From NCBI GenBank assembly GCA_964503235.1, contig CAZCZJ010000001.1, positions 5,851 through 69,850 of the forward strand: a stretch of 64,000 bases of DNA, in the 5' to 3' direction. Within the stretch, counting starts at the first letter, position 1. The number at the start of each line of letters is the position of its first letter. This document shows, piece by piece, positions 1 through 64,000 of this stretch. The position numbers were made by a program, and so were the translations under genes. Source of the DNA: an uncultured Dehalococcoidaceae bacterium (GTDB taxonomy: Bacteria; Chloroflexota; Dehalococcoidia; Dehalococcoidales; RBG-16-60-22). A model generated the notes under the pieces. The model had not been told where the DNA came from, searched no databases, and saw only the letters and a list, made by a program, of their open reading frames with translations.

Positions 1-81
1 GCACTGAGCAATGAAGATACGCAAAAGGCCCTCGCTGATATTGAGGCCGACTTTGTAAAAGTAAGGAGTGTAGCGCAATGA
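1..81 (+). CDS. 3' end of an upstream CDS cut by the window edge. Possibly the N-terminal subunit of a split transketolase.
   Basis: Frame 1 is open from base 1 (ALSNEDTQKALADIEADFVKVRSVAQ*). Its TGA overlaps the next ATG (caATGAaa at 78-81), suggesting translational coupling with the transketolase C-terminal subunit. The product is inferred only from the usual split-tkt gene order. Confidence 0.35.
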   Translation, partial: ALSNEDTQKALADIEADFVKVRSVAQ

Positions 82-1031
82 AAATGACTTTTAACTTCGG
101 TAGTTTTTTATCGGCCAGGTCTGTTATGGGAGATACAATGCATGAGCTGGGTCAAAAGCATAGCAATGTCTGGGCTTTAACCGCTGACACCGGGGGCGCA
201 TTAGTAGCTTTTAAAAAGGATTTCCCCGATAGGTTTATCGATGTTGGCGTCGCGGAGCAAAATTGCGCCGGTATAGCAGCCGGTCTGGCTCTTGAAGGCA
301 ATATTCCGTTCATCGCGGGAATGATCCCGTTCATGACCATGCGCGCCTGCGAACAGAACCGCACCGCGATTTGTTACCAGGACCTCCCGGTACGTTTCAT
401 CGGGACCGGCGGCGGTCTGACTTCCGGCGGCGGCTCAACCCACAATGCGATGGAAGATATCGCAATCATGAAGTCGTTGGTCAATATGACGGTCCTCTCC
501 ATCGGCGACCCGAATATGGTCGGGGATATCATGATTCTGAGCATGGACTATCCGCACCCACTCTATATCCGTCTTGCCCAGGGTAAAAAAGACCGCATGC
601 TCTATGAGCCGGGCACCTTTACTTATAAAATCGGCATGGGAATCACCGCGCGTGATGGCAAGGATGCGACCATTATTGCTCATGGGGAAATGGTCTACGT
701 AGCTCTTGAAGCCGCCACCGCTTTGGCAACCGAAGGAATAAATGTACGGGTCATCGATATGTATTCCATCAAACCCCTGGACAAAGACCTGCTCTACAAG
801 GCTGTCAAGGAGACCGACAACATCGTAGTTCTTGAGGACCATCTCATGGACGGCGGACTGGCAAGCACAATCGCCGATGCATTCGTGGACGGTAACATTT
901 ACCCGAAAAATTTCAAGCGTCTCGGCATTCCCCAGGTATACGCAGGCTTTGGCAGCGGCGAAGAGCAACGTGCAAAATATGGTTATGATGATGTTGCCAC
1001 AATTGCGGCTGTAAAGAAAATGCTGGCATAA
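78..1031 (+). CDS. Transketolase, C-terminal (pyrimidine-binding plus C-terminal domain) subunit
   Basis: 317 aa. The segment FIDVGVAEQNCAGIAAGLALEG and overall layout are typical of the second half of split transketolases and DXS-like enzymes. The start overlaps the upstream stop. Confidence 0.85.
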   Translation: MKMTFNFGSFLSARSVMGDTMHELGQKHSNVWALTADTGGALVAFKKDFPDRFIDVGVAEQNCAGIAAGLALEGNIPFIAGMIPFMTMRACEQNRTAICYQDLPVRFIGTGGGLTSGGGSTHNAMEDIAIMKSLVNMTVLSIGDPNMVGDIMILSMDYPHPLYIRLAQGKKDRMLYEPGTFTYKIGMGITARDGKDATIIAHGEMVYVALEAATALATEGINVRVIDMYSIKPLDKDLLYKAVKETDNIVVLEDHLMDGGLASTIADAFVDGNIYPKNFKRLGIPQVYAGFGSGEEQRAKYGYDDVATIAAVKKMLA

Positions 1032-1069
1032 TCTCGCCGATAGCCTACGTAAAAAGCGGAGGAGATATC

Positions 1070-1990
1070 ATGACTACACAAAAGTATGCAAAATGCCTTG
1101 TTCAGAAACCGGGACCTTTTCCCCTTGAGCTCCAGGGGAAAGGCGGGAGCACCAGTAAAGACCCGGTGCCCGGAGTCAAGGCTACACATCTTATGTCCGT
1201 GGATGAAAGCGTTCTGAAAGGCTTTTTTACAGTGGACTGCTCCTGGTTGTGGAGTGGTGCCGCCAGAGGACCGGTCGGTGAGTCTCACATACACGACTTC
1301 TCTCACGTCATCGGCTTCATGGGCGGGCACATTGATAACCCCCAGGACCTCGGCGGCGAAATATCTATCTGGCTGGATGGCAATGAAGAGACACTTACCC
1401 GTAATGTCCTGATATTCGTGCCTGCTGGTGTGGCACACGGCCCGATTTTGTTCACTAAAATCACCCGTCCTGTCTTTTTCATCACTATCGCCATGACGGG
1501 CAAATATCACTGGAAAAATGTACCGGCTCCTGAAACGCCGAAGGAAAAGAAATACACCATCATGGACCACACCAAGGAGCGGTTCTCCGTCGGCGGCGAC
1601 TTCAAAGAGGCGCCGCGTCCACCAGGACCGAGAACCTCGAAGGGCGCCCGCATCCTGCATATCGAGGAAGACATGGTGCCGGGCTCGTTCTACGTTGACT
1701 TCGTCTGGATTTTTGAAGGCACCGGGGGAGCGCCGGCGCCGGAGCACACCCACGAGTGGCCGGAGCTTATCGCCTGGGCAGGTGCCGATCCCAGCCGACC
1801 GCGTCATGTTGGCGGTGAAATGAGCATTGTCTTGGGTGACGAGACCCACTCTACCGATAAGAGTACCCTGGTTTGCATCCCGGCAGGCACGAAACATTGC
1901 CCGTGGCTGTGGCACGAAATTAAGACGCCTAACTTCAATTTTTCGGCGGGTCCGCAGGGCATGTATTCAGGGTCGCACAAGAGAAGCTAG
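1070..1990 (+). CDS. Hypothetical protein with two cupin-like repeats (bicupin), function unknown
   Basis: Strong RBS (gGGAGGAGatatcATG). Two internally similar halves each carry His-rich metal-site-like motifs (ESHIHDFSHVIGFMG...PAGVAHGP and PEHTHEWPELIAWAG...PAGTKHCP). The 310-aa antisense ORF is treated as a shadow. Confidence 0.6.
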   Translation: MTTQKYAKCLVQKPGPFPLELQGKGGSTSKDPVPGVKATHLMSVDESVLKGFFTVDCSWLWSGAARGPVGESHIHDFSHVIGFMGGHIDNPQDLGGEISIWLDGNEETLTRNVLIFVPAGVAHGPILFTKITRPVFFITIAMTGKYHWKNVPAPETPKEKKYTIMDHTKERFSVGGDFKEAPRPPGPRTSKGARILHIEEDMVPGSFYVDFVWIFEGTGGAPAPEHTHEWPELIAWAGADPSRPRHVGGEMSIVLGDETHSTDKSTLVCIPAGTKHCPWLWHEIKTPNFNFSAGPQGMYSGSHKRS

Positions 1991-2057
1991 GGTAAAATAT
2001 TCCGGAGGTATCAGACTTTTTCAGAAATGTGGAAAACAGAAAATATGTCTCATATAC

Positions 2058-2104
2058 CTGTCATTGCGAGTCCTTTTATAGAAGGACGAAGCAATCCGTT
2101 CTCT
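2058..2104 (+). repeat. Hairpin repeat copy 1 (ctGTCATTGCGAG-[GTCCTT ttatag AAGGAC]-CGAAGCAATCCGTT), 13 nt downstream of the GIY-YIG stop
   Basis: Direct reading. The outer stem is ATTGC/GCAAT and the inner stem GTCCTT/AAGGAC. The same consensus occurs at 2435-2466 (inverted), 7490-7528 and 7544-7578 (inverted). Confidence 0.85.
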
Positions 2105-2117
2105 TTTAAATATCCCT

Positions 2118-2411
2118 CTAAATATGGTCGTAAATATCCAGCCAACCGGGATTCACCGATTCCACAAGTTGATTCTTCCTGGCTCTGGAACTACCTTTCA
2201 ATCGCTTCTCTCTTAAAATCGCATTTTCAGGGTCACTATATATTTCATAATACACGAGCTTATTAATATCGTATCTGGCTGTAAACCCTTTGATAAACTT
2301 ACTTTTATGTTCAAACACTCTTTTCTTTAAATTACTGGCCACTCCTATATACAAAGCGACGTTTGTCCTATTAGTCATAAAATACACATAATATTGTTTA
2401 TCAGATTTCAT
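2118..2411 (-). CDS. GIY-YIG nuclease family protein (small stand-alone, UPF0213-like)
   Basis: 97 aa starting MKSDKQYYVYFMTNRTNVALYIGVASNLKKRVFEHK...REKRLKG. It carries the GIY..YIG-type motif (YVY...YIG) and the conserved R/E/K positions of the family. Confidence 0.85.
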   Translation of the reverse strand: MKSDKQYYVYFMTNRTNVALYIGVASNLKKRVFEHKSKFIKGFTARYDINKLVYYEIYSDPENAILREKRLKGSSRARKNQLVESVNPGWLDIYDHI

Positions 2412-2434
2412 TATACTCTAATGTTTACAGGATC

Positions 2435-2466
2435 AACGGATTGCTTCGCTACGCTCGCAATGACTG
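2435..2466 (-). repeat. Hairpin repeat copy 2, inverted relative to copy 1, 23 nt upstream of the GIY-YIG start
   Basis: The reverse complement reads cagTCATTGCGAG-[CG tag CG]-AAGCAATCCGTT. It has the same outer stem and internal loop but a different, still self-pairing, inner stem. Confidence 0.8.
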
Positions 2467-2537
2467 AAATATTTCGTACGTATAGCATCGGTAATAAAGG
2501 GCAGCACTCCCTCCAGATTCTTATCCTATCTCTACGA

Positions 2538-3515
2538 CTATCCTTTTATCGGCTCCAACCCTGCTTCCAGTCGAGCGTCGTTGATATGAATCAGCACCGC
2601 CTTCTCGAGCGGCATGCAGGAAAACCCGAAATCATCGATAGCCTGCTTCATGCTCACCTTCCACGGTAATCCGAATTTACCCTCCGGGTCCATCATCGAG
2701 CGGTCGCCAAAGGATATATCCGCATCCGGTATATATTTCCTGATTACCTCAGCCATGTCCAGGGCACTCTGAGGCGGTCCGCCGACGTTATAGACAGGGT
2801 GAGGTGATGACGGAGCTTTTATAAGGATTCTGGTAAATTCGGCGAGGTCATCCGCGGAGACCAGCGAAGCAAGACCGCTACCATCCCCTTCCATAGAGAA
2901 TGGCTTGCCAACCGCACAATTCGAGGGCATATCCGACCAGTATTGTGCCGGGGAACGCCCGCCGTGCCCGTAACCGATAGTAGGTCGAACACCGGTGAAG
3001 TTCATGCCAAACTGCTGAGAATAGTCCGCGGCCATTATCTCAGCGTATTTTTTACAGACGGCATAAGAGTGGGTCGGATTCGTCTGGTCATCCTCGGTAA
3101 CTTCCCGGTCGCCGTACATAGCCTGAGGTCCGTACACCGTTTCCGAACTGGCGTAGATAACACGATTCGCTCCCATAATCTTGGCAGCTTCAAAAGAGTT
3201 ATTCATGCCGAGTACGTTCACTTTTGTCTGGAGTCGCGGATCGATTCGAACGCCACCGCCCACCATAATGAAAGCCCAGTTGATTACACTGTCGATGGAA
3301 TGGAGCTTCATCACGTTCATGATATCTTCTATCTGAGATACATCCCCGCGCACATAATGGAACTTATCAACATTCCCTGCGATAGTCTTTATAAACCACT
3401 CCGGGGGCGGCATAAGGTCCATAGATACCACGGTGACAATATCAGGGTCCTTACAGAGGGCAGCCGCAGTTTTCCTTCCGAAAAGTCCGCTGCCTCCCAA
3501 TACCAGTACATTCAT
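2538..3515 (-). CDS. NAD-dependent epimerase/dehydratase family protein (extended SDR)
   Basis: 325 aa. N-terminal Rossmann motif MNVLVLGGSGLFG, and YxxxK (YAVCKKY) in the expected position. Confidence 0.85.
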   Translation of the reverse strand: MNVLVLGGSGLFGRKTAAALCKDPDIVTVVSMDLMPPPEWFIKTIAGNVDKFHYVRGDVSQIEDIMNVMKLHSIDSVINWAFIMVGGGVRIDPRLQTKVNVLGMNNSFEAAKIMGANRVIYASSETVYGPQAMYGDREVTEDDQTNPTHSYAVCKKYAEIMAADYSQQFGMNFTGVRPTIGYGHGGRSPAQYWSDMPSNCAVGKPFSMEGDGSGLASLVSADDLAEFTRILIKAPSSPHPVYNVGGPPQSALDMAEVIRKYIPDADISFGDRSMMDPEGKFGLPWKVSMKQAIDDFGFSCMPLEKAVLIHINDARLEAGLEPIKG

Positions 3516-3567
3516 ATAATACCTCCTGAAATTATAAAGGTGAAAAGCTAAACGATTATAACACTTT

Positions 3568-3596
3568 TTGACAAGCTAGCGCACAGGGACTAAACT
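3568..3596 (+). promoter_or_regulatory. Sigma70-like promoter candidate (TTGACA-17 nt-TAAACT) for the SDR/thiolase operon
   Basis: TTGACA at 3568-3573, a 17-nt spacer, and TAAACT at 3591-3596, about 65 nt upstream of the ATG at 3661. Confidence 0.3.
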
Positions 3597-3660
3597 ATGT
3601 CAGAATACAAGAAATCAGCTTTAACCAGCCTGCAATCCTGTCATGTCTGGGGAGGTTCTT

Positions 3661-4443
3661 ATGCTATTGAAAGATAAGGTGGCTATCGTTACCGGGGGTG
3701 GTTACGGAATCGGCAGGGCAATCGCCCTCGCTTTCGCTAAAGAAGGGGCTGACGTGGTAGTGGCAGCGCGAACCGAATCAGCTCTCCAAGAAGTAGCCGG
3801 AGAAATCGAAAACCTTGGCAGGAAAAGCCTGGCGGTGAAAACCGACCTTTTAAAACCCGAAATGCCGTTGACTATGATAAAAAAAGCTCTGAGTGAATTC
3901 GGTAAAGTCGATATCCTGGTGAATAACTCCGGTGCCGAAGGGCCTATCGCTAACGTTGCCGAGATGGACTTGAAAGGATGGAACGACCTTCTGGCAGTAA
4001 ACCTTACCGGGGCTATGATTTGCTGTCGCTATGTCCTGAATAAAAGCATGATTCCCCGTCAGAGCGGGGCTATTATCAACGTTTCTTCCGCGGCGGGTAG
4101 AAGAGGACTCCCGACCAGAAGCGCCTACAGCTCTTCCAAGTTTGCCCTTATCGGCTTTACCCAGAGCCTGGCGAACGAGGTGGGACGATACGGTATCCGC
4201 GTCAACGCCATCGCCCCGGGGGCAGTCGAGGGTGAACGTCTCGAGAGGGTATTTAACATATCTGCCAAGAACCTAGGCATCACCTACGAGCAGGTGGTGG
4301 CCGGTTCCAACGCACGGTCGGCTCTCGGCAGGATGGTCAAACCCGAAGAAGTCGGTGACCTGGCGGTGTTTTTAGCGTCGGACAAATCCAGCGGTATTAC
4401 GGGGCAAACCATAAATATCGATGCCGGTGCCAACTTCAATTAA
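3661..4443 (+). CDS. SDR family oxidoreductase (3-oxoacyl-ACP reductase-like)
   Basis: TGGGYGIG glycine motif, NNSG, and YSSSK catalytic Tyr/Lys. The ATG at 3661 follows GGGGAGG and is preferred over the track start at 3643. Confidence 0.85.
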   Translation: MLLKDKVAIVTGGGYGIGRAIALAFAKEGADVVVAARTESALQEVAGEIENLGRKSLAVKTDLLKPEMPLTMIKKALSEFGKVDILVNNSGAEGPIANVAEMDLKGWNDLLAVNLTGAMICCRYVLNKSMIPRQSGAIINVSSAAGRRGLPTRSAYSSSKFALIGFTQSLANEVGRYGIRVNAIAPGAVEGERLERVFNISAKNLGITYEQVVAGSNARSALGRMVKPEEVGDLAVFLASDKSSGITGQTINIDAGANFN

Positions 4444-4445
4444 TC

Positions 4446-4826
4446 GTGATAGTAAAAAGGATTAATATGAATTTTATACAATCATTTATTCTCAAGGTTT
4501 ATCCTGTGGCAGTAGTCATTATCGTTCTGGCAGGAATCGGGGTTTTTATTTCGGCGTTCCTGGCTTCAGATATACAACTCCAGATAGCCCTGGGACTGGG
4601 CGGCGTGGGACTATTTTCTCTCGGGCCGATATTCATTAAACTTGCCCGGGATGCCAAGAAAGCACAGGAGAAACTCGACGCCATCATAGCCAAGCTGGAT
4701 GAACTCCAGCAGGAACTGCAAAAGAAAGAAGAACCTGGTAAATCAGGGGTCGCTATCGCTGATATTATCAATTCCAGTCTGAAATTCTACTCTGAATTCA
4801 AGGACAGGGAAAAGAAGGAGGAATGA
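4446..4826 (+). CDS. Small membrane protein with a C-terminal charged coiled-coil tail, function unknown
   Basis: Two hydrophobic segments are followed by KKAQEKLDAIIAKLDELQQELQKKEE. It sits in the operon between the SDR and the HMGCS-like gene. The start is uncertain (GTG 4446 or ATG 4467). Confidence 0.5.
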   Translation: MIVKRINMNFIQSFILKVYPVAVVIIVLAGIGVFISAFLASDIQLQIALGLGGVGLFSLGPIFIKLARDAKKAQEKLDAIIAKLDELQQELQKKEEPGKSGVAIADIINSSLKFYSEFKDREKKEE

Positions 4827-4883
4827 TTTCCTGACGCCCGGTATTATCTCCATTTCCATAATCCGGGAAAGGATTTATAAATT

Positions 4884-6302
4884 ATGGCAGGGATTTTATC
4901 ATACGGAGCCTATATACCTCTCCGCAGGCTGGGACCGGGCACCCAGGGATGGAATGCTACTGGCGAAAAATCCGTAGCCAACTGGGACGAAGACAGCCTG
5001 ACAATGGCGGTAGCCGCCGCTATAGATTGCCTGGGGGATATCGACCGGAAAACGGTTGACGGACTCTATTTCGCCACGACGACGCCGCCCTACGGTGAGA
5101 AGCTAGCCGCCACCACCGCAGCCTGGGCGACCGACCTGCGAACCGATATAGTAACCGCGGATATTACCGATTCGTTACGTGCCGGTACCGCCGCCTTGAG
5201 GATGGCGGCAGACACCGTGGCAGCGGGGACGGCGAAGCGTCTTCTGGTCACCACATCCGACCTGCGAACAGGTTCCGGAAACATGAATAATAATTTAGGC
5301 GATGGCGCCGCCGCTCTACTCATCGGGGATGGCGATGTAATAGCCACTATAGAAGCCGGTTACTCGCTGAATAACGAGTTGCTGGATGTGTGGCGTTCCA
5401 GCGGCGCCGGGAACGTACGCTCCTGGGAAGACCGCTTTGTCTTTGAACAAGGCTATCTAAAAGTGGTACCACAGGCTGTAAAAAGCTTCCTAGAAAAGAC
5501 CGGCATTTCGCTCAATGTCGTTAATAAGGCTATCCTCTACGGACCCGACTTGCGACGGCACCGCCAGATGGCGGGTATACTGGAACTAAAACCAGAGCAG
5601 GTGCAGGACCCCCTTTTCGATAAGTTGGGTAATACCGGCAATGCTTTCAGCCTGATGATGCTGGCAGCCGCCCTCGAAGACGCCCGACCGGGAGATAACA
5701 TACTACTGGTAAGCTATGGCGACGGCGCCGATATCCTCCTGCTGAAGGTAACCGATAAAATCAAAGATATGAAGGAAAGGTGGGGAATCAAGCGTAGTCT
5801 GGCCGCCAAAACGATTTTACCCAGCATCGGCGAATATAACGCTTACCGAGAGTTCGCCAACTCAGACCCTGAGGGATTCGGGGGGTCGTCGGCATCGGTT
5901 ATTGCCCGCGAACGTGACGCTATTTATAGTCTGCACGGCGTGAAATGCCTGACCTGCGGGACCGTCCAGTATCCACCCCAGAGAATATGCACCAACTGTC
6001 ATACCAAAGATAACTTTGAACCCTACAGCTTTGCTGATAAGAAAGGCAGGGTATTTACCTATACGCTGAAGTATGGCGGCGATATCCCGCCTTTCGCCCG
6101 CCCGGGAGTTGACACCATGGTTGATTTTAAAGGCGGCGGGCGGGCGCTTTTCGGGATGACCGACATGATAGCCGATGAAGTAAAAGTGGGCATGGACGTT
6201 GAAATGAGCTTTCGGACGCTGGGTTCAGGCGGGGGTATCCATAACTATTTCTGGAGATGTATGCCATCCCGAGAAAGCTGGCTGGCGAAGGAGGCCAAAT
6301 AG
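4884..6302 (+). CDS. HMG-CoA-synthase-like (thiolase-fold) domain fused to a C-terminal DUF35 zinc-ribbon/OB-fold domain
   Basis: 472 aa. The N-terminal ~340 aa have the HMGCS/KAS-III-like layout. The C-terminus has CLTCG...CTNCH (a CxxC...CxxC Zn ribbon) followed by an OB-fold-like region, typical of DUF35. Leu98 (5175-5177) occupies the nucleophile position. Confidence 0.8.
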   Translation: MAGILSYGAYIPLRRLGPGTQGWNATGEKSVANWDEDSLTMAVAAAIDCLGDIDRKTVDGLYFATTTPPYGEKLAATTAAWATDLRTDIVTADITDSLRAGTAALRMAADTVAAGTAKRLLVTTSDLRTGSGNMNNNLGDGAAALLIGDGDVIATIEAGYSLNNELLDVWRSSGAGNVRSWEDRFVFEQGYLKVVPQAVKSFLEKTGISLNVVNKAILYGPDLRRHRQMAGILELKPEQVQDPLFDKLGNTGNAFSLMMLAAALEDARPGDNILLVSYGDGADILLLKVTDKIKDMKERWGIKRSLAAKTILPSIGEYNAYREFANSDPEGFGGSSASVIARERDAIYSLHGVKCLTCGTVQYPPQRICTNCHTKDNFEPYSFADKKGRVFTYTLKYGGDIPPFARPGVDTMVDFKGGGRALFGMTDMIADEVKVGMDVEMSFRTLGSGGGIHNYFWRCMPSRESWLAKEAK

Positions 6303-7481
6303 ATGGATAGTATTAAAGATAAAATTGCTATCGTCGGGATGGGATGTACCAAGTTCGGCGAAAACTGGGACAAGAGCGCCGAGGACATGATGGTGGATGC
6401 CGCCTCGGAAGCCTGTGAGGACGCCGGGATAGAGCTTAAAGATATTCAAGCGGCCTGGTTCGGCACGACCCGCCTGGGAACCGCCGAACCCTGCGCCACC
6501 GCGCTTAAGCTGGACTATATACCGGTTACCAGGGTGGAGAATTTATGCGCCACCGCCACCGAAGCCCTTCGAAATGCCTGTTTTGGTATTGCGTCAGGCG
6601 TGTATAATGTCGTTCTGGCTATCGGCGTTGAAAAGCTCAAGGACCAGGGCATGGGCGGTCTGGGCACGGTAAGCGGCGCCGGGGGCAACGGCACTCTGGA
6701 ATGGGGTATGTCAGCGGCGATGTTCTTCGCCAGAATGGCTACCCGATACATGAACCACTACCGCTTGAGTTACGAAGAATTTAAGCAAATCCTGGCAAAA
6801 ATCTCGGTAAAGAACCACCACAATGGCTCTCTGAATCCCCGGGCCCATTTCCAGAGAGAGATAACCGAAGAGCAAGCCATCAACGCCCCCATGGTGTCCT
6901 GGCCTCTGGGACTTTATGACGCCTGCGGTGTTAGCGACGGCTCGGCGGCGGCTATTCTCTGTCGGGCGGATATGGCAAAAAACTTCCGCGACGACTATGT
7001 CCTAGTCAAGGGACTGGGGCTGGCGGTAGGTGCGCGCCAGGGATACCTGCAGCCTGACTACGACATGGTTCACATGGAGGAGAGCGTACGCGCTGCGAAG
7101 CAAGCCTATGACATGGCGGGTATCAAAGACCCCTTTAAAGAGATAGACCTTGCCGAGGTGCACGACTGTTTCACCATCACCGAACTGGTTATCACGGAAG
7201 ACCTGGGATTCTGTCCGCGGGGTAAAGGACCGGAATACGTTAAAAACGGCACCTTTAAACTGGACGGCGAACTGGCGGTCAATCCCGACGGTGGACTGAA
7301 AAGCTTCGGGCACCCCATCGGCGCCAGCGGCCTGAGAATGATTTATGAAATATACAAGCAGATGCAGGGAAAGGCCGGCCCACGCCAGCGGAAAAACCCC
7401 AGCCTGGGCTTGACCCATAATTTTGGCTTGAATCCGGGCAGCGGCATCGGCAGCGTGGCGATATTGGGGCAGAGGGACTAA
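6303..7481 (+). CDS. Thiolase, SCP-x / archaeal acetoacetyl-CoA thiolase type
   Basis: 392 aa. IAIVGMGCTKFG N-terminus, nucleophile context VENLCATATEAL (Cys82), HDCFT and GHPIGASG motifs. The start directly abuts the upstream stop (TAGATG). Confidence 0.85.
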   Translation: MDSIKDKIAIVGMGCTKFGENWDKSAEDMMVDAASEACEDAGIELKDIQAAWFGTTRLGTAEPCATALKLDYIPVTRVENLCATATEALRNACFGIASGVYNVVLAIGVEKLKDQGMGGLGTVSGAGGNGTLEWGMSAAMFFARMATRYMNHYRLSYEEFKQILAKISVKNHHNGSLNPRAHFQREITEEQAINAPMVSWPLGLYDACGVSDGSAAAILCRADMAKNFRDDYVLVKGLGLAVGARQGYLQPDYDMVHMEESVRAAKQAYDMAGIKDPFKEIDLAEVHDCFTITELVITEDLGFCPRGKGPEYVKNGTFKLDGELAVNPDGGLKSFGHPIGASGLRMIYEIYKQMQGKAGPRQRKNPSLGLTHNFGLNPGSGIGSVAILGQRD

Positions 7482-7489
7482 TATTTTAA

Positions 7490-7578
7490 GTCATTGCGAG
7501 TCCTTCCGCTGAAGGACGAAGCAATCCGCTTTCTCTCAGGGGACGGATTACTTCGGGCGTAGCCCTCGTAATGACAGG
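7490..7578. repeat. Inverted doublet of the GIY-YIG-associated hairpin repeat (copies 3a and 3b) with no cargo gene
   Basis: 7490-7528 reads GTCATTGCGAG-[TCCTT ccgctg AAGGA]-CGAAGCAATCCG. The reverse complement of 7544-7578 reads cctGTCATTACGAG-[GGC tac GCC]-CGAAGTAATCCG. About 15 nt separate them, in the intergenic gap between the thiolase and CoA-transferase genes. Confidence 0.85.
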
Positions 7579-7601
7579 TATTTATCACTAAGGAGGTCGG
7601 C

Positions 7602-8339
7602 ATGATAAATAAAGTCGTCGGCAGCTTCGATGAAGCGGTAGCCGATATTTTCGACGGTGCCGTTATCCTCATGGGCGGCTTCGGGCCCGCCAACGGAACA
7701 CCGAGCAATTTATTAAGAGCTCTGGCCAGACAGGGTGCCAGCCAATTGACACTCGCCGCCAATACACCAGGATACGGTCGTGCACCGGAGGGTTCCAAGC
7801 CCTTCCGTAAGACTCCACCCAACTATGATGACGGCGGATTGCTGATACAGTCCGGTCAGGTAAAGAAGGTTATCTGCGCTTTCCCCGGTATGAACCGACC
7901 CGGCATGACCGCCCCGCTGCACCAGAAATGGGAAACCGGCGAGCTGGAAGTAGAGATGGTACCCCAGGGTACCCTGGCGGAAAGAATCAGGGCGGCCAAG
8001 GCGGGAATCGGGGCTTTCTATATTCCCACGGGTGCAGGAACGGTTATGGAGAATGGTAAGGAGAAGCGTGTTATTGACGACCGCGAATATATCCTCGAAT
8101 ATCCCCTTAAAGCTGACTTTGCCCTGGTAAGGGCGTATAAAGCCGACCGCTACGGCAATTGCGTTTATCAGGGAACCTCCCGCAACTTCAATCCTGTCAT
8201 GGCGGGTGCGGCCAAGGTAACCATCATCGAGGTTGATAAACTGGTAGAGCTGGGCAGCCTCGACCCGGAAGTAATCGTCACCCCTGGTATCTATGTCGAT
8301 CGCATAGCCGTCAGAGAAAACGGTAGGAAAGGGGCCTGA
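7602..8339 (+). CDS. 3-oxoacid CoA-transferase, subunit A
   Basis: 245 aa. MINKVVGSFDEAVADIFDGAVILMGGFG is a typical family I CoA-transferase A N-terminus. RBS AGGAGG upstream. Confidence 0.9.
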   Translation: MINKVVGSFDEAVADIFDGAVILMGGFGPANGTPSNLLRALARQGASQLTLAANTPGYGRAPEGSKPFRKTPPNYDDGGLLIQSGQVKKVICAFPGMNRPGMTAPLHQKWETGELEVEMVPQGTLAERIRAAKAGIGAFYIPTGAGTVMENGKEKRVIDDREYILEYPLKADFALVRAYKADRYGNCVYQGTSRNFNPVMAGAAKVTIIEVDKLVELGSLDPEVIVTPGIYVDRIAVRENGRKGA

Positions 8340-8340
8340 G

Positions 8341-9006
8341 ATGAAAGAAAGACTTGACGAACAGACGATGGCTCTCAGAGTGGCTAAAGAGTTCCGGGAC
8401 GGCATGATAATCAACCTGGGCTTCGGTATTCCCACGCTGGCTGCTAATTTCATACCCGAGGATATCGAGGTTATTTTCCACGCTGAAAACGGCTGCCTCG
8501 GCTATGGTCCCATGCCCACGACGGAAGAGGAAGAGGATTTTCACCTGGTGAACGCCACGGGTACCTTCGCCACACCCAAGCCCGGAATGTGCTTCTTTGA
8601 CCACGCCGACTCTTTTTCCATGATAAGGGGCAGGCACATCGATTTATGTGTCCTCGGCGGTTTACAGGTATCGGAGAAGGGCGATCTCGCCAACTGGGCA
8701 ACCGGAGTCGGCCGGCCGGGTAACATCGGCGGCGCCATGGACCTGGCGTTCGGAGCATATCACCTCATTGTCGTGATGACTCATACCACTAAAAATAACG
8801 AACCCAAATTGCTCAAAAAATGCACCTATCCGCTGACGGCGCCGCGCTGTGTGAATCTTATCGTTACTGATATCTCGGTAATTGAAGTAACATCTGACGG
8901 TTTGCTTCTAAAAGAGACCGCGCCTGGATGGGAAGTTGAGGACGTCCAGGACATAACCGAACCCGAATTAATAATCGCTCCCGACCTCAAACAAATGGCA
9001 CTGTAA
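8341..9006 (+). CDS. 3-oxoacid CoA-transferase, subunit B
   Basis: 221 aa with the (S)ENG-type catalytic glutamate motif (HAENGCLGYGP). It starts 1 nt after the subunit A stop. Confidence 0.9.
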   Translation: MKERLDEQTMALRVAKEFRDGMIINLGFGIPTLAANFIPEDIEVIFHAENGCLGYGPMPTTEEEEDFHLVNATGTFATPKPGMCFFDHADSFSMIRGRHIDLCVLGGLQVSEKGDLANWATGVGRPGNIGGAMDLAFGAYHLIVVMTHTTKNNEPKLLKKCTYPLTAPRCVNLIVTDISVIEVTSDGLLLKETAPGWEVEDVQDITEPELIIAPDLKQMAL

Positions 9007-9041
9007 TATATTCATAATCGACTCGACCAAGGAGGCTACCG

Positions 9042-9773
9042 ATGGGAAAACTCGACGACAAGGTAGCGCTGGTAACCGGCGCCAGCCGCACTATCGGCAA
9101 GGCTATCGCCATTGCTCTGGCTAAAGAAGGCGCCAAGTTAGTTGTGGCGGCGCGTACTCTGGAGAAACTAAACGATACGGCGGCTATAATCAGGGAATCC
9201 GGCTCCGAAGCGCTGGTCGTGCCCACCGACGTACGAAGCGAAGAGGAGATAGAGAGTCTGTTTAAAAAGACCATGGAGCATTACGGTCGACTCGATATTC
9301 TCGTTAATAATGCCGGTATTTTCGGGTCCGGCCCGATTGATGAGTTATCCACGGAGACCTGGGATGATGTTATCGCCACCAACCTCCGTAGCGCGTTCCT
9401 GTGCAGTCGGGCTGCCTTCAGGATTATGAAAGCGCAGGGCGGTGGGAGAATAATAAATATCGGCAGTGTTTCGGCGTCCCGCGTACGGCCGGAAAACGCC
9501 CCCTACAGCAGCGCCAAGTTCGGCATGGTCGGTCTGACCCAGACTATCGCCCTGGAAGGTCGCGACCATAATATCAACTGTGGCATCCTGCATCCCGGAA
9601 TAGTAATTCGTGATGATATGCCGGAACATATCAAAAAAGATAAGAATATACCAGCGATGTCTTCGGAAGAAATCGCCGCCACTGCCGTTTACATGGCATG
9701 TCAGCCACCCCATGTTAACATTTTGGAGCTTGTCCAGTTACCTAAAGACCAGCCGTACCTGGGGAGGGGATAA
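9042..9773 (+). CDS. SDR family oxidoreductase
   Basis: TGASRTIG, NNAG and YSSAK motifs. 243 aa. Confidence 0.85.
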   Translation: MGKLDDKVALVTGASRTIGKAIAIALAKEGAKLVVAARTLEKLNDTAAIIRESGSEALVVPTDVRSEEEIESLFKKTMEHYGRLDILVNNAGIFGSGPIDELSTETWDDVIATNLRSAFLCSRAAFRIMKAQGGGRIINIGSVSASRVRPENAPYSSAKFGMVGLTQTIALEGRDHNINCGILHPGIVIRDDMPEHIKKDKNIPAMSSEEIAATAVYMACQPPHVNILELVQLPKDQPYLGRG

Positions 9774-9782
9774 GGCGTAGAG

Positions 9783-11990
9783 CTAATCGGTGGCGTTAAT
9801 CACTATCCTGGCATCGAGAGCCACTATGCTATCGCCAGCAGCCAACATTGGATTTATGTCAAGTTCACCTATTTGAGGATTGTTCTCGATAAAATCAGAG
9901 ATTTTAACAATAATAGTTTCAAGTCGAGAGACATCAACCGCCTCCTGCCCGCGGTAGCCCTGTAAAAGCGCATATCCTTTAATTTCCCTGACCATTTCGG
10001 CGGCATCCAGCTTTGAAACAGGCACCAGCCGAAAAGCCACATCTTTTAACACTTCTACCAATACACCGCCAAGTCCAAACATTATTACCGGACCGAACTG
10101 CAGGTCTTTGTTCATGCCGATAATTACTTCAACGCCAGGCGGTGCCATTTTTTGTACGGATACTCCTTCTATTCCGGCCCCGGGTTGCTTTTGCTTTACG
10201 GAAGATATCATTTCGCGGTAAGCCCGGCCGACCTGTGCGGCGTTAGCCAATCCCAAAACCACCCCACCGATATCACTTTTATGCACGATATCCGGTGAGA
10301 TTATTTTCATCACGACCGGGAAACCGATTTCTTTACTAAACGAAATAGCTTCCTTCTTCGTCCTCGCCAGACGGGTTTTATTAACGGGTATCCCGGCTTT
10401 CTTGAGAAGCTCTTTAGATTCGACTTCGTTCAGGAATTTCCTGGAATCCTGTCTTTTAGTTTCTGGTAAATGACCGCTTTCTTTATAAACACTTTCGGAA
10501 AAAACTATGTTTTTTCTATCCTCAAGATATTTACGGTACCACGCCAGAGAACGCATCACCCTGGCGGCGCGCCGCGGATGTGAGTATTCCGTTAATTTTA
10601 TCTTCGGAGGAGAAGAAATATCATTTCTCTCCTGTCGAGGATTAAATGACAACCTGTTGATAAACACCATAGGTTTGTTGTGTTTCTTTATGTCCTTGTC
10701 CAGTATTCTGAGGTTTTTTTCATTCTCTTCCTGCAGGGCACGGAACTGCTCCGGTTTGATATCCCCGATAGGGCCGTGTACCGTAGCCATCGGCGGCAGC
10801 AGGGATATCACGCAGTCTACATTCCTGTCCGCTAAAAGAAGGCTCAGGCAGGATACAACGGTTTTATCGCCCGGCATCGGGCGGATGCCTACCAGGTCGA
10901 CCGGATTGCCGTGAGACCACCGCGGGGGTAGAATGGCACTCAGTTTTTTGAGAGTCACCGATTCCAGGGAAGCTATACTTAAACCCTCTTTCTCGCATAC
11001 CTCGGCGGCAACCACGCCGAAACCGCCACCCATCGTAAGTATGGCTACTCTATTGCCGCGGGGCAAAGGCAGGTTCAACAGAGCCAGGACCATATCACAG
11101 AGTTCTCCTTCGTCTTCGGCCCTGATTACCCCGGACTGATTGAAAGCTGCTGTATAAACTTCATCCGAGCCGGCTAACGCCCCGGTGTGCGAACGGGCTG
11201 CCCTGGCCGATTCTCCGGTGGTACCCGATTTCATCACGACAATCGGCTTTTGGGTCGTTATCTCTTTAGCCAGATTATAGAAGCGCCTGCCTTCTCTCAG
11301 CCCCTCGATATAGGCGGCGATTACTTTAGTGTTATCATCCTGTGCTATATATTCCAGATAATCTTCAAGATGCAAATCGGCTTCGTTGCCGGTACTGACC
11401 AGCTTACTGAGTCCGATTCCCTGTCCGGCGGCAGTCTGCATGATACTCGCACCAAGCGTCCCGCTCTGACTCAGCAGTGCCAGAGGGCCCGGGGGAATCA
11501 TACCAGCAACACCGGCGCTGGCGACGTGGGAGTGCATATCGGCATGACCGATGCAATTGGGACCGATAAAGTGAATGCCGGCTTTTCTGGCAATGGCTAG
11601 CAGTTCGGCTTCCAGCCTGGCGCCTTCCTCATCGACCTCGGCGAATCCCGCGGAAATAATTACGGCGGCTTTGACCTTTTTCTCCGCACACTGACGAAAG
11701 ACCTGGGGTACGATAGCGGCGGGAACCACGATTATCGCCAAGTCGACTGTATCATTAATATCGAGGATTGTATCGTGACATTTTATCCCCAGGACTTCGG
11801 AACAATTAGGATTAACAGCATAGACACGCCTTCCCTTTTTTGCCTTTGCCGAAGCAACGGCCGCCCTCGTGGCATCCAGCCCCCAGGAACCGGGAACCTC
11901 CTTAGCGCCAATCACGGCTATCGAGTCGGCAGCAAACAGGGCGTGCCAGAAACTATCGGTATGGTGTTGCGGATTATTTTGAGAATTCAT
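9783..11990 (-). CDS. ADP-forming (NDP-forming) acyl-CoA synthetase, fused alpha and beta domains
   Basis: 735 aa. N-terminal CoA-binding and ligase-CoA domains with a phosphohistidine loop (RSHTGALAGS), and a C-terminal ATP-grasp domain. Confidence 0.85.
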   Translation of the reverse strand: MNSQNNPQHHTDSFWHALFAADSIAVIGAKEVPGSWGLDATRAAVASAKAKKGRRVYAVNPNCSEVLGIKCHDTILDINDTVDLAIIVVPAAIVPQVFRQCAEKKVKAAVIISAGFAEVDEEGARLEAELLAIARKAGIHFIGPNCIGHADMHSHVASAGVAGMIPPGPLALLSQSGTLGASIMQTAAGQGIGLSKLVSTGNEADLHLEDYLEYIAQDDNTKVIAAYIEGLREGRRFYNLAKEITTQKPIVVMKSGTTGESARAARSHTGALAGSDEVYTAAFNQSGVIRAEDEGELCDMVLALLNLPLPRGNRVAILTMGGGFGVVAAEVCEKEGLSIASLESVTLKKLSAILPPRWSHGNPVDLVGIRPMPGDKTVVSCLSLLLADRNVDCVISLLPPMATVHGPIGDIKPEQFRALQEENEKNLRILDKDIKKHNKPMVFINRLSFNPRQERNDISSPPKIKLTEYSHPRRAARVMRSLAWYRKYLEDRKNIVFSESVYKESGHLPETKRQDSRKFLNEVESKELLKKAGIPVNKTRLARTKKEAISFSKEIGFPVVMKIISPDIVHKSDIGGVVLGLANAAQVGRAYREMISSVKQKQPGAGIEGVSVQKMAPPGVEVIIGMNKDLQFGPVIMFGLGGVLVEVLKDVAFRLVPVSKLDAAEMVREIKGYALLQGYRGQEAVDVSRLETIIVKISDFIENNPQIGELDINPMLAAGDSIVALDARIVINATD

Positions 11991-12026
11991 TCGGACACTT
12001 CTATTATATGCATAGAACAGTTTTAA

Positions 12027-12368
12027 TTGAAAGTGGGTTAGTTATCTTTTCCCGCCCACCTCCCTTTATGGAAAAGAGGGGGCTTCGCCCCCTCTTGAAC
12101 ACCCCCTACTTCTTGTAGAAGTCCTCTCTCGTTCCTTTACACTACAGGGTGGGGGGTTAAGGAGGCGGCGTCATCTTTCAATCATTCAAGATACTGGCCT
12201 GCTTTGAACAAATTAATAATGAGCATGATTCCCTTTGTTAATATTCCCCCTTCCTTTACCAAAGGAAGGGGGCTAGGGGGATGGATTCCGTAAAAAAGGG
12301 GTGAAATTAAAAAAGGGGGCGAAGCCGTAAATACGGTCTGACCCCTGTCTAATTAGCTCCAATATAAA
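12027..12368. repeat. Intergenic block of GC-rich palindromic repeats (region A)
   Basis: Hairpin AAGAGGGGGC-ttc-GCCCCCTCTT at 12074-12096, followed by gaacaccccc. C-rich/G-rich arms at ~12052-12064 and ~12148-12168. A perfect 12-bp hairpin CCCCCTTCCTTT-acc-AAAGGAAGGGGG at 12246-12272. Confidence 0.75.
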
Positions 12369-13925
12369 CTATTCTTTAGCTGTAATATAGTTTGAAGATT
12401 CCGATGCCTCGTTAGGGTCGAAGTTCTTCTTAATTTTCCTCAACAGGATATGGTAATTATGCGCTTCCGGTCCGTACATATCGTGGAGGGCGTCGCTCCA
12501 GACATGGTGGGGCACGCCGAAACGACCCCTTATCGCGGTTTTATTAGCCTCACGGCTGAGCATTCCCTGGACCTTCATGATATGGTCAGGCCCGGCCGGA
12601 TTATAGCGTATAAGAATCTCACCGTGACCGGTATGACCGTGCTCGATGGACTGTATAAACGGGTGAATATAGTCGTCCATGATAAGACCCTGGTCGATAA
12701 GCTGTTGCTTTAAATTCGAGGTATGCAGGATATAGCGGGTCATCAGCGGGAAGACATCCGAACCGCCGACGGTTCCGCCACCCCAACCCGTAGCACGTGA
12801 AGTCTCGCGAATAGAGCCGGTAATTCGAACAAACCTCCAGAGAAAACCAGCGCCCATTACGGGGTCCTCGACGTCCTTAAGCGACATGGCATCGGTCTCC
12901 TTCATTATCTCCTCCAGCGCGCCCTTCTTATAGGCAAAATCGTTGGCGGAATTACCGACGATAATCAACAAAAACCCCGGACCCTGCACCTGGCTGGCAA
13001 ACTTCGCTAAATAGTCCAGGTCTTCCTGGTTATCGGTAGCGATGTTGGAAGCCATCATGGCGGCGTTGAAGCCCATCAACGTGAAGCCTATTTCCGCCTC
13101 TCCCACCCTTTTAACAGCATCAATCGTCACATCAATATCTTTGAAAGACAGGTATCTTATCATGAAGTTCGGCGGCATTTCCGGGTGCCGGTACTGCGGG
13201 CAGACACCTTCAACGGGAAATACTGCCGGACCCGGCCAGTGGTATATCTTTACCGCGCCGGCCGTGAAGACGCCCAATCCGGCCAGAGGTGTGGAGTTAC
13301 CCCTGATAATACCTCTCAAAGACGGTCCGGGACCGTCGCCGCAAAACCAGTCGCCGTGAGAACCGAGGGAGCCCAACTTGACGATTTCGCCGTCGCCGGT
13401 TACCCACTCTACCGCCAGCATATTTCTTTCGGTATAGCTGCCGCTCTGGCTCATGTGTCCCAGACCCACGTGAGATGCCAGCGGCATGACCGAGCAGTTC
13501 GCCCCGGCACCACATTGATTACAGGTCAGACCGCGTTTCATCAATTCGGACTGGAGCTGAGCGCCGATAACGTATGGCTCGACGGCGGCATACATACCCT
13601 TTTCATTTATTTCCAGGATACGGTTCATGCGACGCAGGTCTATCTTGATACAATTCGGCGCTACAGGGTCGCAGTAAAGCCAGCCGGTACTCGATGCCTT
13701 ATACTGTACCTTTTGCTGGTTACAGAGTTTTACGATTGCCTGGACTTCCCGGGTATTAGAAGGGAGAGTCACAGCTTCGAACCGCGGTATATAGGTCACT
13801 TTTTCCGGCATGGTCTTTTTCCGGATAGGAAAAGAATAAGATTCCGTAACAACAGGGTCATCAGAAACATTCTCCGGCCCGAGTATATCCTCTAGTCTTT
13901 TATAAAAATCCCTATCGAGAGCCAT
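12369..13925 (-). CDS. FAD-binding (PCMH/GlcD-type) oxidoreductase subunit, divergent
   Basis: 518 aa. The N-terminal FAD_binding_4-like pattern (FEAVTLPSNTREVQAIVKLCNQQKV...IDLRRMNRILEINEKGMYAAVEPYV) is recognisable. The usual GGGT loop is divergent (ASSTGW). Confidence 0.7.
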   Translation of the reverse strand: MALDRDFYKRLEDILGPENVSDDPVVTESYSFPIRKKTMPEKVTYIPRFEAVTLPSNTREVQAIVKLCNQQKVQYKASSTGWLYCDPVAPNCIKIDLRRMNRILEINEKGMYAAVEPYVIGAQLQSELMKRGLTCNQCGAGANCSVMPLASHVGLGHMSQSGSYTERNMLAVEWVTGDGEIVKLGSLGSHGDWFCGDGPGPSLRGIIRGNSTPLAGLGVFTAGAVKIYHWPGPAVFPVEGVCPQYRHPEMPPNFMIRYLSFKDIDVTIDAVKRVGEAEIGFTLMGFNAAMMASNIATDNQEDLDYLAKFASQVQGPGFLLIIVGNSANDFAYKKGALEEIMKETDAMSLKDVEDPVMGAGFLWRFVRITGSIRETSRATGWGGGTVGGSDVFPLMTRYILHTSNLKQQLIDQGLIMDDYIHPFIQSIEHGHTGHGEILIRYNPAGPDHIMKVQGMLSREANKTAIRGRFGVPHHVWSDALHDMYGPEAHNYHILLRKIKKNFDPNEASESSNYITAKE

Positions 13926-13940
13926 TTTCCATGACCTCCT

Positions 13941-15209
13941 TTATACTGCCCTCTCCACCAGCTCAACGACATCATATACTTTCAATTTGCTACCGGTCTC
14001 TTTAATAGCCTTTACGAAATTCTGCTCACACCAGGGACAGGCAGTCACTATCGCCTCAGCCCCGGTGGCTTCGGCTTCCTTTATCCTCTCATCGGCCGTC
14101 CACAGGGAGAACTCGGGATTGGACTCATTGACACCACCACCAGCACCACAACACCAGGCGTACTCCTTTATCCTTACCATTTCCACCATTTTCAACCCAG
14201 GTATACTCTTAATGACATCCCGCGGCGGTTCGTATACACCGTATGTACCGCGCCGGAACTCCTTATACGGCTCGAAAACACGTATATGTCCCGGTACCTC
14301 CTTGCCCTGCCAGTGTATCCAGGGCTCCCCCAGCCTCCCCAGATAACACGGGTCATGATAGGTTACCGTCATACCCACTTTCTTCTTCGGCTTGAGATTG
14401 CCTTCCTTAATGATCCTGTCCAGATATTCGGTAATATGTACTACTTCCAGGTCTCCCCTGAGTTCATACTTATCATAGAGAACCTTGAATGCCTGATAGC
14501 CGTCAGCACAGCTGGTTACCAGTGTTTTGGCACCAGACTTCTTGATCATTGCCATGTTCTGCTTCGCCTGGTTCAGGAAGTCTTCCTTATAGCCCATCTG
14601 GTAGGCACGACCGCCGCAGCATGTCTCGTTATTACCCCCAATACCAACATCGATACCAGCCTTTTGTAAAAGTTTTACGGTGGCTTTAGCAAGCTTCCAC
14701 ATATCTTTGTTATAGCTGGTCAGGCAGCCGACTTGGTAAATAACATCTACCTTCTCTTTGGTATAGTCTTTTACCTTGAGTCCTGCCGCCCATTCTCCCC
14801 GCTTGCTCCTGGCCCCCGGTACCATCGTGCCCTGTTTCCTGAGACTGCCGATTACCTTGTCTAAAGCCGGGTTGGTATGCCCTTCCTCGACGGCTTTTAT
14901 CCTCGTCTCGTATATCGGCTCTATTACCTCCATGTCCATGGCATACTTACACGATACGTCGCAGGCCCCGCACATCTGGCAGTTGTAGATGATATCCAGA
15001 AGCTTGTCTGTATATTCAAGCCGGTTCTCCAGCATAGCTACGCCAATACCCATACGGCCGCCACCGGAATAGGCGTGAAAGTTATACCTGGATATACTGG
15101 GGCAGACGTTAACAGGCTGATATCCCGATACCTTTTCAAAGGGTATGAATTTACAGGCGGAGCACCTTCGGCACGTTTCCATTTCATTCCGTAAATCTTC
15201 CAGTGCCAT
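13941..15209 (-). CDS. (Fe-S)-binding protein with two CCG domains (GlcF / HdrD-like)
   Basis: 422 aa. N-terminal Cys clusters (CRRCSACKF...CP and CQMCGACDVSC) and two CCG motifs (ETCCGG, WCCGAGGG). Confidence 0.85.
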   Translation of the reverse strand: MALEDLRNEMETCRRCSACKFIPFEKVSGYQPVNVCPSISRYNFHAYSGGGRMGIGVAMLENRLEYTDKLLDIIYNCQMCGACDVSCKYAMDMEVIEPIYETRIKAVEEGHTNPALDKVIGSLRKQGTMVPGARSKRGEWAAGLKVKDYTKEKVDVIYQVGCLTSYNKDMWKLAKATVKLLQKAGIDVGIGGNNETCCGGRAYQMGYKEDFLNQAKQNMAMIKKSGAKTLVTSCADGYQAFKVLYDKYELRGDLEVVHITEYLDRIIKEGNLKPKKKVGMTVTYHDPCYLGRLGEPWIHWQGKEVPGHIRVFEPYKEFRRGTYGVYEPPRDVIKSIPGLKMVEMVRIKEYAWCCGAGGGVNESNPEFSLWTADERIKEAEATGAEAIVTACPWCEQNFVKAIKETGSKLKVYDVVELVERAV

Positions 15210-15258
15210 CTCTATTCCTCCTTGATTTGCCTACTGAAAACCTGACTTCGGAAATGTA

Positions 15259-16725
15259 TTAAAAGCAGAGCTTCCCCGGGTTCATGATACCAGCCGGGTC
15301 AACAATCGATTTCACCTTGCGTAATGTCGTCACTGTGGCCGCATCCCGGTTCATAATCATATCGGTACTTTCACCGTAAGGACGGGAAAAGAAAGCCCCC
15401 TTATCCATCAGCTTTCTCACAGCGCTTACGGATAATTGCTTTACTCTTTCCACATCAACCGGATTTGCCGGATTATAAAAAAGGTCGAATTCAACGTGAT
15501 AATTTACTCCCTGGACTATCGGCTGGATATACACGCCCATATCGGGGGTCGCGTAACCGACCTCCTCAGCGACGCTGTACATTGTCTCTATCAACTCGCC
15601 AACCTTCTGGAAATCCGAAATGAAGAATATTTCATAGCAGGCCCAGTCGGCGGGCGTTTTCCAGTAGAAATCACCCGGTGGTGCCTGCACCGCTTTGAGC
15701 AACTCAAAAGCTGAAATACTACCCAGGGACTGTGCCGGCTCCACACCAACACGCTGACATAATTCCTTGATATCCTGTACCTGTCCCTTGACCCTTTCTT
15801 CGGGCAGGTAGTCATAACCGGCGACGTTATAGAACAGTATCCAAGCAGGCAAAGAGCTTTTTATCCGGTTATAGTCGGCAGGCTTTCCTCTGGCCATAAT
15901 AGTAGCCATATCGGTATTATTTAAGATAAAGCATTCGTTCACCAGCCTCAGTCTCTGCAGCCAGTGTACCGTCTCCATTATCCTGTCCAGGTCCGATGCA
16001 CCTATCAGGAAAGGCTCTTCTGCTTTGGGTATGATTTCGCATCTTGCCGAAGCCCAGGTAACGATGCCTACCGTACCCTGGGCAGCCTGTATTACGCGAT
16101 ACCATGATGCGGAAGACGGTCCGGCTGCCTCTTTCTGCGCCCCACCGACCTCCCACTGTTCCTCCAGCGTGCCCGGTCCGGCAGCGGCTCCGGTGCGGAA
16201 AAGGTCACCGCTGCCATATATAATCTCCACGTCACAGAGAGGGTCGGCGATATCCCAATGGTACTTGGGCATGACCACAGGTTCCCTCTCCAGCATACTA
16301 CCGACAACAGATTTAGATTTCCGGGGCATGAGAGGTATATTCAGCCTGAGACCTTCTTTAGCCACCGCCGGTATCAATTCCCCGAAAGTCACCCCCGGCT
16401 CGAACATGACCACACGGTTGTACCGGTCTACCCTGATTATCTTTGTCATACCGCTCAAATCAACGATAACAGCGCCGCCGACGCTGGGAACGGTATCGCC
16501 GCGAAAATGAGGGGCTCCCGAGCTTACCGGCACCAGCGGGGTATTCGTCTTATTGGCAAGTTTTACTAATTTCTCAATGTCAGCCGTTTTCTTAACTTTC
16601 ACAATGTATTCCGGATTCAGTTTATTAACAAAGCTCATATCGCTGGCATATTCCCCCAGAGCAGCGGGTTTATCACTGACATTCCCGGCGCCGACTATTT
16701 TTATCAGCTTAGCTTTTTCAACCAT
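15259..16725 (-). CDS. FAD-binding (PCMH/GlcD-type) oxidoreductase subunit
   Basis: FAD_binding_4-like region (PEYIVKVKKTADIEKLVKLANKTNTPLVPVSSG...VDLSGMTKIIRVDRYNRVVMFEPGV). The start is moved to the ATG at 16725, which follows GAGGAGG (aatGAGGAGGatattATG). The track start at 16839 adds 38 implausible residues. Confidence 0.8.
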   Translation of the reverse strand: MVEKAKLIKIVGAGNVSDKPAALGEYASDMSFVNKLNPEYIVKVKKTADIEKLVKLANKTNTPLVPVSSGAPHFRGDTVPSVGGAVIVDLSGMTKIIRVDRYNRVVMFEPGVTFGELIPAVAKEGLRLNIPLMPRKSKSVVGSMLEREPVVMPKYHWDIADPLCDVEIIYGSGDLFRTGAAAGPGTLEEQWEVGGAQKEAAGPSSASWYRVIQAAQGTVGIVTWASARCEIIPKAEEPFLIGASDLDRIMETVHWLQRLRLVNECFILNNTDMATIMARGKPADYNRIKSSLPAWILFYNVAGYDYLPEERVKGQVQDIKELCQRVGVEPAQSLGSISAFELLKAVQAPPGDFYWKTPADWACYEIFFISDFQKVGELIETMYSVAEEVGYATPDMGVYIQPIVQGVNYHVEFDLFYNPANPVDVERVKQLSVSAVRKLMDKGAFFSRPYGESTDMIMNRDAATVTTLRKVKSIVDPAGIMNPGKLCF

Positions 16726-16900
16726 AATATCCTCCTCATTATCTGTCCTGTATACCTGAAAAATGGAATACCACCACAGGGTAAAATAGTCATTCGTATT
16801 TTCGCCTTCATGATAGCTTTCCGTTAGTTCTGATGTCAATTATCCCGGTTATACTATGTATTAGAGTCAGCTTTAATAGCTATTGTTTTAAGGATTCTTA

Positions 16901-17082
16901 CCTCACCCCTGACCCCTCTCCAGCCTTAAACATCAGTTAAAGACCAAAATTATAACTGGCTGGAGAGGGGAGTAAGTAAAAGATGGGGCTTCGCCCCCTC
17001 TTAAAAACACTCCCCCCCTTTCAAACAGACTAAATAGCGAGCATTGAATATATATCTGTTTGAGAGTGGGTCAGGGGGAGAG
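16901..17082. repeat. Composite GC-rich palindromic repeat element (region B)
   Basis: Arm CCTCACCCCTGACCCCTCTCCAGCC (16901-16925) with partner GGCTGGAGAGGGG (16958-16970). GC hairpin GGGGC-ttc-GCCCC with the cTCTTaaaaaCACTCCCC tail (16981-17020). TTCAAACAG (17020-17028) with partner CTGTTTGAGAGTGGGTCAGGGGGAGAG (17056-17082). Confidence 0.8.
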
Positions 17083-17127
17083 CGCTCTAAATCGACCAAA
17101 ACCAGACAAAACCGAAGTAACACTAAA

Positions 17128-17156
17128 TTGACAAAAGAACAAGCGTCATTTATAGT
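17128..17156 (+). promoter_or_regulatory. Sigma70-like promoter candidate (TTGACA-17 nt-TATAGT)
   Basis: TTGACA at 17128-17133, a 17-nt spacer, and TATAGT at 17151-17156, about 100 nt upstream of the SDR start. Confidence 0.35.
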
Positions 17157-17258
17157 ATGCCAGAGATAACACCCGGTAAATCACACCGGGGAGATACCAC
17201 CTCATAGCCCAACACCGGGATAATTCGTACAAGACGCATGATACACAAGGAGGATTAA

Positions 17259-18035
17259 ATGTTACTTTCAGACAGGGTAGCGATTATTACCGGAGGTTCA
17301 AGAGGGATGGGAAGAGCCATTGCCCTCCGGTTCGCTGAAGAAGGATGCTCTTCGGTCATCGCCGATCTTCTTGATAAAGAGGCGGAACAAACCGTTAAAG
17401 AGGTCTCGCAAAAAGGGAAAGAGGCTATCTACGTACGCTGTGACGTTACCGACAGCCGTCAGGTGAGAGCAATGGTGGATAAAGCCGTCGCTAAATTTAA
17501 AAAAGTTGATATCATGGTGAACTGCGCCGGCATAGGCAAGCCCCCCAAGCTTATCGGTGATATTTCCGAAGAAGAATACGACCAGGTCGTGGCAGTTAAT
17601 ATGAAAGGCATTTTCCTGTGCCTGCAGGCAATAGCACCTCATATGAAGGCGAACAACTACGGAAAGATTATCAATATAGCGTCTCTGGCGGGAGTCGTGC
17701 CGGCCGCATTTTCAATTCATTACGCCGCCGCCAAAGCCGGTGCGCTGCATCTATCGAACTGCTTCGCCCTGGAAATGGCTAAATACAACGTATGCGTTAA
17801 CGCTATTCTCCCGGGCATGATCCGGACCGATATGACCGCCGATTTTGCCCCTCCCGGCATTCCGGACCTTGATAAATTCATGGGCGAGATGGCTAAAGGA
17901 ATACCGTTAGGCAGGGAAGGTACTACAGATGATATTGCATCGGCAGCTTTGTTTCTGGCTTCAGACCAGTCTTCATATGTTACCGGGGACAGCATCAGTG
18001 TCGGGGGCGGTATGCCCGGGAGAGGTGCGCCGTAG
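17259..18035 (+). CDS. SDR family oxidoreductase (FabG-like)
   Basis: TGGSRGMG, NCAG and YAAAK motifs. RBS AGGAGG upstream. 258 aa. Confidence 0.85.
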   Translation: MLLSDRVAIITGGSRGMGRAIALRFAEEGCSSVIADLLDKEAEQTVKEVSQKGKEAIYVRCDVTDSRQVRAMVDKAVAKFKKVDIMVNCAGIGKPPKLIGDISEEEYDQVVAVNMKGIFLCLQAIAPHMKANNYGKIINIASLAGVVPAAFSIHYAAAKAGALHLSNCFALEMAKYNVCVNAILPGMIRTDMTADFAPPGIPDLDKFMGEMAKGIPLGREGTTDDIASAALFLASDQSSYVTGDSISVGGGMPGRGAP

Positions 18036-18079
18036 CCGTAATAATTTCGTTTTCATATTAGGCGCAGCCCCGGTATATT

Positions 18080-18108
18080 TTAACAATTACTTAAAAATCT
18101 GGTACTAT
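18080..18108 (+). promoter_or_regulatory. Sigma70-like promoter candidate (TTAACA-17 nt-TGgTACTAT) upstream of the CotH gene
   Basis: TTAACA at 18080-18085, a 17-nt spacer ending in TGg, and TACTAT at 18103-18108. Confidence 0.3.
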
Positions 18109-18180
18109 GATTAATTAAAATACAAATTTTCCACCAATATCTGTAAGTGGATGAAAAGCGAATACTCTTTTGGTTGCGTG

Positions 18181-19980
18181 ATGCTTAAAAGAAACAGGTC
18201 ATTTCTGTTAATACTACTTACATTGATGGTACTGGCAAGCGGGATAACAGGTTGCGGTGGTCTATCATCGGCAAAAACACAGGATGGCGCGTTCCCTTTT
18301 TATAAAGACCGTGTCGCGACAATCCGCATCGTGATGGAGGAAGAAGACTGGTCTTTCTGCCTGACCAACGCCTTCGAGGAGCAGTACGTTCCCGCCGATT
18401 TCTGGTTCGACGAAGAATTGATTCCCGATGTCGGTATCAGACCCAAAGGAAACTCGTCACTGGGTCAGGCTGTCGGCTGGGACAGTCCACGCATACCCCT
18501 GGCGATTGATTTTAATATATTCAACCGGGCACGTAATTTCCATGGTGTAAAGAAAGTATTTCTCAACAACGGATGGAGCGACCCCACCCTGATACGGGAA
18601 GTTGTTGCTTACGAGATATTTGCCGAAATGGGGATACCCACCCCGCGTGCTTCTCTCGTCGATGTGTGGGTAAACGATACTCACCTGGGTGTTTATACCA
18701 TGGTGGAAATGATAGACCAGGCTTTCATCGCGCGTCACTTCAATGACGCCACGGGTAATCTGTATAAACCGGAGCTGGTAGTGGCGCGGCTCGATTGGAC
18801 GGAAGAAGATGCCGAGAAGGATTTTTCCTCGCCGTTTTTCCCAGAACCACCTCCCAGACATGATCCCGTTCTATATACCAATATCGGCGGAGCTCCTCTG
18901 ATTGACCTTCTCAAGGCACTCGGCCAGGAAGAAATGGTGTCGCTATACACCCCGATTCCTCCCGCGGAAGGGAACCTATCCCGCGGTCTTCCCCCAGTGC
19001 GTATGCCAAGTAACTACCTTGATGCAATGGCATTAAAAACCAACGAAAATAACCCTGATTACTCGGGGTTATTCCGCTTTCTCGAAGTTCTTAATACCAA
19101 ACCGTCAGACAATTCTCTAGCCGATATCGAGGAAGTGATGGATGTAGATGAAATACTCAAGTTTATTGCCACCTCTGATGTTATCTTACACCTGGATAAC
19201 TATATCGGCATCGGGCACAATTATTACCTCTACGAGGTGGACGGCAAATTTTCTATCATTCCATGGGATGCGAACATGGCTTTCGGGACTTTTAATCTCG
19301 CCATTAAAAAGGAAGGACTCATTAACTACTATATTGATGAACCCACTGCTGGCCCAATGGTAAGATTTCCCCTTGTTTACCAGCTACTGAAACAGCCCGC
19401 TTATATGGAAAAGTACCGCGATTACGTACAGGAAGTTATCGACGAGCCGTTTGACCTTGATAGAGTCCTGGGACGTATCGACCAGCTTGTCGAAATGGTA
19501 CGTCCTTACGCCCAGGCTGATATGGAGATGTTTTACTCCTACGAAGACTGGGAACGCTGCCTTACCGAAGACCTAAGACCACCGGATATTTTTGAAGGCT
19601 GGATGGCTGGAGGCCCTTCACCCCAGCTTCCCTTCTTTCTCTCAAGCAGCGAATCCGCTTTCCTGAAGCAAAATTTCGGTGTCAACAGCCTCTGGGAGTT
19701 GTTTTCCATAGAACTGACCGAAGAAGATATCGCCAAATTGGGAGAGGGGCTTAGCGAGGAAACTTATTCTCTCTTTTTACAGAATTATTACGGGCCGCTG
19801 ATGGCACCACAGCCCCCCCATCAGCCTGGCTTCGGGCCAAACTCTCTGGGATTAATCACCTTTATCAAGGCACGCTATGAATCGGCTGTGAAGCAGCTAA
19901 ACGGAGAAATACCCAGTGGCTCGGGCCGAGGTATGGGTAACGGCGGTGATATGTGGATGGCGGACATGTTTAATTTTTAG
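18181..19980 (+). CDS. CotH kinase family protein, predicted lipoprotein
   Basis: CotH-type motifs (VFLNNGWSDPTLIREVVAYEIF; HNYYLYEVDGKFSIIPWDANMAFG). Signal peptide with lipobox (LMVLASGITGC). The start is set at the ATG at 18181 (MLKRNRSF...). Confidence 0.8.
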   Translation: MLKRNRSFLLILLTLMVLASGITGCGGLSSAKTQDGAFPFYKDRVATIRIVMEEEDWSFCLTNAFEEQYVPADFWFDEELIPDVGIRPKGNSSLGQAVGWDSPRIPLAIDFNIFNRARNFHGVKKVFLNNGWSDPTLIREVVAYEIFAEMGIPTPRASLVDVWVNDTHLGVYTMVEMIDQAFIARHFNDATGNLYKPELVVARLDWTEEDAEKDFSSPFFPEPPPRHDPVLYTNIGGAPLIDLLKALGQEEMVSLYTPIPPAEGNLSRGLPPVRMPSNYLDAMALKTNENNPDYSGLFRFLEVLNTKPSDNSLADIEEVMDVDEILKFIATSDVILHLDNYIGIGHNYYLYEVDGKFSIIPWDANMAFGTFNLAIKKEGLINYYIDEPTAGPMVRFPLVYQLLKQPAYMEKYRDYVQEVIDEPFDLDRVLGRIDQLVEMVRPYAQADMEMFYSYEDWERCLTEDLRPPDIFEGWMAGGPSPQLPFFLSSSESAFLKQNFGVNSLWELFSIELTEEDIAKLGEGLSEETYSLFLQNYYGPLMAPQPPHQPGFGPNSLGLITFIKARYESAVKQLNGEIPSGSGRGMGNGGDMWMADMFNF

Positions 19981-20023
19981 TTTGGAATTGTCCATCTATT
20001 AGGAAGGAATACATACCGAATAA

Positions 20024-20782
20024 ATGAGCAAAGTTATCACTGATAATAAGCCCGTAAGCAGATTCGAACGGAAATTCTCCATACTCCCCAGGAATATCGG
20101 GTTTGCCCTCGCCTTCTTGAGGCAGGTCTGCCGACCTGACAGAGAATACCCCAAAGACCGGGTCAACAGTTTGTATTTTGATTCTGCTGACCTCGATGAA
20201 TACATACGGTCGGCTTCGGGTGAGTTTAGAAAGAACAAGGTACGCATCCGCTGGTACGGCACGGTTCGCGAGGGCGCAGGAATCCCACCCGCATACCTGG
20301 AACTTAAATCCAGGGAGGGCTTTGCCAGCAGCAAACAGAGAGAGAAGCTTACCGTTCCTTCTGAGAACCTTTTTCCCGACCGCCTGTGCAGAGGTATCGT
20401 AGATAAAACGACGCTGAATAATACCCTGGCAAAATTCGGCCATTTCACGGAGGCACCGCTGAGACCGGTTATTGTCATATCTTATCAACGCTACAGATTC
20501 CAGGAAATACAGACGGGCATACGCGTTTCTTTCGATTATGATATCTCCGCATCGATGATTGCCCCGGAACTGCGACGTTACGAAAGCAGGTTAAGCCTCC
20601 CGAGCGCCGTTATTGAAGTCAAGGGCCCGACCCTGGAATTACCGTTTACCCTGCGGCGTATGAAATTCCTGGATACGGACTGGAGTCGATTCTCCAAATA
20701 CGGATACTGCATTGACGCGTTTCTCTCTGACCCGGGCAGCGTAGCGCGTTTTTCACCCTCGGGAAAAATTATAGACCTATAG
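20024..20782 (+). CDS. VTC domain-containing protein (polyphosphate-polymerase-like triphosphate tunnel fold)
   Basis: 252 aa. RFERKF..., SLYFDSADLDEY and KVRIRWY strand motifs are characteristic of bacterial VTC-domain (PF09359-like) proteins. Confidence 0.75.
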   Translation: MSKVITDNKPVSRFERKFSILPRNIGFALAFLRQVCRPDREYPKDRVNSLYFDSADLDEYIRSASGEFRKNKVRIRWYGTVREGAGIPPAYLELKSREGFASSKQREKLTVPSENLFPDRLCRGIVDKTTLNNTLAKFGHFTEAPLRPVIVISYQRYRFQEIQTGIRVSFDYDISASMIAPELRRYESRLSLPSAVIEVKGPTLELPFTLRRMKFLDTDWSRFSKYGYCIDAFLSDPGSVARFSPSGKIIDL

Positions 20783-20801
20783 ACTTGAAGGAGGACTTTT
20801 T

Positions 20802-21473
20802 ATGTTTGACGGACTATGGGAACTCATTAACAGCCTGAAGTCCCCGGTGGGACTCTGGGAAGCCGTGCTTGCCATCCTTTTTTCACTGATAGCATCCATT
20901 ATCGTGTATTTGATGTACCAGCTGTTTTACGGCTCCAGGCACATCGGTGCCGGGGTACATCGCACGTTCATCATCGGAGGTCCGGCCATTACGGCCTTAT
21001 TCCTCGGTATTCAGGTTTCCATTCCTCTTTCTCTGGGACTTCTGGGAGCGTTATCATTCGTCCGTTTCCGCACCCCGGTGAAAGACCCGGCGGAAATCGG
21101 TTTCCTGCTGTTACTCATAGCTTCATCAATCGGCGCCGCCACGGATAACTATCTGGCAACCGGTATTCTGTTCGGGGTAGTTTTTATTGCCCTGGGTATT
21201 CAGTGGCTTTTCCGTAATCGCTTTAACCTGTTCGGACGTGGTAATCTGATGATTTCGGTTGACCAGCCATCCTATCCGGAACTTGAGAAGAAACTCTCCT
21301 CTTTTCTTAAGGACCGCCTCGGCGGACTCAGGATGGAGACTATGTCTGTAATAGAAGACAGGGTTAGCCTTCATTATCAGTACCGGAAAAAGACCGGTTA
21401 CGACTGGGCAACCTTTACCAACGACCTCAACCAGATAGCGGCTCCGGCGAAGGTTGAGATATTTGTTGGTTAG
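20802..21473 (+). CDS. DUF4956 domain-containing membrane protein
   Basis: 223 aa and multi-pass. The signature GALSFVRFRTPVKDPAEIGFLLLLIASSIGAA matches the conserved (S)xVRFRTxxKDxxD core I recall for DUF4956. RBS GGAGGA upstream. Confidence 0.65.
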   Translation: MFDGLWELINSLKSPVGLWEAVLAILFSLIASIIVYLMYQLFYGSRHIGAGVHRTFIIGGPAITALFLGIQVSIPLSLGLLGALSFVRFRTPVKDPAEIGFLLLLIASSIGAATDNYLATGILFGVVFIALGIQWLFRNRFNLFGRGNLMISVDQPSYPELEKKLSSFLKDRLGGLRMETMSVIEDRVSLHYQYRKKTGYDWATFTNDLNQIAAPAKVEIFVG

Positions 21474-21506
21474 TATATTGAGTACGCTTTCGTCCCGTTA
21501 AGATGT

Positions 21507-21550
21507 TTGACAAAGATGTTTGACAAAAATGAATAACAGATGGGTATAAT
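21507..21550 (+). promoter_or_regulatory. Promoter candidate with tandem AGATGTTTGACAA repeats, upstream of the catalase leader
   Basis: Two TTGACA hexamers (21507-21512 and 21520-21525) lie within a 13-bp tandem repeat. TATAAT is at 21545-21550, with a 19-nt spacer from the second hexamer, which is longer than optimal. Confidence 0.3.
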
Positions 21551-21610
21551 TAAAGTGTAATCAAATCACGAGTTTCTGTATAACGGGAGGTTGAGGCGGG
21601 ATGAGCACCA

Positions 21611-21660
21611 GGGTACCGACTATAAATATATCACATTAGTCGGTGCCCTTTTTTATTTTT
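21611..21660 (+). terminator. Intrinsic-terminator-like hairpin plus U-run inside the catalase 5' leader (possible attenuator)
   Basis: GGGUACCGACUA (21611-21622) pairs with UAGUCGGUGCCC (21637-21648) over 12 bp with one G-U. The loop is 14 nt and is followed by TTTTTTATTTTT (21649-21660). It lies 28 nt before the catalase ATG. Confidence 0.45.
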
Positions 21661-21687
21661 CTGAAATTTGACCACAGGAGGTTTTTC

Positions 21688-23190
21688 ATGAAAAAGGGGA
21701 AAAAGACCTACACAACCGGATTCGGCGCTTCAGTAGATAACGACCAGAACAGCAAGGCAGCCGGCGCCTACGGCCCGCTGTTGATTCAGGACACCCACCT
21801 GCTGGAGAAGCTGGGGCACTTCGACCGGGAGCGTATCCCGGAGCGCGTCGTCCACGCCAAGGGCGGCGGGGCGCACGGCTACTTTGAGGTTACGGCGGAT
21901 GTTACCAAGTACACCAAGGCTAAATTCCTCTCGGAAATCGGCAAGCGTACCGATGTCTTTGCCCGCTTTTCTACCGTCGGCGGGGAGAGAGGTTCGGCCG
22001 ACGCCGAGCGTGACCCCCGCGGCTTCGCCCTGAAGTTCTACACCGAAGAAGGCAACTACGATATGACCGGCAACAACACCCCCGTCTTCTTCATCCGCGA
22101 CCCCTTAAAATTCCCGGACTTTATACACACGCAGAAGCGACACCCGGGCTCCAATCTCAAGGACGCCAGCATGTTCTGGGACTTCCTTTCGCTGACGCCG
22201 GAATCGGTCCACCAGGTAACCATTCTCTTCTCCGACCGGGGCACGCCGCGTACTTTCCGCAACATGAACGGCTATAGCAGCCATACCTTCAAGTGGTACA
22301 ACGCCAAGGGCGAGTATTTCTGGGTGAAATATCACTTCAAGACAGAGCAGGGCATCGACAACCTGACCCGTGACGAGGCCACCGAGATGAAGGGGAAAGA
22401 CCCCGACCACGCCGTCCGTGACCTCTATCAAGCCATCGAGCGCGGCGAATACCCATCCTGGCGGCTGGAGATGCAGGTAATAACCCCGGAGCAGGCCGAG
22501 AAATACCGCTTCGATTCCTTCGATGTCACCAAGGTCTGGTTCCACGCCGATGTCAAGCCGTTTACCATCGGGCGGATGGTGCTCAACCGAAACCCCAAGA
22601 ACTACTTCGCCGAGGTGGAGCAGGCGGCTTTCTCTCCGGCTAACTTCGTGCCCGGTATCGCGGCCTCGCCGGACAAGCTCTTGCAGGGGCGTCTCTTCTC
22701 CTACCACGACACGCACATCCACCGTCTGGGCGTCAACTACCCGATGATTCCCATCAACCGCCCCAAGAACGCCGTCAACTACTACCAGCGCGACGGTTCT
22801 ATGAACGTCGATAACGCCGGCGATGGTCCCAATTACTACCCCAACAGCTTCGGCGGGCCGGAGCCGCAGCCCGATGCCGCCGAGCCGCCTTTCGAGGTCA
22901 GCGGTGAGGCGCGCCGTCACCCCTATACCCACCCCAACGACGACTTCTTCCAGCCCGGCGAGCTTTACCGGCGGGTAATGACTGATATGGACCGCAACCA
23001 CCTCATCGGTAATATCAACACGCATTTATGTAACGCCCAGAAGCGAATCCAGCTACGCCAAGCGGCCGTCTTCTATAAGTGCGACCCGGAGTACGGCAGC
23101 CGTGTTGCCGAAGGTCTGGGACTCGACGTGAAAGAGGTAAAGAGCCTTGCCGAGATGACCCAGGACGAACGTGCCGAGGCAACATCCTAG
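21688..23190 (+). CDS. katA: Monofunctional heme catalase
   Basis: About 500 aa. Motifs include [51 protein letters not shown] and [17 protein letters not shown]. The start is set at the ATG at 21688 after AGGAGG. The track start at 21643 lies inside the terminator U-run. Confidence 0.95.
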
Positions 23191-23212
23191 AGAAAATCAA
23201 TAGCTACAATAA

Positions 23213-23250
23213 AAGAGACGTGGATTGAGTTGCCTCTCTCCACGTCTCTT
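23213..23250. terminator. Bidirectional terminator-like hairpin between the convergent catalase and lipoprotein genes
   Basis: AAGAGACGTGGA (23213-23224) and TCCACGTCTCTT (23239-23250) form a perfect 12-bp stem. The T-run is weak (cATATTTTgg). Confidence 0.5.
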
Positions 23251-23280
23251 CATATTTTGGTTTAACTCACCCCCGGCCGG

Positions 23281-24357
23281 TTATTCCAGGTGAAAGCTCC
23301 TGATGACGGCATCAATGATCGCCTCGTCATGGGCAAAGGTGCTGACCGGACCGAAACCCATTAGGTTGAAGCCGTCCTCCCCCCGCATGACAATAACACA
23401 TTTCGCCGTGAGGTAAAAGCCCTCCATGGTGGCATTAAACACGAACTCATAGGCCGGGGTGCCATCATCCATGGTTATCTCGCCTTCGGAAAGCAGCTCG
23501 TAGTCGGGGAAATTATCAGTATATACCTGCCTGGCTCCGGCCACCGCCGCCTCAACACTGCCCGCTCCCGTCATCGTCCTGACCATCACCTCGGGCACTC
23601 CCGTATCGGCCCGGAGGTCGAGGATTTCCGCAAACCCACCGGTGGTACAGTCAGACCATCCCTCCGGGTAGGTGATGGAGAATCCGAATTCGGCGTTGGT
23701 ATAGGTACCGCCGGGACTGGAGGCCGGCGGCTCATAAGTATAAGGCAGCAGCTCAAAGCTGTCGATGATATCGTCCAGCAGCGGCCGCTGCGCATCGAAC
23801 CTGTCGGGTTCTCCGTAGACACCGACCATGATAAGCTGTCCCTCCCGCACCAGGACGATATAGCGGTACTTCTGCAGCTCACCAACGTCCTCATCACCCT
23901 GGCCGAGCATCTCGTAGCCGGAGATATCGTCGCCGATGGTGACGTAACCCTCGGAGAACATCTCGTATTCCGGCATCGTCTCCATGTACTCTTTAATTTC
24001 GGCAACGGCGTCTTCAAGGACAATCTCCCCGGTCTGGTAGTCTACCGATACGAATACCGAGAGACTCCCTTCGGGTTCGTTGCAGATGAAATAACAACTT
24101 GTCGGCCCGCCGTGAGTGTTCTCGTCCCATCCCTCGGGATGCTCAAAGGAAAAGCCGTGCTCCGTGTTCTCGTAGAGGGTCATGGTCAGGGCCGGGGAAC
24201 CAGGTGTAGTCGTTTGGGTTGAAGTTGAAGTAGTGGCGGTTGTTGTTGCAGATGTCGTTGTGGCCGCCGTTGTCCCGCACTGGCAGCCAACTATGAACAG
24301 GGCCAGCACGGCCAGAACAGTCAAGATAAGGCTCATCCCGCCTCTTTTGCCTGTCAT
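23281..24357 (-). CDS. Secreted lipoprotein with a Thr-rich linker and two tandem homologous domains, function unknown
   Basis: Signal peptide and lipobox (LALFIVGCQCG). Low-complexity TTAATTTSATTTATTSTSTQTTTPG. Two repeats start ..HGFSFEHPEGWDE.. and ..FGFSITYPEGWSD.. A PsbP/DUF1795-like fold is only suspected. Confidence 0.6.
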   Translation of the reverse strand: MTGKRGGMSLILTVLAVLALFIVGCQCGTTAATTTSATTTATTSTSTQTTTPGSPALTMTLYENTEHGFSFEHPEGWDENTHGGPTSCYFICNEPEGSLSVFVSVDYQTGEIVLEDAVAEIKEYMETMPEYEMFSEGYVTIGDDISGYEMLGQGDEDVGELQKYRYIVLVREGQLIMVGVYGEPDRFDAQRPLLDDIIDSFELLPYTYEPPASSPGGTYTNAEFGFSITYPEGWSDCTTGGFAEILDLRADTGVPEVMVRTMTGAGSVEAAVAGARQVYTDNFPDYELLSEGEITMDDGTPAYEFVFNATMEGFYLTAKCVIVMRGEDGFNLMGFGPVSTFAHDEAIIDAVIRSFHLE

Positions 24358-24477
24358 GGCCCCACTCCCTTTTTTCAGCTGATTCAGGTTTGTGTCATTC
24401 CGTCGTTTACACTACTCCTTTGTCCGTAGTATGTCAATGGTACTAATTTCCTATTACCAGTTTAATAATGAACGACA

Positions 24478-25746
24478 TCATACCGCTCTTTCTACCAGCT
24501 CAACGACATCATATACTTTCAATTTGCTACCGGTCTCTTTAATAGCCTTTACGAAATTCTGCTCACACCAGGGACAGGCAGTCACTATCGCCTCAGCCCC
24601 GGTAGCTTCAGCTTCCTTTATCCTCTCATCGGCCGTCCACAGTGAGAACTCAGGATTAGACTCGTTAACGCCGCCACCGGCACCACAACACCAGGCGTAT
24701 TCCTTTATCCTCACCATCTCTACCAGTTTCAACCCAGGTATACTCTTAATGACATCCCGCGGCGGCTCGTATACACCGTATGTACCGCGCCGGAACTCCT
24801 TATACGGCTCGAATACACGTATATGTCCCGGTACCTCCTTGCCCTGCCAGTGTATCCACGGCTCTCCCAGCCTCCCCAGATAACACGGGTCATGATAGGT
24901 TACCGTCATACCCACTTTCTTCTTCGGCTTGAGATTGCCTTCCTTAATGATCCTGTCCAGATATTCGGTAATATGTACTACTTCCAGGTCTCCCCTGAGT
25001 TCATACTTATCATAGAGAACCTTGAATGCCTGATAGCCGTCAGCACAGCTGGTTACCAGTGTTTTGGCACCAGACTTCTTGATCATTGCCATGTTCTGCT
25101 TCGCCTGGTTCAGGAAGTCTTCCTTATAGCCCATCTGGTAGGCACGACCGCCGCAGCATGTCTCGTTATTACCCCCAATACCAACATCGATACCAGCCTT
25201 TTGTAAAAGTTTTACGGTGGCTTTAGCAAGCTTCCACATATCTTTGTTATAGCTGGTCAGGCAGCCGACTTGGTAAATAACATCTACCTTCTCTTTGGTA
25301 TAGTCTTTTACCTTGAGTCCTGCCGCCCATTCTCCCCGCTTGCTCCTGGCCCCCGGTACCATCGTGCCCTGTTTCCTGAGACTGCCGATTACCTTGTCTA
25401 AAGCCGGGTTGGTATGCCCTTCCTCGACGGCTTTTATCCTCGTCTCGTATATCGGCTCTATTACCTCCATGTCCATGGCATACTTACACGATACGTCGCA
25501 GGCCCCGCACATCTGGCAGTTGTAGATGATATCCAGAAGCTTGTCTGTATATTCAAGCCGGTTCTCCAGCATAGCTACGCCAATACCCATACGGCCGCCA
25601 CCGGAATAGGCGTGAAAGTTATACCTGGATATACTGGGGCAGACGTTAACAGGCTGATATCCCGCCACTTTCTCCAGAGGAATAAATTTACAGATATTGC
25701 ATTTATTGCATAATTCCATGTCTTCCCGGTAATCCTGTAATGCCAT
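24478..25746 (-). CDS. (Fe-S)-binding CCG-domain protein, paralog of 13941..15209
   Basis: 422 aa, the same length and no indels (constant offset of 10537 nt). The protein is identical to copy 1 apart from the first ~28 residues and one M/L change. Confidence 0.85.
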   Translation of the reverse strand: MALQDYREDMELCNKCNICKFIPLEKVAGYQPVNVCPSISRYNFHAYSGGGRMGIGVAMLENRLEYTDKLLDIIYNCQMCGACDVSCKYAMDMEVIEPIYETRIKAVEEGHTNPALDKVIGSLRKQGTMVPGARSKRGEWAAGLKVKDYTKEKVDVIYQVGCLTSYNKDMWKLAKATVKLLQKAGIDVGIGGNNETCCGGRAYQMGYKEDFLNQAKQNMAMIKKSGAKTLVTSCADGYQAFKVLYDKYELRGDLEVVHITEYLDRIIKEGNLKPKKKVGMTVTYHDPCYLGRLGEPWIHWQGKEVPGHIRVFEPYKEFRRGTYGVYEPPRDVIKSIPGLKLVEMVRIKEYAWCCGAGGGVNESNPEFSLWTADERIKEAEATGAEAIVTACPWCEQNFVKAIKETGSKLKVYDVVELVERAV

Positions 25747-25889
25747 CTATTCCTCCTTCGAATCATCCACATGACCGTATTTAAATCCCAACTACATACC
25801 AATCAATTATAACTATGGTCGATATCCTGTCAAGTTAATTCCTATCCTATCTGGTAATTTCACTGTTTTCCCTGACCATGCCTATTTTA

Positions 25890-26073
25890 CCTCACCCCCT
25901 TTTTCCCCCTCTCCAACCCGGTTCTCTACTGAAATAATTATATTAGACTGGTCGTAGAGGGGGAGAGATTTTGAGTGGGGGCAAAGCCCCCTCTCTCTTA
26001 CACTCCCCTTTCCAATCAATTATTACTTAGGCTTGCCTTGATGCTCAAGGCTGGAGAGGAGTCAGGGGAGAGG
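25890..26073. repeat. Composite GC-rich palindromic repeat element (region C), same organisation as region B
   Basis: Arm CCTCACCCCCTTTTTCCCCCTCTCCAACC (25890-25918), GTAGAGGGGGAGAG (25955-25968), GC hairpin GGGGGC-aaa-GCCCCC with the TCTCTCTTACACTCCCC tail (25973-26010), and arm GGCTGGAGAGGAGTCAGGGGAGAGG (26049-26073). Confidence 0.8.
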
Positions 26074-26207
26074 CAAAGATATCAACAGGATACAGAAAGT
26101 ATTTCTTACCGGTATTGATTCTCCCAATCCCTCACCGGACATAACCAGTAGAGATAGGTATGCCTACAATGCTATAATGACAGTATGAGCCTTCAGGAGG
26201 ACTACCA

Positions 26208-26741
26208 ATGGCTAGAAAACTCACCGTCATTCCGGAGCAGTGTTCGGGATGCCGTATCTGCGAACTGGTATGCGCCATTAAGCATTTCGGGGTGAACAAT
26301 CCTAAAAAATCGGCAATAAGAATTATCAATACCTACCCTCACCCCGTGATGAGAATGCCCGTTGTCTGCAGCCAGTGCAAGGTGCCCGCCTGCGCCCAGG
26401 TATGCCCCACCGATTCCCTGCATCTGGTCGACGGCATCGTTCAACTCGATAAGGAAAGCTGCATTTCCTGTTTTAAATGCGTGGAAGCCTGTCCCTTCGG
26501 GGCCATCTACGCTCATGAAGAATGCGACCTGCCCATTAAGTGCGACTTATGCGGCGGCGAACCCGAGTGTGTCATCAACTGCCCTCTCGGCGCCCTCAGG
26601 ATGATACCGGAACACGCTCTCGGTGAGACTAAGAGGCTGAACAATGTCCTGAGCTATACCCAGATGAGAGAGATAGAGTTTTACGAGAAGGGCGAGAAGA
26701 AGACCATCCATTACGCCGAGATAGGGAAGGAAGAGCTATGA
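26208..26741 (+). CDS. 4Fe-4S ferredoxin-type protein (poly-cluster), AOR-associated electron-transfer subunit
   Basis: Four Cys motifs (CSGCRICELVC, CSQCKVPACAQVCP, CISCFKCVEACP, CDLCGG..ECVINCP). The stop overlaps the AOR start (ATGA). Confidence 0.85.
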   Translation: MARKLTVIPEQCSGCRICELVCAIKHFGVNNPKKSAIRIINTYPHPVMRMPVVCSQCKVPACAQVCPTDSLHLVDGIVQLDKESCISCFKCVEACPFGAIYAHEECDLPIKCDLCGGEPECVINCPLGALRMIPEHALGETKRLNNVLSYTQMREIEFYEKGEKKTIHYAEIGKEEL

Positions 26742-28567
26742 GCATCAAGAGCGGCTATTTCAAGAAATATCTGCAGGTTGACCTTACGCATAACAGCCTG
26801 GACCGCCGCGAGCTGTCGGACGCTTTCCTTGAGAGGTATATCGGCGGGCGTGGCTTCGGTGCCAAGCTTGTCTGGGATAACCTGAAAAAGCATAATTTTA
26901 AAATCAATCCCCTGGGTGAGGAAAACCTGGTGGTGATTGCCCCCGGGCCGCTGACCGGTGCTTACCTGCCCTCGTCCGGGAAGAACTCTTTCGTGGCGAT
27001 TTCACCGGCAACCGGGCTTTATGGTGACTCTTCCATCGGTGGCGGTTTCGGCGTTGAGTTGCGGCAGTCGGGAATCGATGCTCTTTCTATAACCGGTAAA
27101 GCTCCGGAGCTATCTGTCCTGTATATAGATAATAGCGAATCTTCCATAATTCCCATGCCCGACCTGAAGGGGAAAACTTGCCTGGAAACCGAGGGTATTA
27201 TCCGGGAACGGCTGGAAACACAGACCGCCCACATCGCCACTATCGGACCGGCAGGGGAGAATTTAGTAAAGTTCGCCTGCGTTAATACCGACTGGGGTCG
27301 TAATGCTGGTCGCACCGGCTTCGGGGCTATTTTAGGCTCTAAAAACCTTAAAGCAATTGTCGTCCGAGGGCACCATGATATCCCGGTATATGATATCCGG
27401 GGACTGACTGCCGAAGCTAACAAGGCTTTTAAATACCTGAAAGAGCACAAGTTTTACAAACTATGGCAGCAGCAGGGACTGATGAACGTTATCGAGTACG
27501 CCAACGAAAAGGGCATTCTACCGACGTATAACTTCAAGGACAGCGTTTTCGCCAGGCATGAACAGATAAATGGGGAGACAATGCTTTCCGACTACAAGAT
27601 AGGCGACGCCGCCTGTTTTTCCTGTGCCATGGGCTGCGCCAATATCTGCCTGGTGAAAAACGGCAAGTACACGGGCACCGTAATTGAAGGCCCCGAATAC
27701 GAATCCTGCGCCATGCTCGGGTCGAATGTGGGTATCGATGATTTCGCGGCGATACTGGCGGGAAACCAGCTTTGCGATGAACTCGGTATGGATACTATTT
27801 CAACCGGTAACCTCATCGGGGCTATCATCGAAGGATATGAAAATGGGATTATTTCTCTAACTGACCTCGACGGAAAGGATATCACCTGGGGAGACGATGA
27901 CGCGGTACTCGAGTTGATTAAAAAGATAGCTCACCGCGAGGGCATCGGTGATATCCTTGCCGACGGACCGCGCCGTATCATCGAGAAATGGCCTGAAATG
28001 GACGATATCATCCTTCAGGTAAAGGGACTGGAGCAGTCGGCCTACGACAGCCGCGCCGGCAGTTCCATGGCGCTGGCCTACGCTACGTCGGACATCGGAG
28101 CCCATCATACCAGGGCGTGGACTATCGCCCGCGAAATGGAAGAGGGTCAAAACTGGTCAGACGAAGATAGAGTCGAGACCGTAATATACCACCAGACGCT
28201 ACGTCCCCTATTCGATATGCTGGGCGTTTGCCGTCTGCCCTGGATAGAGCTGGGATTGAATGAGAAACACTACGAATATTTTTACCAGCACATCACGGGT
28301 AATCAGCTCACCCTGGAACAGCTGCTTAAACTGTCGAAAGACATTTATGACCTTACCCGCCAGATAAACGTGCGTCTCGGCGTCAGCCGCAAAGACGATA
28401 CCTTACCGCATAAAGTCCATGCCAGCCCGGCGTTAACCGGACCAAATGCCGGCAAAGTGGTGGATAAAGAGCATTTTCAGGAACTGCTCTCGCTGTATTA
28501 CCGGAAACGCGGCTGGGACGAAGACGGCCTACCGCCCGATACGACAGAGAGCAAATTTGACGACTGA
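26738..28567 (+). CDS. Aldehyde:ferredoxin oxidoreductase family protein (tungstopterin-type AOR)
   Basis: 609 aa. N-terminal AFOR_N-like region (YIGGRGFGAKLVWD), the Cys cluster region DAACFSCAMGC, and GMDTISTGN motifs. Confidence 0.9.
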   Translation: MSIKSGYFKKYLQVDLTHNSLDRRELSDAFLERYIGGRGFGAKLVWDNLKKHNFKINPLGEENLVVIAPGPLTGAYLPSSGKNSFVAISPATGLYGDSSIGGGFGVELRQSGIDALSITGKAPELSVLYIDNSESSIIPMPDLKGKTCLETEGIIRERLETQTAHIATIGPAGENLVKFACVNTDWGRNAGRTGFGAILGSKNLKAIVVRGHHDIPVYDIRGLTAEANKAFKYLKEHKFYKLWQQQGLMNVIEYANEKGILPTYNFKDSVFARHEQINGETMLSDYKIGDAACFSCAMGCANICLVKNGKYTGTVIEGPEYESCAMLGSNVGIDDFAAILAGNQLCDELGMDTISTGNLIGAIIEGYENGIISLTDLDGKDITWGDDDAVLELIKKIAHREGIGDILADGPRRIIEKWPEMDDIILQVKGLEQSAYDSRAGSSMALAYATSDIGAHHTRAWTIAREMEEGQNWSDEDRVETVIYHQTLRPLFDMLGVCRLPWIELGLNEKHYEYFYQHITGNQLTLEQLLKLSKDIYDLTRQINVRLGVSRKDDTLPHKVHASPALTGPNAGKVVDKEHFQELLSLYYRKRGWDEDGLPPDTTESKFDD

Positions 28568-28569
28568 TA

Positions 28570-29367
28570 TCAGGAAGCCGTTGATACGGGGCAGGCAGGT
28601 ATTATTCCCCGCCGCTCTGCAATTTGTTTGATGATTTCCTCACCTTCAGGAGATAATCCCAGTAATCCCAGTTCTTCCTGCAGAACTTCAGGTGTCCCGA
28701 AACCGCCAGCGTACCCGTTGGCACGGGCTACCGCTGTAGACAGGGTGAAATCGTTAATATCAGGGTATTTCGCCTCGAACTCGGCTTCCAGTCGCGGTAT
28801 TCCCCGCAGGTAGTACTTCTGATGATAGTCTTCGGCCGGATAGAATATTCCCGCGGGGACAATCTCGGTGAATATCTGCCCGTTCATACTTGCCTGCAGA
28901 TTATCTCTGGATTCCTCGGCCAGCGCCTTCTGCTCATCATTATGATAGAAGATAACAGACTTGTACTGGTCCGACCACGGCATAGTCGTAGGAGTATGAC
29001 TGTACCAGAATACATCCAGAAGGTCGCGATAAGAAATCACCGACGGGTCATATACGATTTCAATCGTTTCACTGTGATTGCCGAGACTGTGATACGTGGG
29101 ATTTTCTTTGTCACCGCCCGCATAGCCGACGCGCGTGCTGATGACACCCTGGAGACTCCCGAACCGGGAGTCGGGACCCCAGAATCAACCCAATGCAAAT
29201 GTAGCCGTCTCAGTGACTGACGGTCTGTTTGTATCTAACGTTGGTTTTAATTTATCCATACCCATGACACTCAACTCCTCGCTTGTGCAGTTAGTTAAAA
29301 TAGTAGCTGTGACAATTAACAACATTAATAGAGCGATAATTATAATCGAAAACCTGGTACTCTTCAT
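28570..29367 (-). CDS. msrA: Peptide-methionine (S)-S-oxide reductase MsrA, predicted selenoprotein (UGA at 29185-29187 read as Sec), with an N-terminal signal/anchor
   Basis: The two track ORFs (29185..29367 and 28570..29040) are in the same frame with no other stop between them. Joined, they read ...ETATFALG-U-FWGPDSRFGSLQGVISTRVGYAGG...DPSVISYRDLLDVFW...EDYHQKYY. The TGA sits at the Cys of the MsrA GCFWG motif. Confidence 0.8.
29149..29182 (-). promoter_or_regulatory. Candidate bacterial SECIS stem-loop immediately 3' of the msrA UGA
   Basis: The RNA reads CUGG-GGUCCC-GACUCCCG-GUU-CGGGAGUC-U-CCAG. There is a perfect 8-bp apical stem (29154-29172) and a 4-bp basal helix. The apical loop starts with G about 20 nt after the UGA. 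Confidence 0.65.
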
Positions 29368-29395
29368 TTAATAACTACCTTTCGATTGATATATC

Positions 29396-29629
29396 CTAAA
29401 GGCTGACAATCTCTATCGCTTTCACTGGACAGGCTCTTACGCAATCTCCGCATGCCCGGCAATAAGATGGTTCCGTCATGGGCACGAAATACGGCTCTTC
29501 CTGTTTGAGCAGTTTAGAAGGGCAGACCTGTGCCGCCGCACAAACACCATCGTCACACTCACTCGGGGTACACTTGGTGTAATCCAGCAGCGCCGTTTTC
29601 CTCGTCATCTGTACCATCTTTAATCCCAT
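29396..29629 (-). CDS. Small 4Fe-4S ferredoxin-like protein
   Basis: 77 aa. It has a CRACGDCVRACP motif and a second, atypically spaced Cys set (CTPSECDDGVCAAAQVCP). Confidence 0.7.
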   Translation of the reverse strand: MGLKMVQMTRKTALLDYTKCTPSECDDGVCAAAQVCPSKLLKQEEPYFVPMTEPSYCRACGDCVRACPVKAIEIVSL

Positions 29630-29674
29630 CCTGTCACGACTACTAAAGCCAACGGCTTTTTAACATCCGGATCC

Positions 29675-29857
29675 TCAGGTAGGAAATGAAAGGTTCCCTT
29701 TTGTCGAGGAGCCCTTGGTAAAACCTTTGGATATTCTCCTCTTAGGCCCCTTTTCACCACACATAGGGCAGGTAACCTTATTATCGTTCTCAAATAGTCC
29801 CCGGAATGATTCAAACTCTTCACCACATTTACGGCACTCGTATTCATATATTGGCAT
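29675..29857 (-). CDS. FmdB-family zinc-ribbon protein (CxxC...CxxC)
   Basis: 60 aa. MPIYEYECRKCGEEFE...VTCPMCG is the canonical N-terminus of the FmdB/CxxC_CxxC_SSSS family. Confidence 0.75.
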   Translation of the reverse strand: MPIYEYECRKCGEEFESFRGLFENDNKVTCPMCGEKGPKRRISKGFTKGSSTKGNLSFPT

Positions 29858-30033
29858 ATTTATGCTCCCTCACCGTTCCAGTAATACTAGCTACAGTCTA
29901 ATACAAACCGAGTCTGCAGTATGTGATTTTTGTCTCTATCACAAGTTGACAGCAAAGCTTGGTATCCTATATCCTTTTGACTGTAAAGACATTCTCTCCC
30001 AAAAGATTGTTTCTTCTCAGGAGGTCAAGCTAA

Positions 30034-31448
30034 TGAAATCAATTACCGAACCCGCCCGAGAAACGAAGGTGGTCCGTGAAGCCGACATTGTGGTCGTTGG
30101 CGGGGGGCCCGGTGGTATCGGCGCCGCCGTATCCGCTGCCCGTAACGGGGCCGACACGGTTCTTATCGAAAGATACGGCTACCTGGGGGGCATGGGCACC
30201 GGCGGACTGGTTACCATTATCCCGCTGCTGACCGATTACACGGGTAAACAGCAGATTATCGGGCTTACTCAGGAATGGATTGACCGTCTTATCGCCCATA
30301 ATGCCGTCGATTATCCCAAGAAAGAGCACTGGGGCTCCATGGATAAAGAAATCGTCAGGTATTACTTCCAGCGTAGCTTCTTCATGACGCGGTTGGACAG
30401 AGTAAGTTATGCCGCTATCATTGATGCCGAGATATCCAAGTTCATCCTGAACGAGATGGTGGAAGAAGCTGGAGTTAAAACCTACTGCCATGCCTGGGGC
30501 ACCGAGCCTATTATGGAGGGCAATCACTGCAAGGGCGTTATCATCGAGAGCAAATCAGGCCGACAGGCCATACTCGGCAAGGTTATTATCGATTCCACCG
30601 GCGACGGCGACCTCCTGCCCTACGCTGGTATTGAGTTCGAAGACAACATCCCCCCGAACTTCCGCATCGCCAACCTGGCCCTGGTTTTCTGGGTAGATGG
30701 TGTTGACCTTCACAAGGTAAATGAGTTCCGTCAGAAAAATCCCAAGGAATTCATGGAATTATCCCGTAAAGCCATGGAAGGCGGCGGTCAAGGTAACTTC
30801 TTCGCCAGTAACCTCCCCGACCAGGACGCCGTTGTCTGGTTCCATAACCGTTACTCCAACAAAAGCCAGGTGGATGTCGAAGAACTGACACGCGTCGAGT
30901 TCACCGGCCGTAAAGTGGCTGTAAAGACCCTGGAATTCTTTAAAAAGAACATGCCGGGTTTTGAAAAGAGCTTCCTCGTCCTTACCGCGCCGCAGCTCGG
31001 TACCCGCGCCAGTCGCCGCATGATTGGAGAGTACCAGCTTACTCAGAAAGACCTGGCCGATAACCAGCCGTTCGAAGACACCATCGCCATCTTCCCGGAC
31101 CTCGACCGCGGGCAGGAATCCCTGGACCATCCCAACATGTACATTCCTTACCGCTCCCTGCTGCCGAAGAACATAGATAACATGTTCGTTGCCTGCCGCG
31201 CTTTCTCCTCCGATGAGCATGTCCAGGAGTGGTTCAACCTTATCCCGCACTGCATAGCCTTCGGCGAAGCTGCCGGCACGGCATCGGCGATGGCGCTCCG
31301 GGCCGGCGTCGGCATCAAGAACGTGGATATGAAAGCCCTGCAGAAGCAGCTTGCCAACCAGGGCGTCCCGCTTCCTGACGTTTCAAAAAAGGTAGACTAT
31401 AAATACACCGGTCCGGCGTTGAGCACGCCTCCTTTCGGTCAACACTAG
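30034..31448 (+). CDS. FAD-dependent oxidoreductase (PF12831-like), paralog 1
   Basis: The start is set at the ATG at 30034 after AGGAGG. It carries the dinucleotide-binding motif DIVVVGGGPGGIGAAVSAARNGADTVLIERYGYLGGMGTGG. The track N-terminal extension overlaps the opposite-strand zinc-ribbon gene. Confidence 0.8.
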
Positions 31449-31536
31449 ACGGCGGAGCCAAGGGGAGTGAATTAGATAATACAACGGAACTCAGGGGGTA
31501 GTAAACAGCTACCCCCTTAAAATTCGGAGGTCTTGT

Positions 31537-32943
31537 ATGGTGAATAAACCCTCAACACGAACCGTCACCGAACCGGCGAGAGAGATAGAAGTACTCCGGG
31601 AAGCTGATGTCGTGGTCGTAGGCGGCGGTCCGGGTGGTATCGGCTCAGCGATTGCTGCCGCCCGCAGCGGTGCCAGAACAATACTCATCGAGAGATACGG
31701 TCATCTCGGCGGCATGGCCACCGGGGGACTGGTTAATATTATCCCCAACCTGAGTGACATCAGTGGTAAACAGCATGTTTTCGGACTTAATCAGGAATTG
31801 CTGGACCGGCTGGACCGGCGGGGAGGAGCTTCTTACCCCGACAAGAAAGACTGGGGTACTACCGACAGGAAAGTCGTCGACTATTATCTCGATGCCAATC
31901 TCGGCTGGTTTTACGTCCGTCAGGACCATAATATCGACCAGCAACGGGTGCTCTATTCCGCCGTCGTCGACCCCGAGATACTCAAGGATGAATTTAACGA
32001 CATGGTTCATGAAGCCGGCGTCGATTTACTGCTTCATTCCTGGGGCACCCGACCGATTATGGACAGAGACACGGCTAAAGGCGTTTTCTTCGAGAGTAAA
32101 TCGGGTCGGCAGGCCATCCTGGGCAAAGTCATCATCGATGCCACCGGAGACGGCGATATTTTCGTGGCGGCCGGCGCCGAGTTCGATAATGAATGTGATA
32201 ATTCACGCCGTACCGCCTGGCTCGCTTTTATATGGTGGATGGCAAACGTCGATTTAAAGAAATACGATGAGTTTAAGGCTTCACAACCGGATAAGTACAA
32301 GGAATTAATGCAGGAACTTGGTAAACTCGGCGGTTACCCCATGTTCTTCAAGGGCGTCCTGAAAAACCAGGAAGGCGTCGTCTGGTACCACTGCATGCAG
32401 CGTCAACCTGAGCGCAGTGATGCCATGGACGTGGTAGAGTTGACGCGAATCGACATCAGAGCCAGAAAGCGTGCCCTGATTACTTACGAATTCATGAAGA
32501 AATTTGTCCCCGGTTTTGAAAAGTGCTTCATCATGCAGACCGCCCCACAGCTTGGTACCCAGGGAGGTCGGCGTATCATCGGCGAATATACGGTAACCGA
32601 AAAAGACCTGGAGACCGACGAGATATTCATAGATACGATAGCGATACTGGCCAACAACGATTACCACGAGATATCCGCCAAACACCCGACCCTCTGTATT
32701 CCCTACCGCTGCCTCGTACCCAGGCGTATGGACGGACTGCTGGTAGCCGGGCGGGCGTTCTCATCGGCGGATACCATTAACGAATCATTCAATATCATCC
32801 CCCATTGTATAGCTTACGGACAGGCGGCCGGTACCGCCGCGGCCATAGCTGTCAAAGAAGGCATTCAACCGAGGCATGTAGATTACAAAGCCCTGCGACA
32901 GAACCTCGTCAAACAGGGAGTGAATTTACCGGATATCAAATAG
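31537..32943 (+). CDS. FAD-dependent oxidoreductase (PF12831-like), paralog 2
   Basis: 468 aa and collinear with paralog 1 (TEPAREIEVLREADVVVVGGGPGGIGSAIAAARSGARTILIERYGHLGGMATGG; shared ...ESKSGRQAILGKVIID.TGDGD...). Confidence 0.8.
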   Translation: MVNKPSTRTVTEPAREIEVLREADVVVVGGGPGGIGSAIAAARSGARTILIERYGHLGGMATGGLVNIIPNLSDISGKQHVFGLNQELLDRLDRRGGASYPDKKDWGTTDRKVVDYYLDANLGWFYVRQDHNIDQQRVLYSAVVDPEILKDEFNDMVHEAGVDLLLHSWGTRPIMDRDTAKGVFFESKSGRQAILGKVIIDATGDGDIFVAAGAEFDNECDNSRRTAWLAFIWWMANVDLKKYDEFKASQPDKYKELMQELGKLGGYPMFFKGVLKNQEGVVWYHCMQRQPERSDAMDVVELTRIDIRARKRALITYEFMKKFVPGFEKCFIMQTAPQLGTQGGRRIIGEYTVTEKDLETDEIFIDTIAILANNDYHEISAKHPTLCIPYRCLVPRRMDGLLVAGRAFSSADTINESFNIIPHCIAYGQAAGTAAAIAVKEGIQPRHVDYKALRQNLVKQGVNLPDIK

Positions 32944-32970
32944 AAATTACTAAAAGAAAGTAGAGGCGGT

Positions 32971-33236
32971 CTTACCACCCCCTTACCCATCCCAATTTAA
33001 AGATATCTATTCCCACCCGGCCATCCTCGCGGCATCAGACCATTTGCCCCATAAATATGCACCTCCCCACCACAAGTTTTCGGGAACACTATTACTTCTA
33101 ATAGTCCTCCTTATTATCGGACTAGGCAGTGAGATACTTGTTACGGATGATATATGAAAGCCCGGGGGTGGGCCTGGGTGGGAAAGAAAATCCGGGATGG
33201 GTGGGAGTGGAGGGGTAAAAGTGTAGGGAGGGGCAG
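32971..33236. repeat. Long imperfect inverted repeat of C-rich versus G-rich tracts in the intergenic region
   Basis: The left arm (...ACCCATCCC...TTCCCACCCGGCC, 32975-33022) is complementary to the right arm (GGCCTGGGTGGGAA...GGGATGGGTGGG, ~33171-33205). There are further CCCC/GGGG tracts on each side. Confidence 0.4.
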
Positions 33237-33277
33237 AAAAAGAAAGTCCGGCTAAGAGCTAACATCCCGCCGGACTT
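33231..33277 (-). terminator. Intrinsic-terminator-like hairpin downstream of iorB
   Basis: On the minus strand AAGTCCGGC (33277-33269) pairs with GCCGGACTT (33252-33244) over 9 bp with a 16-nt loop, followed by TCTTTTTCTG. Confidence 0.45.
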
Positions 33278-33297
33278 AATAAACAAATTTCAAAAGA

Positions 33298-33927
33298 CTA
33301 CTTCTTGGCCGTCGTCCCCTTAAGCTTCTTCTGCACTTCCTGATAGCCCATATCAAAAGCCTTCAGATTGGCATCGATAGCCTTGGCAGGAACACGGTTG
33401 CGCACCACTTCCTTGGCGATATCCACGGATATCGGCAGCAGTCCGGTCCCGAACAGCGCCCCCATCATAACAACATTGGTTGTCTGGATATTACCGGCTT
33501 CCTTGGCGATTTCACTGGCGTCCAGGGCAATTACTTTCTCCGAAACGCTATTGAGTTTTTCCAGTATGGCTTCAATCGTCGGATAACCGCTCTGCCCCAG
33601 AAAGACAGTGAACGGTAACACCTTGGTCGTATTGAGTATCACGATACTGGACCGGGAGAGGTACTGGATATTCCTTACCGCTTCCGAGGGCTCCACCGCC
33701 AGGAGGATATCGCATTTGCCTTCCATGGTCAGCGGCGAGTAGATATCGTCGCCCAACCGCAGATTGCTGAACACCGAGCCACCCCGCTGTGCCATGCCCA
33801 GCACCTCGGAGCCTTTGACGCCGATACCGCCCTTGACCGCTGCCGTTCCCAGCAACTCGGACATCAGCACCACACCCTGTCCCCCGACACCGCATATGAT
33901 TACTTCCAGCACTTTGTTATCAGCCAT
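33298..33927 (-). CDS. iorB: Indolepyruvate / 2-oxoacid:ferredoxin oxidoreductase, beta (gamma-domain) subunit
   Basis: 209 aa. VIICGVGGQGVVLMSELLG is the POR-gamma/IorB-type N-terminus. The start overlaps the iorA stop (AATGGCTGA). Confidence 0.8.
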   Translation of the reverse strand: MADNKVLEVIICGVGGQGVVLMSELLGTAAVKGGIGVKGSEVLGMAQRGGSVFSNLRLGDDIYSPLTMEGKCDILLAVEPSEAVRNIQYLSRSSIVILNTTKVLPFTVFLGQSGYPTIEAILEKLNSVSEKVIALDASEIAKEAGNIQTTNVVMMGALFGTGLLPISVDIAKEVVRNRVPAKAIDANLKAFDMGYQEVQKKLKGTTAKK

Positions 33928-36900
33928 TTTTCTCTCCTGCTATTATAGCATCGTGCGGGCATACTTGGGCACAGACCCCACAACCCGGACACTGGGTGCT
34001 ATCTATTATCACATCTTCACCCTCTATAATGATGGCGGGACAGCCAAGTAGATTTATACAGATTCGGCAATCGCAGGAAAGACAGCGTTCCGCTTCCTTG
34101 ATGGCATCTTCCCGGCTCAAGCCCAGCTCTACCTCATGGAAATTGCCCTGTCTTTGCTCAACCGGAATTATCGGCATATCAACCCTCGGTTGCTGGCCAA
34201 TCCCGAAAGTATCTACGGTAAGTTTGCTCTCGTAAACGCCTTCGCCCTCCCGACCAGTATCCAGAGGTTCGCCCTTTAGATACCTGTCGATGGATACGGC
34301 GGCTTTCTTACCGGCGGCCAGGGCTTCGATAACGGTAGCCGGTCCGCTGACAACATCACCGCCAGCAAAGATACCCTTAATACCGGTCTGCAACGTTACC
34401 GGGTCGGCTTTAATCAGTCCGTTCGATACCGCTTTCGAAGCTTCGCCGGACATCATTTGTAAATCGGGCTGCTCACCGATAGCCGAGATTATCAAAGGAG
34501 TATCTATTACGAATTCAGAGCCGGCTACGGGTTCCGGTCGTCTCCGACCGCTTTCGTCGGGCTCTCCCAGCTTATTCTTGATAAATTCCATACCGATAAC
34601 CTTACCCCCATCAGCAATAACGCGATTCGGTCCGGCCAACAGTTGCAGCTTTACTCCTTCTTTCTCCGCTTCGGCTATTTCCTCCTCGATGGCCGGCATT
34701 TCGGCACGGGAGCGCCGGTAAACGATATTCACATCTCTAAAGCCCAGGCGTACACAGGTACGGGCGCAGTCGACGGCTACGTTGCCGCCACCGACAATGA
34801 CCACTTTCTCCCCAGTGGGTACTTTATCTCCCATACTGACTTTGTGGAGTAAATCAGTGCCGTCAATAACACCCTCGGCATTCTCATTCTCAACCCCGAG
34901 ATTGCGGCTCTTATGTGCTCCGATAGCAATAAATACAGCGTCATAGTCTTTATGTAAAGTCGACAGTTCCACATCCCTGCCCAATCGCGTATTCAGTTTT
35001 ACTTCCACTCCCAGCTTGTCGATAATATCCATCTCATTATTCAAGATATCCCGGGGCAGCCGGAACTCGGGAATACCCACCGCCATCATGCCACCCAGCT
35101 TGGACAGCGCTTCAAAGATGGTTACGCTATAGCCCTCTTTCCTTAGGTTATAGGCAGCCATGATTCCCGCCGGCCCGCCGCCGATAATCGCCACCTTCTT
35201 GCCTTTTTCCGTGGCGATTGAATAGTCGTCCGCAACCTGGCCATAATCGACGGCGCTGCGTTTGAGGGCATTGATGGCAATAGCTTCCTCGATATCAGCC
35301 CGTATGCACTTCTGCTCGCAGGGACGCGTACAGACCCGCCCGATTATACCGGGGAACGGTAAAGCCTCTTTTATCAACGCCAGGGCTTCGTCAAATTTAC
35401 CTTCTTTTATCAAGCCCACATAGCCTTTAATATCGATATGCAGGGGGCAGGTAGCCTGGCAGGCGGGCGGGCTGCCGGCAACGCATTTCTCCTGGTCGAC
35501 CTCGTATGGCAGGGTTTTGACTCCCTGCCGACGTTTCTCGCGGGTATCCAGAATATTACAGAGTCGCCGTACGACAACCAGGGAAGGCCCTTCAAATCTG
35601 ATAGCTTTTTCCATAGTATCAATAAGCTCAGACAGGTCGAACGCGTCCACGACTTCGACGAATTTAACGCCGCTGGCTCTGGCGATATCCTCGATTTTTA
35701 CCGGAACACTATCGTCCGCAGGAGCACCGGGGTGGGGTTGAAATCCCGTCATGCCGGTGGTGCCGTTATCGAGGACCACCATGGTCACGTAGGCTTTATT
35801 GAACACCGAGTTAATCATCGGAGGGATGCCGGAGTGAAAGAACGTGGAATCACCCAGATGGGCTACCACCGGTACGTCGAGAACGTGCGGGAAGCCGCTG
35901 CCCAACCCAAAAGCTCCGCCCATACAGATAGCTATGTCATCGGAGTTCAGCGGCGGATTAGCCGCCAGAGCATAGCAGCCGATATCTCCGGTCTTCACCG
36001 GTGTTTTCCCGGTTTCTTGTTCATAACGCTGGCAGGCGATATTAATAGCGTAAAAAGACGACCGGTGCGGGCAACCGGCGCACATCGTCGGCGGGCGAAC
36101 GGGCAAAAGCGACTCCGTCTCAATCTTTATCTTATCTATCGCCGCAAAATCAACCGATGGTTTGACTCCGGTCAGGGTACTGAGAGCCTCGGCGACCTGG
36201 CGAGTAGAAAGCTCTCCCACCAGCGATAGCAGGTCTTTCCCGTGGATTTTCACGTCGATATCGTTGTCCTTGGTAATGACTTTAACTTCATCCTCAACGA
36301 AAGGCTCCAGCTCTTCCGCCACCAGGACGGTCGGTACCGATTTCAGCAACTGCTTGGTTAGCTCTGCGGGTAAAGGATAAGGCGTACCTATCTTCAACAC
36401 GGAAATCTTATCTTCCAGCCCCAACAATCTGATTGCTTCAATCGTATATCCATAGGAAATACCGTTGGCGATAACTCCCAGTTTTGCTCCGTCTTTAAGA
36501 GCAAGCCGGTTGAAAGGCAGCGAATCCACCGCTTTCCTTATCCTCGCCATCCTGTCTATCACCAGACGGCGGTTTTTTCTGAAATTGGCCGGTAAACATA
36601 CCAGCTTGACCGGGTCTTTAACGAACTTGCCCTCCCGAACATCACTGGATATCTCACCGAAGACAATATCGCTCCGGGCATGACCGATACGCGTTACCGA
36701 CCTCAACATGAACATCTGCCCGAACTCCTCGGATAGGCGGAAGGCATCCGCCATCATGTCCTTGGCTTCCTGTCCGGTGGCCGGTTCCAGAACCGGTATG
36801 TAACCCTGCCGGGCAATGTAACGGTTGTCCTGCTCGTTCTGCGAGCTCCACTGTCCGGGGTCGTCGGCGGACACCAGTACCAGTCCCCCGCGGGCGCCCA

Positions 36901-37225
36901 TGTAGCTGGCCGTCATCAGGGGGTCGTGGGCGACATTCACGCCGACGTGCTTCATGATAGCTAACGAACGCAGACCGCTCACGGAACCCGCGATAGCTAC
37001 TTCCAGGGCAACTTTCTCATTTACCGACCACTCGGCGTAAAAACCGATGTCTTTAGAGACATTGATCAGCGTTTCCGTGATTTCACTCGACGGCGTACCG
37101 GGGTATGCCGCCACGCATTGGACACCGGCTTCAATGGCACCCCTGGCGAATGCTTCGTTCCCGAGCATGAACAGCCTGGCACCGGGGGCATCGGAACTGA
37201 CCGTTAACTCAGCTACTTCGTTCAA
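33920..37225 (-). CDS. IorA-type 2-oxoacid:ferredoxin oxidoreductase alpha subunit with an inserted GltD/NfnB-like Fe-S + FAD/NAD(P)H module before the C-terminal 2x[4Fe-4S] domain
   Basis: 1101 aa. Residues 1 to ~590 form the IorA TPP module ([17 protein letters not shown]...GDSTFFHSG). Residues ~590-1030 form the GltD-like module (CQATCP...[73 protein letters not shown]). The C-terminus is CLSCDCRIC...[12 protein letters not shown]. Confidence 0.85.
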   Translation of the reverse strand: [1101 protein letters not shown]

Positions 37226-37407
37226 TATTTTCCTCCTGACCAGAGGGTTTGCCTCTGAGGATAATCACTTAATAGTTACGATATTTTGCGGTTAGGTGAA
37301 TAGTTGAGGAAAAGCTTGCCTTCATAGTCATTTTACACATTTACCAACATACAAGGCAAACGTAGTATAATTATTTACCTGAGAATTGATTTACACAGGA
37401 TAGTATT

Positions 37408-37938
37408 ATGAGAAGTATAATTTATAGGTTGGCTAAAAGCACTTCTCCGTTTCTTATTCTTACCCTGCTACTTGCCTTTGCGTGTCTTTCTGCCTGTAAT
37501 AATGAGCCTGGCTTCGGTATCTACCTGGTCGATAGCGGGGAGCTGGTGTTATCCGAGCATCATATTAAGGCATATTATAAGGATTCTCATACCATTGAGT
37601 TGAACGAAGAAGGGATAGAGAAATGGAACTCCTACATGACTTACGGTGGCATACCCAAGCTTCAGGAAACCCTGTATCAGGATGATTTCGTCGTTAAATT
37701 AAAAGGTAAAGAGATTTACAGAGGAAAATTCTATTCAATGGTATCTTCTTTGTCCTATTCTGGGGTCGTTATTCTAGATGCACTGATGAAACTTGATGAA
37801 AGCCATAACACTATCGTAATAGACTGGGGTTATGGCCCGGTTCTGCATACCGGGGAAGACCCTAGAAATAACCAGGAAGTCTTTGATTATTTAGAGAATA
37901 AGGGTCTCTTAAATCCCGGGGAGAAATCACTTTTTTAG
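37408..37938 (+). CDS. Hypothetical lipoprotein
   Basis: Signal peptide with lipobox (LLLAFACLSACNN). I recognise no family. Confidence 0.55.
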   Translation: MRSIIYRLAKSTSPFLILTLLLAFACLSACNNEPGFGIYLVDSGELVLSEHHIKAYYKDSHTIELNEEGIEKWNSYMTYGGIPKLQETLYQDDFVVKLKGKEIYRGKFYSMVSSLSYSGVVILDALMKLDESHNTIVIDWGYGPVLHTGEDPRNNQEVFDYLENKGLLNPGEKSLF

Positions 37939-37940
37939 GA

Positions 37941-38327
37941 ATGAAAAGAATGGGGGAACTAATCATGCTCGTACCGCATCTATATTTCAACGGAAGAAGT
38001 GAAGAAGCTATCTCACAATATGCCAAAGCGTTTGGAGCCGAGGTCAAGACGGTTATTCCCTATCCTGAAGACGAAGATAAAAAGGGTGTCAGGCATGCGG
38101 AAATATTTATCCACGGACAAAGAATCATGATGAATGATGAGGATTTGGGACCGCCATGCCTGGTAGTCATTTATGATAATAAAGAAGACTTAATACAGTC
38201 TTATGAAATAATGAAAGAAGGGGGCGAGGTCACTGCTCCCGTGCAGGAAACAGACTATAGTCCCTGTGTTGTCGGCTTCCGCGACCGGTTTGGAATCGAT
38301 TGGGCATTCATGGTGGGAAAATCCTGA
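37941..38327 (+). CDS. VOC / PhnB-like family protein
   Basis: 128 aa. The N-terminal PHLYFNGRSEEAISQYAKAFGAEV pattern is typical of PhnB/3-demethylubiquinone-methyltransferase-like VOC proteins. The exact start is uncertain. Confidence 0.6.
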   Translation: MKRMGELIMLVPHLYFNGRSEEAISQYAKAFGAEVKTVIPYPEDEDKKGVRHAEIFIHGQRIMMNDEDLGPPCLVVIYDNKEDLIQSYEIMKEGGEVTAPVQETDYSPCVVGFRDRFGIDWAFMVGKS

Positions 38328-38459
38328 TACGGTCTTTCTTAATGTCAGTGATTGACCTCATAACAATATCATTATTTTTCTGGTTCTGACGCACTGTTAT
38401 ATCCCGGCTGTAAAACCAACTTATTATTGGTTTTGGTTGGTTTCGGTTGATTGAAGATG

Positions 38460-38538
38460 CTCTCCCCCTGCCCCCTCTCAAACATATTCATTTTTCGCAC
38501 TCGTATCCCATTCTGTTTGAGAGGGGTCAGGGGTGAGG
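38460..38538. repeat. GC-rich palindromic repeat element (region D): a 24-bp imperfect inverted repeat with a 31-nt spacer
   Basis: CTCTCCCCCTGCCCCCTCTCAAAC (38460-38483) versus GTTTGAGAGGGGTCAGGGGTGAGG (38515-38538). The right arm is the reverse complement of the CCTCACCCCTGACCCCTCTC consensus seen at 16901. Confidence 0.8.
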
Positions 38539-38600
38539 TATACACCTATAAACTAAAAATAAATACGACCTTATTATTAATAAACTTTCAATTGGTATTT

Positions 38601-38629
38601 TTGTTAGTAATTATTCCTTATGATATACT
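38601..38629 (+). promoter_or_regulatory. Sigma70-like promoter candidate (TTGTTA-17 nt-TGaTATACT) upstream of moxR
   Basis: TTGTTA at 38601-38606, a 17-nt spacer ending in TGa, and TATACT at 38624-38629. Confidence 0.3.
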
Positions 38630-38686
38630 CGAATCAGGGGGAACATTTATTCTGAACTCAATCTCCTGGATTCCTCCGGACAGACA

Positions 38687-39652
38687 ATGGCAGACAACAA
38701 TCTTTCCAAAGCCCAACAACTCGCCGAGAAAATAGTAGAAAACGTAGAAAAGGTAATGGTCGGCAAGACCGAAGCAGTGCAGCTGGCCGTAATCGCCTTA
38801 ATCAGTCAGGGACATCTGCTCATCGAAGATACCCCCGGTGTCGGCAAGACAATACTGGCCAGGAGCCTGGCAAAATCAATAAATTGCAGCTTCAAAAGGA
38901 TTCAATTCACGCCCGACATGCTCCCGGGCGATATAACCGGAGTCACGATATACAACCAGAAAACCAGCGATTTCGAGTTCCGTCCCGGCCCGATTATGAC
39001 TCAGGTATTGCTGGCGGATGAAATCAACCGGGCCACACCCAAAGTACAGTCCGCCTTGCTGGAAGCCATGGGTGAGAGACAGATTACCGTGGACGGTATC
39101 ACCCGCCAAATGCCTTCGCCTTTCCATGTCCTGGCCACCCAGAATCCTATCGAATTTGAAGGAACCTTCCCCCTCCCGGAAGCACAGCTGGACAGGTTTT
39201 TACTGCGTATAAACATCGGCTACCCCACCTCGTCCGAAGAGATAGCCATAGTTGAAAATCAACAGTATATTCATCCCATCGAGCAAATCGACTACGTAGT
39301 GGATGCTTCGGACATTTTGATGATTCAAGAGACGGTTAAAGAAATATTCGTAGATAACATGATTAAGGAATACATCGTAGCACTGGTGGAGGCAACCCGC
39401 CAGCATCCCTCGATATTTCTCGGGTCTTCTCCCCGCGGCTCGCTGGCGCTTTTCCGTACGACTCAAGCCCGAGCCCTGCTGCACGGACGAGATTATGTTC
39501 TACCCGATGATGTTAAAGCCCTGGCAGAATCAGCCCTGGCCCACCGCTCTTTAATGTCGCCCGGAGGTCAGACAACGGGAAGGGATAGCCAGGCCATAAT
39601 CGCCGAGATACTGGAAACAGTACCCGTACCGGGCACAATCCCCGAACGTTAA
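38687..39652 (+). CDS. MoxR-like AAA+ ATPase
   Basis: 321 aa. Walker A LIEDTPGVGKT, Walker B LLADEINRA, and the typical MoxR length and termini. Confidence 0.9.
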   Translation: MADNNLSKAQQLAEKIVENVEKVMVGKTEAVQLAVIALISQGHLLIEDTPGVGKTILARSLAKSINCSFKRIQFTPDMLPGDITGVTIYNQKTSDFEFRPGPIMTQVLLADEINRATPKVQSALLEAMGERQITVDGITRQMPSPFHVLATQNPIEFEGTFPLPEAQLDRFLLRINIGYPTSSEEIAIVENQQYIHPIEQIDYVVDASDILMIQETVKEIFVDNMIKEYIVALVEATRQHPSIFLGSSPRGSLALFRTTQARALLHGRDYVLPDDVKALAESALAHRSLMSPGGQTTGRDSQAIIAEILETVPVPGTIPER

Positions 39653-39705
39653 AATCAGTTGGATTGGTACAACATGACAAAGTCCACTATCTCAGGATAA
39701 AAACC

Positions 39706-40944
39706 ATGAACAGACGATGGATTCTCATTATATTTCTCTTTCTTATCTTAACAATAGCCATACTCGGGGGTTTTACGCTCCTCTGGCGTTTCTTCGTATT
39801 CCTTGTCGTACTGCTGCTGCTGGGTTATTTATGGTCGTGGTTGAGTACCCGCAGACTCGAGTGCCATGTCAAAGAAACTCCCGATATCTGCCAGGTCGGT
39901 GAGCGCTTCGAGGAAGAATTTACATTAACCAACCACAATATAATACCCTCTCCACTGATTGAAACCCGGGAGGATACCGATTTACCGGGCTACAGAAACG
40001 AGTTGACCCTCAGTCTTTCTTCACGGAGTTCTTTTACCTGGAAAACCGAAGTCCATTGTCGGCATAGAGGACCCTACAGAATAGGTGCTATTAAGGTAAG
40101 GGCAGGCGACCCTCTCGGTTTCTGGCCGGTAGAACAATACGTTAGCAAGGGACAGCAAATCGTCATTTACCCGGCAACGGTAGAGCTGCCGTACTTCGAA
40201 TTATCTCCGGAGCGGCAAAGCGGAATGGGTTCGAACCGGTGGCTAGCCAGCATGGTTGGTCCCAATGCTTCCCGCGTACGCGAATATATCAACGGTGACA
40301 GTCTCCGCCACATTCACTGGCATACTACCGCTCATACCGGAAATCTTATGGTCAGTGAGTTCGACCCCGACCGTGCTAAGTCCAGCTACCAGGATATCTG
40401 GATTGTCCTTGATATGCATCGTAGTTCTCAACTCGGTGAAGACGATGAAACCACCGAGGAATACGGTATAACCGTAGCCGCATCATTGGTAAAAAAATAT
40501 CTGGACGCCGGGAAAAAGGTGGGTCTAATAACTACGGGTGACCGTTCTTATTTACTATCTCCCCAGACAGGAGAAGACCACCTGCAAAACATCCTGCACT
40601 CTTTAGCCCTGATAAAGGCTACCGGTGATGTGCCTATAAATGGCTTACTTGATTCAAGAGCAGAGCATCTTACGGCAGAATCCATCGTAATTGTTATTAT
40701 GCCCTCGGCAAATCCCGGAATAGCTAAATCGCTGCGTCACGTCATCGACCGCCACGGAAAAGTTATTGTCATCCTGCTCGATTCCTTCAGCTTCGGTGGT
40801 GTAAGCACTCCTGATAATAATACCCGCTACCTCAGTTCCGTGGGTTTTCATGTCTATATGGTCAGGCAGGGAATGGAAATATCTCGGGCGTTGGATAGCC
40901 GGTTGTATTCCTCACGATTTCAATATATGAGGGACAGAGTATAG
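39706..40944 (+). CDS. DUF58 domain-containing protein
   Basis: N-terminal TM hairpin, the REY..GD..R.IHW motif (VREYINGDSLRHIHWHTTAHTG), and its position after moxR. The start is set at MNRRWIL (39706). Confidence 0.8.
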   Translation: MNRRWILIIFLFLILTIAILGGFTLLWRFFVFLVVLLLLGYLWSWLSTRRLECHVKETPDICQVGERFEEEFTLTNHNIIPSPLIETREDTDLPGYRNELTLSLSSRSSFTWKTEVHCRHRGPYRIGAIKVRAGDPLGFWPVEQYVSKGQQIVIYPATVELPYFELSPERQSGMGSNRWLASMVGPNASRVREYINGDSLRHIHWHTTAHTGNLMVSEFDPDRAKSSYQDIWIVLDMHRSSQLGEDDETTEEYGITVAASLVKKYLDAGKKVGLITTGDRSYLLSPQTGEDHLQNILHSLALIKATGDVPINGLLDSRAEHLTAESIVIVIMPSANPGIAKSLRHVIDRHGKVIVILLDSFSFGGVSTPDNNTRYLSSVGFHVYMVRQGMEISRALDSRLYSSRFQYMRDRV

Positions 40945-40946
40945 CG

Positions 40947-43160
40947 ATGAGCAGAACTGATAAAAAGCAGGTAAATACGCCGTTATTGAAAAGCCTACGT
41001 GGAAATAAGCTGTCCCGGTTGGGCGATCGGCAGATTTGGGTAACCATTATCTTACTTTTCCTGGTCCTGGAAATTGCCGTCCTTTCGGTAGAACGGGCCC
41101 GGTGGATTACCCCCCAACCGTCATTTACTCTGATACTCGTTTTCTCGATAGCAGTGGCCTGGTATCTTGCCAGGAGTCGTCTCCCCGGTATAGTAACGCA
41201 TATCATTGCCTTGGTTGTCGGTATCGGTATAACAGCCTGGCAGACATACCAGCTGTCATCCTCCGAGACTGTAGGTTTTGCCATATTCCTCTCATTCCTG
41301 ATCTGGTTAATGGGCTATTTCTCGACATGGTATATTTTACGTCGCAATAATGCCTGGGTAGCCGTCTGCATAGGTACACTGGTTGTAATAGTAAATTTAA
41401 GCAACCTTCCGGCAAGTTATTACTTCTTCTTCGGGCTTTACTTTGTCGCCGCCATATTCCTGATAATCCGGATGCGCGTTATCAAACAAAAGAATGTATC
41501 GGGGCATGCCACGGGATTTTCCAAGCGAAGCCTGCTTTCCCCGTTAACAATACTCCTGTGTATCATCCTCGTGTCAGTTTCCTTTGCCCGGATAACTCCG
41601 GAAATGCGGATACCTCAACTCCAGACATTTATCGCGACCAAGATGTTATGGATACAGGATCTGGAAGGCTCATTTCTCAACCTGTTCGCCGAGGTCCCCT
41701 CGAAGCAGCCATTGAACACGAGCAGCACACGTCAGGACATTAAATTCGGCCCTGTCTGGAAAGAGAAAGATGATGTTGATTTCGTCATTCTTTCCCCGCA
41801 ACCTTCCTACTGGCGGATAAAAGTGTATGATACCTACACCTCTCAGGGTTGGACAAACCGCCCGGTCGTCGATAATTTACTGGCAAAAGGAGTTCCCTGG
41901 GAAGATGCCGATGCTATTACCAGCGGCGAAACAATTACTTATACGGTCACGACGAATATAAAGACAGATGCCATGTTGACGGCAGGCAGCTTTGTATCAT
42001 CGGACACCAGCGTTCTGGTAGGTGTCAGTGACAGAGACGTAATCGCGGTTACGACACCTCGCGTACTTAGCCCCGGAGAACACTATACCGTAACTTCCAC
42101 CGTCTCTTCTCCTTCATCCAGTGATCTATCCTTGGTCGGCGAAGACTATCCGTCGTCAATTGCACACGAGTACACCCGGCTACCCGCTAATTTCCCTGAT
42201 GAGATAAAACTACTGAGTAAAGATATAACCAGCGATGCCAAAACCCCCTATCAAAAGGTAACTGCCATAGATAACTACCTTTCGCAGTTTCCCTATACAC
42301 AAGAAATCGAACCTCCACCGGAGGGCGCTGATGGTGTGCAATATTTCCTGTACAACCAGAAATCCGGTTTTTGCCTTTACTTTGCCTCGGCGATGGTGGT
42401 AATGCTCCGTTCCGTCGATGTACCCGCCAGACTTGCCGTTGGTTACGTTCCGGGTGAATTCGGTGAGAATGAAGGAGAGTATATCCTGCGCAATAAGCAC
42501 TATCATGCCTGGCCTCAGGTATATTTCGCCGGCTATGGCTGGGTTGACATAGAAGCGACTCCCAGCAGCGGAGGCAGCCCGGTAAACATCGAGACCCCCT
42601 TTGTATCGACGGTCACTAATCCAGAAAATCCCCCGGTGGATGTTAACTTGTATTGGCAGACACCGGAATATTTTAGCCAGTTGTACGGGATTCCACTGGA
42701 TGAACCGGCAGTAGACTCACCCGTTTCACCGGGTGAGTCATCTTCTGGAAACGGACTTAACCGGGCCATGTATATTTTCATTATCGCAGCAGGTGCTCTG
42801 TTACTCCTATTTGTAGCCCGTCTGGCATTCCGGTCAGTGTTTCGTCGCTGGTTATGGCGGGTGGATAGAGAGCACCTGGCATCAAAGGTGTATTCCAGGA
42901 TGTGCCGACTCGCCTCAATAGTCGGACTGGAACCCAAACCACAACAGACACCGCAGGAATTCGCTAATACGCTGGCGATAGAGTTGCCCGAGCAGGCTAA
43001 TGCTCTCAATAATATTATCAGATTTTATACGGAGAACCAGTTCAGTCCCAGAAAAGGGAGATTGGGACTTGTCGAGGAGGAAATAGTTCTAAAGGCCCGT
43101 CGTGGTGTTTACATTGGTCTTCTCCAACGGCTGGGTTTGGTAAAGAAACTACTTCTGTGA
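40947..43160 (+). CDS. Transglutaminase-like membrane protein (TgpA-like)
   Basis: 737 aa. It has an N-terminal multi-pass region and a transglutaminase core with a Cys/His/Asp context (GFCLYFASAMVVMLRSVDVPARLAVGY...HYHAWPQVY...GWVDIEATP). Confidence 0.85.
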   Translation: MSRTDKKQVNTPLLKSLRGNKLSRLGDRQIWVTIILLFLVLEIAVLSVERARWITPQPSFTLILVFSIAVAWYLARSRLPGIVTHIIALVVGIGITAWQTYQLSSSETVGFAIFLSFLIWLMGYFSTWYILRRNNAWVAVCIGTLVVIVNLSNLPASYYFFFGLYFVAAIFLIIRMRVIKQKNVSGHATGFSKRSLLSPLTILLCIILVSVSFARITPEMRIPQLQTFIATKMLWIQDLEGSFLNLFAEVPSKQPLNTSSTRQDIKFGPVWKEKDDVDFVILSPQPSYWRIKVYDTYTSQGWTNRPVVDNLLAKGVPWEDADAITSGETITYTVTTNIKTDAMLTAGSFVSSDTSVLVGVSDRDVIAVTTPRVLSPGEHYTVTSTVSSPSSSDLSLVGEDYPSSIAHEYTRLPANFPDEIKLLSKDITSDAKTPYQKVTAIDNYLSQFPYTQEIEPPPEGADGVQYFLYNQKSGFCLYFASAMVVMLRSVDVPARLAVGYVPGEFGENEGEYILRNKHYHAWPQVYFAGYGWVDIEATPSSGGSPVNIETPFVSTVTNPENPPVDVNLYWQTPEYFSQLYGIPLDEPAVDSPVSPGESSSGNGLNRAMYIFIIAAGALLLLFVARLAFRSVFRRWLWRVDREHLASKVYSRMCRLASIVGLEPKPQQTPQEFANTLAIELPEQANALNNIIRFYTENQFSPRKGRLGLVEEEIVLKARRGVYIGLLQRLGLVKKLLL

Positions 43161-43476
43161 GTTATGTTCCGATATGGAATGTAAAATGCATCGCTTTTAC
43201 AATACATGCGTGTAACACCACTTTTACGCAAGAGTTGAATCCAGAATTCCGACCTATTTCTCCTGACCTGATAATCCGGCCTGTCCAAGCTATATCGTGT
43301 TTCCGTATCACATTTTACTAATATGTTAATCATGTTTAATGATTTATTTAACAAGATGCCAAAAGAACAGCGTCCAAGGTGAATCTTAAACTATGGATTT
43401 TGATCTAGCTATTCAATAGACTGTTTAGTAAGATATAATCCTAAAGGTAATAAGCAATGAGAGCCTGAGGATAGAG

Positions 43477-45594
43477 ATGAACACTTTTGTCTTAACCAAG
43501 CTTTATCAACTGGCACATCTGTATAACATACAGACAGCCTACTATGATGTGTCTCACCATAGGCGGCAAGCCTCTGTAGAGAGCCTGCTGGCCGTAATTA
43601 AAGCCCTGGGAGCACCGGTAGCCTCCCTGAATGATGTCGCCTCGGCTTTACGGAAAAGAAGGCAGGCACTCCAGCAACGGATTCTGGAACCGGTTACCGT
43701 AGTCTGGAATGGTAAACGCCCGATAATCAGGGTATGTGTACCGGGTAGTACTGCTGATGCTCCCTGGCGCGGTCAACTGGATATGGAGGATAACAGACGA
43801 AAGACCTGGCAATGGCCGGCTGCCGACCTGCCCGTCCTGGAGAAAACGGATATCGAGGGGACCAGCTACGTAGTAAAGCAGATTAATCTGCCGGAAAGCC
43901 TCCCGTGGGGCTATCATAGATTCTCGTTAGTAACAGAGGGGAGTCATGCCGAGACACTTATAATATCGGCACCCGATAAGGCATACCTGCCTCCCGGAGA
44001 ACCAAGGAACCATACTTGGGGCGTCTTCATACCACTGTACGCTTTGCACAACCGAAGCAGCTGGGCCAGCGGTGATTATGCAGCACTCGGGTCTCTGGCT
44101 GAATGGATATCGTCACTGGGTGGACAGACTATAGCCACACTTCCGCTACTGCCGACCTTTCTTGATGAACCCTTTGAACCCAGTCCCTACGCACCTGTAA
44201 GCCGATTACTCTGGAACGAATTTTATATCAATATAGAAAATGTGCCAGAGCTTTCTAAATCCTCGCAGGCAAAGGCGCTGCTGCAATCATCATCGTTTCT
44301 CTCCGAAATCGAGAAGCTGCGGGATTTGCCGCTGGTAGACTACCGCCGACAGATGGCGTTAAAGCGCCGCGTTCTGGAGGAATCCTGCATCTACCTGACT
44401 GCAGAGAAGTCAGACCGGTTCCAGGATTTCAGGGAATTCATTCAGGCTAATCCCATCATTGAGGACTACGCCCGTTTCCGGGCAACCATGGAAAAGCTAC
44501 GTTCTCCCTGGTCAAACTGGCCAAAACGGTTACGTGATGGCACCCTGAATGAAGGCGACTATGAAGAGAAAAACAAGCTTTACCATATGTATGCCCAGTG
44601 GCTAGCTCATGAGCAGGTTCAAGCTCTTTCTGAGAAATCCCGCGAAAAGGATGTGACATTATATTTTGACCTGCCTCTGGGAACCCACCCCGAAGGCTAT
44701 GACGTGTGGCGTGAGCGTGAAAACTTCGCTCTGGAGGCAACGGCCGGAGCACCGCCCGATTCCGTTTTCACCTGGGGACAGGACTGGCTGTTTCCACCAC
44801 TACATCCGGAAAGAATAAGGGACCAGCGATACTGCTACCTCAGGGACTACCTACGCCATCATCTCCAACATGCCGGTATGCTTCGCATCGACCATGTCAT
44901 GGGCTTGCACCGGCTCTTCTGGATTCCAAAAGGTCTTGACGCCAGCCATGGCGTTTACGTACGCTATCAAGCCGAGGAGCTTTACGCCATCCTGATGCTC
45001 GAGTCTCACCGTCATCGGAGCGTTATCGTAGGAGAAGATTTGGGTACGGTGCCGTCCTATGTCAGACCGACCATGTCGCGGCATGGCCTCCAGCGCATGT
45101 ATGTGTTACATTACGAACTTGCTGATTCAAATACGTTACATCGTCCACAGCGAAACACTGTTGCCAGCCTGAATACTCATGATATGCCCCCCTTCGCCTC
45201 TTTCTGGCAGGGACTTGATATTCCGGAAAGGCTGAATCTAGGGCTGCTGAATGATGAAAGCGCTCGGGCTGAGAAAAAAGAGCGTCAGAAAACCAGGCGT
45301 GCTCTGGCAACCTTTCTACACAATAAAGGCTGGCTGCCAGGCGATGATACCGATGTTCGTGCTGTTTTCAGGGCCTGTTTATCATTCCTGAGTGCCAGCC
45401 TGGCCAGTGTCGTTCTGGTAAATCTGGAAGACTTGTGGCAGGAAACCAAGTCCCAGAATGTACCCAGTACCGACGACAGAAATCCCAATTGGCGCCGAAA
45501 GACTCGCTACACACTTGAGGAGTTTTGCCAGTTGCCGGAGTTTCGTGATACTCTGAAGGAAATGGACAGGCTCAGGAAACAGGCGGAGAAATGA
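43477..45594 (+). CDS. malQ: 4-alpha-glucanotransferase (amylomaltase, GH77) with an N-terminal extension
   Basis: 705 aa. GH77-type segments are WGVFIPLYALH..., LRIDHVMGLHRLFWIP, VIVGEDLGTVP and ASLNTHDMPP. Confidence 0.85.
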   Translation: MNTFVLTKLYQLAHLYNIQTAYYDVSHHRRQASVESLLAVIKALGAPVASLNDVASALRKRRQALQQRILEPVTVVWNGKRPIIRVCVPGSTADAPWRGQLDMEDNRRKTWQWPAADLPVLEKTDIEGTSYVVKQINLPESLPWGYHRFSLVTEGSHAETLIISAPDKAYLPPGEPRNHTWGVFIPLYALHNRSSWASGDYAALGSLAEWISSLGGQTIATLPLLPTFLDEPFEPSPYAPVSRLLWNEFYINIENVPELSKSSQAKALLQSSSFLSEIEKLRDLPLVDYRRQMALKRRVLEESCIYLTAEKSDRFQDFREFIQANPIIEDYARFRATMEKLRSPWSNWPKRLRDGTLNEGDYEEKNKLYHMYAQWLAHEQVQALSEKSREKDVTLYFDLPLGTHPEGYDVWRERENFALEATAGAPPDSVFTWGQDWLFPPLHPERIRDQRYCYLRDYLRHHLQHAGMLRIDHVMGLHRLFWIPKGLDASHGVYVRYQAEELYAILMLESHRHRSVIVGEDLGTVPSYVRPTMSRHGLQRMYVLHYELADSNTLHRPQRNTVASLNTHDMPPFASFWQGLDIPERLNLGLLNDESARAEKKERQKTRRALATFLHNKGWLPGDDTDVRAVFRACLSFLSASLASVVLVNLEDLWQETKSQNVPSTDDRNPNWRRKTRYTLEEFCQLPEFRDTLKEMDRLRKQAEK

Positions 45595-47432
45595 GTACGG
45601 ATATTATCCTCGGTGCTACGTATCTAGGGAATGATAGAACCAGTTTCTCAGTATGGGCGCCATTCTCAGAGCAGGTGGAGGCACATATCATCGGGCCCGA
45701 GGAACGAATACTACCTTTGGATAAGAATAACCGGGGCTACTTCGAGACAATCGCCGAAGGCGTACTAGCAGGAAGCCTCTACTTTTATCGCCTGGACGGG
45801 CAAACAGAATTCCCGGACCCCGCTTCCCGTTTTCAGCCCCAGGGAGTTCACGGGCCTTCCCGGATAGTAGACCCGGATTTTCCCTGGGAAGACAACCAAT
45901 GGCCGGGACTACCACTTCAAGACTATATCATCTACGAGCTTCATGCCGGTACGTTCACGCCTGAAGGCACCTTTGATGCCATCACAGCTCATCTGGACGG
46001 GCTGAAAGAATTGGGCATAACCGCCATGGAGTTGATGCCGGTCGCCCAGTTCCCCGGGAGCCGAAACTGGGGCTATGACGGTGTTTATCCTTTCGCTGTT
46101 CAAGATTCCTACGGGGGTCCGGACGGTCTCAAACGGCTGGTGAATGCCTGCCACAGGGAAGGCCTGGCAGTTGTTCTGGACGTGGTCTACAACCACCTCG
46201 GCCCCGAGGGCAACCGTCTGGCAGAGTTCGGTCCGTATTTTACGGACAGGTACCATACGCCCTGGGGAGCCGCCCTCAACTTCGACGGGGCTTACAGCGA
46301 TGAGGTGCGTCGGTTTTTTATTGAGAACGCTCTATACTGGATAACCGAATTTCATATCGATGCCCTTCGCCTAGACGCACTTCATGCTATACTGGACATT
46401 TCGGCCTACACCTTTATTGAAGAGTTAGCTTCTTTAGTACACGAGCAGGCGAAAAAACTGAACCGCAGTATTTATCTTATCGGAGAAAGCACCGCTAACG
46501 ACGCCCGTCTCGTCCGACCTCAGGAATTTGGTGGCTACGGACTGGATGCACAGTGGAATGATGATTTCCACCATGCCCTGCGCGTGCTGCTTACGCATGA
46601 AAAGACCGGATACTATCAGGACTTCGGCACCATCCAGCAAATGGCTAAGGCATATCATGAAGGTTTTATCTACTCCGGAGAGTATTCTCTCTACCGTAAG
46701 CACCGGCACGGTACTTCCTCAAAAGATATTCCGGCACACCGTTTTGTGGTTTTCTCCCAGAACCACGACCAGGTGGGCAATCGGGCCCGCAGCGAGCGCC
46801 TGAGCCAGCTTGTCTCGTTTGATTCCCTGAAACTGGCAGCCGGTATCGTCATGCTATCTCCTTTCCTGCCCCTTGTATTTATGGGTGAGGAATACGGTGA
46901 AACGGCACCATTCCCATATTTTGTCAGCCATTCGGACCCTGCCCTTATAGAAGCGGTAAGAAAAGGACGCCAGGAAGAGTTCACCACCTTTGACTGGCAA
47001 AGTGAAATCCCCAACCCGCAGGACGAAGCCATTTTTTTGTCTGCCAAGCTCAATCACGAGCAATGCGGAAACGGACAACATAAGATACTCTATGAGTTTT
47101 ACCACGAGCTTATCCGCCTCCGCAGAGAAAATCCGGCACTTGCCTGCCCGAACAAGGACACTATGGAGGTTCTGGGGGATGAGAGCAATAAGACGCTTTA
47201 TGTCCACCGCTGGCTTAAAGATAGTAAAGTTGTTATAATATTTAGTTTTAGTGATAATAAGGTTGATGTACATCGGCCTATTCCTTCAGGACAATGGTAT
47301 AAAATCTTGGACTCAACCGAGGCACGATGGCTCGGGGATGGGAATACCATTCCTGGGAAAATCGACTCTAAAGGTGAAATCGACCTGACCCTGGAACCAA
47401 AATCATTTGTCCTTTTAGAGAAAGAGAGCTAA
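45591..47432 (+). CDS. treZ: Malto-oligosyltrehalose trehalohydrolase (GH13)
   Basis: 613 aa. FPDPASRFQPQGVHGPSRIVDP, GYDGVYPFAVQDSYGGPDGLKRLVNACH, DALRLDALH and SQNHDQVGNR. The start overlaps the malQ stop (ATGA). Confidence 0.9.
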   Translation: MSTDIILGATYLGNDRTSFSVWAPFSEQVEAHIIGPEERILPLDKNNRGYFETIAEGVLAGSLYFYRLDGQTEFPDPASRFQPQGVHGPSRIVDPDFPWEDNQWPGLPLQDYIIYELHAGTFTPEGTFDAITAHLDGLKELGITAMELMPVAQFPGSRNWGYDGVYPFAVQDSYGGPDGLKRLVNACHREGLAVVLDVVYNHLGPEGNRLAEFGPYFTDRYHTPWGAALNFDGAYSDEVRRFFIENALYWITEFHIDALRLDALHAILDISAYTFIEELASLVHEQAKKLNRSIYLIGESTANDARLVRPQEFGGYGLDAQWNDDFHHALRVLLTHEKTGYYQDFGTIQQMAKAYHEGFIYSGEYSLYRKHRHGTSSKDIPAHRFVVFSQNHDQVGNRARSERLSQLVSFDSLKLAAGIVMLSPFLPLVFMGEEYGETAPFPYFVSHSDPALIEAVRKGRQEEFTTFDWQSEIPNPQDEAIFLSAKLNHEQCGNGQHKILYEFYHELIRLRRENPALACPNKDTMEVLGDESNKTLYVHRWLKDSKVVIIFSFSDNKVDVHRPIPSGQWYKILDSTEARWLGDGNTIPGKIDSKGEIDLTLEPKSFVLLEKES

Positions 47433-47436
47433 CCGG

Positions 47437-49863
47437 ATGGAGCGTTATATCTGCATTCACGGGCATTTTTACCAGCCGCCCCGCGAAAACGCCTGGCTGG
47501 AATATATTGAGTTACAGGACTCGGCGTACCCCTACCACGACTGGAATGAGAGAATAACCGCCGAGTGTTATGAACCCAACAGCACCTCGCGTATACTGGA
47601 TAGCGATGACTTCATTAACCAGATAGTCAATAATTACACTCGGATGAGCTTTGACTTCGGTCCCACTCTACTTATGTGGCTGGAGAAGTATGAGCCCGGT
47701 GTCTATCAGGCAGTCATCGAGGCCGACCGGCAGAGCCGGGAGAATTTCTCCGGGCACGGCTCGGCCCTGGCACAGGCATATAACCATATGATAATGCCGC
47801 TGGCTAATCACCGGGACAGATACAGCCAGATCCTGTGGGGAATACGGGACTTTGAGCACAGCTTCGGGCGGCAGCCGGAAGGGTTGTGGCTCCCCGAAAC
47901 AGCGGTAGACCTGGAGACGCTGGAAATTATGGCGGAGATGGGAATAAAATTCACTATCCTGGCCCCGCACCAGGCGAAGCGTGTGCGCAAGCTGGACACG
48001 GAGAATTGGGATGATGTTAGCAAGGGTAATATTGAAACTACACGAGCCTATATGATTAATCTCCCCTCAGGCCGTCGGTTGAACCTGTTCTTCTATAACG
48101 GTCCCATATCCCGCGCTGTTGCCTTTGAAGATATGTTGAATAGCGGTGAAACCTTCGCTAATAAGTTGATTGATTCCTTTTCCGAAAAGCGAGACTGGCC
48201 TCAGCTCGTCCACATCGCTACCGACGGCGAGACCTACGGGCATCACCACCGCTTTGGGGACATGGCGCTGGCCTTTGCCCTGCATCATATCGAGACTAAT
48301 AATCTGGCGAAAATTACCAATTACGGCGAATATCTGGAGAAATACCCGCCCACCCACGAAGTAGAGATTATCGAAAAGACATCCTGGAGCTGTATGCACG
48401 GCGTTGACCGCTGGTGGAGCGACTGTGGTGATAACAGCGGGGCTCATCCCAAGTGGAACCAGGCCTGGAGGACACCGCTGCGGGACGCCCTGGACTGGCT
48501 GCGCGACAGCGTGGCCGGAAGGTACGAGGAAAAGGCCGGACAATACCTGAAAGACCCCTGGGCGGCTCGGGATGATTACATTAACGTTATCCTCAATCGC
48601 TCTCCGGATAACGTGGCGCGGTTTCTGAGCCAGCATGCTACCCGTGAATTAAGCGAGGAGGAGAGGATAGCAACGCTCAAACTCCTTGAGCTTCAGCGTC
48701 ACGCCATGCTAATGTATACCAGCTGCGGCTGGTTCTTTGATGACCTGGCCGGTATCGAGACGGTACAGGTCATCCAATATGCCGGACGGGTGGTGCAACT
48801 GGCGCAGGTGCTATTTGGTGATGACACGGAACAGCATTTCCTGGTACTCCTGGAGAAAGCGAAAAGCAATGTTCCGGAGCAGGGCGATGGCCGTCGCATA
48901 TATGAGAACTGCGTTAAGCCTGCCATGGTAGACCTGACCAGGGTCGTTGCTCACTACGCTATTAGCTCCCTTTTTGAGGAGTATAACGACGAGTCCAGGA
49001 TTAACTGCTATTTGATACACAACGAAGACTACCAGACGACGGTCTGTGGTAAGACGAGATTAGCCGTAGGCCGCTCTAAAGTAACCTCGGAGATAACTGG
49101 TGAGTCGGCAGTTTTCAGCTTCGGCGTTTTCCATTTCGGAGACCACGTTATCAATGCCGGTGTCCGGGATTACCAGGGAGAAGAACCATATCAGACGATG
49201 GTAGCGGAAACTACCCAGACCTGCGCCGCTGCCGACTTCACGGAGGTTATCCATTTACTGGACAAGCATTTCGTTAGTTCCTCTTACTCGTTAAAATCCC
49301 TTTTCCGTGACGAGCAGCGTAAGGTGCTTGGTTATATCCTTGAGTCTACTATGTCGGAGATTGAAGCAGCTTACCGGCAGCTCTATGAAACCCACTATCC
49401 GCCGATGCGCTTCCTGTCCGAACTGGGTGGCCCGGTGCCCAAGGCCTTCCATGCCGCCGCCGAGTTGATTCTGAATATCGACCTGCACCGTGCCGTCAGC
49501 AGCGATACCCTCGATATAGAAGGTATCAGAACCATCGTGTCTACCGCTAAGTCGTGGGAGGTTGACCTTGACGCCGACGGTATCAGCTATGACTTACAGG
49601 AAAACCTGGAAAGAATGATGACAACTCTGGTCGGCACCCCTGAGGATACTGGTGTTCTTAAAAACCTGATAGATAGCATCAAGCTGGTGCAAACCATGCC
49701 CTTTGATGTGGACCTGTGGAAGGTGCAGAACCTCTACTGGAGCATGTTGCAGACCAGCTACCCGGAGTTTAAACAAAAAGCCGAACAGAATGACCGGCAG
49801 GCAGTGAAATGGGTCAAAGACTTTAGCTCTCTGGGAAAGCTAATGAAAATAAAGGTCAGCTAG
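47437..49863 (+). CDS. GH57 family glycoside hydrolase with a DUF3536-like C-terminal region
   Basis: 808 aa. It has the N-terminal GH57 signature ICIHGHFYQPPRENAW and HIATDGETYGHH. Confidence 0.85.
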   Translation: MERYICIHGHFYQPPRENAWLEYIELQDSAYPYHDWNERITAECYEPNSTSRILDSDDFINQIVNNYTRMSFDFGPTLLMWLEKYEPGVYQAVIEADRQSRENFSGHGSALAQAYNHMIMPLANHRDRYSQILWGIRDFEHSFGRQPEGLWLPETAVDLETLEIMAEMGIKFTILAPHQAKRVRKLDTENWDDVSKGNIETTRAYMINLPSGRRLNLFFYNGPISRAVAFEDMLNSGETFANKLIDSFSEKRDWPQLVHIATDGETYGHHHRFGDMALAFALHHIETNNLAKITNYGEYLEKYPPTHEVEIIEKTSWSCMHGVDRWWSDCGDNSGAHPKWNQAWRTPLRDALDWLRDSVAGRYEEKAGQYLKDPWAARDDYINVILNRSPDNVARFLSQHATRELSEEERIATLKLLELQRHAMLMYTSCGWFFDDLAGIETVQVIQYAGRVVQLAQVLFGDDTEQHFLVLLEKAKSNVPEQGDGRRIYENCVKPAMVDLTRVVAHYAISSLFEEYNDESRINCYLIHNEDYQTTVCGKTRLAVGRSKVTSEITGESAVFSFGVFHFGDHVINAGVRDYQGEEPYQTMVAETTQTCAAADFTEVIHLLDKHFVSSSYSLKSLFRDEQRKVLGYILESTMSEIEAAYRQLYETHYPPMRFLSELGGPVPKAFHAAAELILNIDLHRAVSSDTLDIEGIRTIVSTAKSWEVDLDADGISYDLQENLERMMTTLVGTPEDTGVLKNLIDSIKLVQTMPFDVDLWKVQNLYWSMLQTSYPEFKQKAEQNDRQAVKWVKDFSSLGKLMKIKVS

Positions 49864-52206
49864 ATGTCCAGCCAGCTGCGTATACCCGTTGCTACCTACA
49901 GGTTTCAATTTAATAAGAACTTTCGCTTTATGGACGCCAGTATGCTGGTACCTTATCTCAACCGCCTGGGTATCTCGGATATCTATGCCTCCCCTGTACT
50001 AAAAGCGGGGAAGGGTAGTTCTCACGGCTACGATGTTACCGACCCGACTCACCTGAATCCCGAACTCGGCACAGGGCATGATTTCGATGCCCTAGTAGAA
50101 GAACTCCGGCAGCAACGTATGGGTCTGCTGCTGGATATCGTACCGAATCACATGGCGGCAAGCCTCGAAAATCCGTGGTGGCGGGATGTGACGGAGAAGG
50201 GGCAAGACTCGCCTTTTGCCGGTTTCTTTGACACCGACTGGCTGGACTTTAAAGGTCCAGGCGAATCAACAGGTCACCGGCGCTTTTTCGACATCGGCGA
50301 TTTAATTGGTATTCGTGTGGAAAACCCCGAGGTATTCGAGGCAGCCCACTCGCTTATTCTCCGCCTGGTTTCAGAAGGTAAAATCACCGGACTGCGCATC
50401 GACCATATCGACGGGCTTTACGACCCACTGGAATATCTGCAGCGGTTACAGCAGCGGATTTCGCCATCGACAAAGAGCCCCGGCTTTTATCTGGTGGTGG
50501 AGAAAATCCTCTCCGGTGATGAGACCCTTCCCGAAGCCTGGCCGGTCTTCGGCACCACCGGCTATGAGTTTACCAATAAATTAAATGTATTATTTGTGGA
50601 CAGCGACGGTATTAGAGTCATAAACGATATATATTCCCGAGTCACCCGTTCGGGGAAACCTTTTAACGACCTAGTCTATGAGAAAAAGAAACAGGTCATG
50701 AATGAGCTGTTCCCCGACGAAATAGAAGCCCTGGGACGCTACCTGGCTCATCTATCAGGACATCTTACCCCAGAAGAAACCAGCCGCGGGCTTATAGAAG
50801 CGACCGCCTGCCTGACCGTATATCGTACCTATATCCGGGCTTTTGGAATAGCGTCTCAAGACAGAATGTACCTGGAAAGTGCTTTCCAAAAAGCCAGACG
50901 GCATAGTACTGCATCAACACAGGCACTGGACTTCCTCAAGAAAGTGCTCCTGCTGGACTTTCCGGCGGACCTTAGCCCGGAAGAGAAGGCCGAGTGGATG
51001 AATTTCGTCAGGCGCTGGCAGCAGCTCACCGGGGCTGTCATGGCCAAGGGATTCGAGGATACGGCGCTTTATAGCTACCATCTCCTGACTTCTCTTAACG
51101 AAGTCGGCGGTAATCCTGATACTCCTGGACTATCTTTAGATGACTTCCATAAGTGGAACCTGAACCGGATGAAACACTGGCCATTTACCCTTAATACCAC
51201 CTCCACCCATGACACCAAGCGCAGCGAGGATGTCCGTGCCAGGATTAACGTCCTCTCCGAGATTCCCGATGAGTGGGAAGAACACCTGGTGCGGTGGAGG
51301 GGCTGGAACGGAGTACACAAACGCAAGCTCGACAGGCTGCCGGTCCCTGACCCGAATACGGAGATACTGCTTTACCAGACCTTAATCGGCGCCTGGCCTC
51401 TTTCAATAGAAGAAATACCCCTTTTTAAGGAACGCCTGAAAGCCTATATGATTAAGGCGGTCAGGGAGGCCAAGAACATTACCAGCTGGATAAAGATAAA
51501 TCAGGAATATGAAGACTGTATCCTCAGCTTTATAGACGCTATTTTGCAGGATTCGGCCGATAATGATTTTTTAACCGATTTCCTGAAGTTTCAGAAAAAG
51601 ATAGCCTACTACGGAGCATTAAACTCACTTTCGCAGGTACTTTTAAAAATAACTTCGCCCGGTGTACCCGATTTTTACCAGGGTACAGAACTGTGGGACT
51701 TCAGCCTGGTCGACCCGGATAATCGCCGGCCGGTGGATTTTAAAAAGCGACAAAGGCTTCTGGATATTATGATACAAAAAGAGGCGAACGGAAAACCCCC
51801 GCCCATCGGCGAGATGCTGACCTCATGGCAGGATGGACATATCAAGTTATATGTGACTTATAAAGCTCTGAATGCCCGCCGGACTAACCACGAGCTATTT
51901 CAAAAGGGTGAATATATTCCATCGAGAGTTGAGGGTAAAAGACAGGAGCTTGTCTGTGCCTTCCTCCGGCGCTATGAGGGAAAATGGGCTTTGACAGCTG
52001 TTCCCAGGTTCTTTACGAAATTAACCGGATTGAACGTACTGCCCATTGGGAAACGGGTGTGGAAAGATGACTGCATTCTCCTTCCTGAGGATGCCCCGCG
52101 GAACTGGCTCAATATCCTTACCGGCGAAACTGCTTCCTGTGGAAAAAGCATGGCTCTGGCTGAGTTATTTAAAAAATTTCCGGTAGCCATGCTGATAAGC
52201 GAGTGA
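49864..52206 (+). CDS. treY: Malto-oligosyltrehalose synthase
   Basis: 780 aa. ATYRFQFNKNFRF...LGISDIYASPVLKAGKGSSHGYDVTDP, GLRIDHIDGL and TTSTHDTKRSEDVRARI. Confidence 0.9.
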   Translation: MSSQLRIPVATYRFQFNKNFRFMDASMLVPYLNRLGISDIYASPVLKAGKGSSHGYDVTDPTHLNPELGTGHDFDALVEELRQQRMGLLLDIVPNHMAASLENPWWRDVTEKGQDSPFAGFFDTDWLDFKGPGESTGHRRFFDIGDLIGIRVENPEVFEAAHSLILRLVSEGKITGLRIDHIDGLYDPLEYLQRLQQRISPSTKSPGFYLVVEKILSGDETLPEAWPVFGTTGYEFTNKLNVLFVDSDGIRVINDIYSRVTRSGKPFNDLVYEKKKQVMNELFPDEIEALGRYLAHLSGHLTPEETSRGLIEATACLTVYRTYIRAFGIASQDRMYLESAFQKARRHSTASTQALDFLKKVLLLDFPADLSPEEKAEWMNFVRRWQQLTGAVMAKGFEDTALYSYHLLTSLNEVGGNPDTPGLSLDDFHKWNLNRMKHWPFTLNTTSTHDTKRSEDVRARINVLSEIPDEWEEHLVRWRGWNGVHKRKLDRLPVPDPNTEILLYQTLIGAWPLSIEEIPLFKERLKAYMIKAVREAKNITSWIKINQEYEDCILSFIDAILQDSADNDFLTDFLKFQKKIAYYGALNSLSQVLLKITSPGVPDFYQGTELWDFSLVDPDNRRPVDFKKRQRLLDIMIQKEANGKPPPIGEMLTSWQDGHIKLYVTYKALNARRTNHELFQKGEYIPSRVEGKRQELVCAFLRRYEGKWALTAVPRFFTKLTGLNVLPIGKRVWKDDCILLPEDAPRNWLNILTGETASCGKSMALAELFKKFPVAMLISE

Positions 52207-52216
52207 GCCCCTGCTT

Positions 52217-54184
52217 TCAAGCTTTGATCTTCAGAAATATTACTGCCAGCGGTGGCAGCGTAATCGTAAGGGAATAAGGACGCCCGTGCATGGGTTTTTT
52301 TAAAGCCCTCAGGGCACGCCGGTTGCCCTGGCCGCTGCCATAATATCCCTTGGCATCACTGTTCAACACTTCTCTCCAAAACCCCGGTTGGGGCACACCG
52401 ATTTTGTATTTAAACAGTGTCTCCGGAGTAAAGTTACAGACGACCACGATAAGGTCATCCGGTGAACGCCCCCTGCGGATAAGACTGACGATGCTGTGCT
52501 CGATATCGTTGCAGTCAATCCACTCAAAACCCGATCCCTCAAAGTCCAGTTGGTGTAGGGCTGGATGGCTCTGGTAGAATTTATTCAGGTCGGCTACCCA
52601 CTGCTGCAGACCGGAGTGAGGCGGATACTGAAGTAGATTCCATTCCAGGCTCTCCTCGTGTGCCCACTCCCGCCATTGCCCGAACTCGCCTCCCATGAAC
52701 AGCAACTTTTTACCAGATTGGGCGTACATATAGCCGAAAAGCAGACGCAAGTTGGCGAACTTCTGCCAGTCATCACCCGGCATCTTACCCAGCAGCGAAC
52801 CCTTTCCATAGACAACTTCATCATGCGACAGCGGTAGGATGAAGTTTTCGTAAAAGGCATATATCATACGGAAGGTCAGATTATTCTGGTGATACTTGCG
52901 GTGAACCGGGTCTTTGCACATGTATTCCAGGGTATCATGCATCCAGCCCATATCCCACTTCATGCCAAAGCCAAGCCCGCCGAGGTAGGTGGGACGGGAC
53001 ACCATCGGCCAGGCAGTCGACTCCTCGGCAATCATCTGTACGTCAGGATACTCCCGGTAGACAACTTCGTTAAGCTGCTTTAGAAAGGCAATAGCTTCCA
53101 GGTTTTCACGGCCCCCGTATTTATTGGGTATCCATTTGCCTTCCTTGCGCCCATAGTCCAGGTAAAGCATGGAGGCAACGGCATCTACCCTTAGCCCGTC
53201 GGCATGGTATTTGTCCAGCCAGAACAGGGCGCTGCTTGCCAGGAAACTTCTTACCTCACTGCGGTCATAGTTGAAAATGCAGCTGTTCCAGTCCGGGTGG
53301 ATACCCTGCCGGGGGTCTTTGTGCTCGTAGAGATGCGTGCCGTCGAAGAAATTCAGGGCGTGTTCGTCATTCGGGAAGTGGGAAGGCACCCAGTCCAGGA
53401 TAACGCCAATGTTATGCTGATGCAGATAGTCTATCAAGAACATCAAGTCCTGCGGCGTTCCGTAGCGGCTGGTGGGGGCAAAGTAGCCCGTCGTCTGGTA
53501 GCCCCAGGAACCATAGAAGGGGTGTTCCATTAACGGTAAAAATTCAACGTGGGTAAAGCCCATTTTCTGCAAGTATTCAACCAGCTGTGGCGCCATCTCA
53601 CGATAGGTCAGATAGCGGTTGCCCTCATCGGAAACACGCCGCCATGAGCCCGGGTGCATTTCGTAAATAGAGATGGGAGCATCGAGAGCATTACGTTCCC
53701 GGCGGTTTTTCATCCATGTCTCATCTCCCCACTTATAGTCTAAATCACAAACGATTGAAGCTGTCTTGGGTGGTGTCTCGTAAGAGGTAGCGAACGGGTC
53801 CGCCTTCTCAACACGATAGTTATGATAGCGTGACACGATATGGTATTTATATAACGCACCGACGTCCACACCGGGGAGGAACCCCTCCCAGATACCGGAT
53901 TTTCCGCTTAGATGGAACGGGTGACTGGATTTGTCCCACCCGTTGAAGTCGCCGATGACGAACACTTCTCGGGCATTTGGCGCCCATACCGCGAAGTACG
54001 TCCCGATAACCCCGTCTACCTGTCTGACATGTGCTCCGAGCTTCTCATACAACCTGTAATGAGAGCCTTGATTGAACAGGTAAAGGTCATCATCGGAGAG
54101 AAGAGTAATATCATGTCTTACTATAGCCAGTGGTTTTTTCCCCTTGGCAGGCTGTTTCGATTTCCTTTTCATATCAGAAGCCAT
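52217..54184 (-). CDS. glgB: 1,4-alpha-glucan branching enzyme
   Basis: 655 aa. YFAVWAPNA, IYEMHPGSW, GVILDWVPSHF, DGLRVDAV, IAEESTAWP and LPLSHDEVV motifs. Confidence 0.95.
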   Translation of the reverse strand: MASDMKRKSKQPAKGKKPLAIVRHDITLLSDDDLYLFNQGSHYRLYEKLGAHVRQVDGVIGTYFAVWAPNAREVFVIGDFNGWDKSSHPFHLSGKSGIWEGFLPGVDVGALYKYHIVSRYHNYRVEKADPFATSYETPPKTASIVCDLDYKWGDETWMKNRRERNALDAPISIYEMHPGSWRRVSDEGNRYLTYREMAPQLVEYLQKMGFTHVEFLPLMEHPFYGSWGYQTTGYFAPTSRYGTPQDLMFLIDYLHQHNIGVILDWVPSHFPNDEHALNFFDGTHLYEHKDPRQGIHPDWNSCIFNYDRSEVRSFLASSALFWLDKYHADGLRVDAVASMLYLDYGRKEGKWIPNKYGGRENLEAIAFLKQLNEVVYREYPDVQMIAEESTAWPMVSRPTYLGGLGFGMKWDMGWMHDTLEYMCKDPVHRKYHQNNLTFRMIYAFYENFILPLSHDEVVYGKGSLLGKMPGDDWQKFANLRLLFGYMYAQSGKKLLFMGGEFGQWREWAHEESLEWNLLQYPPHSGLQQWVADLNKFYQSHPALHQLDFEGSGFEWIDCNDIEHSIVSLIRRGRSPDDLIVVVCNFTPETLFKYKIGVPQPGFWREVLNSDAKGYYGSGQGNRRALRALKKPMHGRPYSLTITLPPLAVIFLKIKA

Positions 54185-54194
54185 TTTTACGTCT

Positions 54195-57100
54195 TTAGCC
54201 CCCTGTTTCCATAATCTGCAATATACCCTGAAGAGGCACGCTTACCCAGTCCGGACGATTATTCAACTCGTAGCTGACTTCATACAGGGCTTTATCCAGC
54301 AGAAAAGCATCCAGAAGAATTTTAAGCTGGTCAGGTTTATCCGGCAGAAGCCCCGTCTGGGCCATTATATCCAGATATGCATTTAGAAATTCTGCAGAGA
54401 CCCAGGTATACCAGTATTGCGCCCAGCGCTGCAGCAGCGGCAGGCTATCTTCCGTCTTGGACAGTAATGACGCCTGTTTCATTATAGCGCTGTGCGTCGC
54501 ATAGTGGAAGGAACGAAGCATCCCGGCCACGTCACGCAACGGTGAACGCTTGAGTCGCCTCTCGCTGAGCGAACGCGCTGGTTCACCCTCAAAATCAATG
54601 ATAACAAAGTCATTGCCCGTATATAGCACCTGCCCAAGGTGGTAATCTCCATGACAGCGAATGCGTACCGCCGCTATTTTTTGCTTACGGATTAAATTGT
54701 AGCGCTCAACGATGTCCTTTTCCATATCCAGTATTTGCCTGGCCTCCTCACGCTGTTCTTCCGGCAGGTGCCTGAGACGCTCCTCGAGTAACCGCATGGT
54801 GCGTATGGCATAACCTCGCAGTGATTGGTACAGGGATGTCTGGTACATCATGGTATACGGTTCCGGGGCAAAGTCAGGATTTTGCAGGCCCGAAGCCAGT
54901 GCTATATGAAGCTCCGCGGTACGCTGCCCCAGGAGTTGCGCCGAAGCCAGGTATGGCCCGATAGTCTCCTGGGCAAGCGCAGGGGGCTCTTTCGATAGAG
55001 AAAGCAAGGGTCTCCGGGGAATCGGTGGAGCCTGTACGGTGGGGTGTGTCATCACTTCACCCAAATAGCGTTCTAAAAAGTCCAGGGTATACGCCCAGGC
55101 ATCACCCTCATTCGGCACGAAGCTCTGCAGGATAGCCAGACTAAGCGGTTTACGGCGGCCCTGTTGATATTCCAGAGTACCGGCCACCTGCGAGATATTG
55201 ATAAAGGGGGTATTTCCCGTGAGGAATTTACTTATCTCCACATCGGGATTAATCCCTTCTTCAAGTCGTCGGAATAGCTTCAAGAAAAGCTGGTTCCCGT
55301 ACATAACCGAGGTATTGCTCTGCTCGACATTCATAGGAACCGGTGATAAGTCGGTATCTCCTGAGCCGCGTACCCGGCGAAAAATTCTGGTTGGTGAGGT
55401 CTGAATCTCACCGGATTTCCCCTTGAATGTACGCCTTCGGCCCATAGCTTTAAGCAACATGGCGCAGAAATCTTTGTCGACCATGCTATCGAAGAGAACG
55501 TCCTCGCCGTTTTTACCTCGCTGCTTCAATTTCGCAATAATTGCATTGGGATACCCTTCACCCAATTTATCTCCTTTCTCAGAGGGAGTGACGGCGACGG
55601 GAATGGCATAGGTCTCCGGCTCCCCTTCCGAGTAATTGACCTGAAACAGGATGATATAGGCATTCGAGCTATCGAAATGCAGAGGAACGATATCCTGAAT
55701 CTCCGCCCCCCAGGCCTCTCTCGCCTTACCGCGAAACCACCGCCGACTTTTTATATAGTCCAGCAACACCGCATCAAGGATGAACCAGTTCTCCTTTTTC
55801 CCGAAGAGACTTTCCTCAGTCTCGCGCATTACCGGCACTTCTCTGATTTCCTCGGTGGGCGGGGCGTGCAGACTCAGGGCTTCGGCGGGCTCCTGCTCCA
55901 GGGAAAACCAGAAAAAGGCATAAGGACTTAATGTGAAATAGTATTTACCATCTACAACGGGCGCAAATTCCACTCTCCCGAAAAGGTCGACCGGCCTCCA
56001 GCCGTTAAACTCGGAGAGATCCAGCTGAGTCTGCTGCGCCAGATGGGATAGGTTGGCCACCACCAAAATAGTCTCTCCCTCGTAGCGGCGCAGGTAGGTG
56101 AGGACTTTGCGGTTCTCCGGGCTCAGGAACTCTATGCTACCGCGTCCGAAGGCTTGGTAGCGTTTACGCAGGGCAATGATACGTTTCATCCACCAGAGAA
56201 GAGAATCGGTATTGTTCAACTGGTTTTCCACGTTGACGGCTTCATAGTGATATTCGGGGTCGATAATTGGCGGCAGGTAGAGCCTCTGCGGATTGGCGTG
56301 GGAGAAACCGGCATTCCTTCCCGGGTTCCACTGCATCGGCGTACGGACACCGTTGCGATCACCGAGATAGAAATTGTCTCCCATACCGATTTCATCGCCG
56401 TAGTAGATAACCGGCGTCCCCGGCAGTGAGAAAAGCAGGCTGTTCATCAGCTCAATCTTTTTCCGGTCGTTGCTGAGCAACGGGGCGAGGCGGCGGCGAA
56501 TACCCAGGTTAAGGCGAGCCGTTGTATCCGCGGCATATACCCGGTACATGTAGTCCCGCTCCTCGTCGGTGACCATCTCCAGAGTCAGTTCATCATGGTT
56601 ACGCAGGAACAGAGCCCACTGGCAGTTATCCAAGATGGCCGGTGTCTGCTGAAGTATATCAATTATCGGGAAACGGTCTTCCATACGGAGAGCCATAAAA
56701 AGACGGGGCATGATGGGAAAATTAAAGGCCATGTGGAACTCATCACCATCGCCGAAATAGGCTACGGCATCCTCAGGCCACTGATTGGCTTCGGCCAGCA
56801 GCATACGGTTCTTGAATTTCTTATCTATATGAGCACGAAGTTCCTTTATAAAGGCATGGCTCTCCGGCAGGTTTTCACAACTCGTCCCCTCTCGCTCGTA
56901 AAGGTAGGGAACGGCATCGACGCGCATTCCGTCAATCCCCATCCTCAACCAGAAGTCCATTACCCTGAGGATAGCCTTTCTGGTCGCCGGGTTATCATAG
57001 TTGAGGTCTGGCTGGTGAGAATAAAAGCGGTGCCAGTAATACGCTTTCCCCACCGGGTCCCATGCCCAGTTGGAGGTCTCATAATCCTTAAAGATAATGC

Positions 57101-57554
57101 GGGCATCCTTGTATTCCTCCGCGGTGTCGCTCCACACATAGAAATCGCGGTAGCGGCTCCCCGGTGGGGACTTGCGTGCCCGCTGGAACCAGGGGTGCTG
57201 GTCGGAGGTGTGATTAACCACCAGCTCGGTGATAACGCGGATGCCGTGGCGGTGCGCCTCGTCAACAAAGGTCTGGAAGTTAGCCATCGTGCCGTAGGCA
57301 GGCTGGATATTAAAATAATCGGAGATATCATAGCCGTCGTCCCTGAGAGGAGAAGGATAAAAGGGAAGCAGCCAGACCGCGGTAATCCCGAGGTCTTCAA
57401 GATAATCGAGCTTATCTATCAATCCCAATAAGTCACCCGCACCATCGGCATCGCTGTCGCTAAAAGCACGGACATGGACCTCGTAGATTATGGCATCCTT
57501 ATACCATAACGGGTTATCGTCGACTTGCCATGATTCTTTACTTCGTCTAGCCAT
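54195..57554 (-). CDS. treS: Trehalose synthase (maltose alpha-D-glucosyltransferase) fused to maltokinase
   Basis: 1119 aa. The N-terminal GH13 TreS part shows WYKDAIIYEVHVRAFSDS, DGMRVDAVPYL and FLRNHDELTLE. The C-terminal ~450 aa are Pep2/Mak kinase-like (RIRCHGDYHLGQVLYTGNDFVIIDFEGEP). Confidence 0.9.
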   Translation of the reverse strand: MARRSKESWQVDDNPLWYKDAIIYEVHVRAFSDSDADGAGDLLGLIDKLDYLEDLGITAVWLLPFYPSPLRDDGYDISDYFNIQPAYGTMANFQTFVDEAHRHGIRVITELVVNHTSDQHPWFQRARKSPPGSRYRDFYVWSDTAEEYKDARIIFKDYETSNWAWDPVGKAYYWHRFYSHQPDLNYDNPATRKAILRVMDFWLRMGIDGMRVDAVPYLYEREGTSCENLPESHAFIKELRAHIDKKFKNRMLLAEANQWPEDAVAYFGDGDEFHMAFNFPIMPRLFMALRMEDRFPIIDILQQTPAILDNCQWALFLRNHDELTLEMVTDEERDYMYRVYAADTTARLNLGIRRRLAPLLSNDRKKIELMNSLLFSLPGTPVIYYGDEIGMGDNFYLGDRNGVRTPMQWNPGRNAGFSHANPQRLYLPPIIDPEYHYEAVNVENQLNNTDSLLWWMKRIIALRKRYQAFGRGSIEFLSPENRKVLTYLRRYEGETILVVANLSHLAQQTQLDLSEFNGWRPVDLFGRVEFAPVVDGKYYFTLSPYAFFWFSLEQEPAEALSLHAPPTEEIREVPVMRETEESLFGKKENWFILDAVLLDYIKSRRWFRGKAREAWGAEIQDIVPLHFDSSNAYIILFQVNYSEGEPETYAIPVAVTPSEKGDKLGEGYPNAIIAKLKQRGKNGEDVLFDSMVDKDFCAMLLKAMGRRRTFKGKSGEIQTSPTRIFRRVRGSGDTDLSPVPMNVEQSNTSVMYGNQLFLKLFRRLEEGINPDVEISKFLTGNTPFINISQVAGTLEYQQGRRKPLSLAILQSFVPNEGDAWAYTLDFLERYLGEVMTHPTVQAPPIPRRPLLSLSKEPPALAQETIGPYLASAQLLGQRTAELHIALASGLQNPDFAPEPYTMMYQTSLYQSLRGYAIRTMRLLEERLRHLPEEQREEARQILDMEKDIVERYNLIRKQKIAAVRIRCHGDYHLGQVLYTGNDFVIIDFEGEPARSLSERRLKRSPLRDVAGMLRSFHYATHSAIMKQASLLSKTEDSLPLLQRWAQYWYTWVSAEFLNAYLDIMAQTGLLPDKPDQLKILLDAFLLDKALYEVSYELNNRPDWVSVPLQGILQIMETGG

Positions 57555-57561
57555 ATCTTAC

Positions 57562-57972
57562 TCACCAAGTCAATGTATATATATATTCCAGCAACTCCTT
57601 TATACCTAGAGGCTTCACCAGCAGGCAGCTGGCACCGTGTTTCATGCTCTCCCTCTGAATAAGAGGGCTGCGCTGTGGAGAAATTACAATATATGGTATC
57701 TTGGCTTTACGCAACGTATCGCAGCGCTCCCAGATACGCTGGTCAAAGCCTGAAAGGTCTATCAGGACAAGGTCTATTTTCTTACTTATTCGAATTCTTT
57801 CATCCAGTTCTTCTAAGCTGGCAGCGTTCTGCGTATCATAGCCTTCTTTTACTAGCTGTTGTGACAGCAGTCCCAGATCAGCTTGGTTACTATTGGCTAC
57901 TACAATTACTGGCTTCTTGGCCAATGCGGTGAGAGTGTCTTTAATACCCTTACCTACTTTCTCTATTCTCAT
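57562..57972 (-). CDS. Stand-alone response-regulator receiver domain, atypical (lacks the N-terminal acidic pair)
   Basis: Receiver-like (beta-alpha)5 pattern with the phospho-acceptor context DLVLIDLSG, the S of IVISPQ and the K of LLVKPL. The beta1 loop reads VVANSN instead of the usual DD/DE. The start is set at the ATG at 57972 after GAGGAGG. Confidence 0.7.
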   Translation of the reverse strand: MRIEKVGKGIKDTLTALAKKPVIVVANSNQADLGLLSQQLVKEGYDTQNAASLEELDERIRISKKIDLVLIDLSGFDQRIWERCDTLRKAKIPYIVISPQRSPLIQRESMKHGASCLLVKPLGIKELLEYIYTLTW

Positions 57973-58097
57973 ATGACGCCTCCTCACAGGCTCTAACTTT
58001 CAACTCCATTGGCCACACTGAGTGACTGCCCGATGCCAGTGTCGTTTATTTGCAGTCATAGCTCATTTTTCTTAAAGGCAAGGTATTCCTAGCCCGT

Positions 58098-58454
58098 TCA
58101 CTTAGCGACAGGGAACCCCACCCTCACTAATGTCCTTACAGCCACGATAACCGCTGCCGGGGCCATGAGCCTCGCGAGGTAGAAGACAATCTCGTTAATA
58201 GTGGTACCTAGACCACTGATTAAATCGTTGAGGGGGTCAAATCCGGCAGTGCCTACTACGATCAAGGCCACGGTTGCCACCAGTAAGGCGAGCATCTCCC
58301 TGGTAATTATGTTGACGGCTCCTATAATTATACCCAGAACTACAAGTACTAGAATTATAGTGCCATTGGCAGGAGATACTATACCTCCAATAAGAGATAG
58401 CAGGAGGCCCGCAGCGAAGACGATAAAACCAATTATTCCGAGAGCCCTATTCAT
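58098..58454 (-). CDS. Small multi-pass membrane protein, function unknown
   Basis: 118 aa with three or four hydrophobic helices. It lies in the operon between glgE and the receiver gene. Confidence 0.55.
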   Translation of the reverse strand: MNRALGIIGFIVFAAGLLLSLIGGIVSPANGTIILVLVVLGIIIGAVNIITREMLALLVATVALIVVGTAGFDPLNDLISGLGTTINEIVFYLARLMAPAAVIVAVRTLVRVGFPVAK

Positions 58455-58560
58455 AAATCAATCACCCCCTTTCTTGAATGGATTAGGTTCAAACATAGTC
58501 AATCCTAGTATGTTAAGCATTACTTTTCAACCTAGCCTCTCATATGTAGTAGTCAAAACC

Positions 58561-60543
58561 CTATTCTCTACGAGTTCGTCGGTGGACCTGGAATATTCTG
58601 GCAGGGCAGATAATCGGGTTTAACTCCACATAGTTCCATTCGTCCTGCCAGGTGTAACGTGTGTCACTCAAAAGCTCATGAGCTTCACAAGGTTGCTGCA
58701 GGTCAAGCCCCCAGGCTTTCAGGGGAACATTAATCCTCCCGGAACGGGTGTTATGAGGGTCAAGATTAACCACGACCAGTATAATATCCGAAAGGTCCTC
58801 GGTATGCTTGCTGTAGCATATCAGATTTTCACTGTCGGTGGCGTTGAACCACAGGTTCCGGTTGCTCTGGAGAACCGGATTATCGCGGCGGATGCGGTTG
58901 ACGCGGGTAATGAATTCCTTCAGACTATCTTTCCGTCCGGTATCCCAGTGCTTTATTTCGTATTTTTCCGAGTTCAGGTATTCCTCACTGCCTTTCTCTC
59001 TCGGTATGTTTTCCATAAGCTCATAAGCAGGGCCGTAGATACCGTAACTGGGGCTCAGTGTCGCCGCCAGCACCAGGCGCGTCATGAAAGCTGGCCTGCC
59101 CCCGGTCTTCAAATATTCGTGGAGAATATCCGGGGTATTGGGCCAGAAATTGGGGCGGAAAAAGTCTTTTACCTCCGTCTGTGTCAGTTCGGTAAGATAT
59201 TCGGTAATTTCCCGCTTGGTGTTACGCCAGGTAAAGTAGGTATATGACTGCGTGAATCCCAGCTTGGCGAGTCGGTACATAATTTTGGGTCGGGTGAATG
59301 CCTCGGCAAGGAAAATAACATCAGAATACTCCTTTTTAACTTCGGCGATGAGCCATTCCCAGAAGCGAAAGGGCTTGGTATGCGGATTGTCCACGCGAAA
59401 GATACGGACGCCCTGTTCCGCCCAGAAAAGAACCACATTTTTAAGTTCCTCCCAGAGTTCCCGCCAGTTCTCCGTCTCGAAGTTAAACGGGTAAATATCC
59501 TGGTACTTCTTCGGCGGATTTTCCGCATACTGCAAGGTACCGTCGGGGCGCCAGAGAAACCACTCGGGGTGTTCCTTAACATAGGGATGGTCCGGCGAAC
59601 ACTGGAAGGCAATGTCGAGAGCAATCTCTATATTGTATGCCTTTGCCGCAGTAACCAGATGAATAAAATCTTCCAGCGTGCCTAACTGGGGGTGGATACT
59701 CTGATGTCCCCCATCTTCGGCGCCGATAGCCCAGGGGGTACCCGGGTCACTGGATTTGGCGGTAAGCGTGTTGTTCTTCCCTTTGCGGTTGGTATGGCCG
59801 ATGGGGTGGATGGGTGGGAAATAGAGCACGTCAAAACCCATATCGGCGATATAGGGTAGCCGTTCTTCGCAGTCTTTTAAAGTCCCGTGACACCCTGGCT
59901 TAACAGTACAGGAGCGTGGGAACATTTCGTACCAGGTACTGAATGTGGCCCTTTCCCGGTCGACCGAGACAGCCAGTTCCTTGGGATAGGTTACGGCAGC
60001 GCTGCGGTCAGCGTATTTCTCCAAGAGCTCACTCAATTCATCGCTCATAGCCAGCCTTACTTTTTCTTTACGGTTGGTTTTGTCAGACTCCAGCACCTCC
60101 GCCAGATTTAATAATTGCCTGCGGTCACCAACTGCTGCATTTCCGGCAACCTCCCTGACGATTCTGGCTCCGATATGCAGGTTAATTTCAATATCTTTTT
60201 GTTTCGCATCGACTCGCTTCTTAAAATCCTGGCACCAGGTCTTAAATCGGTCCACCCATGCCATGATTGTGTAGTAAAATATTCCCTGTTGGCTCACGAT
60301 AAATGAACCACGCCAGCGGTCGTTTTCCAGTAACTGCATCGGAGTTTCCGTCCAGTTGTTATCATTTGCCCGACGGCAGAGAAGGCATGCTGAAATGACA
60401 TCATGACCATCGGCGAAGATATTCGCCTCAACGGTTATGTTATCACCGACAACACTCTTGGCCGGAAAGCGGCCGCCGTTAATCTCCGGACTTACTCCCT
60501 CGATGACGACACGCTCATTTCCTTTTAATAACTCCAAAACCAC
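58561..60543 (-). CDS. glgE: Alpha-1,4-glucan:maltose-1-phosphate maltosyltransferase
   Basis: 660 aa. The N-terminus is VIEGVSPEINGGRFPAKSVVGD and the GH13_3-type motifs are FRVDNPHTKP and FLAEAFTRP. GTG start after AGGAGA. Confidence 0.9.
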   Translation of the reverse strand: MVLELLKGNERVVIEGVSPEINGGRFPAKSVVGDNITVEANIFADGHDVISACLLCRRANDNNWTETPMQLLENDRWRGSFIVSQQGIFYYTIMAWVDRFKTWCQDFKKRVDAKQKDIEINLHIGARIVREVAGNAAVGDRRQLLNLAEVLESDKTNRKEKVRLAMSDELSELLEKYADRSAAVTYPKELAVSVDRERATFSTWYEMFPRSCTVKPGCHGTLKDCEERLPYIADMGFDVLYFPPIHPIGHTNRKGKNNTLTAKSSDPGTPWAIGAEDGGHQSIHPQLGTLEDFIHLVTAAKAYNIEIALDIAFQCSPDHPYVKEHPEWFLWRPDGTLQYAENPPKKYQDIYPFNFETENWRELWEELKNVVLFWAEQGVRIFRVDNPHTKPFRFWEWLIAEVKKEYSDVIFLAEAFTRPKIMYRLAKLGFTQSYTYFTWRNTKREITEYLTELTQTEVKDFFRPNFWPNTPDILHEYLKTGGRPAFMTRLVLAATLSPSYGIYGPAYELMENIPREKGSEEYLNSEKYEIKHWDTGRKDSLKEFITRVNRIRRDNPVLQSNRNLWFNATDSENLICYSKHTEDLSDIILVVVNLDPHNTRSGRINVPLKAWGLDLQQPCEAHELLSDTRYTWQDEWNYVELNPIICPARIFQVHRRTRRE

Positions 60544-60662
60544 TCTCCTGGGATATTAATACAGCCAATCTTGGAACAATATAATCTCGGATAAGTCACT
60601 CTGAAGACTACTTTCCGGTGCTAATAAATAAGCTTTGATGGACATATAGCCCTCACAGAAAG

Positions 60663-62828
60663 TCACGGTTGTGGGTCAATTGTAGCACTTTGCTCTAATA
60701 CTGTCATATCCTGGATAACCGGCAGGTACATCTTCTCGCAGTATTCTTTAAGCATCCGGCGCGCATTGAACACGGGCACGATCGAATGGATTGACCTTTT
60801 TACCATGGAAAGCCATTGCCTCGGCACACCATTTCTTTCTCGATTATAGTACAGAGGAACCACTTGCTCTTCAAGGAGACGGTAGAGGGACTCGGCATCT
60901 GATTCATCCTCTTCCTTGATACTAGCTTTGTGAGATTCATCGCCTATACTCCAGCCATTACTGCCGTTATAGGCTTCAGGCCACCAGCCATCCGGTACAC
61001 TCAGGTGTAAAACACCGTTAAGCACTGCTTTCATACCGCTGGTTCCGGAGGCTTCCCGCAAGCGACGTGGGGTGTTCAACCAGACATCCACTCCCTGTGC
61101 CAGGTACCTCGCCAGTCGCATGTCGTAATCCTCGAGGAAAGCAATCCTGCCCTGGAATTCACGGTCTCTGGCCATGGTATGTACGTACTGGAGGAGCTTT
61201 TTAGACGCCTTATCGGCGGGATGGGATTTACCGGCGAAAATTATCTGGACGGGACGCCAGGGATCATGAATAATTTTCTTCAGCCGCTCAATATCTTTAA
61301 ATAACAGATCCGGTCTTTTATATTCGGCAAATCGCCTGACGAAGCCGATGGTAAGCGCGTCATGGTCGAGCAAGGAACCCATGGCCAGTATTTGCTGAGG
61401 AGTTGCTTCCCCACCTGCCCATCTTTGCTGGGCACGCTCCAGAATTATGTGAATCAGCTTCCTCTTCAGAAGTATATGGGTTCGCCAGAGTTCCTCATCC
61501 GGAATATCGTCGATACTTTTCCACATTTCAGCATCATCCTGCTTTTCTACCCAATCCCTACCGAGATACTTGCTGTACAATTGCCGGCTCTCGAGCGCCA
61601 CCCAGGTGGGCGTATGTATACCATTGGTAATATGTCTGATCGGAACGTTCTCTACAGAGCAGTCTAACCATAGATTACACCACATTTGACGGGTTACCCC
61701 GCCGTGAATGCGGCTGACCGCGTTACGATTGTCGGAGGCCTTCAGAGAAAGAATCGTCATATTAAACATAGTTTCTCCACTGCCAGCGTGCCGTCCCAGG
61801 TCCAGAAAGGTCTCCCGGTCGGTACCCAGGGAGGGCCAGTAGTTTTGAAAATACTGTTCGATAAGCTCGGTCGAGAAGATATCGTGGCCGGCCGGCACCG
61901 GGGTATGAGTTGTGAAAACAGAGGTCTTTTTAACAATATCAAGTGCCTCAGTAAAAGCCATACCCTTGGCCACTTCTTCCCTGATGCGCTCCAGCATCAT
62001 GAAGGCGATATGGCCTTCATTGGCGTGCCAGATTGACGGCTCGATACCCAGCTCGCGTAAGACACGCACCCCGCCAATGCCTAAAAGAATTTCCTGCTGA
62101 AGGCGGTGTTCTCGGTCGGCGATATAGAGCCGGCTGGACAGCTCCCGGTCTTCAGGTTTGTTTTCCTCGATATCTGTATCGAGAAGGTAAAGGTCTACTC
62201 GTCCCAGTCTTACCAGCCATGCTCCAATATGCAACGTCCTATCTTGAAGCTTCACCTCAGTCAAGCATTGCTTGCCATCCCTGGAAGAGATAGCCGTCAC
62301 TGGCGCTTTACTAAAATCCAGCTGGCTGTATTTTTCTTCCTGCAAACCTTCCGCCGAGATACGCTGCTGGAAATATCCCTGCGGGTACATAAAACCAACG
62401 GCTACCATAGGTATTCCCAAATCACTCGCCTCTTTACAAAGGTCGCCAGCCAGAACACCCAAACCGCCGGCGTATATCGGCAGGGAATTATGCAGGGCAA
62501 ATTCCATAGAGAAGTAGGCTATCGGATTTTGTTGGAAGGCAGGGTATTTAGTGGCGTACCAGGAATTATTATCGGTCATGTCTTTATCAAAGGCAGTAAC
62601 AGCGGCATCATATAAAGAAAGAAGAGAACTATCACCAGCGGCCAATTGTAACTTTTCCAAGCTAATTTCATAAAGCTGTTGAACCGGGTTATGCCCGCTT
62701 AATCTCCACAAAGGGTAATCAAGCATCCTGAATAAGGCCCGCCCTTCCGGATGCCAGGTCCACCAAAGATTGTTTGCCAGTTCCTCAAGCCTGCCTATGC
62801 GTTCTGGTATCTTCGAAACAGTCATCAT
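60663..62828 (-). CDS. glgP: Alpha-glucan phosphorylase (GT35, short 'alpha-glucan family' type)
   Basis: 721 aa. IAYFSMEFALHNSLPIYAGGLGVLAGD, HANEGH, and the PLP-lysine region SGTSGMKAVLNG. Confidence 0.9.
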   Translation of the reverse strand: MMTVSKIPERIGRLEELANNLWWTWHPEGRALFRMLDYPLWRLSGHNPVQQLYEISLEKLQLAAGDSSLLSLYDAAVTAFDKDMTDNNSWYATKYPAFQQNPIAYFSMEFALHNSLPIYAGGLGVLAGDLCKEASDLGIPMVAVGFMYPQGYFQQRISAEGLQEEKYSQLDFSKAPVTAISSRDGKQCLTEVKLQDRTLHIGAWLVRLGRVDLYLLDTDIEENKPEDRELSSRLYIADREHRLQQEILLGIGGVRVLRELGIEPSIWHANEGHIAFMMLERIREEVAKGMAFTEALDIVKKTSVFTTHTPVPAGHDIFSTELIEQYFQNYWPSLGTDRETFLDLGRHAGSGETMFNMTILSLKASDNRNAVSRIHGGVTRQMWCNLWLDCSVENVPIRHITNGIHTPTWVALESRQLYSKYLGRDWVEKQDDAEMWKSIDDIPDEELWRTHILLKRKLIHIILERAQQRWAGGEATPQQILAMGSLLDHDALTIGFVRRFAEYKRPDLLFKDIERLKKIIHDPWRPVQIIFAGKSHPADKASKKLLQYVHTMARDREFQGRIAFLEDYDMRLARYLAQGVDVWLNTPRRLREASGTSGMKAVLNGVLHLSVPDGWWPEAYNGSNGWSIGDESHKASIKEEDESDAESLYRLLEEQVVPLYYNRERNGVPRQWLSMVKRSIHSIVPVFNARRMLKEYCEKMYLPVIQDMTVLEQSATIDPQP

Positions 62829-63298
62829 GATTCCTTATGATTATATTCTTGCTAAGAATTATACTCTAGCCTACCCGACAAAGCTAATGTTGTGTTGAAA
62901 AGCCTTTGATTCTACGCTGCTAGGGATTTGAATTTCTGAGACCCTCACAAGGGATTCTTTTCTACTGTTTCTTCAGTCCTTCCTTCGGGATGATAATATA
63001 GCTGGTTCTTAATATTTAATTATGGCTTTTGTTAGAGTGTCACTAGTGGAAGAGAGCGGGCTTTTTAGTAATTAAGAATTCGCGTATAACCTAGATTAAA
63101 CGCAGGTATTTGTGAATTGGTCACCATTACATAGCATAGCAATAATATGAAATGTGGTGTATCAAGAAATTCCAAGCGGTAGTTCGGCTTCATTTATGTC
63201 GGGCACTCAATGAGTCTGGTTTAAAAAGAAGCAGTTTGATACTACGTCTAAACCTAATTTACACAGATAACGTGTACAGCTACTTTTAAGAATATTAA

Positions 63299-64000
63299 TC
63301 ATCCCTTCACGGTATATTGAACCCACAGTTTGTCCGAGCTGCGGTCGCATTTCACCGATCTCAGGAAACTCTGCCACTCGTTCTTGGATAGGGTAGCCGG
63401 TTTTTTCATGGTCTGAGAAGTTATGGGTATCCTGTCCGTCCGGAGAAGTCTATTTCTCGTCTTCTCCTCGATGCGCTCCAGGAGTTTTTCCGCGGGATGT
63501 TCCCAGCGCATTTTTTCATTAGCCCATTTCTGGTCAACAGGTATCAAGGCAACCAGTTCACTGTCGTCCATCATCTCCAGCCCTTTTTCACGCAGCGTGG
63601 CGTTACGACTGCCGTGGTGCCCGACCTTGATGACCGACGTGCGGTTCAGGAGGTCCTCAGCGGTTACGGTTTCTTTTACCCGGGTACCGATGGTCCACCG
63701 GAGTTTGTGCCAGGAGAGCCAGTTGCCCACCTGGGCATCACCGACGAACAGAAGAACCTTGTGCGGTTGCGACTCGATGAGTTCAAAGGCGAGTACCAGG
63801 CTGATACCTTCTTGGTATAATTTGGTGACAAGTTACGAAGCTTCAACTCATTGATATAGGTATCAAATAGCGTATCATTATCAAGCTGGCGGAGTCTTAG
63901 CTGTGATGCAAGATTGGGATTTGCTGATAGGATTAATGAGAGGACTTCATTGAAATCAAACTGATGCTGTTTTTCAGATGGTGGGCGGTAGAGGACTTGA
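63299..64000 (-). pseudogene. MBL-fold (ComEC/beta-lactamase-like) hydrolase gene, apparently frameshifted and running off the window
   Basis: The 3' part reads (..ISLVLAFELIESQPHKVLLFVGDAQ..IKVGHHGSRNAT..) and is open from 63838 to 63299 with no ATG upstream of the GTG at 63730. A different minus-strand frame is open from the window edge (64000) to ~63680 (..DTYINELKLRNL..). The two frames overlap around 63800-63838. Confidence 0.35.

Follow-up and report, generated by a model that had tools for sequence, protein, structure and literature searches.

What kind of system is formed when a small GIY-YIG nuclease gene lies between inverted structured hairpins, and a gene-less pair of the same hairpins lies elsewhere in the same DNA, is the question raised by a 64-kb stretch of a Dehalococcoidia-like Chloroflexota genome, hereafter the window (Table 1). 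An earlier note on this DNA had known of no characterized GIY-YIG equivalent, a statement overtaken by the Ssn nuclease/hairpin-repeat system reported in Neisseria in 2025 with both biochemistry and genetics (Chenal et al., Nat Commun 2025, PMC11893778), to which the window protein is homologous. Judged by sequence, the 97-aa protein very probably belongs to the Ssn family and the four hairpins are probably its cognate Ssn-related motifs (SRMs), of the subtype ATTGC-GAG-[variable hairpin]-CGAA-GCAAT (probability roughly 0.85). The locus is a Chloroflexota example of the Ssn/hairpin-repeat system and not a new kind of system, and its novelty is modest, consisting of a hairpin subtype that the published pattern misses and of comparative evidence for insertion of the unit.

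Table 1. Positions of the nuclease gene, the hairpins and their composite features within the window
Feature	Position	Strand	Description
Block absent from syntenic relatives	1991-2474		about 484 nt; the unit with 69 nt of left and 10 nt of right flank
Hairpin-ssn-hairpin unit	2060-2464	-	405 bp, GTCATT ends outward
Hairpin copy 1	2060-2098	+	putative Ssn-related motif, ATTGC subtype; covariance model 46 bits, E=1.1e-8
ssn gene	2118-2411	-	97-aa single-domain GIY-YIG nuclease, Ssn family (predicted)
Hairpin copy 2	2437-2464	-	covariance model 37.8 bits, E=9e-7
Gene-less doublet	7490-7575		outward-facing, spacer 15 nt (7529-7543)
Hairpin copy 3a	7490-7528	+	covariance model 41.1 bits
Hairpin copy 3b	7544-7575	-	covariance model 36.2 bits

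The four hairpins of the window share the general form Y-GTCATTGCGAG-[variable stem-loop]-CGAAGCAATC-Y, and each folds into an ATTGC/GCAAT outer stem, an internal loop of GA opposite GAA and a G-C pair, above which the inner stem varies. A covariance model run over the 64 kb with filters off places them at 36-46 bits (E 1e-8 to 2e-6), and as the next best match reaches only 10.5 bits (E=2), there is no fifth hairpin in the window and the number of copies is exactly four. The 12-mer CGAAGCAATCCG, allowing at most one mismatch, also occurs four times against 0.34 expected, a count reached in 0 of 100 shuffles. Copy 1 lies downstream of ssn and antisense to the gene, with the inner stem TCCTT/AAGGA, and copy 2 lies upstream in sense orientation with the minimal core GCGTAGC; the gene is thereby flanked on both sides within 500 bp, at 25 nt upstream of the ATG and 19 nt downstream. 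Copy 3a has the inner stem of copy 1 with a different loop, and the outer stem of copy 3b is ATTAC/GTAAT. The four copies described in the earlier note were all recovered, with the shared fold it assigned to them and with slightly tighter coordinates, as were the inverted pair enclosing the GIY-YIG gene (405 bp where about 409 had been claimed) and the doublet, whose hairpins were correctly placed about 15 nt apart between the thiolase gene (6303-7481) and the CoA-transferase A gene (7602-8339). This doublet represents the two arms of the unit, dispersed without the gene. Two of the four hairpins in the window are the flanks of ssn itself, and copy number is low.

The gene first proposed at 2118..2411 is borne out by the open reading frame and by its Pfam match to GIY-YIG (PF01541, E=1.4e-14, residues 6-79), which is accompanied by no other domain, and the length of the product falls within that of single-domain Ssn proteins (below about 150 aa). 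In the NCBIfam search its GIY-YIG matches are all sub-threshold. The predicted fold most resembles GIY-YIG domains, with the small folds of UPF0213/YhbQ (1zg2) and Slx1 as the best structural matches of the model, but sequence similarity to the UPF0213 structure 1zg2 (BH0048) is marginal (E=0.17), so that membership of UPF0213/YhbQ is not supported, nor, taken strictly, is the label "UPF0213-like" attached to the gene earlier. In the published classification, both UPF0213/YhbQ and Slx1 are CDD families distinct from that of Ssn, cd10448 or GIY-YIG_unchar_3 (PMC11893778). A tblastn search with the window protein finds a single place in N. gonorrhoeae (E=2e-18, coverage 90%), a 94-aa open reading frame with canonical NTS repeats on its flanks. 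BLASTP against this SsnA orthologue gives 44% identity over 89 aa (E=3e-28), a match within the limits that the Ssn paper set for SsnA homology (E<1e-10 across 75% or more of the length) that was made to the gonococcal orthologue and not to N. meningitidis CAX49033.1 itself. Cleavage by SsnA is abolished by Y6, Y17, E64 mutation (PMC11893778), and these residues align with Y9, Y20 and E67 of the window protein, which are invariant among 18-19 homologues.

The published Ssn enzymes, characterized from Neisseria and Wolbachia, are GIY-YIG nucleases of about 94 aa whose binding to the hairpins is restricted to single-stranded DNA and whose cut falls a few nucleotides upstream; for SsnA, the sequence of the stem matters, the loop is dispensable and RNA is not bound (PMC11893778). 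Knockout of ssnA in N. meningitidis raises transformation by NTS-bearing DNA five-fold, an effect abolished by mutating the NTS, and the only role demonstrated for a family member is to restrict single-stranded DNA that enters during transformation (PMC11893778). The window system resembles that of Neisseria in its single-domain GIY-YIG enzyme of the same size class (about 94-97 aa), in the shared catalytic Tyr, Tyr and Glu, in the inverted hairpins that flank the gene, and in the dispersal of gene-less repeats to mostly intergenic positions. Its hairpin subtype has an asymmetric GA/GAA internal loop, whereas the NTS is a near-perfect ATTCCCGCG...CGCGGGAAT palindrome, and its hairpin ends face outward where those at the gonococcal ssnA locus face inward. 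It further differs in belonging to a Chloroflexota host and in the low density of copies in the window.

Seen from the gene side, the link between gene and hairpins is strong and general, in agreement with the earlier proposal that the two form one system. Strict hairpins stand on both sides of the gene in 36 of 81 homologue loci and on one side in a further 20, fractions that match the published association frequencies of 71% and 42% (PMC11893778). A general hairpin finder recovers the +/- layout in 44/81 loci, with a sense hairpin, a spacer of 15-35 nt, the open reading frame and an antisense hairpin touching the stop codon. Across the 81 loci, hairpins number 8.4 per kb in the first 150 bp from the gene and 0.84 per kb at distances over 300 bp, with 200 near-gene matches compared with about 10 in shuffles, and the metagenome homologue loci hold 323 hairpin matches in 291 kb. 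The 33 strictly matched units have the same layout, a size of about 353-547 bp and sharp boundaries, and their outside flanks are unrelated to one another; where the outer stem of a homologue's unit is variant, the variant is the same at its two ends. The layout rule is not universal, as the hairpin topology is reversed at the N. gonorrhoeae gene and at one widespread homologue from Dehalococcoidales.

Beyond the window, the hairpin is found across bacterial phyla with 21 identical bases, mainly as gene-less outward-facing doublets, and most hairpin loci are without a nearby ssn gene. Such (+,-) doublets account for 59 of the 87 pairs of adjacent hairpins, at a median gap of 24-26 nt, and are thus the dominant dispersed form. 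Long open frames contain 44-46% of hairpins versus 83% of random positions, which amounts to an intergenic bias. The outer stem sequence is conserved and 264 distinct inner sequences occur, the commonest cores being GCGNAGC, which are classic stable DNA mini-hairpins. Pairs of the inner stem covary across 150 copies, and the covariation first suspected from four copies therefore persists when more are aligned; a conserved outer stem with a free inner part fits the published findings on stem and loop. The hairpins are oriented, with an invariant GTC before the palindrome, an invariant C after it and a free loop (position -1 is Y in 93% and +1 is Y in 97%), and the window subtype and the NTS have in common only the ends Y-GTCATT (5′) and AATC-Y (3′) and the principle of a hairpin. 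The published SRM pattern HGTCWYN(0-2)YYVSBRHN(0-5)WNVSBRGN(0-2)RNCYNB does detect the canonical NTS but matches 0/4 window copies and 0/534 hairpins of the subtype, so that assignment to the motif depends on the architecture and on the link with homologues. Rfam contains no family matching the hairpin, which together with the mini-hairpin cores speaks for DNA, and not RNA, as the form that matters. Ribosome-binding-like sequence follows some copies, and some upstream copies have a GTTGC outer stem compatible with G-U pairing.

Related genomes differ in the presence of the unit, the outcome of a check proposed in the earlier note. At the cupin/epimerase site the unit is present in the window and absent in the relatives L324, L325 and L326, and alignment with L325 and L324 leaves a cupin-epimerase gap of only 61-70 nt. 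Conversely, the relative L329 has a related GIY-YIG unit between its CoA-transferase A and B genes, operon genes of the overlapping type, where the window has none, and at its site orthologous to the doublet a hairpin is present in the ATTCCC (NTS) subtype. A 349-nt unit is 89% identical between L252 and L294 in otherwise unrelated sequence, the only shared unit in unrelated flanks among the metagenome loci. Comparison with the relatives at the cupin/epimerase site indicates that the hairpin-ssn-hairpin unit entered there, between the genes, as a block. A second proposed check, for target-site duplications, returned none, as the longest direct k-mer common to the 15-nt flanks of 33 units is at chance (3.24 versus 3.36 for shuffled pairings). 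Held against the marks of insertion sequences, the unit shows presence/absence at orthologous sites and no target-site duplication. The loci L260, L268, L278 and L249/L252 are syntenic, and the P0102 homologue keeps a single fixed position across at least 10 contigs (24 read), which derive from 10 different sample/assembly accessions.

For the role of the system in a Dehalococcoidia-like host, two options are live. The repeats may propagate themselves, or the system may, as in Neisseria, control single-stranded DNA that is incoming or exposed. Retention of Ssn and its repeats as a domesticated host function, cutting single-stranded DNA at marked sites to limit recombination of incoming DNA or to process exposed strands, is a possibility, though less likely than not. 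It draws on the Neisseria knockout and mutated-NTS genetics (PMC11893778), on stable inheritance of homologues at fixed loci and on strong conservation of the catalytic residues, and it is weakened by the presence of only four hairpins in 64 kb, which bracket no obvious protected gene besides ssn. That the unit is instead a selfish, autonomous insertion element, spread by its own GIY-YIG nuclease through single-stranded DNA transposition or break-induced copying, with doublets as non-autonomous derivatives of the MITE/REPIN type, is an idea also raised by the Ssn authors (PMC11893778) and is slightly less likely again. The compact unit of about 360-410 bp with sharp boundaries and unrelated flanks, the syntenic relatives without it at the window site, the L329 unit between operon genes, the L252/L294 pair, the outward-facing topology of both doublet and unit and the matching variants at the two unit ends all favor mobility of this kind, while the lack of target-site duplications, the synteny of L260, L268, L278 and L249/L252, the fixed P0102 locus, the absence of ssn near most hairpin loci and the failure to find near-identical copies in different contexts among the metagenome loci count against it. 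GIY-YIG enzymes are also not known to act as DNA transposases. Its more specific form, in which a hydrolytic GIY-YIG single-stranded DNA nuclease takes the place of the known transposase classes and the pan-bacterial ATTGC doublets are non-autonomous offspring, is unlikely, but if true it would add a mechanistically new class to the prokaryotic transposable elements, one with a conserved 21-base hairpin spread through most bacterial phyla.

An action of the hairpins at the RNA level, as terminators, mRNA stabilizers or attenuators whose closeness to the gene is incidental, could account for the intergenic bias, for the ribosome-binding-like sequence after some copies and for the G-U-compatible outer stems. 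It is nevertheless highly improbable in view of the exact geometry and strand rule of the 44/81 loci, the sequence conservation across phyla without a common RNA partner and the absence of an Rfam match. A -10-like box often follows the upstream hairpin ahead of the start codon, which would leave that hairpin outside the mRNA. SsnA itself does not bind RNA (PMC11893778).

By analogy with the characterized enzymes, the window Ssn would require single-stranded DNA, binding its folded hairpin on the GTCATT...AATC strand and not on the other. It would read the GTC before the palindrome, the sequence of the outer stem and the C after it while ignoring the inner loop, and its cut would fall about 3-4 nt 5′ of the GTC. 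In an outward-facing arrangement, such cuts would lie just outside each end of a unit or doublet, one per strand. The likeness to REP/RAYT systems noticed earlier is apt and is drawn by the Ssn authors as well (PMC11893778). In both, a lone small nuclease gene lies between inverted hairpins, gene-less inverted doublets are dispersed and, for the window Ssn by analogy, a folded single-stranded hairpin would be recognized and cleaved alongside. Membership of the REP/RAYT system is rejected despite the doublets and flanking hairpins, as RAYT is a Y1 HUH tyrosine enzyme of the IS200/IS605 type with a covalent intermediate and the window protein is a hydrolytic GIY-YIG enzyme. REP families are also confined to species or genera, in contrast to a hairpin type shared across phyla. 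Free-standing GIY-YIG homing endonucleases such as I-TevI and T4 Seg share the catalytic domain and possibly a selfish-gene lifestyle with the window Ssn, but they have a separate DNA-binding domain, cut double-stranded DNA and are not flanked by hairpin repeats.

The earlier note's observation of four hairpin copies and a small GIY-YIG gene in the window is confirmed. The open reading frame at 2118-2411 on the reverse strand encodes a 97-aa protein in which GIY-YIG is the sole domain, and no second GIY-YIG gene is present in the window. Neighboring genes have ordinary metabolic functions (transketolase, cupin-like protein, epimerase, short-chain dehydrogenase, thiolase and the CoA-transferase subunits). 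The taxon names of homologues put the source organism in Chloroflexota, close to Dehalococcoidales. The GIY-YIG gene, termed ssn here, forms a unit with hairpin copies 1 and 2 (2060-2464), and copies 3a and 3b form a gene-less doublet (7490-7575). All copies fold alike: the outer stem, ATTGC/GCAAT (ATTAC/GTAAT in copy 3b), leads through an internal loop of GA versus GAA to a closing G-C pair, beyond which the inner stem varies. The 3′ half-site, allowing at most one mismatch, occurs four times in the window versus 0.34 expected, a count reached in none of 100 shuffles. A covariance model with 49 copies as input, run with filters off on the 64-kb window, assigns 36-46 bits to the four copies and at most 10.5 bits to any other position. 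A sigma-70 promoter scan of the region 5′ of the window gene gave no convincing match on the gene strand.

Hairpin copies in the window
Copy	Position	Strand	Evidence	Remark
1	2060-2098	+	pattern, fold, covariance model	
2	2437-2464	-	pattern, fold, covariance model	
3a	7490-7528	+	pattern, fold, covariance model	
3b	7544-7575	-	pattern, fold, covariance model	outer stem ATTAC/GTAAT

The Ssn nuclease system described by Chenal et al. 2025 (PMC11893778) is of the kind found in the window, which has a distinct cognate motif. SsnA of N. meningitidis (cd10448), 94 aa long with GIY-YIG as its single domain, binds the Neisseria hairpin repeat NTS (CGTCATTCCCGCGMAVGCGGGAATCYRG) solely as single-stranded DNA and in one orientation only, cutting a few nucleotides upstream and sparing duplex DNA and RNA (PMC11893778). 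The three bases before the palindrome are needed for cleavage and the C after it for binding, the stem sequence matters while the loop is replaceable, and the Y6A, Y17A and E64A substitutions abolish cutting (PMC11893778). A comparison of the window protein with N. gonorrhoeae returned one match, a 94-aa open reading frame with canonical NTS on its flanks that is 44% identical over 89 residues and in which the three catalytic residues (Y9, Y20 and E67 in the window protein) align. The gonococcal records concerned, NZ_CP119140.1 and NZ_CP119142.1, are 2.17 Mb in length and filed as plasmids, and are evidently chromosomes. The structure predicted for the window protein, with moderate confidence, is closest to those of small GIY-YIG domains; no Ssn structure is among the PDB entries compared. 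The earlier note knew of no characterized GIY-YIG equivalent, which is wrong given the published system and the homology of the window protein to it (PMC11893778); its analogy with REP/RAYT holds and is also drawn by the Ssn authors, who liken the repeat-gene-repeat arrangement to an insertion sequence and to REP/RAYT (PMC11893778). A partnership published only in 2025 was rediscovered from raw sequence alone, and the host range of the Ssn/hairpin system is extended to Chloroflexota. Searches of the literature for GIY-YIG together with REP/RAYT, UPF0213, REPIN, YhbQ or miniature inverted-repeat elements, and for the hairpin sequence, returned nothing relevant; the literature searched contains nothing later on the mobility or structure of Ssn, and no text found describes the ATTGC-type hairpin or insertion polymorphism of Ssn units.

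The link between gene and hairpin is invisible from the hairpin side and strong from the gene side. When a protein-family HMM was applied to 120 viral and 120 genome loci among the hairpin matches listed, a neighboring ssn-type gene was present at none of the viral loci and at one genome locus, from a Planctomycetota member and with a layout exactly as in the window. From the gene side, 81 loci encoding homologues 44-75% identical were compared, and the partnership proposed in the earlier note is borne out, with strict hairpins within 150 bp on both sides of the gene at 36 loci and the upstream-sense, downstream-antisense layout recovered by a general hairpin finder at 44. A further 20 loci have a strict hairpin on one side only. 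Most of the remaining 25 have hairpins that are variants on the same plan (GTCGTTGC..., ...CGTGGCAATC, ATTCC/GGAAT, ATTCCGGC-GAAA-GCCGGAAT, ATCCCGAA..., ATTCT/AGAAT), and in readable pairs the same variant is found at either end of the unit. Within 150 bp of the gene there are 8.4 hairpins per kb, versus 0.84 per kb at distances above 300 bp, and near-gene matches number 200 versus about 10 in shuffled sequence. For comparison, the Ssn authors report a related motif near 71% of homologues and on both sides of 42%, and an Ssn homologue in 81% of the genomes that have more than 200 motifs (PMC11893778). In most of the 33 strictly matched units, 15-35 nt separate the upstream hairpin from the start codon, often including a TATAAT or TGnTAnAAT box, and in most the downstream hairpin lies 0-2 nt from the stop codon. 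The sequences flanking these units, beyond GTCATT...AATGAC, are unrelated between loci. Inverted complementarity between their 15-nt flanks is slightly higher than for shuffled pairings (4.06 versus 3.51, about 3 sd), which suggests that the inverted repeat reaches a few bases past GTCATT or that the units are inclined to lie inside larger palindromes.

The covariation that the earlier note proposed to examine with more copies is retained in the inner stem at both alignment depths. Among 49 copies, four of the five inner pairs vary at both partners, with 48 covarying cells versus 17 in shuffles (none of 500 as high), and sliding the partner columns lowers pairing from 85% to 15-51%; among the best 150 model matches, all five inner pairs covary, with 111 cells versus 31. 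Inside the ATTGC subtype, the outer stem keeps its sequence and lacks covariation, and compensated outer stems are found only between subtypes. An RNA-family explanation of the hairpins was dropped because Rfam, searched at gathering and permissive thresholds with the window and seven repeat-rich loci, matched no family. The ATTGC subtype and NTS have the Y-GTCATT and AATC-Y ends in common, but NTS is a near-perfect palindrome, whereas in the ATTGC subtype the short stem is conserved, the purine loop asymmetric and the inner hairpin free to vary. The published degenerate Ssn-related motif matches none of the four window copies and none of 534 hairpins of the ATTGC subtype.

By analogy with SsnA, the window protein would bind single-stranded DNA folded into the hairpin and would cleave about 3-4 nt 5′ of GTC. 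With the outward layout, the cuts would lie immediately beyond either end of the unit or doublet, one on each strand. Hairpin orientation is outward in the window and inward at gonococcal ssnA (locus L330, 455-482 and 877-905) and at the P0102 gene, a widespread Dehalococcoidales homologue (L331-L340; e.g., L334 2451-2490 and 2822-2861) with an antisense hairpin upstream and a sense hairpin downstream. In this opposite topology, cleavage would be predicted between each hairpin and the gene. In the organism of the window, the system may serve to control exposed or incoming single strands, or it may serve self-propagation.

Comparison with relatives shows an insertion of the unit, and mobilization of the hairpins by the nuclease is unproven. 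The transketolase-cupin-epimerase order is kept in contigs with cupin proteins 82% and 89% identical, and the cupin-epimerase gap is 61-70 nt with a plain terminator-like hairpin in these relatives versus 547 nt in the window, where the extra block of about 484 nt includes the unit. The 69 nt to the left of the unit (1991-2059) are also absent in the syntenic relatives and are without a recognizable hairpin. Conversely, a 10-kb relative (L329, Ga0494804_0000872) encodes a 111-aa GIY-YIG protein, 37% identical to gonococcal SsnA, between CoA-transferase A and B (7683-8078), flanked on both sides by inverted hairpins from another family with the common loop GAGCTTGTCGA and with a TATAAT box just 5′ of its ATG; at the corresponding window site (8337-8341) the genes are adjacent, without insertion. 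These insertion polymorphisms bear on the question left by the Ssn paper of whether the units are, or once were, mobile. At the thiolase/CoA-transferase junction, the relative has an NTS-type hairpin of the ATTCCC type (CGTCATTCCCACGAAAGCGGGAATCCAGG, one mismatch from the published NTS) with a truncated partner (6885-6930) and the window has the ATTGC-type doublet, so that the junction was either hit twice or had its hairpin subtype swapped in place. Three observations were counted against ongoing mobility: the P0102 gene has one and the same context, GcpE-NUDIX, in each of the 10 contigs listed (of 24), from 10 different sample/assembly accessions; highly similar gene pairs are mostly syntenic, as emerged when near-identical units in different contexts were sought among the homologue loci; and the target-site duplications that the earlier note suggested looking for were not found in 33 units. 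The sole pair with a common unit (89% identical) amid otherwise unrelated sequence is L252/L294.

The ATTGC-type hairpin is more than a local repeat. Exact-pattern scans found it in at least 120 contigs of the viral collection (IMG/VR) and at least 120 of the one-genome-per-species collection, where the hosts among the matches listed include Alpha-, Gamma- and Deltaproteobacteria, Bacteroidota, Chloroflexota, Cyanobacteria, Patescibacteria, Zixibacteria, Planctomycetota, Sporomusa and Helicobacter. The contigs classed as viral (L003-L122) have one to six hairpins each, and almost none of them has a gene homologous to ssn; should Ssn cleave single-stranded DNA at these sites, the hairpin-bearing elements would be potential targets. 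The subtype is abundant in many phyla yet overlooked by the published search pattern, and it may be present at some of the ssn homologues, roughly 29%, for which no nearby motif was reported. With every additional Ssn-hairpin pair comes a candidate enzyme for site-specific cutting of single-strand DNA with a new specificity, which is where the family's biotechnological interest is said to lie.

Across all loci, 264 distinct inner sequences lie between the invariant halves, the commonest cores being GCGAAGC, GCGCAGC, GCGTAGC and GCGGAGC, and a second hairpin class has one further tandem G.A/A.G step. Hairpins occur within long open frames at about half the frequency of random positions. Outward-facing (+,-) doublets, the topology of the window doublet, dominate among adjacent hairpins (59 of 87 pairs, median gap 24-26 nt), and pairing of a long-arm with a short-arm hairpin in doublets is not above chance (32 observed, 29 expected). 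The covariance model matches 323 times in 291 kb of ssn loci versus four times in the 64-kb window. Head-to-tail arrays of the hairpin occur, such as four copies with a 33-bp period at L048 2696-2818, and dense hairpin clusters surround some ssn genes; further loci with arrays or clusters are L112, L255, L257/L259 and L314.

Follow-up and report, generated by a model that had tools for sequence, protein, structure and literature searches.

A gene cluster in the 64,000-nucleotide window (the whole stretch of DNA analysed) probably encodes a thiolase complex built on an inert scaffold, formed by an HMG-CoA synthase (HMGCS)-like protein fused to DUF35, that breaks down a short 3-oxoacid, most simply acetoacetate, with a yield of ATP. 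The fusion protein would be a catalytically inert structural partner of the thiolase encoded directly downstream, and the two would form a heteromeric complex related to the archaeal thiolase/HMGCS/DUF35 complex. Chemistry would occur at the thiolase site alone (Cys82, His287 and Cys289 in HDCF, and His337 in GHP), as the CoA-dependent thiolytic cleavage of a 3-oxoacyl-CoA. In the proposed pathway, a class I 3-oxoacid CoA-transferase would activate the 3-oxoacid or, alternatively, the corresponding 3-hydroxyacid, a short-chain dehydrogenase (SDR) would interconvert the 3-hydroxy and 3-oxo forms, the thiolase complex would free acetyl-CoA, and an ADP-forming acyl-CoA synthetase would turn the latter into acetate and ATP. 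Four elements of this scheme we infer: the physical fusion-thiolase complex, the substrate, the direction of the pathway, and the role of the synthetase.

All the genes that the initial annotation placed in the operon were found through open reading frames (ORFs) and Pfam/NCBIfam searches (Table 1). SDR1 and the small ORF are present but do not count among the conserved parts of the module: of 18 related Dehalococcoidales loci, 6 have SDR1, an accessory gene, and the small ORF, without a Pfam or NCBIfam match, occurs in 1 of 20. The SDR1 start first assigned, at 3661, is an internal methionine also chosen by the JGI gene call; the ORF opens at 3643, downstream of a promoter-like site in the divergent intergenic region.

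Table 1. Features of the locus, in window coordinates
Feature	Position	Strand	Remarks
Bicupin	1070..1990	+	Two His-x-His metal motifs
Extended SDR ("epimerase/dehydratase")	2538..3515	- (divergent)	Pfam Epimerase, 5e-35; PDB matches distant only
Promoter-like site TTGACA-17-TAAACT	3568..3596	+	10/12 matches; consensus match only
SDR1, classical short-chain dehydrogenase	3643..4443	+	TGGGYGIG; YSSSK at Tyr162; Pfam adh_short, 1e-57
Small ORF, 119-126 aa	4446/4467-4826	+	Two hydrophobic segments, charged coiled-coil-like tail
Fusion gene, 472-aa product	4884-6302	+	Pfam ACP_syn_III/ACP_syn_III_C, zf-ChsH2, OB_ChsH2_C
HMGCS-like thiolase-fold domain of fusion protein, aa 1 to ~325	4884..5858	+	
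DUF35 part of fusion protein	5928..6215	+	Pfam zf-ChsH2, OB_ChsH2_C
SCP-x/archaeal-type thiolase, catalytic subunit	6303..7481	+	NCBIfam NF004810
3-Oxoacid CoA-transferase subunit A	7602..8339	+	TIGR02429
3-Oxoacid CoA-transferase subunit B	8341..9006	+	TIGR02428
SDR2, classical SDR	9042..9773	+	TGASRTIG; YSSAK at Tyr155; Pfam adh_short, 3e-58
ADP-forming acyl-CoA synthetase, alpha and beta parts fused	9783..11990	- (convergent)	CoA_binding_2, Succ_CoA_lig, ATP-grasp_5

The fusion protein and its former active site

Three sequence alignments agree that the HMGCS relative is devoid of the catalytic Glu, Cys, and His, as had been proposed: Thr66 occupies the Glu position (ATTTPPY, nt 5079-5081), Leu98 the Cys position (TDSLRAGT, nt 5175-5177), and Tyr219 the His position (ILYGP, nt 5538-5540). 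One is a phmmer alignment to the M. thermolithotrophicus HMGCS (6esq_I) and PhlA, and the other two are MAFFT alignments with about 85 homologues and with 150 representatives. The fourth member of the E-C-H-N tetrad is kept as Asn250 (nt 5631-5633). The by-eye alignment to Enterococcus MvaS behind the original proposal thus gave the right residues, but the closest relatives of the domain are the archaeal HMGCS and PhlA (97 and 94 bits), not MvaS (28 bits). The domain scores 190 bits against the NCBIfam HMGCS model NF003274, below its cutoff of 244, and matches 6esq_I in the PDB at 8e-26. A Foldseek search with the AF2 model gave the archaeal HMGCS 6esq_J as the top match (target-normalised TM score of 0.80), which confirms an HMGCS fold for the predicted structure but does not give residue equivalences.

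The DUF35 part matches the DUF35 subunit 6esq_E (3e-12). Its zinc-ribbon cysteines (Cys355, 358, 369, and 372; nt 5946-5999) are invariant in all 83 homologues compared and are followed by an OB fold (aa 385-444); AF2 confidence over this part is low (pLDDT of ~40 to 55).

The fusion-protein family comprises 504 clusters (50% identity, E<=1e-30). Neither the catalytic Cys nor the Glu is kept in any of the ~85 genomic homologues or the 150 cluster representatives (50% identity); the Cys position carries L, V, Q, M, P, T, or I, and the His position Y, P, S, A, or N. Across both sets, no new conserved catalytic residue was found at the former catalytic sites. Judging from these sequences, the residues were lost long ago and throughout the family, rather than at this locus in particular. 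The initial annotation had left the choice between a noncatalytic protein and one with new chemistry. Published biochemistry on the same architecture (PMC12960953) and the lack of conserved replacement residues argue for the former, and the latter found no support. The protein type is widespread, and the fused HMGS-DUF35 architecture has already been described (Liao et al., Nat Commun 2026).

The partner thiolase

The thiolase, whose start codon abuts the stop codon of the fusion gene, is an intact SCP-x-type enzyme, as was first suggested. It carries the motifs VENLCATATEAL, HDCFT, and GHPIGASG, with Cys82 at nt 6546-6548, His287-Asp-Cys289-Phe at nt 7161-7172, and His337 within Gly-His337-Pro. 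It scores 539 bits against NF004810, over the equivalog cutoff of 403, and its closest PDB match is 6esq_A, the thiolase of the archaeal complex (1e-61). The Cys, HDCF, and GHP motifs are invariant among 54 partner thiolases, and conservation is higher for the thiolase than for the fusion protein in 50 of 51 locus pairs, with mean identities of 62.6% and 50.9%.

Of 63 scorable loci, 61 have a thiolase gene immediately 3' of the fusion gene, and the gap is 0 to 24 nt in 41 of 54 pairs. These loci span Chloroflexota, Desulfobacterota, a Myxococcales metagenome-assembled genome (MAG), Bathyarchaeia, and Hadarchaeota; Azoarcus and Rhodococcus, among others, bear the same pair on catabolic plasmids. 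Outside the Dehalococcoidales clade of the window, the pair resides within beta-oxidation clusters, with distant family members adjoining genes for acyl-CoA dehydrogenase, enoyl-CoA hydratase, MaoC, SDR, CoA-ligase, or CoA-transferase, and the scaffold of some Desulfobacterota and of a Myxococcales MAG carries an SDR and an SCP2 domain in the same polypeptide. The module fits the beta-oxidation-like, retro-Claisen (thiolytic) function put forward initially. Nothing supports the aldolase alternative raised alongside it: the Cys is missing from thiolase-fold proteins of the aldolase type, whereas the thiolase of the window has the Cys, HDCF, and GHP. Taken together, the data support the view that the feature is real and was correctly interpreted at first reading.

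Substrate, direction, and site of catalysis

The comparison of gene neighborhoods across genomes, as the initial annotation advised, links the CoA-transferase A and B genes to the pair in 14 of 16 related loci and SDR2 in 10 of 14. Subunit A scores 250 bits against TIGR02429 (cutoff, 128.5) and has SCOT, AtoD, and CtfA as PDB relatives; subunit B scores 269 bits against TIGR02428 (cutoff, 243.6), bears the catalytic Glu49 within an AENG motif (nt 8485-8487), and is related to 3-oxoacid, butyrate-acetoacetate, and succinyl-CoA:3-ketoacid transferases. SDR2 scores below the cutoffs of the NCBIfam 3-hydroxybutyrate dehydrogenase models, and the Ser-x-His signature of the canonical enzyme was not seen in it; it is therefore not a canonical 3-hydroxybutyrate dehydrogenase. 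Since its second-best PDB match is the (3R)-hydroxyacyl-CoA dehydrogenase 2et6 (4e-49), which is also the second-best match of SDR1, SDR2 probably functions as a 3-hydroxyacyl(-CoA) dehydrogenase or a 3-oxoacyl-CoA reductase.

The proposed link to the ADP-forming acyl-CoA synthetase is plausible but conserved only in part: in 6 of 11 related loci, the gene follows SDR2 in convergent orientation. The protein, the candidate for the ATP-yielding step, scores under every NCBIfam equivalog cutoff. Its gene is the last of a GlcD/GlcF-like operon on the opposite strand, which it may serve instead.

The same scaffold-thiolase mechanism could act on a longer, branched, or unusual 3-oxoacid or 3-hydroxyacid, made from some other compound by conserved neighbors (the bicupin, the extended SDR, a split transketolase-like enzyme, and a Zn-ADH). 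We regard this as unlikely. The bicupin is found in 7 of 14 related loci and the extended SDR in 10 of 15, and both stay by the pair through changes in gene order and orientation (loci L014, L022, and L024); in L014 the extended SDR lies on the opposite side and strand. A split transketolase is also conserved nearby. Conservation of these three neighbors suggests that the true substrate may differ from free acetoacetate. Moreover, the bicupin family is small (268 detectable homologues, the named ones from Dehalococcoidia/Dehalococcoidales), and elsewhere the pair clearly serves varied beta-oxidation-like pathways. However, neighbor conservation is partial, and much of it could reflect the shared ancestry of close genomes; a fold search with the bicupin model (pLDDT of 88) returned generic bicupins without a specific function. 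Furthermore, the solved CoA-transferase relatives all act on acetoacetate, acetoacetyl-CoA, or short acids, and the characterised homologous complex cleaves acetoacetyl-CoA (PMC12960953).

Acetoacetate breakdown, our preferred reading, could also be reversed. The thiolase complex would then make acetoacetyl-CoA, an NADPH-type SDR would draw the reaction forward by reducing it to 3-hydroxybutyryl-CoA, and the CoA-transferase would free 3-hydroxybutyrate as an electron sink or storage precursor, on the model of the DUF35-mediated archaeal fatty acid synthase complex. Both SDRs carry a VVAAR motif, whose Arg after strand beta-2 presumably indicates NADP(H) use, which would fit the reductive direction better, and the nearest solved relative of the thiolase is a biosynthetic archaeal enzyme. 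We nevertheless find this direction quite improbable. The operon lacks both a dehydratase and an enoyl reductase, no PHA synthase was found among the scanned ORFs of the window, and relatives elsewhere adjoin acyl-CoA dehydrogenases and hydratases, as in catabolic clusters. An ADP-forming acyl-CoA synthetase, moreover, usually marks the consumption of acetyl-CoA for ATP. In S. acidocaldarius, condensation is driven by a ketothiolase/DUF35 pair through its binding of an SDR ketoacyl-CoA reductase and a MaoC dehydratase (bioRxiv 10.1101/2024.07.05.601840), but the P. fluorescens complex gave no detectable acetoacetyl-CoA from acetyl-CoA (PMC12960953).

That the HMGS-like domain has a new activity of its own (aldol/retro-aldol, decarboxylation, or acyl transfer) through nontriad residues is very improbable and already disfavored. 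Purifying selection clearly acts on the domain: among 83 homologues, 54 positions reach at least 95% conservation, many of them charged (including R15, E28, D35-E36-D37, D93, D126, R128, D140, E182, E265, and D283). Such residues can, however, be accounted for by the fold, by interfaces, and by the CoA-binding chamber that is described as shared in these complexes. The family shows free variation at all four former active-site positions, and 53 of 150 representatives have Ala or another residue in place of Cys49, which is invariant in close relatives. Catalysis resides in the thiolase subunit in all three systems studied (PhlA, MucA, and P. fluorescens HMGS-DUF35). A Friedel-Crafts C-acetyltransferase of the PhlACB/MucABC type, with a small-molecule acceptor, is hardly credible and by its motifs already disfavored: PhlA (9skh_A) is formally the best PDB sequence match of the HMGS-like domain (1e-26) and PhlA and MucA are among the leading fold matches of the AF2 model, but HDCF is present in the window thiolase and invariant across the family, this thiolase scores 212 bits against the archaeal thiolase and 78 to 84 against PhlC or MucB, and no PKS or NRPS genes were found nearby among the scanned ORFs.

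Comparison with known systems

The proposed scaffolded thiolysis has a characterised counterpart in the ACAT/HMGS-DUF35 pair of P. fluorescens. There, the fused HMGS lacks the E-C-H-N tetrad, and the ACAT retains Cys, HDxF, and GHx (PMC12960953). The pair made neither HMG-CoA nor acetoacetyl-CoA (PMC12960953); the complex cleaved acetoacetyl-CoA (PMC12960953; Liao et al., Nat Commun 2026), and mutation of the His in the HDxF motif of the thiolase nearly abolished this cleavage (PMC12960953). By their shared defining features, rather than by direct alignment, the pair of the window and that of P. fluorescens belong to the same class.

The fusion protein and its partner thiolase

The fusion protein, an HMGS-like domain joined to a DUF35 region (zinc ribbon and OB fold), has the fold of a functional HMG-CoA synthase (HMGCS), but neither the catalytic residues nor a score above the equivalog cutoffs of that enzyme. 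Its residues 1 to 322 fall on the archaeal-type HMG-CoA synthase model of NCBIfam (NF003274) with 189.8 bits against a cutoff of 244, and it also stays below the other HMGCS equivalog cutoffs (TIGR00748, 143.6 against 353; TIGR01835, 54.7 against 360). Its best PDB sequence matches are PhlA (1e-26) and then the HMGCS of M. thermolithotrophicus (8e-26), with bacterial MvaS enzymes scoring far lower, and residues 346 to 462 match the DUF35 subunit of the M. thermolithotrophicus thiolase/HMGCS/DUF35 complex (3e-12). In the AF2 model (mean pLDDT, 68; pTM, 0.74), the core is confident and the DUF35 part is weak. The best Foldseek match of this model in the PDB is the archaeal HMGCS 6esq_J (target-normalised TM, 0.80; E, 3e-23), followed by PhlA and MucA.

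In the phmmer register, the HMGCS motifs GSESHPY, EFACKAGT, and VFHQPN correspond to ATTTPPY, TDSLRAGT, and ILYGPD in the fusion protein and to GTCTNPY, QFSGKSGT, and VFQQNV in PhlA. Of the catalytic Glu, Cys, His, and Asn of HMGS (the E-C-H-N tetrad), the first three are replaced by Thr66, Leu98, and Tyr219, and the last is kept as Asn250. The initial annotation had proposed the loss of Glu, Cys, and His from an alignment by eye. Three alignments gave the same register (phmmer, MAFFT with about 85 genomic homologues, and MAFFT with 150 representatives), with the three catalytic residues absent, which upholds that claim; every coordinate and motif that it quoted is likewise correct. Cys49 was considered as a relocated nucleophile. 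It is invariant in close relatives but is Ala or another residue in 53 of the 150 representatives (Cys in 97) and, since it is not invariant across the wider family, it is not a relocated nucleophile.

A genomic scan with one genome per species found 384 relatives, from which 79 loci were kept, in Dehalococcoidales and other Chloroflexota, Desulfobacterota, a Myxococcales MAG, Spirochaetota, Bathyarchaeia, and Hadarchaeota. The kept relatives are 37 to 80% identical to the fusion protein and match it over nearly the full length where the contig permits. None of the roughly 85 genomic homologues aligned with MAFFT combines Glu, Cys, and His: the Cys position is occupied by L, V, Q, M, P, or T and the His position by Y, P, S, or T. 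An exhaustive HMMER search yielded 504 clusters at 50% identity (E ≤ 1e-30). Cys at position 98 and Glu at position 66 are both absent from all of the best 150 representatives; 107 of these have Leu at position 98, and 122 have Thr at position 66. The four zinc-ribbon cysteines are invariant in the homologue alignment. Judged from these alignments, the loss of the catalytic residues is family-wide. The fusion protein is entered in databases as "HMG-CoA synthase," "3-oxoacyl-ACP synthase III C-terminal domain protein," or "OB-fold protein."

The partner thiolase passes the cutoff of NF004810 ("acetyl-CoA acetyltransferase," SCP-x/archaeal type; 539.4 bits against 403) and carries the catalytic motifs Cys82, HDCF (residues 287 to 290), and GHP (residues 336 to 338). 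Among solved structures, the thiolase of the archaeal complex is closest to it (6esq_A, 1e-61); the window thiolase matches BbsB at 4e-44 and PhlC and MucB at only about 1e-21. Its gene lies directly 3' of the fusion gene in 61 of the 63 loci with enough downstream sequence, the other two being one frame artefact and one 780-nt gap, and 0 to 24 nt separate the two genes in 41 of 54 pairs. Among the partner thiolases, the nucleophilic Cys, HDCF, and GHP do not vary. Sequence conservation is higher in the thiolase than in the fusion protein for 50 of 51 pairs, the pattern expected of a catalytic versus a structural subunit. Pairs with the same residue pattern also occur on catabolic plasmids, as directly checked in Azoarcus sp. 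KH32C and Rhodococcus opacus PD630 (37 matching plasmid records overall). Among the homologous loci L032, L042, L054, L059, L060, and L065, some genomes have two tandem fusion/thiolase pairs, and others the order thiolase, stand-alone DUF35, fusion protein, thiolase, arrangements that suggest repeated duplication and specialisation of the module.

Operon layout and genomic neighbourhood

Seven co-directional genes occupy positions 3643 to 9773 of the plus strand, and an Rfam scan of the window found no RNA elements. The table gives their positions, together with the frequency of each neighbour in the clade.

Features of the operon and its surroundings. Occurrence was counted per scorable locus, in Dehalococcoidales-like MAG loci with a fusion protein at least 55% identical. 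Positions are those of the window, or locus internal where a homologous locus (L number) is named.
Feature	Position	Strand	Occurrence	Remarks
Bicupin	1070-1990		7/14	
Extended SDR ("epimerase")	2538-3515	-	10/15	
Transketolase C-terminal subunit			8/13	
Promoter-like site	3568-3596			10/12 consensus matches
SDR1	3643-4443	+	6/18	Classical SDR, first gene of the seven; the start at 3661 in the initial annotation is the Met used by the JGI gene call
Small ORF	4446/4467-4826	+	1/20	Membrane/coiled-coil protein with two hydrophobic segments and charged tail; follows SDR1 and precedes the fusion gene
Fusion protein	4884-6302	+		472 aa; ACP_syn_III/ACP_syn_III_C, ChsH2 zinc ribbon (zf-ChsH2), ChsH2 OB fold (OB_ChsH2_C)
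Thiolase	6303-7481	+	17/17	Start codon abuts the stop codon of the fusion gene
CoA-transferase subunit A	7602-8339	+	14/16 (A and B)	
CoA-transferase subunit B	8341-9006	+	14/16 (A and B)	
SDR2	9042-9773	+	10/14	Second SDR
ADP-forming acyl-CoA synthetase	9783-11990	-	6/11	Convergent; end 9 nt from SDR2
Four-domain scaffold	L083:10001-12730			Also in L071-L074 and L080-L082; Desulfobacterota and a Myxococcales MAG

On the basis of the clade counts and of the transferase and SDR assignments, the core module consists of the fusion protein, the thiolase, CoA-transferase A/B, and usually SDR2. Both transferase subunits exceed their cutoffs (A, TIGR02429, 250.5 against 128.5; B, TIGR02428, 269.4 against 243.6), and subunit B retains the catalytic Glu49 in an AENG motif, features of the class-I 3-oxoacid CoA-transferases (PcaIJ/ScoAB). 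For both SDR1 and SDR2, the second-best PDB match is the (3R)-hydroxyacyl-CoA dehydrogenase 2et6. Neither qualifies as a canonical 3-hydroxybutyrate dehydrogenase, SDR2 scoring 196 against 258 for NF009093 and 179 against 307 for TIGR01963, and SDR1 scoring 204 against a cutoff of 258. Two residues past its catalytic Ser, SDR2 has Ser rather than His and so lacks the Ser-x-His that we take to be the substrate-carboxylate signature of 3-hydroxybutyrate dehydrogenase. The small ORF has no family match in Pfam or NCBIfam and was found in only one other related locus (L005, 58% identity); therefore, it is probably an accessory gene outside the module.

The acyl-CoA synthetase gene closes a GlcD/GlcF-like operon of the minus strand and may belong to it, since the GlcD/GlcF-like set (FAD_binding_4, CCG/Fer4, FAD_binding_4; 12369-16839, minus strand) sits upstream. 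A second CCG/Fer4 protein is encoded 8 kb beyond this set (24478-25746, minus strand), and in the homologous locus L022 an FAD-linked oxidase lies directly 3' of CoA-transferase B. Upstream of the module lie genes for a transketolase-like enzyme that is split into N- and C-terminal subunits, for a Zn-dependent alcohol dehydrogenase, and for a glyoxalase/VOC protein (78-1031; L001:1219-4619 in a homologous locus). The transketolase and dehydrogenase genes recur upstream in at least eight related Dehalococcoidales loci, where two transketolase paralogues, of about 85% or about 30% identity, share that position.

Elsewhere, the window encodes a ferredoxin and an aldehyde:ferredoxin oxidoreductase (AFOR; 26208-28567), and an AFOR also stands beside the fusion/thiolase pair in L022. 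A 1101-aa protein (33298-37225, minus strand) unusually fuses 2-oxoacid:ferredoxin oxidoreductase domains (POR_N, TPP) to a GltD-like Fer4_20/Pyr_redox_2 module and adjoins a POR gamma subunit. CotH kinase-like, VTC-domain, and DUF4956 proteins are followed by a haem catalase (18151-23190), which is unexpected for a presumed anaerobic Dehalococcoidales genome. A large alpha-glucan cluster (43477-62828; MalQ, GH13, GH57/DUF3536, branching enzyme, TreS-maltokinase-like fusion, GlgE, and glucan phosphorylase) looks like a GlgE-type glycogen pathway.

Proposed mechanism and alternatives

The present analysis shows how the pair is built, which residues are lost, which motifs are kept, how the genes are linked, and to which families the proteins belong. 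That these two proteins form a complex, on which substrate and in which direction they act, and what the synthetase contributes are inferred. The most likely mechanism overall, which we hold to be rather probable, is that of a structural fusion subunit working with a thiolase that cleaves a short 3-oxoacyl-CoA. The fusion protein would be a non-catalytic subunit that binds and stabilises the thiolase, and it may also help to form a shared CoA chamber or provide a docking site for an SDR. The CoA-transferase would make a short 3-oxoacyl-CoA, most simply acetoacetyl-CoA, an SDR would interconvert hydroxy and oxo forms, the thiolase would carry out the cleavage, and acetyl-CoA could yield ATP via the ADP-forming synthetase. 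Thiolysis by a complex of the same architecture is known from a P. fluorescens pair. The main reading in the initial annotation, of a thiolase that is active in a retro-Claisen module and a fusion protein that is its non-catalytic partner, is right.

In the wider family, distant pairs adjoin acyl-CoA dehydrogenases, enoyl-CoA hydratases, MaoC dehydratases, SDRs, AMP-forming ligases, and family-III CoA-transferases, as well as additional genes for DUF35 proteins and thiolases. A clade of Desulfobacterota/Myxococcales has, as counterpart of the fusion protein, a scaffold of about 909 aa with four domains (HMGS-like, DUF35, SDR, and SCP2). A TetR regulator and an MFE-2-like hydratase-2/SDR/SCP2 protein (L083:7857-9980) are encoded 5' of it, and a thiolase, a 144-aa protein without family match, and an acyl-CoA dehydrogenase 3' of it. 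As Rosetta-stone evidence, this fusion indicates that scaffold and 3-hydroxyacyl-CoA dehydrogenase act together. Because the four-domain fusions adjoin MFE-2-like, thiolase, and acyl-CoA dehydrogenase genes, and because SDR genes flank the window pair, we tentatively suggest that the inactive HMGS-DUF35 protein may do more than stabilise the thiolase as a leftover and may serve as a platform on which an SDR-type 3-hydroxyacyl-CoA dehydrogenase docks as well. The result would be a channelled, CoA-sharing beta-oxidation/ketolysis assembly, a catabolic mirror of the archaeal DUF35-mediated fatty-acid synthase, and we regard it as possible but doubtful. Were it true, such an assembly would be widespread in anaerobes and aerobic degraders, and it would give uncultured Dehalococcoidales an ATP-yielding fermentation of 3-hydroxy/3-oxo acids, with the bicupin and the extended SDR possibly supplying an unusual substrate.

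One alternative, that the conserved neighbours (bicupin, extended SDR, and transketolase) supply the module with another 3-oxoacid, is unlikely. The bicupin (306 aa, two His-x-His motifs) remains near the fusion/thiolase pair despite changed gene order, and it has only 268 detectable homologues, the named ones all from Dehalococcoidia/Dehalococcoidales and the rest unnamed or with generic cupin labels. A PDB sequence search with it gave nothing better than E = 0.28, and its confident AF2 model (pLDDT, 88) matches only generic bicupins (quercetinase YxaG, oxalate decarboxylase, and BacB); the PDB search with the extended SDR gave only distant sugar-nucleotide enzymes. The solved relatives of the CoA-transferase are all acetoacetate enzymes (SCOT, AtoDA, CtfAB, and 3-oxoacid CoA-transferase), consistent with the preferred acetoacetyl-CoA cleavage.

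Less probable still is a reductive, condensing direction driven by NADPH-type SDRs. Both SDR1 and SDR2 carry VVAAR after the first Rossmann strand, which presumably points to NADP(H) over NAD(H) and would be unusual for a purely oxidative pathway; cleavage is the direction known from the P. fluorescens pair. We give very little credence to a new activity in the HMGS-like domain, and next to none to a Friedel-Crafts acylase of the PhlACB/MucABC type, which the HDxF retained by the thiolase contradicts.

An anaerobic phloroglucinol/triacetate pathway was also considered, prompted by the similarity to PhlA together with the SDRs, CoA-transferase, and thiolase. In its characterised form, this pathway relies on two enzymes, a dihydrophloroglucinol cyclohydrolase of the cyclase family and a triacetate lyase of the BKACE family (PMC10470551). 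Neither enzyme is encoded in the window, where the PDB matches of the SDRs are generic only, and this pathway was rejected for want of support.

The finding reveals no new chemistry, and this kind of pair is already described and very common. The genomic evidence adds that "orphan" complexes lie in defined catabolic operons and that natural SDR-scaffold fusions exist. It thereby indicates what a very common, poorly annotated gene pair is probably for: in Dehalococcoidales, the pairs lie in 3-oxoacid CoA-transferase/SDR/acyl-CoA-synthetase operons, and elsewhere in beta-oxidation clusters. Metabolic reconstructions should drop the label of a mevalonate-pathway HMG-CoA synthase for these genes, and the module is a concrete candidate for short-chain 3-oxoacid fermentation in uncultured Dehalococcoidales.

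Comparison with known systems

The archaeal thiolase/HMGCS/DUF35 complex provides the nearest solved relatives of the window thiolase and of the DUF35 part, as well as the best fold match and second-best sequence match of the HMGS-like domain, and its thiolase has the same HDCF and GHP motifs. However, that complex has an active HMGCS (E-C-H-N) and feeds acetoacetyl-CoA into the mevalonate pathway, whereas the window protein has lost Glu, Cys, and His and has DUF35 as a fused domain rather than a separate subunit. Among the window ORFs scanned with Pfam, none is a mevalonate-pathway gene (HMG-CoA reductase, mevalonate kinase).

PhlACB of P. protegens and MucABC of S. macacae (PDB 5M3K, 5MG5, 9SKH, and 9VBO) are likewise built from DUF35, an HMGS-like subunit without catalytic function, and a catalytic subunit of SCP-x-like type; PhlA has Cys, Gly, and Gln in place of Glu, Cys, and His. 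These Friedel-Crafts enzymes acylate small molecules with a thiolase subunit that has lost HDxF (PMC12960953), whereas HDCF is present in the window. They are, moreover, three separate polypeptides encoded in antibiotic biosynthetic clusters, and Pfam scans found no PKS/NRPS domains in the window.

The benzoylsuccinyl-CoA thiolase BbsAB of G. metallireducens (7PXP), from an anaerobic beta-oxidation-like pathway, pairs a DUF35 zinc-finger subunit with an SCP-x-type thiolase that has HDxF and is related to the window thiolase. It has no HMGS-like subunit, and the window proteins fall far below its cutoffs (fusion protein, 22 against 250 for BbsA; thiolase, 162 against 750 for BbsB). In the steroid side-chain aldolases ChsH2(DUF35)-Ltp2 and Shy-Sal, a DUF35 domain is likewise bound to an SCP-x thiolase-fold protein, but this partner is an aldolase without the nucleophilic Cys, whereas the window thiolase retains its Cys and the inactive member is the HMGS-like protein.

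The acetoacetate operons atoDAEB of E. coli, scoA-scoB-bdh of B. subtilis, and ctfAB-thl of clostridia combine class-I 3-oxoacid CoA-transferase A/B, a thiolase, and a dehydrogenase, the thiolase being a stand-alone thiolase II. By its gene content, the core module follows the same ato/sco-type logic of acetoacetate utilisation, and the solved relatives of its transferase are these enzymes, but the logic is built around an archaeal/SCP-x-type thiolase with an inactive HMGS-DUF35 partner, and the dehydrogenase is not canonical. The fatty-acid-synthase complex of S. acidocaldarius (ketothiolase/DUF35/ketoacyl-CoA reductase/MaoC) is assembled through DUF35 (bioRxiv 10.1101/2024.07.05.601840). Its thiolase-SDR assembly is echoed by the HMGS-like-DUF35-SDR-SCP2 fusions, although it is biosynthetic and has no HMGS-like subunit.

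The closest parallel comes from Liao et al. (Nat Commun 2026; PMC12960953), who solved the structure of a streptococcal MucABC, compared it with PhlACB and the archaeal complex, and mined 1,030 bacterial HMGS/ACAT/DUF35 clusters, 1,001 of them without secondary-metabolism neighbours. A P. fluorescens pair from this neighbour-free group consists of a fused HMGS-DUF35 without E-C-H-N and an ACAT with Cys, HDxF, and GHx. It makes neither HMG-CoA nor acetoacetyl-CoA from acetyl-CoA but cleaves acetoacetyl-CoA, and mutation of the His in HDxF nearly abolishes the activity; the authors of this sole biochemical study of such a complex see it as an evolutionary intermediate whose pathway is undefined (PMC12960953). 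Beyond that paper, our literature search found nothing on such a fusion in Dehalococcoidia or anaerobic pathways. A homologue search seeded with a proteobacterial member returned Aromatoleum, Azoarcus, and Variovorax, and no named Pseudomonas protein among the top 120. The window proteins show every sequence-level hallmark of the P. fluorescens class, a putative assignment made by published features: HMGS-like and DUF35 parts in one polypeptide, loss of the tetrad Glu, Cys, and His, a partner thiolase with Cys, HDxF, and GHx, and no PKS/NRPS neighbours. They differ in that the tetrad Asn is retained, that the operon around the pair is conserved and also encodes a 3-oxoacid CoA-transferase and an SDR, often with an acyl-CoA synthetase next to it, and that the host belongs to an uncultured Dehalococcoidales lineage. 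The acetoacetyl-CoA thiolysis of the P. fluorescens complex fits the CoA-transferase context of the window pair.

Follow-up and report, generated by a model that had tools for sequence, protein, structure and literature searches.

Recurrent gene conversion as the probable source of a mosaic between two Fe-S subunit paralogs in an uncultured Dehalococcoidales bacterium

The window, a stretch of 64,000 nucleotides of uncultured Dehalococcoidales DNA to whose full length all coordinates refer, carries two genes that, judged by their sequences, are long-diverged paralogs of an HdrD/GlcF-like Fe-S subunit. Taken as a whole, the data are best explained by recurrent interlocus gene conversion between these anciently diverged paralogs, here called A and B, and we consider this explanation quite probable. 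A recent gene conversion had been proposed in the initial annotation, and it is supported by a tract of perfect identity, by the two old lineages, by layers of synonymous divergence (dS) and by an unconverted allele. The comparisons below display the mosaic itself, its polarity and its recurrence in sister lineages.

Context and identity profile of the two copies

Copy 1, at the A locus (13941..15209, minus strand), is a 422-codon CCG/Fer4_8 Fe-S subunit gene, recognized by its open reading frame (ORF) and Pfam domains, within an FADb-CCG-FADa operon. Upstream lies FADb, a FAD_binding_4/FAD-oxidase_C subunit gene (15259..16839, minus), and downstream FADa, a FAD_binding_4 subunit gene (12369..13925, minus). 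Copy 2, at the B locus (24478..25746, minus), is a stand-alone ("orphan") paralog, also of 422 codons. It is flanked by a PsbP_2-like gene on one side and on the other by a divergent operon of ferredoxin (26208-26741, plus) and aldehyde:ferredoxin oxidoreductase (AOR; 26738-28567, plus), the two markers of the B locus. Pfam searches thus bore out the initial annotation, which had placed copy 1 between two FAD-binding genes and copy 2 as an orphan facing ferredoxin/AOR.

Both ORFs are 1269 nt long with a constant offset of 10537 nt, as first noted, and they align without indels; beyond the ORF ends similarity stops, at about 25% identity. The "GC-rich palindromic repeat blocks" that had been described beside both loci proved to be only short intergenic hairpins outside the homology, and when these were checked as shared repeats or known RNAs, Rfam gave no match.

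Alignment of the copies delimited exactly the difference-free block that had been claimed: 799 nt on the minus strand, at 14329..15127 in copy 1 and 24866..25664 in copy 2. On its 3′ side (13941..14328 in copy 1 and 24478..24865 in copy 2, both minus) there are 24 differences in 388 nt, in keeping with the roughly two dozen mostly synonymous changes reported earlier. They comprise 22 synonymous substitutions, one M341L replacement (GLKMVEMV versus GLKLVEMV) and one stop codon change (TAA versus TGA), giving a dS of 0.32 and a dN of 0.003. The 5′ ends, which cover codons 1-28 and the first CxxCxxC motif, are as strongly diverged as had been stated: 31/82 nt differ between 15128..15209 and 25665..25746 (both minus), with 11 amino-acid changes within codons 4-28, including CRRCSAC versus CNKCNIC. 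In a Sawyer-type test, the sharp-ended tract exceeded the expected spacing of differences (P < 5e-6), as permuting the differing sites 200,000 times never produced a run of at least 799 nt (longest 347 nt). Nor did any permutation with the 24 downstream differences confined to third codon positions (longest 536 nt), and the analytic chance estimate for the tract is about 5.5e-11.

Two old lineages and the unconverted allele

Related Dehalococcoidales contain two old paralog lineages, A inside the FADb-CCG-FADa operon (related MAGs L001-L008) and B beside the ferredoxin/AOR operon (L011, L012, L014, L017, L019 and L025). The A operon and the ferredoxin/AOR-adjacent B locus are both present in related MAGs and metagenome contigs, and L081, L164 and L165 each have an orphan copy orthologous to copy 2 at that B locus. 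Since these distinct loci are orthologous across genomes, independent recent duplication is excluded. In the window's clade the B locus is without its former FADb′ partner gene, and no FADb′ remnant was found in the 461-nt spacer at 25747-26207.

Within a given locus type, the N-terminal sequence is conserved. The 5′ end of copy 1 shares 81-94% nucleotide identity with A-locus orthologs versus 67-77% with B-locus orthologs, and that of copy 2 shares 79-89% amino-acid identity with B-type N-termini in other genera that have the same ferredoxin/AOR neighbor. Diagnostic sites in codons 1-18 are correspondingly A-type in copy 1 and B-type in copy 2; those in codons 55-74 are B-type in both copies, and those in codons 82-368 are A-type in both. 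Trees of different gene segments conflict in the same manner, with the 5′ end grouping by locus (84-90% bootstrap) and the body (nt 223-881) and 3′ segment grouping by genome (100% support). Beyond the 5′ end the genes thus group by genome rather than by locus, which is concerted evolution; in the body, dS between paralogs is 0-0.32 versus 0.5-1.6 between orthologs of different species.

The unconverted allele comes from the only other assembly of the strain, a contig from JGI 3300031255 (L080) that covers window positions 3941-15257. Over these 11,317 bases it differs from the window by 45 mismatches only, all within 14499-15075, and it is identical to copy 1 over the 5′ end. Copy 1 has the copy 2 nucleotide at 45/45 of these sites and the L080 nucleotide outside the tract, so that donor and recipient can be told apart against this reference. 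Comparison of the two metagenome assemblies suggests that the latest event replaced 577-799 nt of copy 1 by copy 2 sequence, the direction following from the unconverted copy 1 held by this independent same-strain contig. The minimal converted tract (14499..15075, minus, 577 nt) contains all 45 sites, the 799 nt of perfect identity set its upper bound, and the corresponding 799 nt of copy 2 would be the donor sequence. Each end of the tract lies in an identity island, 52 nt long at the 5′ end (between gene nt 82 and nt 135) and 170 nt long at the 3′ end.

Within the tract, a patch at codons 45-74 of copy 1 (14988..15077, minus) differs from the unconverted allele by 32 nucleotides and 16 amino acids. 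The A-type patch is the derived state of one clade, and the designation "B-type" rests mainly on nucleotide identity to copy 2 and on the contrast with L080. In the patch-segment tree the two copies of each genome pair at 100%, and the L080 copy joins the A-lineage orthologs (83%). Between the L080 copy and copy 2, dS is saturated in codons 1-28, 0 in codons 29-44, 1.65 in codons 45-74, 0.08 in codons 75-293 and 0.32 in codons 294-422. The values of 0, 0.08 and 0.32 in successive segments, set against the saturated 5′ end, mark the gene body as a layered mosaic and support its origin in several conversions.

The pattern recurs elsewhere. Two tracts of perfect A/B identity, of 360 and 713 nt, occur in a second species (L163 and L164), whose copies differ at 31 sites in nt 7-105 and whose A copy also carries the B patch; this pattern comes from independent assemblies. 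A third lineage (L165) has an A-type patch in its B-locus copy, which implies transfer in the reverse direction. Another 14 MAGs with a pair of copies gave no sign of conversion; their copies are 63-76% identical, and no identical run exceeds 38 nt.

Proposed history and alternative explanations

We infer that the copies, being direct repeats separated by only 10.5 kb, would have undergone repeated interlocus gene conversion, an exchange of sequence by homologous recombination without crossover. Older A-to-B conversions may have come first, giving copy 2 its A-type codons 75-422, which is nearly the whole body, and homogenizing the 3′ segments of both copies; codons 1-28 and 45-74 would have been left in copy 2 as B-type islands. 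In the latest conversion, 577-799 nt of copy 2 would have entered copy 1 and been resolved inside the 52-nt and 170-nt identity islands, bringing the B-type patch to the operon copy and changing 18 residues in one step. The first 28 codons would never have been exchanged, each locus keeping its own first cluster-binding motif. As to the cause of this escape, which like the recombination mechanism is deduced from the pattern, a position at the edge of homology would explain it equally well as partner-specific docking of the N-termini.

The main competing explanation, which we regard as unlikely, is that an assembly artefact produced the perfect tract and that the true copy 1 is of the L080 type, about 92% identical to copy 2, the assembler having either threaded copy 1 through copy 2 sequence or collapsed their differences. 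The differences between L080 and the window are confined to the tract, and identity everywhere else is also what a difference between assemblers would look like. That assemblies can take hybrid paths between the copies follows from L162, a 1.6-kb contig of the same population from another sample, in which the 5′ flank of copy 2 is joined to the 3′ flank of copy 1; furthermore, the second-species contigs break inside the repeat, whereas the window contig runs through both copies. Sequence searches found no second record of this strain's junction between A-type 5′ end and B-type patch: residues 1-127 of copy 1, used as a query for fragments with such a junction, returned nothing above 89% identity. 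A metagenome scan gave no near-identical contig, the closest (L147) having about 85% nucleotide identity.

Against an artefact, the 5′ switch would need to fall within the shared 52 nt between A-specific gene nt 82 and B-specific nt 135. This length is below the usual final k-mer of assemblers, and a De Bruijn graph with a final k of at least 55 would have no shared node there, so that the junction would need real reads. The 45 sites switch as one block while similar isolated differences at nt 882-1143 are retained, unlike in bulge collapsing, and the patch, 36% diverged, is too different to be homogenized by read mis-mapping or polishing. The window contains no Ns, and a pair of direct repeats within a single contig yields a simple loop in the graph, which an assembler can pass without spanning read pairs. 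Neither the older mosaic layers nor the second species can be explained as an artefact.

A reversal of the order in time, with the converted state being older and the L080 lineage having regained an A-type tract from a related unconverted strain, is decidedly improbable. The B patch in the A copy of the second species would allow an older converted state, and recombination between strains is common; this scenario nevertheless requires two events versus one. The L080 differences are strictly confined to the tract of identity between copies 1 and 2, as expected if conversion made them, and the pairing of each genome's copies at 100% in the patch tree points to separate recent events. Even under reversed polarity, the identity of copies 1 and 2 still comes from gene conversion. 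Least credible of all is a recent duplication of copy 1 with fast 5′ divergence of copy 2, or extreme selection on synonymous sites: equal lengths, the lack of indels and nearly identical bodies would fit, but the 5′ end and locus of copy 2 have B-type orthologs in other genera, the 5′ dS is saturated although the adjacent 52 nt are without any difference, and the ortholog body dS of 0.5-1.6 together with the 45 L080 sites inside the tract indicates that synonymous sites are free to change.

Protein family, comparison with known systems and significance

Copy 1 has the two CCG domains and the N-terminal 2x[4Fe-4S] ferredoxin-like domain of a CCG-domain Fe-S subunit, Pfam placing PF02754 (CCG) in two stretches (E 3e-30) and PF13183 (Fer4_8) at the N-terminus. 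Sequence matches in the PDB were HdrB chains and an iron-sulfur-binding reductase. Neither copy reached an NCBIfam equivalog cut-off among the TfrB, LdhH, GlpC and GlcF models; TfrB scored best (157-158 bits, cut-off 385), followed by LdhH (105, cut-off 800), GlpC (61-63, cut-off 278) and GlcF (36, cut-off 333). The A operon has the architecture of GlcDEF glycolate oxidase and other FAD_binding_4/CCG enzymes (GlpC, TfrB, LdhH, HdrD), and shares with GlcDEF two FAD_binding_4 subunits and a Fer4_8/two-CCG subunit. Unlike in GlcDEF, the gene order is D-F-E-like, and the window has a second, stand-alone Fe-S subunit gene.

Both copies look functional, to judge from the 22 synonymous versus one non-synonymous differences in the 3′ segment and from the ribosome-binding site and conserved consensus promoter predicted upstream of copy 2. 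This putative promoter is a perfect sigma-70 consensus (TTGACA-16-TATAAT; 25806..25833, minus) about 60 nt upstream of the gene, and three other lineages keep it in front of their orphan copy. Purifying selection acts on both copies.

Copy 2 could conceivably be a swap-in electron-transfer subunit for the flavoenzyme of copy 1, with conversion keeping a shared body and a private head, although we hold this to be rather doubtful. After the loss of FADb′, conversion by copy 1 would keep the body of copy 2 matched to the A-operon FAD subunits, and selection would keep the first 28 residues, which include three ligands of the first [4Fe-4S] cluster, specific to each locus.

Concerted evolution has been listed for tufA/tufB, mtrA and other prokaryotic paralog pairs (Wang and Chen, 2018; PMC6053082). 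Its pairs have in common with A and B that they are dispersed paralogs at distinct conserved loci, encode complex subunits, undergo the process in more than one lineage and are more alike within a genome than orthologs are between genomes, synonymous sites included. What is particular to A and B is that only part of the gene is converted, the first 28 codons staying locus-specific, that both transfer directions are documented and that a same-strain unconverted allele is at hand; the HdrD/GlcF-like CCG family is apparently absent from the cases in the running text of the paper ("heterodisulfide" has no match there). Gene conversion is also described for rRNA operons, with rates for E. coli (PMC8022953), and in M. 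tuberculosis for PE/PPE and other repeats (PMC12046097, PMC13061034). As in those systems, the A/B tracts pass non-reciprocally between dispersed repeats, measure a few hundred nucleotides and are seen as polymorphisms among near-clonal genomes. The rRNA and PE/PPE cases were resolved in isolates by long reads or experiments; the A/B case is deduced from a comparison of metagenome assemblies.

The A/B pair illustrates a well-known process cleanly and does not represent a new kind of system. It is an unusually clean natural case in bacteria, with donor, recipient and unconverted allele all at hand and a tract bounded to 577-799 nt, and our literature search found no report of gene conversion for the uncultured phylum to which it belongs; specifically, no paper was found linking Dehalococcoidia to gene conversion of such paralogs. 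Paralogs of this sort mislead ortholog calling, strain-level SNP analysis and HdrD/GlcF-like phylogenies in MAGs, and they also yield hybrid contigs such as L162. For the organism, one step can bring 18 amino-acid changes into an operon-encoded redox subunit, and if copy 2 does serve as a swap-in subunit, the enzyme could be wired to another redox partner, such as the adjacent ferredoxin/AOR.

Identity profile and surroundings of the two CCG paralogs

The CCG Fe-S genes at the A locus (copy 1, 13941-15209) and the B locus (copy 2, 24478-25746) align without gaps at the constant offset of 10537 that the initial annotation had described. Both are on the minus strand, with 422 codons each, and their similarity stops at the ORF borders. 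The difference-free tract of about 0.8 kb that it had reported was confirmed as 799 nt of perfect identity (14329-15127). Its account of the margins was also accurate: the 3' 388 nt, said to carry some two dozen mostly synonymous substitutions and one protein change, hold 24 differences (22 synonymous, M341L and one in the stop codon), and the strongly diverged 5' end holds 31 differences in 82 nt, giving 11 amino-acid changes in codons 4-28. When the differing sites were permuted 200,000 times, no run of 799 nt arose, nor did one when the 24 downstream differences were confined to third codon positions; estimated analytically, the probability of such a run is approximately 5.5e-11. There are no Ns in the window.

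In both proteins, an N-terminal Fer4_8 dicluster domain precedes two CCG domains. They score far under all the NCBIfam equivalog cut-offs compared (TfrB, LdhH, GlpC, GlcF), and in the PDB they are related by sequence to HdrB chains and to an "iron-sulfur-binding reductase". The neighboring genes bore out the description of copy 1 as lying between two FAD-binding genes and of copy 2 as an orphan facing a ferredoxin/AOR pair. Copy 1 is flanked by the FAD_binding_4 genes FADb (15259-16839) and FADa (12369-13925) in a GlcDEF-like layout, whilst the stand-alone copy 2 neighbors a PsbP_2-like gene and the divergent ferredoxin/AOR pair. Copy 2 is preceded by a perfect (12/12) sigma-70 promoter match, TTGACA-16-TATAAT (25833-25806, minus strand), and a GGAGG ribosome-binding site; the ribosome-binding site AAGGAGGAATAG is common to the upstream regions of orphan copies. 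As the consensus promoter and ribosome-binding site are kept in all four B-locus sequences (the window and the orphan copies L081, L164 and L165), the upstream sequence suggests that copy 2 may be transcribed on its own.

The PsbP_2-like gene (23281-24357) sits between copy 2 and a catalase gene. At that position L165 and L164, the B copy of a second species, have no such gene and the catalase gene directly follows the B copy; the PsbP_2-like gene looks like a lineage-specific insertion. Between the two copies (18151-23190) lies a CotH-VTC-DUF4956 cluster and then the catalase gene, an order kept in the second species and partly in three other relatives (L001, L006, L007).

The GC-rich palindromic blocks noted beside both loci proved to be only short G+C-rich hairpins, whose arms resemble CCCCTCTCC / GGAGAGGGG, in intergenic spacers close to the two loci (12246-12272, 16913-16970 and 25904-25964); they lie outside the homology of the copies, and an Rfam search with them gave no match. 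Elsewhere, a 45-nt repeat (2060-2104 and 7490-7534, 84% identical) with a hairpin-like core GTCATTGCGAG...CGAAGCAATC may be a REP-like intergenic element.

An unconverted allele and the probable latest conversion

The closest protein in a large collection (P0001) is encoded on JGI contig Ga0315554_1000333 (L080), from the same strain as the window. L080 aligned without gaps to window positions 3941-15257, and 45 of the 11,317 nt differ. All 45 fall within 14499-15075, inside the identical tract, and at every one of them copy 1 has the base of copy 2; wherever the window's two copies differ, at 55 sites, copy 1 has the L080 base. The two strains thus differ only by the presence of copy 2 sequence in 577-799 nt of copy 1. 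The pre-event paralogs (the L080 copy and copy 2) differ at 100 sites: 31 in nt 7-82 of the gene, 32 in nt 135-222, 13 in nt 363-711 and 24 in nt 882-1268. Given this spacing, each end of the tract falls in a stretch without differences, 52 nt long on the 5' side (nt 83-134) and 170 nt long on the 3' side (nt 712-881). The latest event altered 18 residues of the operon-encoded subunit. The 27.5-kb L080 contig itself ends at window position 15257, 48 nt ahead of the start codon of copy 1, and does not quite reach the stop codon of FADb.

We consider it likely that this conversion, from copy 2 to copy 1, is real. The rival is that the identity of the tract arose in assembly, and it draws on the fact that L080, the sole other assembly of the strain, departs from the window only within the tract. 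A hybrid contig from a third sample (L162; JGI 3300031551, Ga0315548_1064247), 1607 nt long and examined against window 25982-24480 and 15156-13839, also favors it: the upstream flank and nt 1-363 of copy 2 are fused to nt 556-1268 of an L080-type copy 1 and the FADa flank. This contig is either a true 10.5-kb crossover deletion between direct repeats or an alternative loop path through the assembly graph, i.e. a chimera. However, at the 5' junction an A-specific base (nt 82) is followed by a B-specific base (nt 135) with only 52 shared nt between them, which should be too few to give a shared node in a de Bruijn graph whose final k is at least 55. The 45 sites change as one block, but comparable isolated differences further 3' were retained, and the 36% divergence of the patch (codons 45-74) would be too high for homogenization by mis-mapping. 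Nor is it suspicious that the contig runs unbroken through both copies: two direct repeats in one contig would give a simple graph loop, which can be passed through once. A metagenome scan found no near-identical contigs, a search with the N-terminal fragment of copy 1 found no independent fragment joining an A-type 5' end to a B-type patch, and exact look-ups of the window proteins gave no entry in the gene-position index.

Older conversions between two paralog lineages

The older concerted evolution is independent of whether the latest event is real. A scan of species-representative genomes yielded 79 loci (best protein identity 82%), 78 of them from MAGs of Dehalococcoidales or other Chloroflexota and one labelled candidate division Zixibacteria. 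Loci were sorted by neighboring genes into an A type, FADb-CCG-FADa followed by an SDR gene (L001-L008), and a B type, FADb'-CCG' divergent from Fd/AOR (L011, L012, L014, L017, L019, L025). Over the first 28 codons, nucleotide identity is 81-94% between copy 1 and A orthologs, 72-81% between copy 2 and B orthologs, and only 56-77% between either copy and the opposite lineage. Diagnostic sites in codons 1-18 are A-type in copy 1 and B-type in copy 2; in both copies, codons 35-45 are A-type, codons 55-74 B-type and codons 82-368 A-type. In the six more distant B-type relatives, FADb' (~490 codons) lies between the ferredoxin and CCG genes. The B locus of the window's clade has lost it, with no remnant found in the spacer 25747-26207, and this loss coincides with the A-type body of the B copy.

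Nei-Gojobori estimates for the L080 copy against copy 2 differed sharply between segments: codons 1-28 gave saturated dS and dN 0.32, codons 29-44 gave 0 for both, codons 45-74 dS 1.65 and dN 0.32, codons 75-293 dS 0.084 and dN 0.004, and codons 294-422 dS 0.317 and dN 0.003. Body orthologs of the window species and the second species have a dS of 0.5-1.6. Several conversions of different ages are therefore needed, and the near absence of non-synonymous change indicates purifying selection on both copies.

In neighbor-joining trees, the 5' end clustered by locus (bootstrap 84-90%), whilst the body (nt 223-881) and the 3' segment clustered by genome (100%). The patch paired the two copies of each genome at 100%, with the L080 copy joining A-lineage orthologs (83%). 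The second species (JGI contigs L163, the A copy, and L164) has the same synteny as the window, and its copies show 47 differences (31 in nt 7-105, 13 in nt 466-549 and three at the very end), between which lie two stretches of complete identity, 360 and 713 nt long. The contigs of this species end within the repeat. L165, at a B locus with the order Fd / CCG / catalase, combines a B-type 5' end with an A-type patch, which shows transfer in the opposite direction. Gene conversion, proposed initially for the identity block, is thus upheld by the L080 allele, the layered dS, the conflicting segment trees and recurrence in a second species. In 14 other two-copy MAGs the paralogs are 63-76% identical with no identical run longer than 38 nt, and no conversion pattern was seen.

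Escape of the 5' end and concerted evolution

The 5' end may have escaped conversion through its position at the edge of homology. Except for the ribosome-binding site, the sequence upstream is non-homologous, so that nothing there could anchor the resolution of a conversion tract 5' of the gene, and the internal patch, equally diverged but with identity on either side, does get transferred. Alternatively, it may have escaped through selection on the N-termini: the N-terminus of either type is conserved across genera, and that of the A-type has a dN of 0 between the two species. The unconverted margin is ~16 nt at the 3' edge versus 82-105 nt at the 5' edge, an asymmetry that hints at selection.

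A literature search found no report of gene conversion in Dehalococcoidia, and the text of PMC6053082, which describes concerted evolution of dispersed bacterial paralogs, does not mention "heterodisulfide". Like tufA/tufB and the cases described there, the window pair shows classical concerted evolution of dispersed paralogs, and it is a further example of this already known process.
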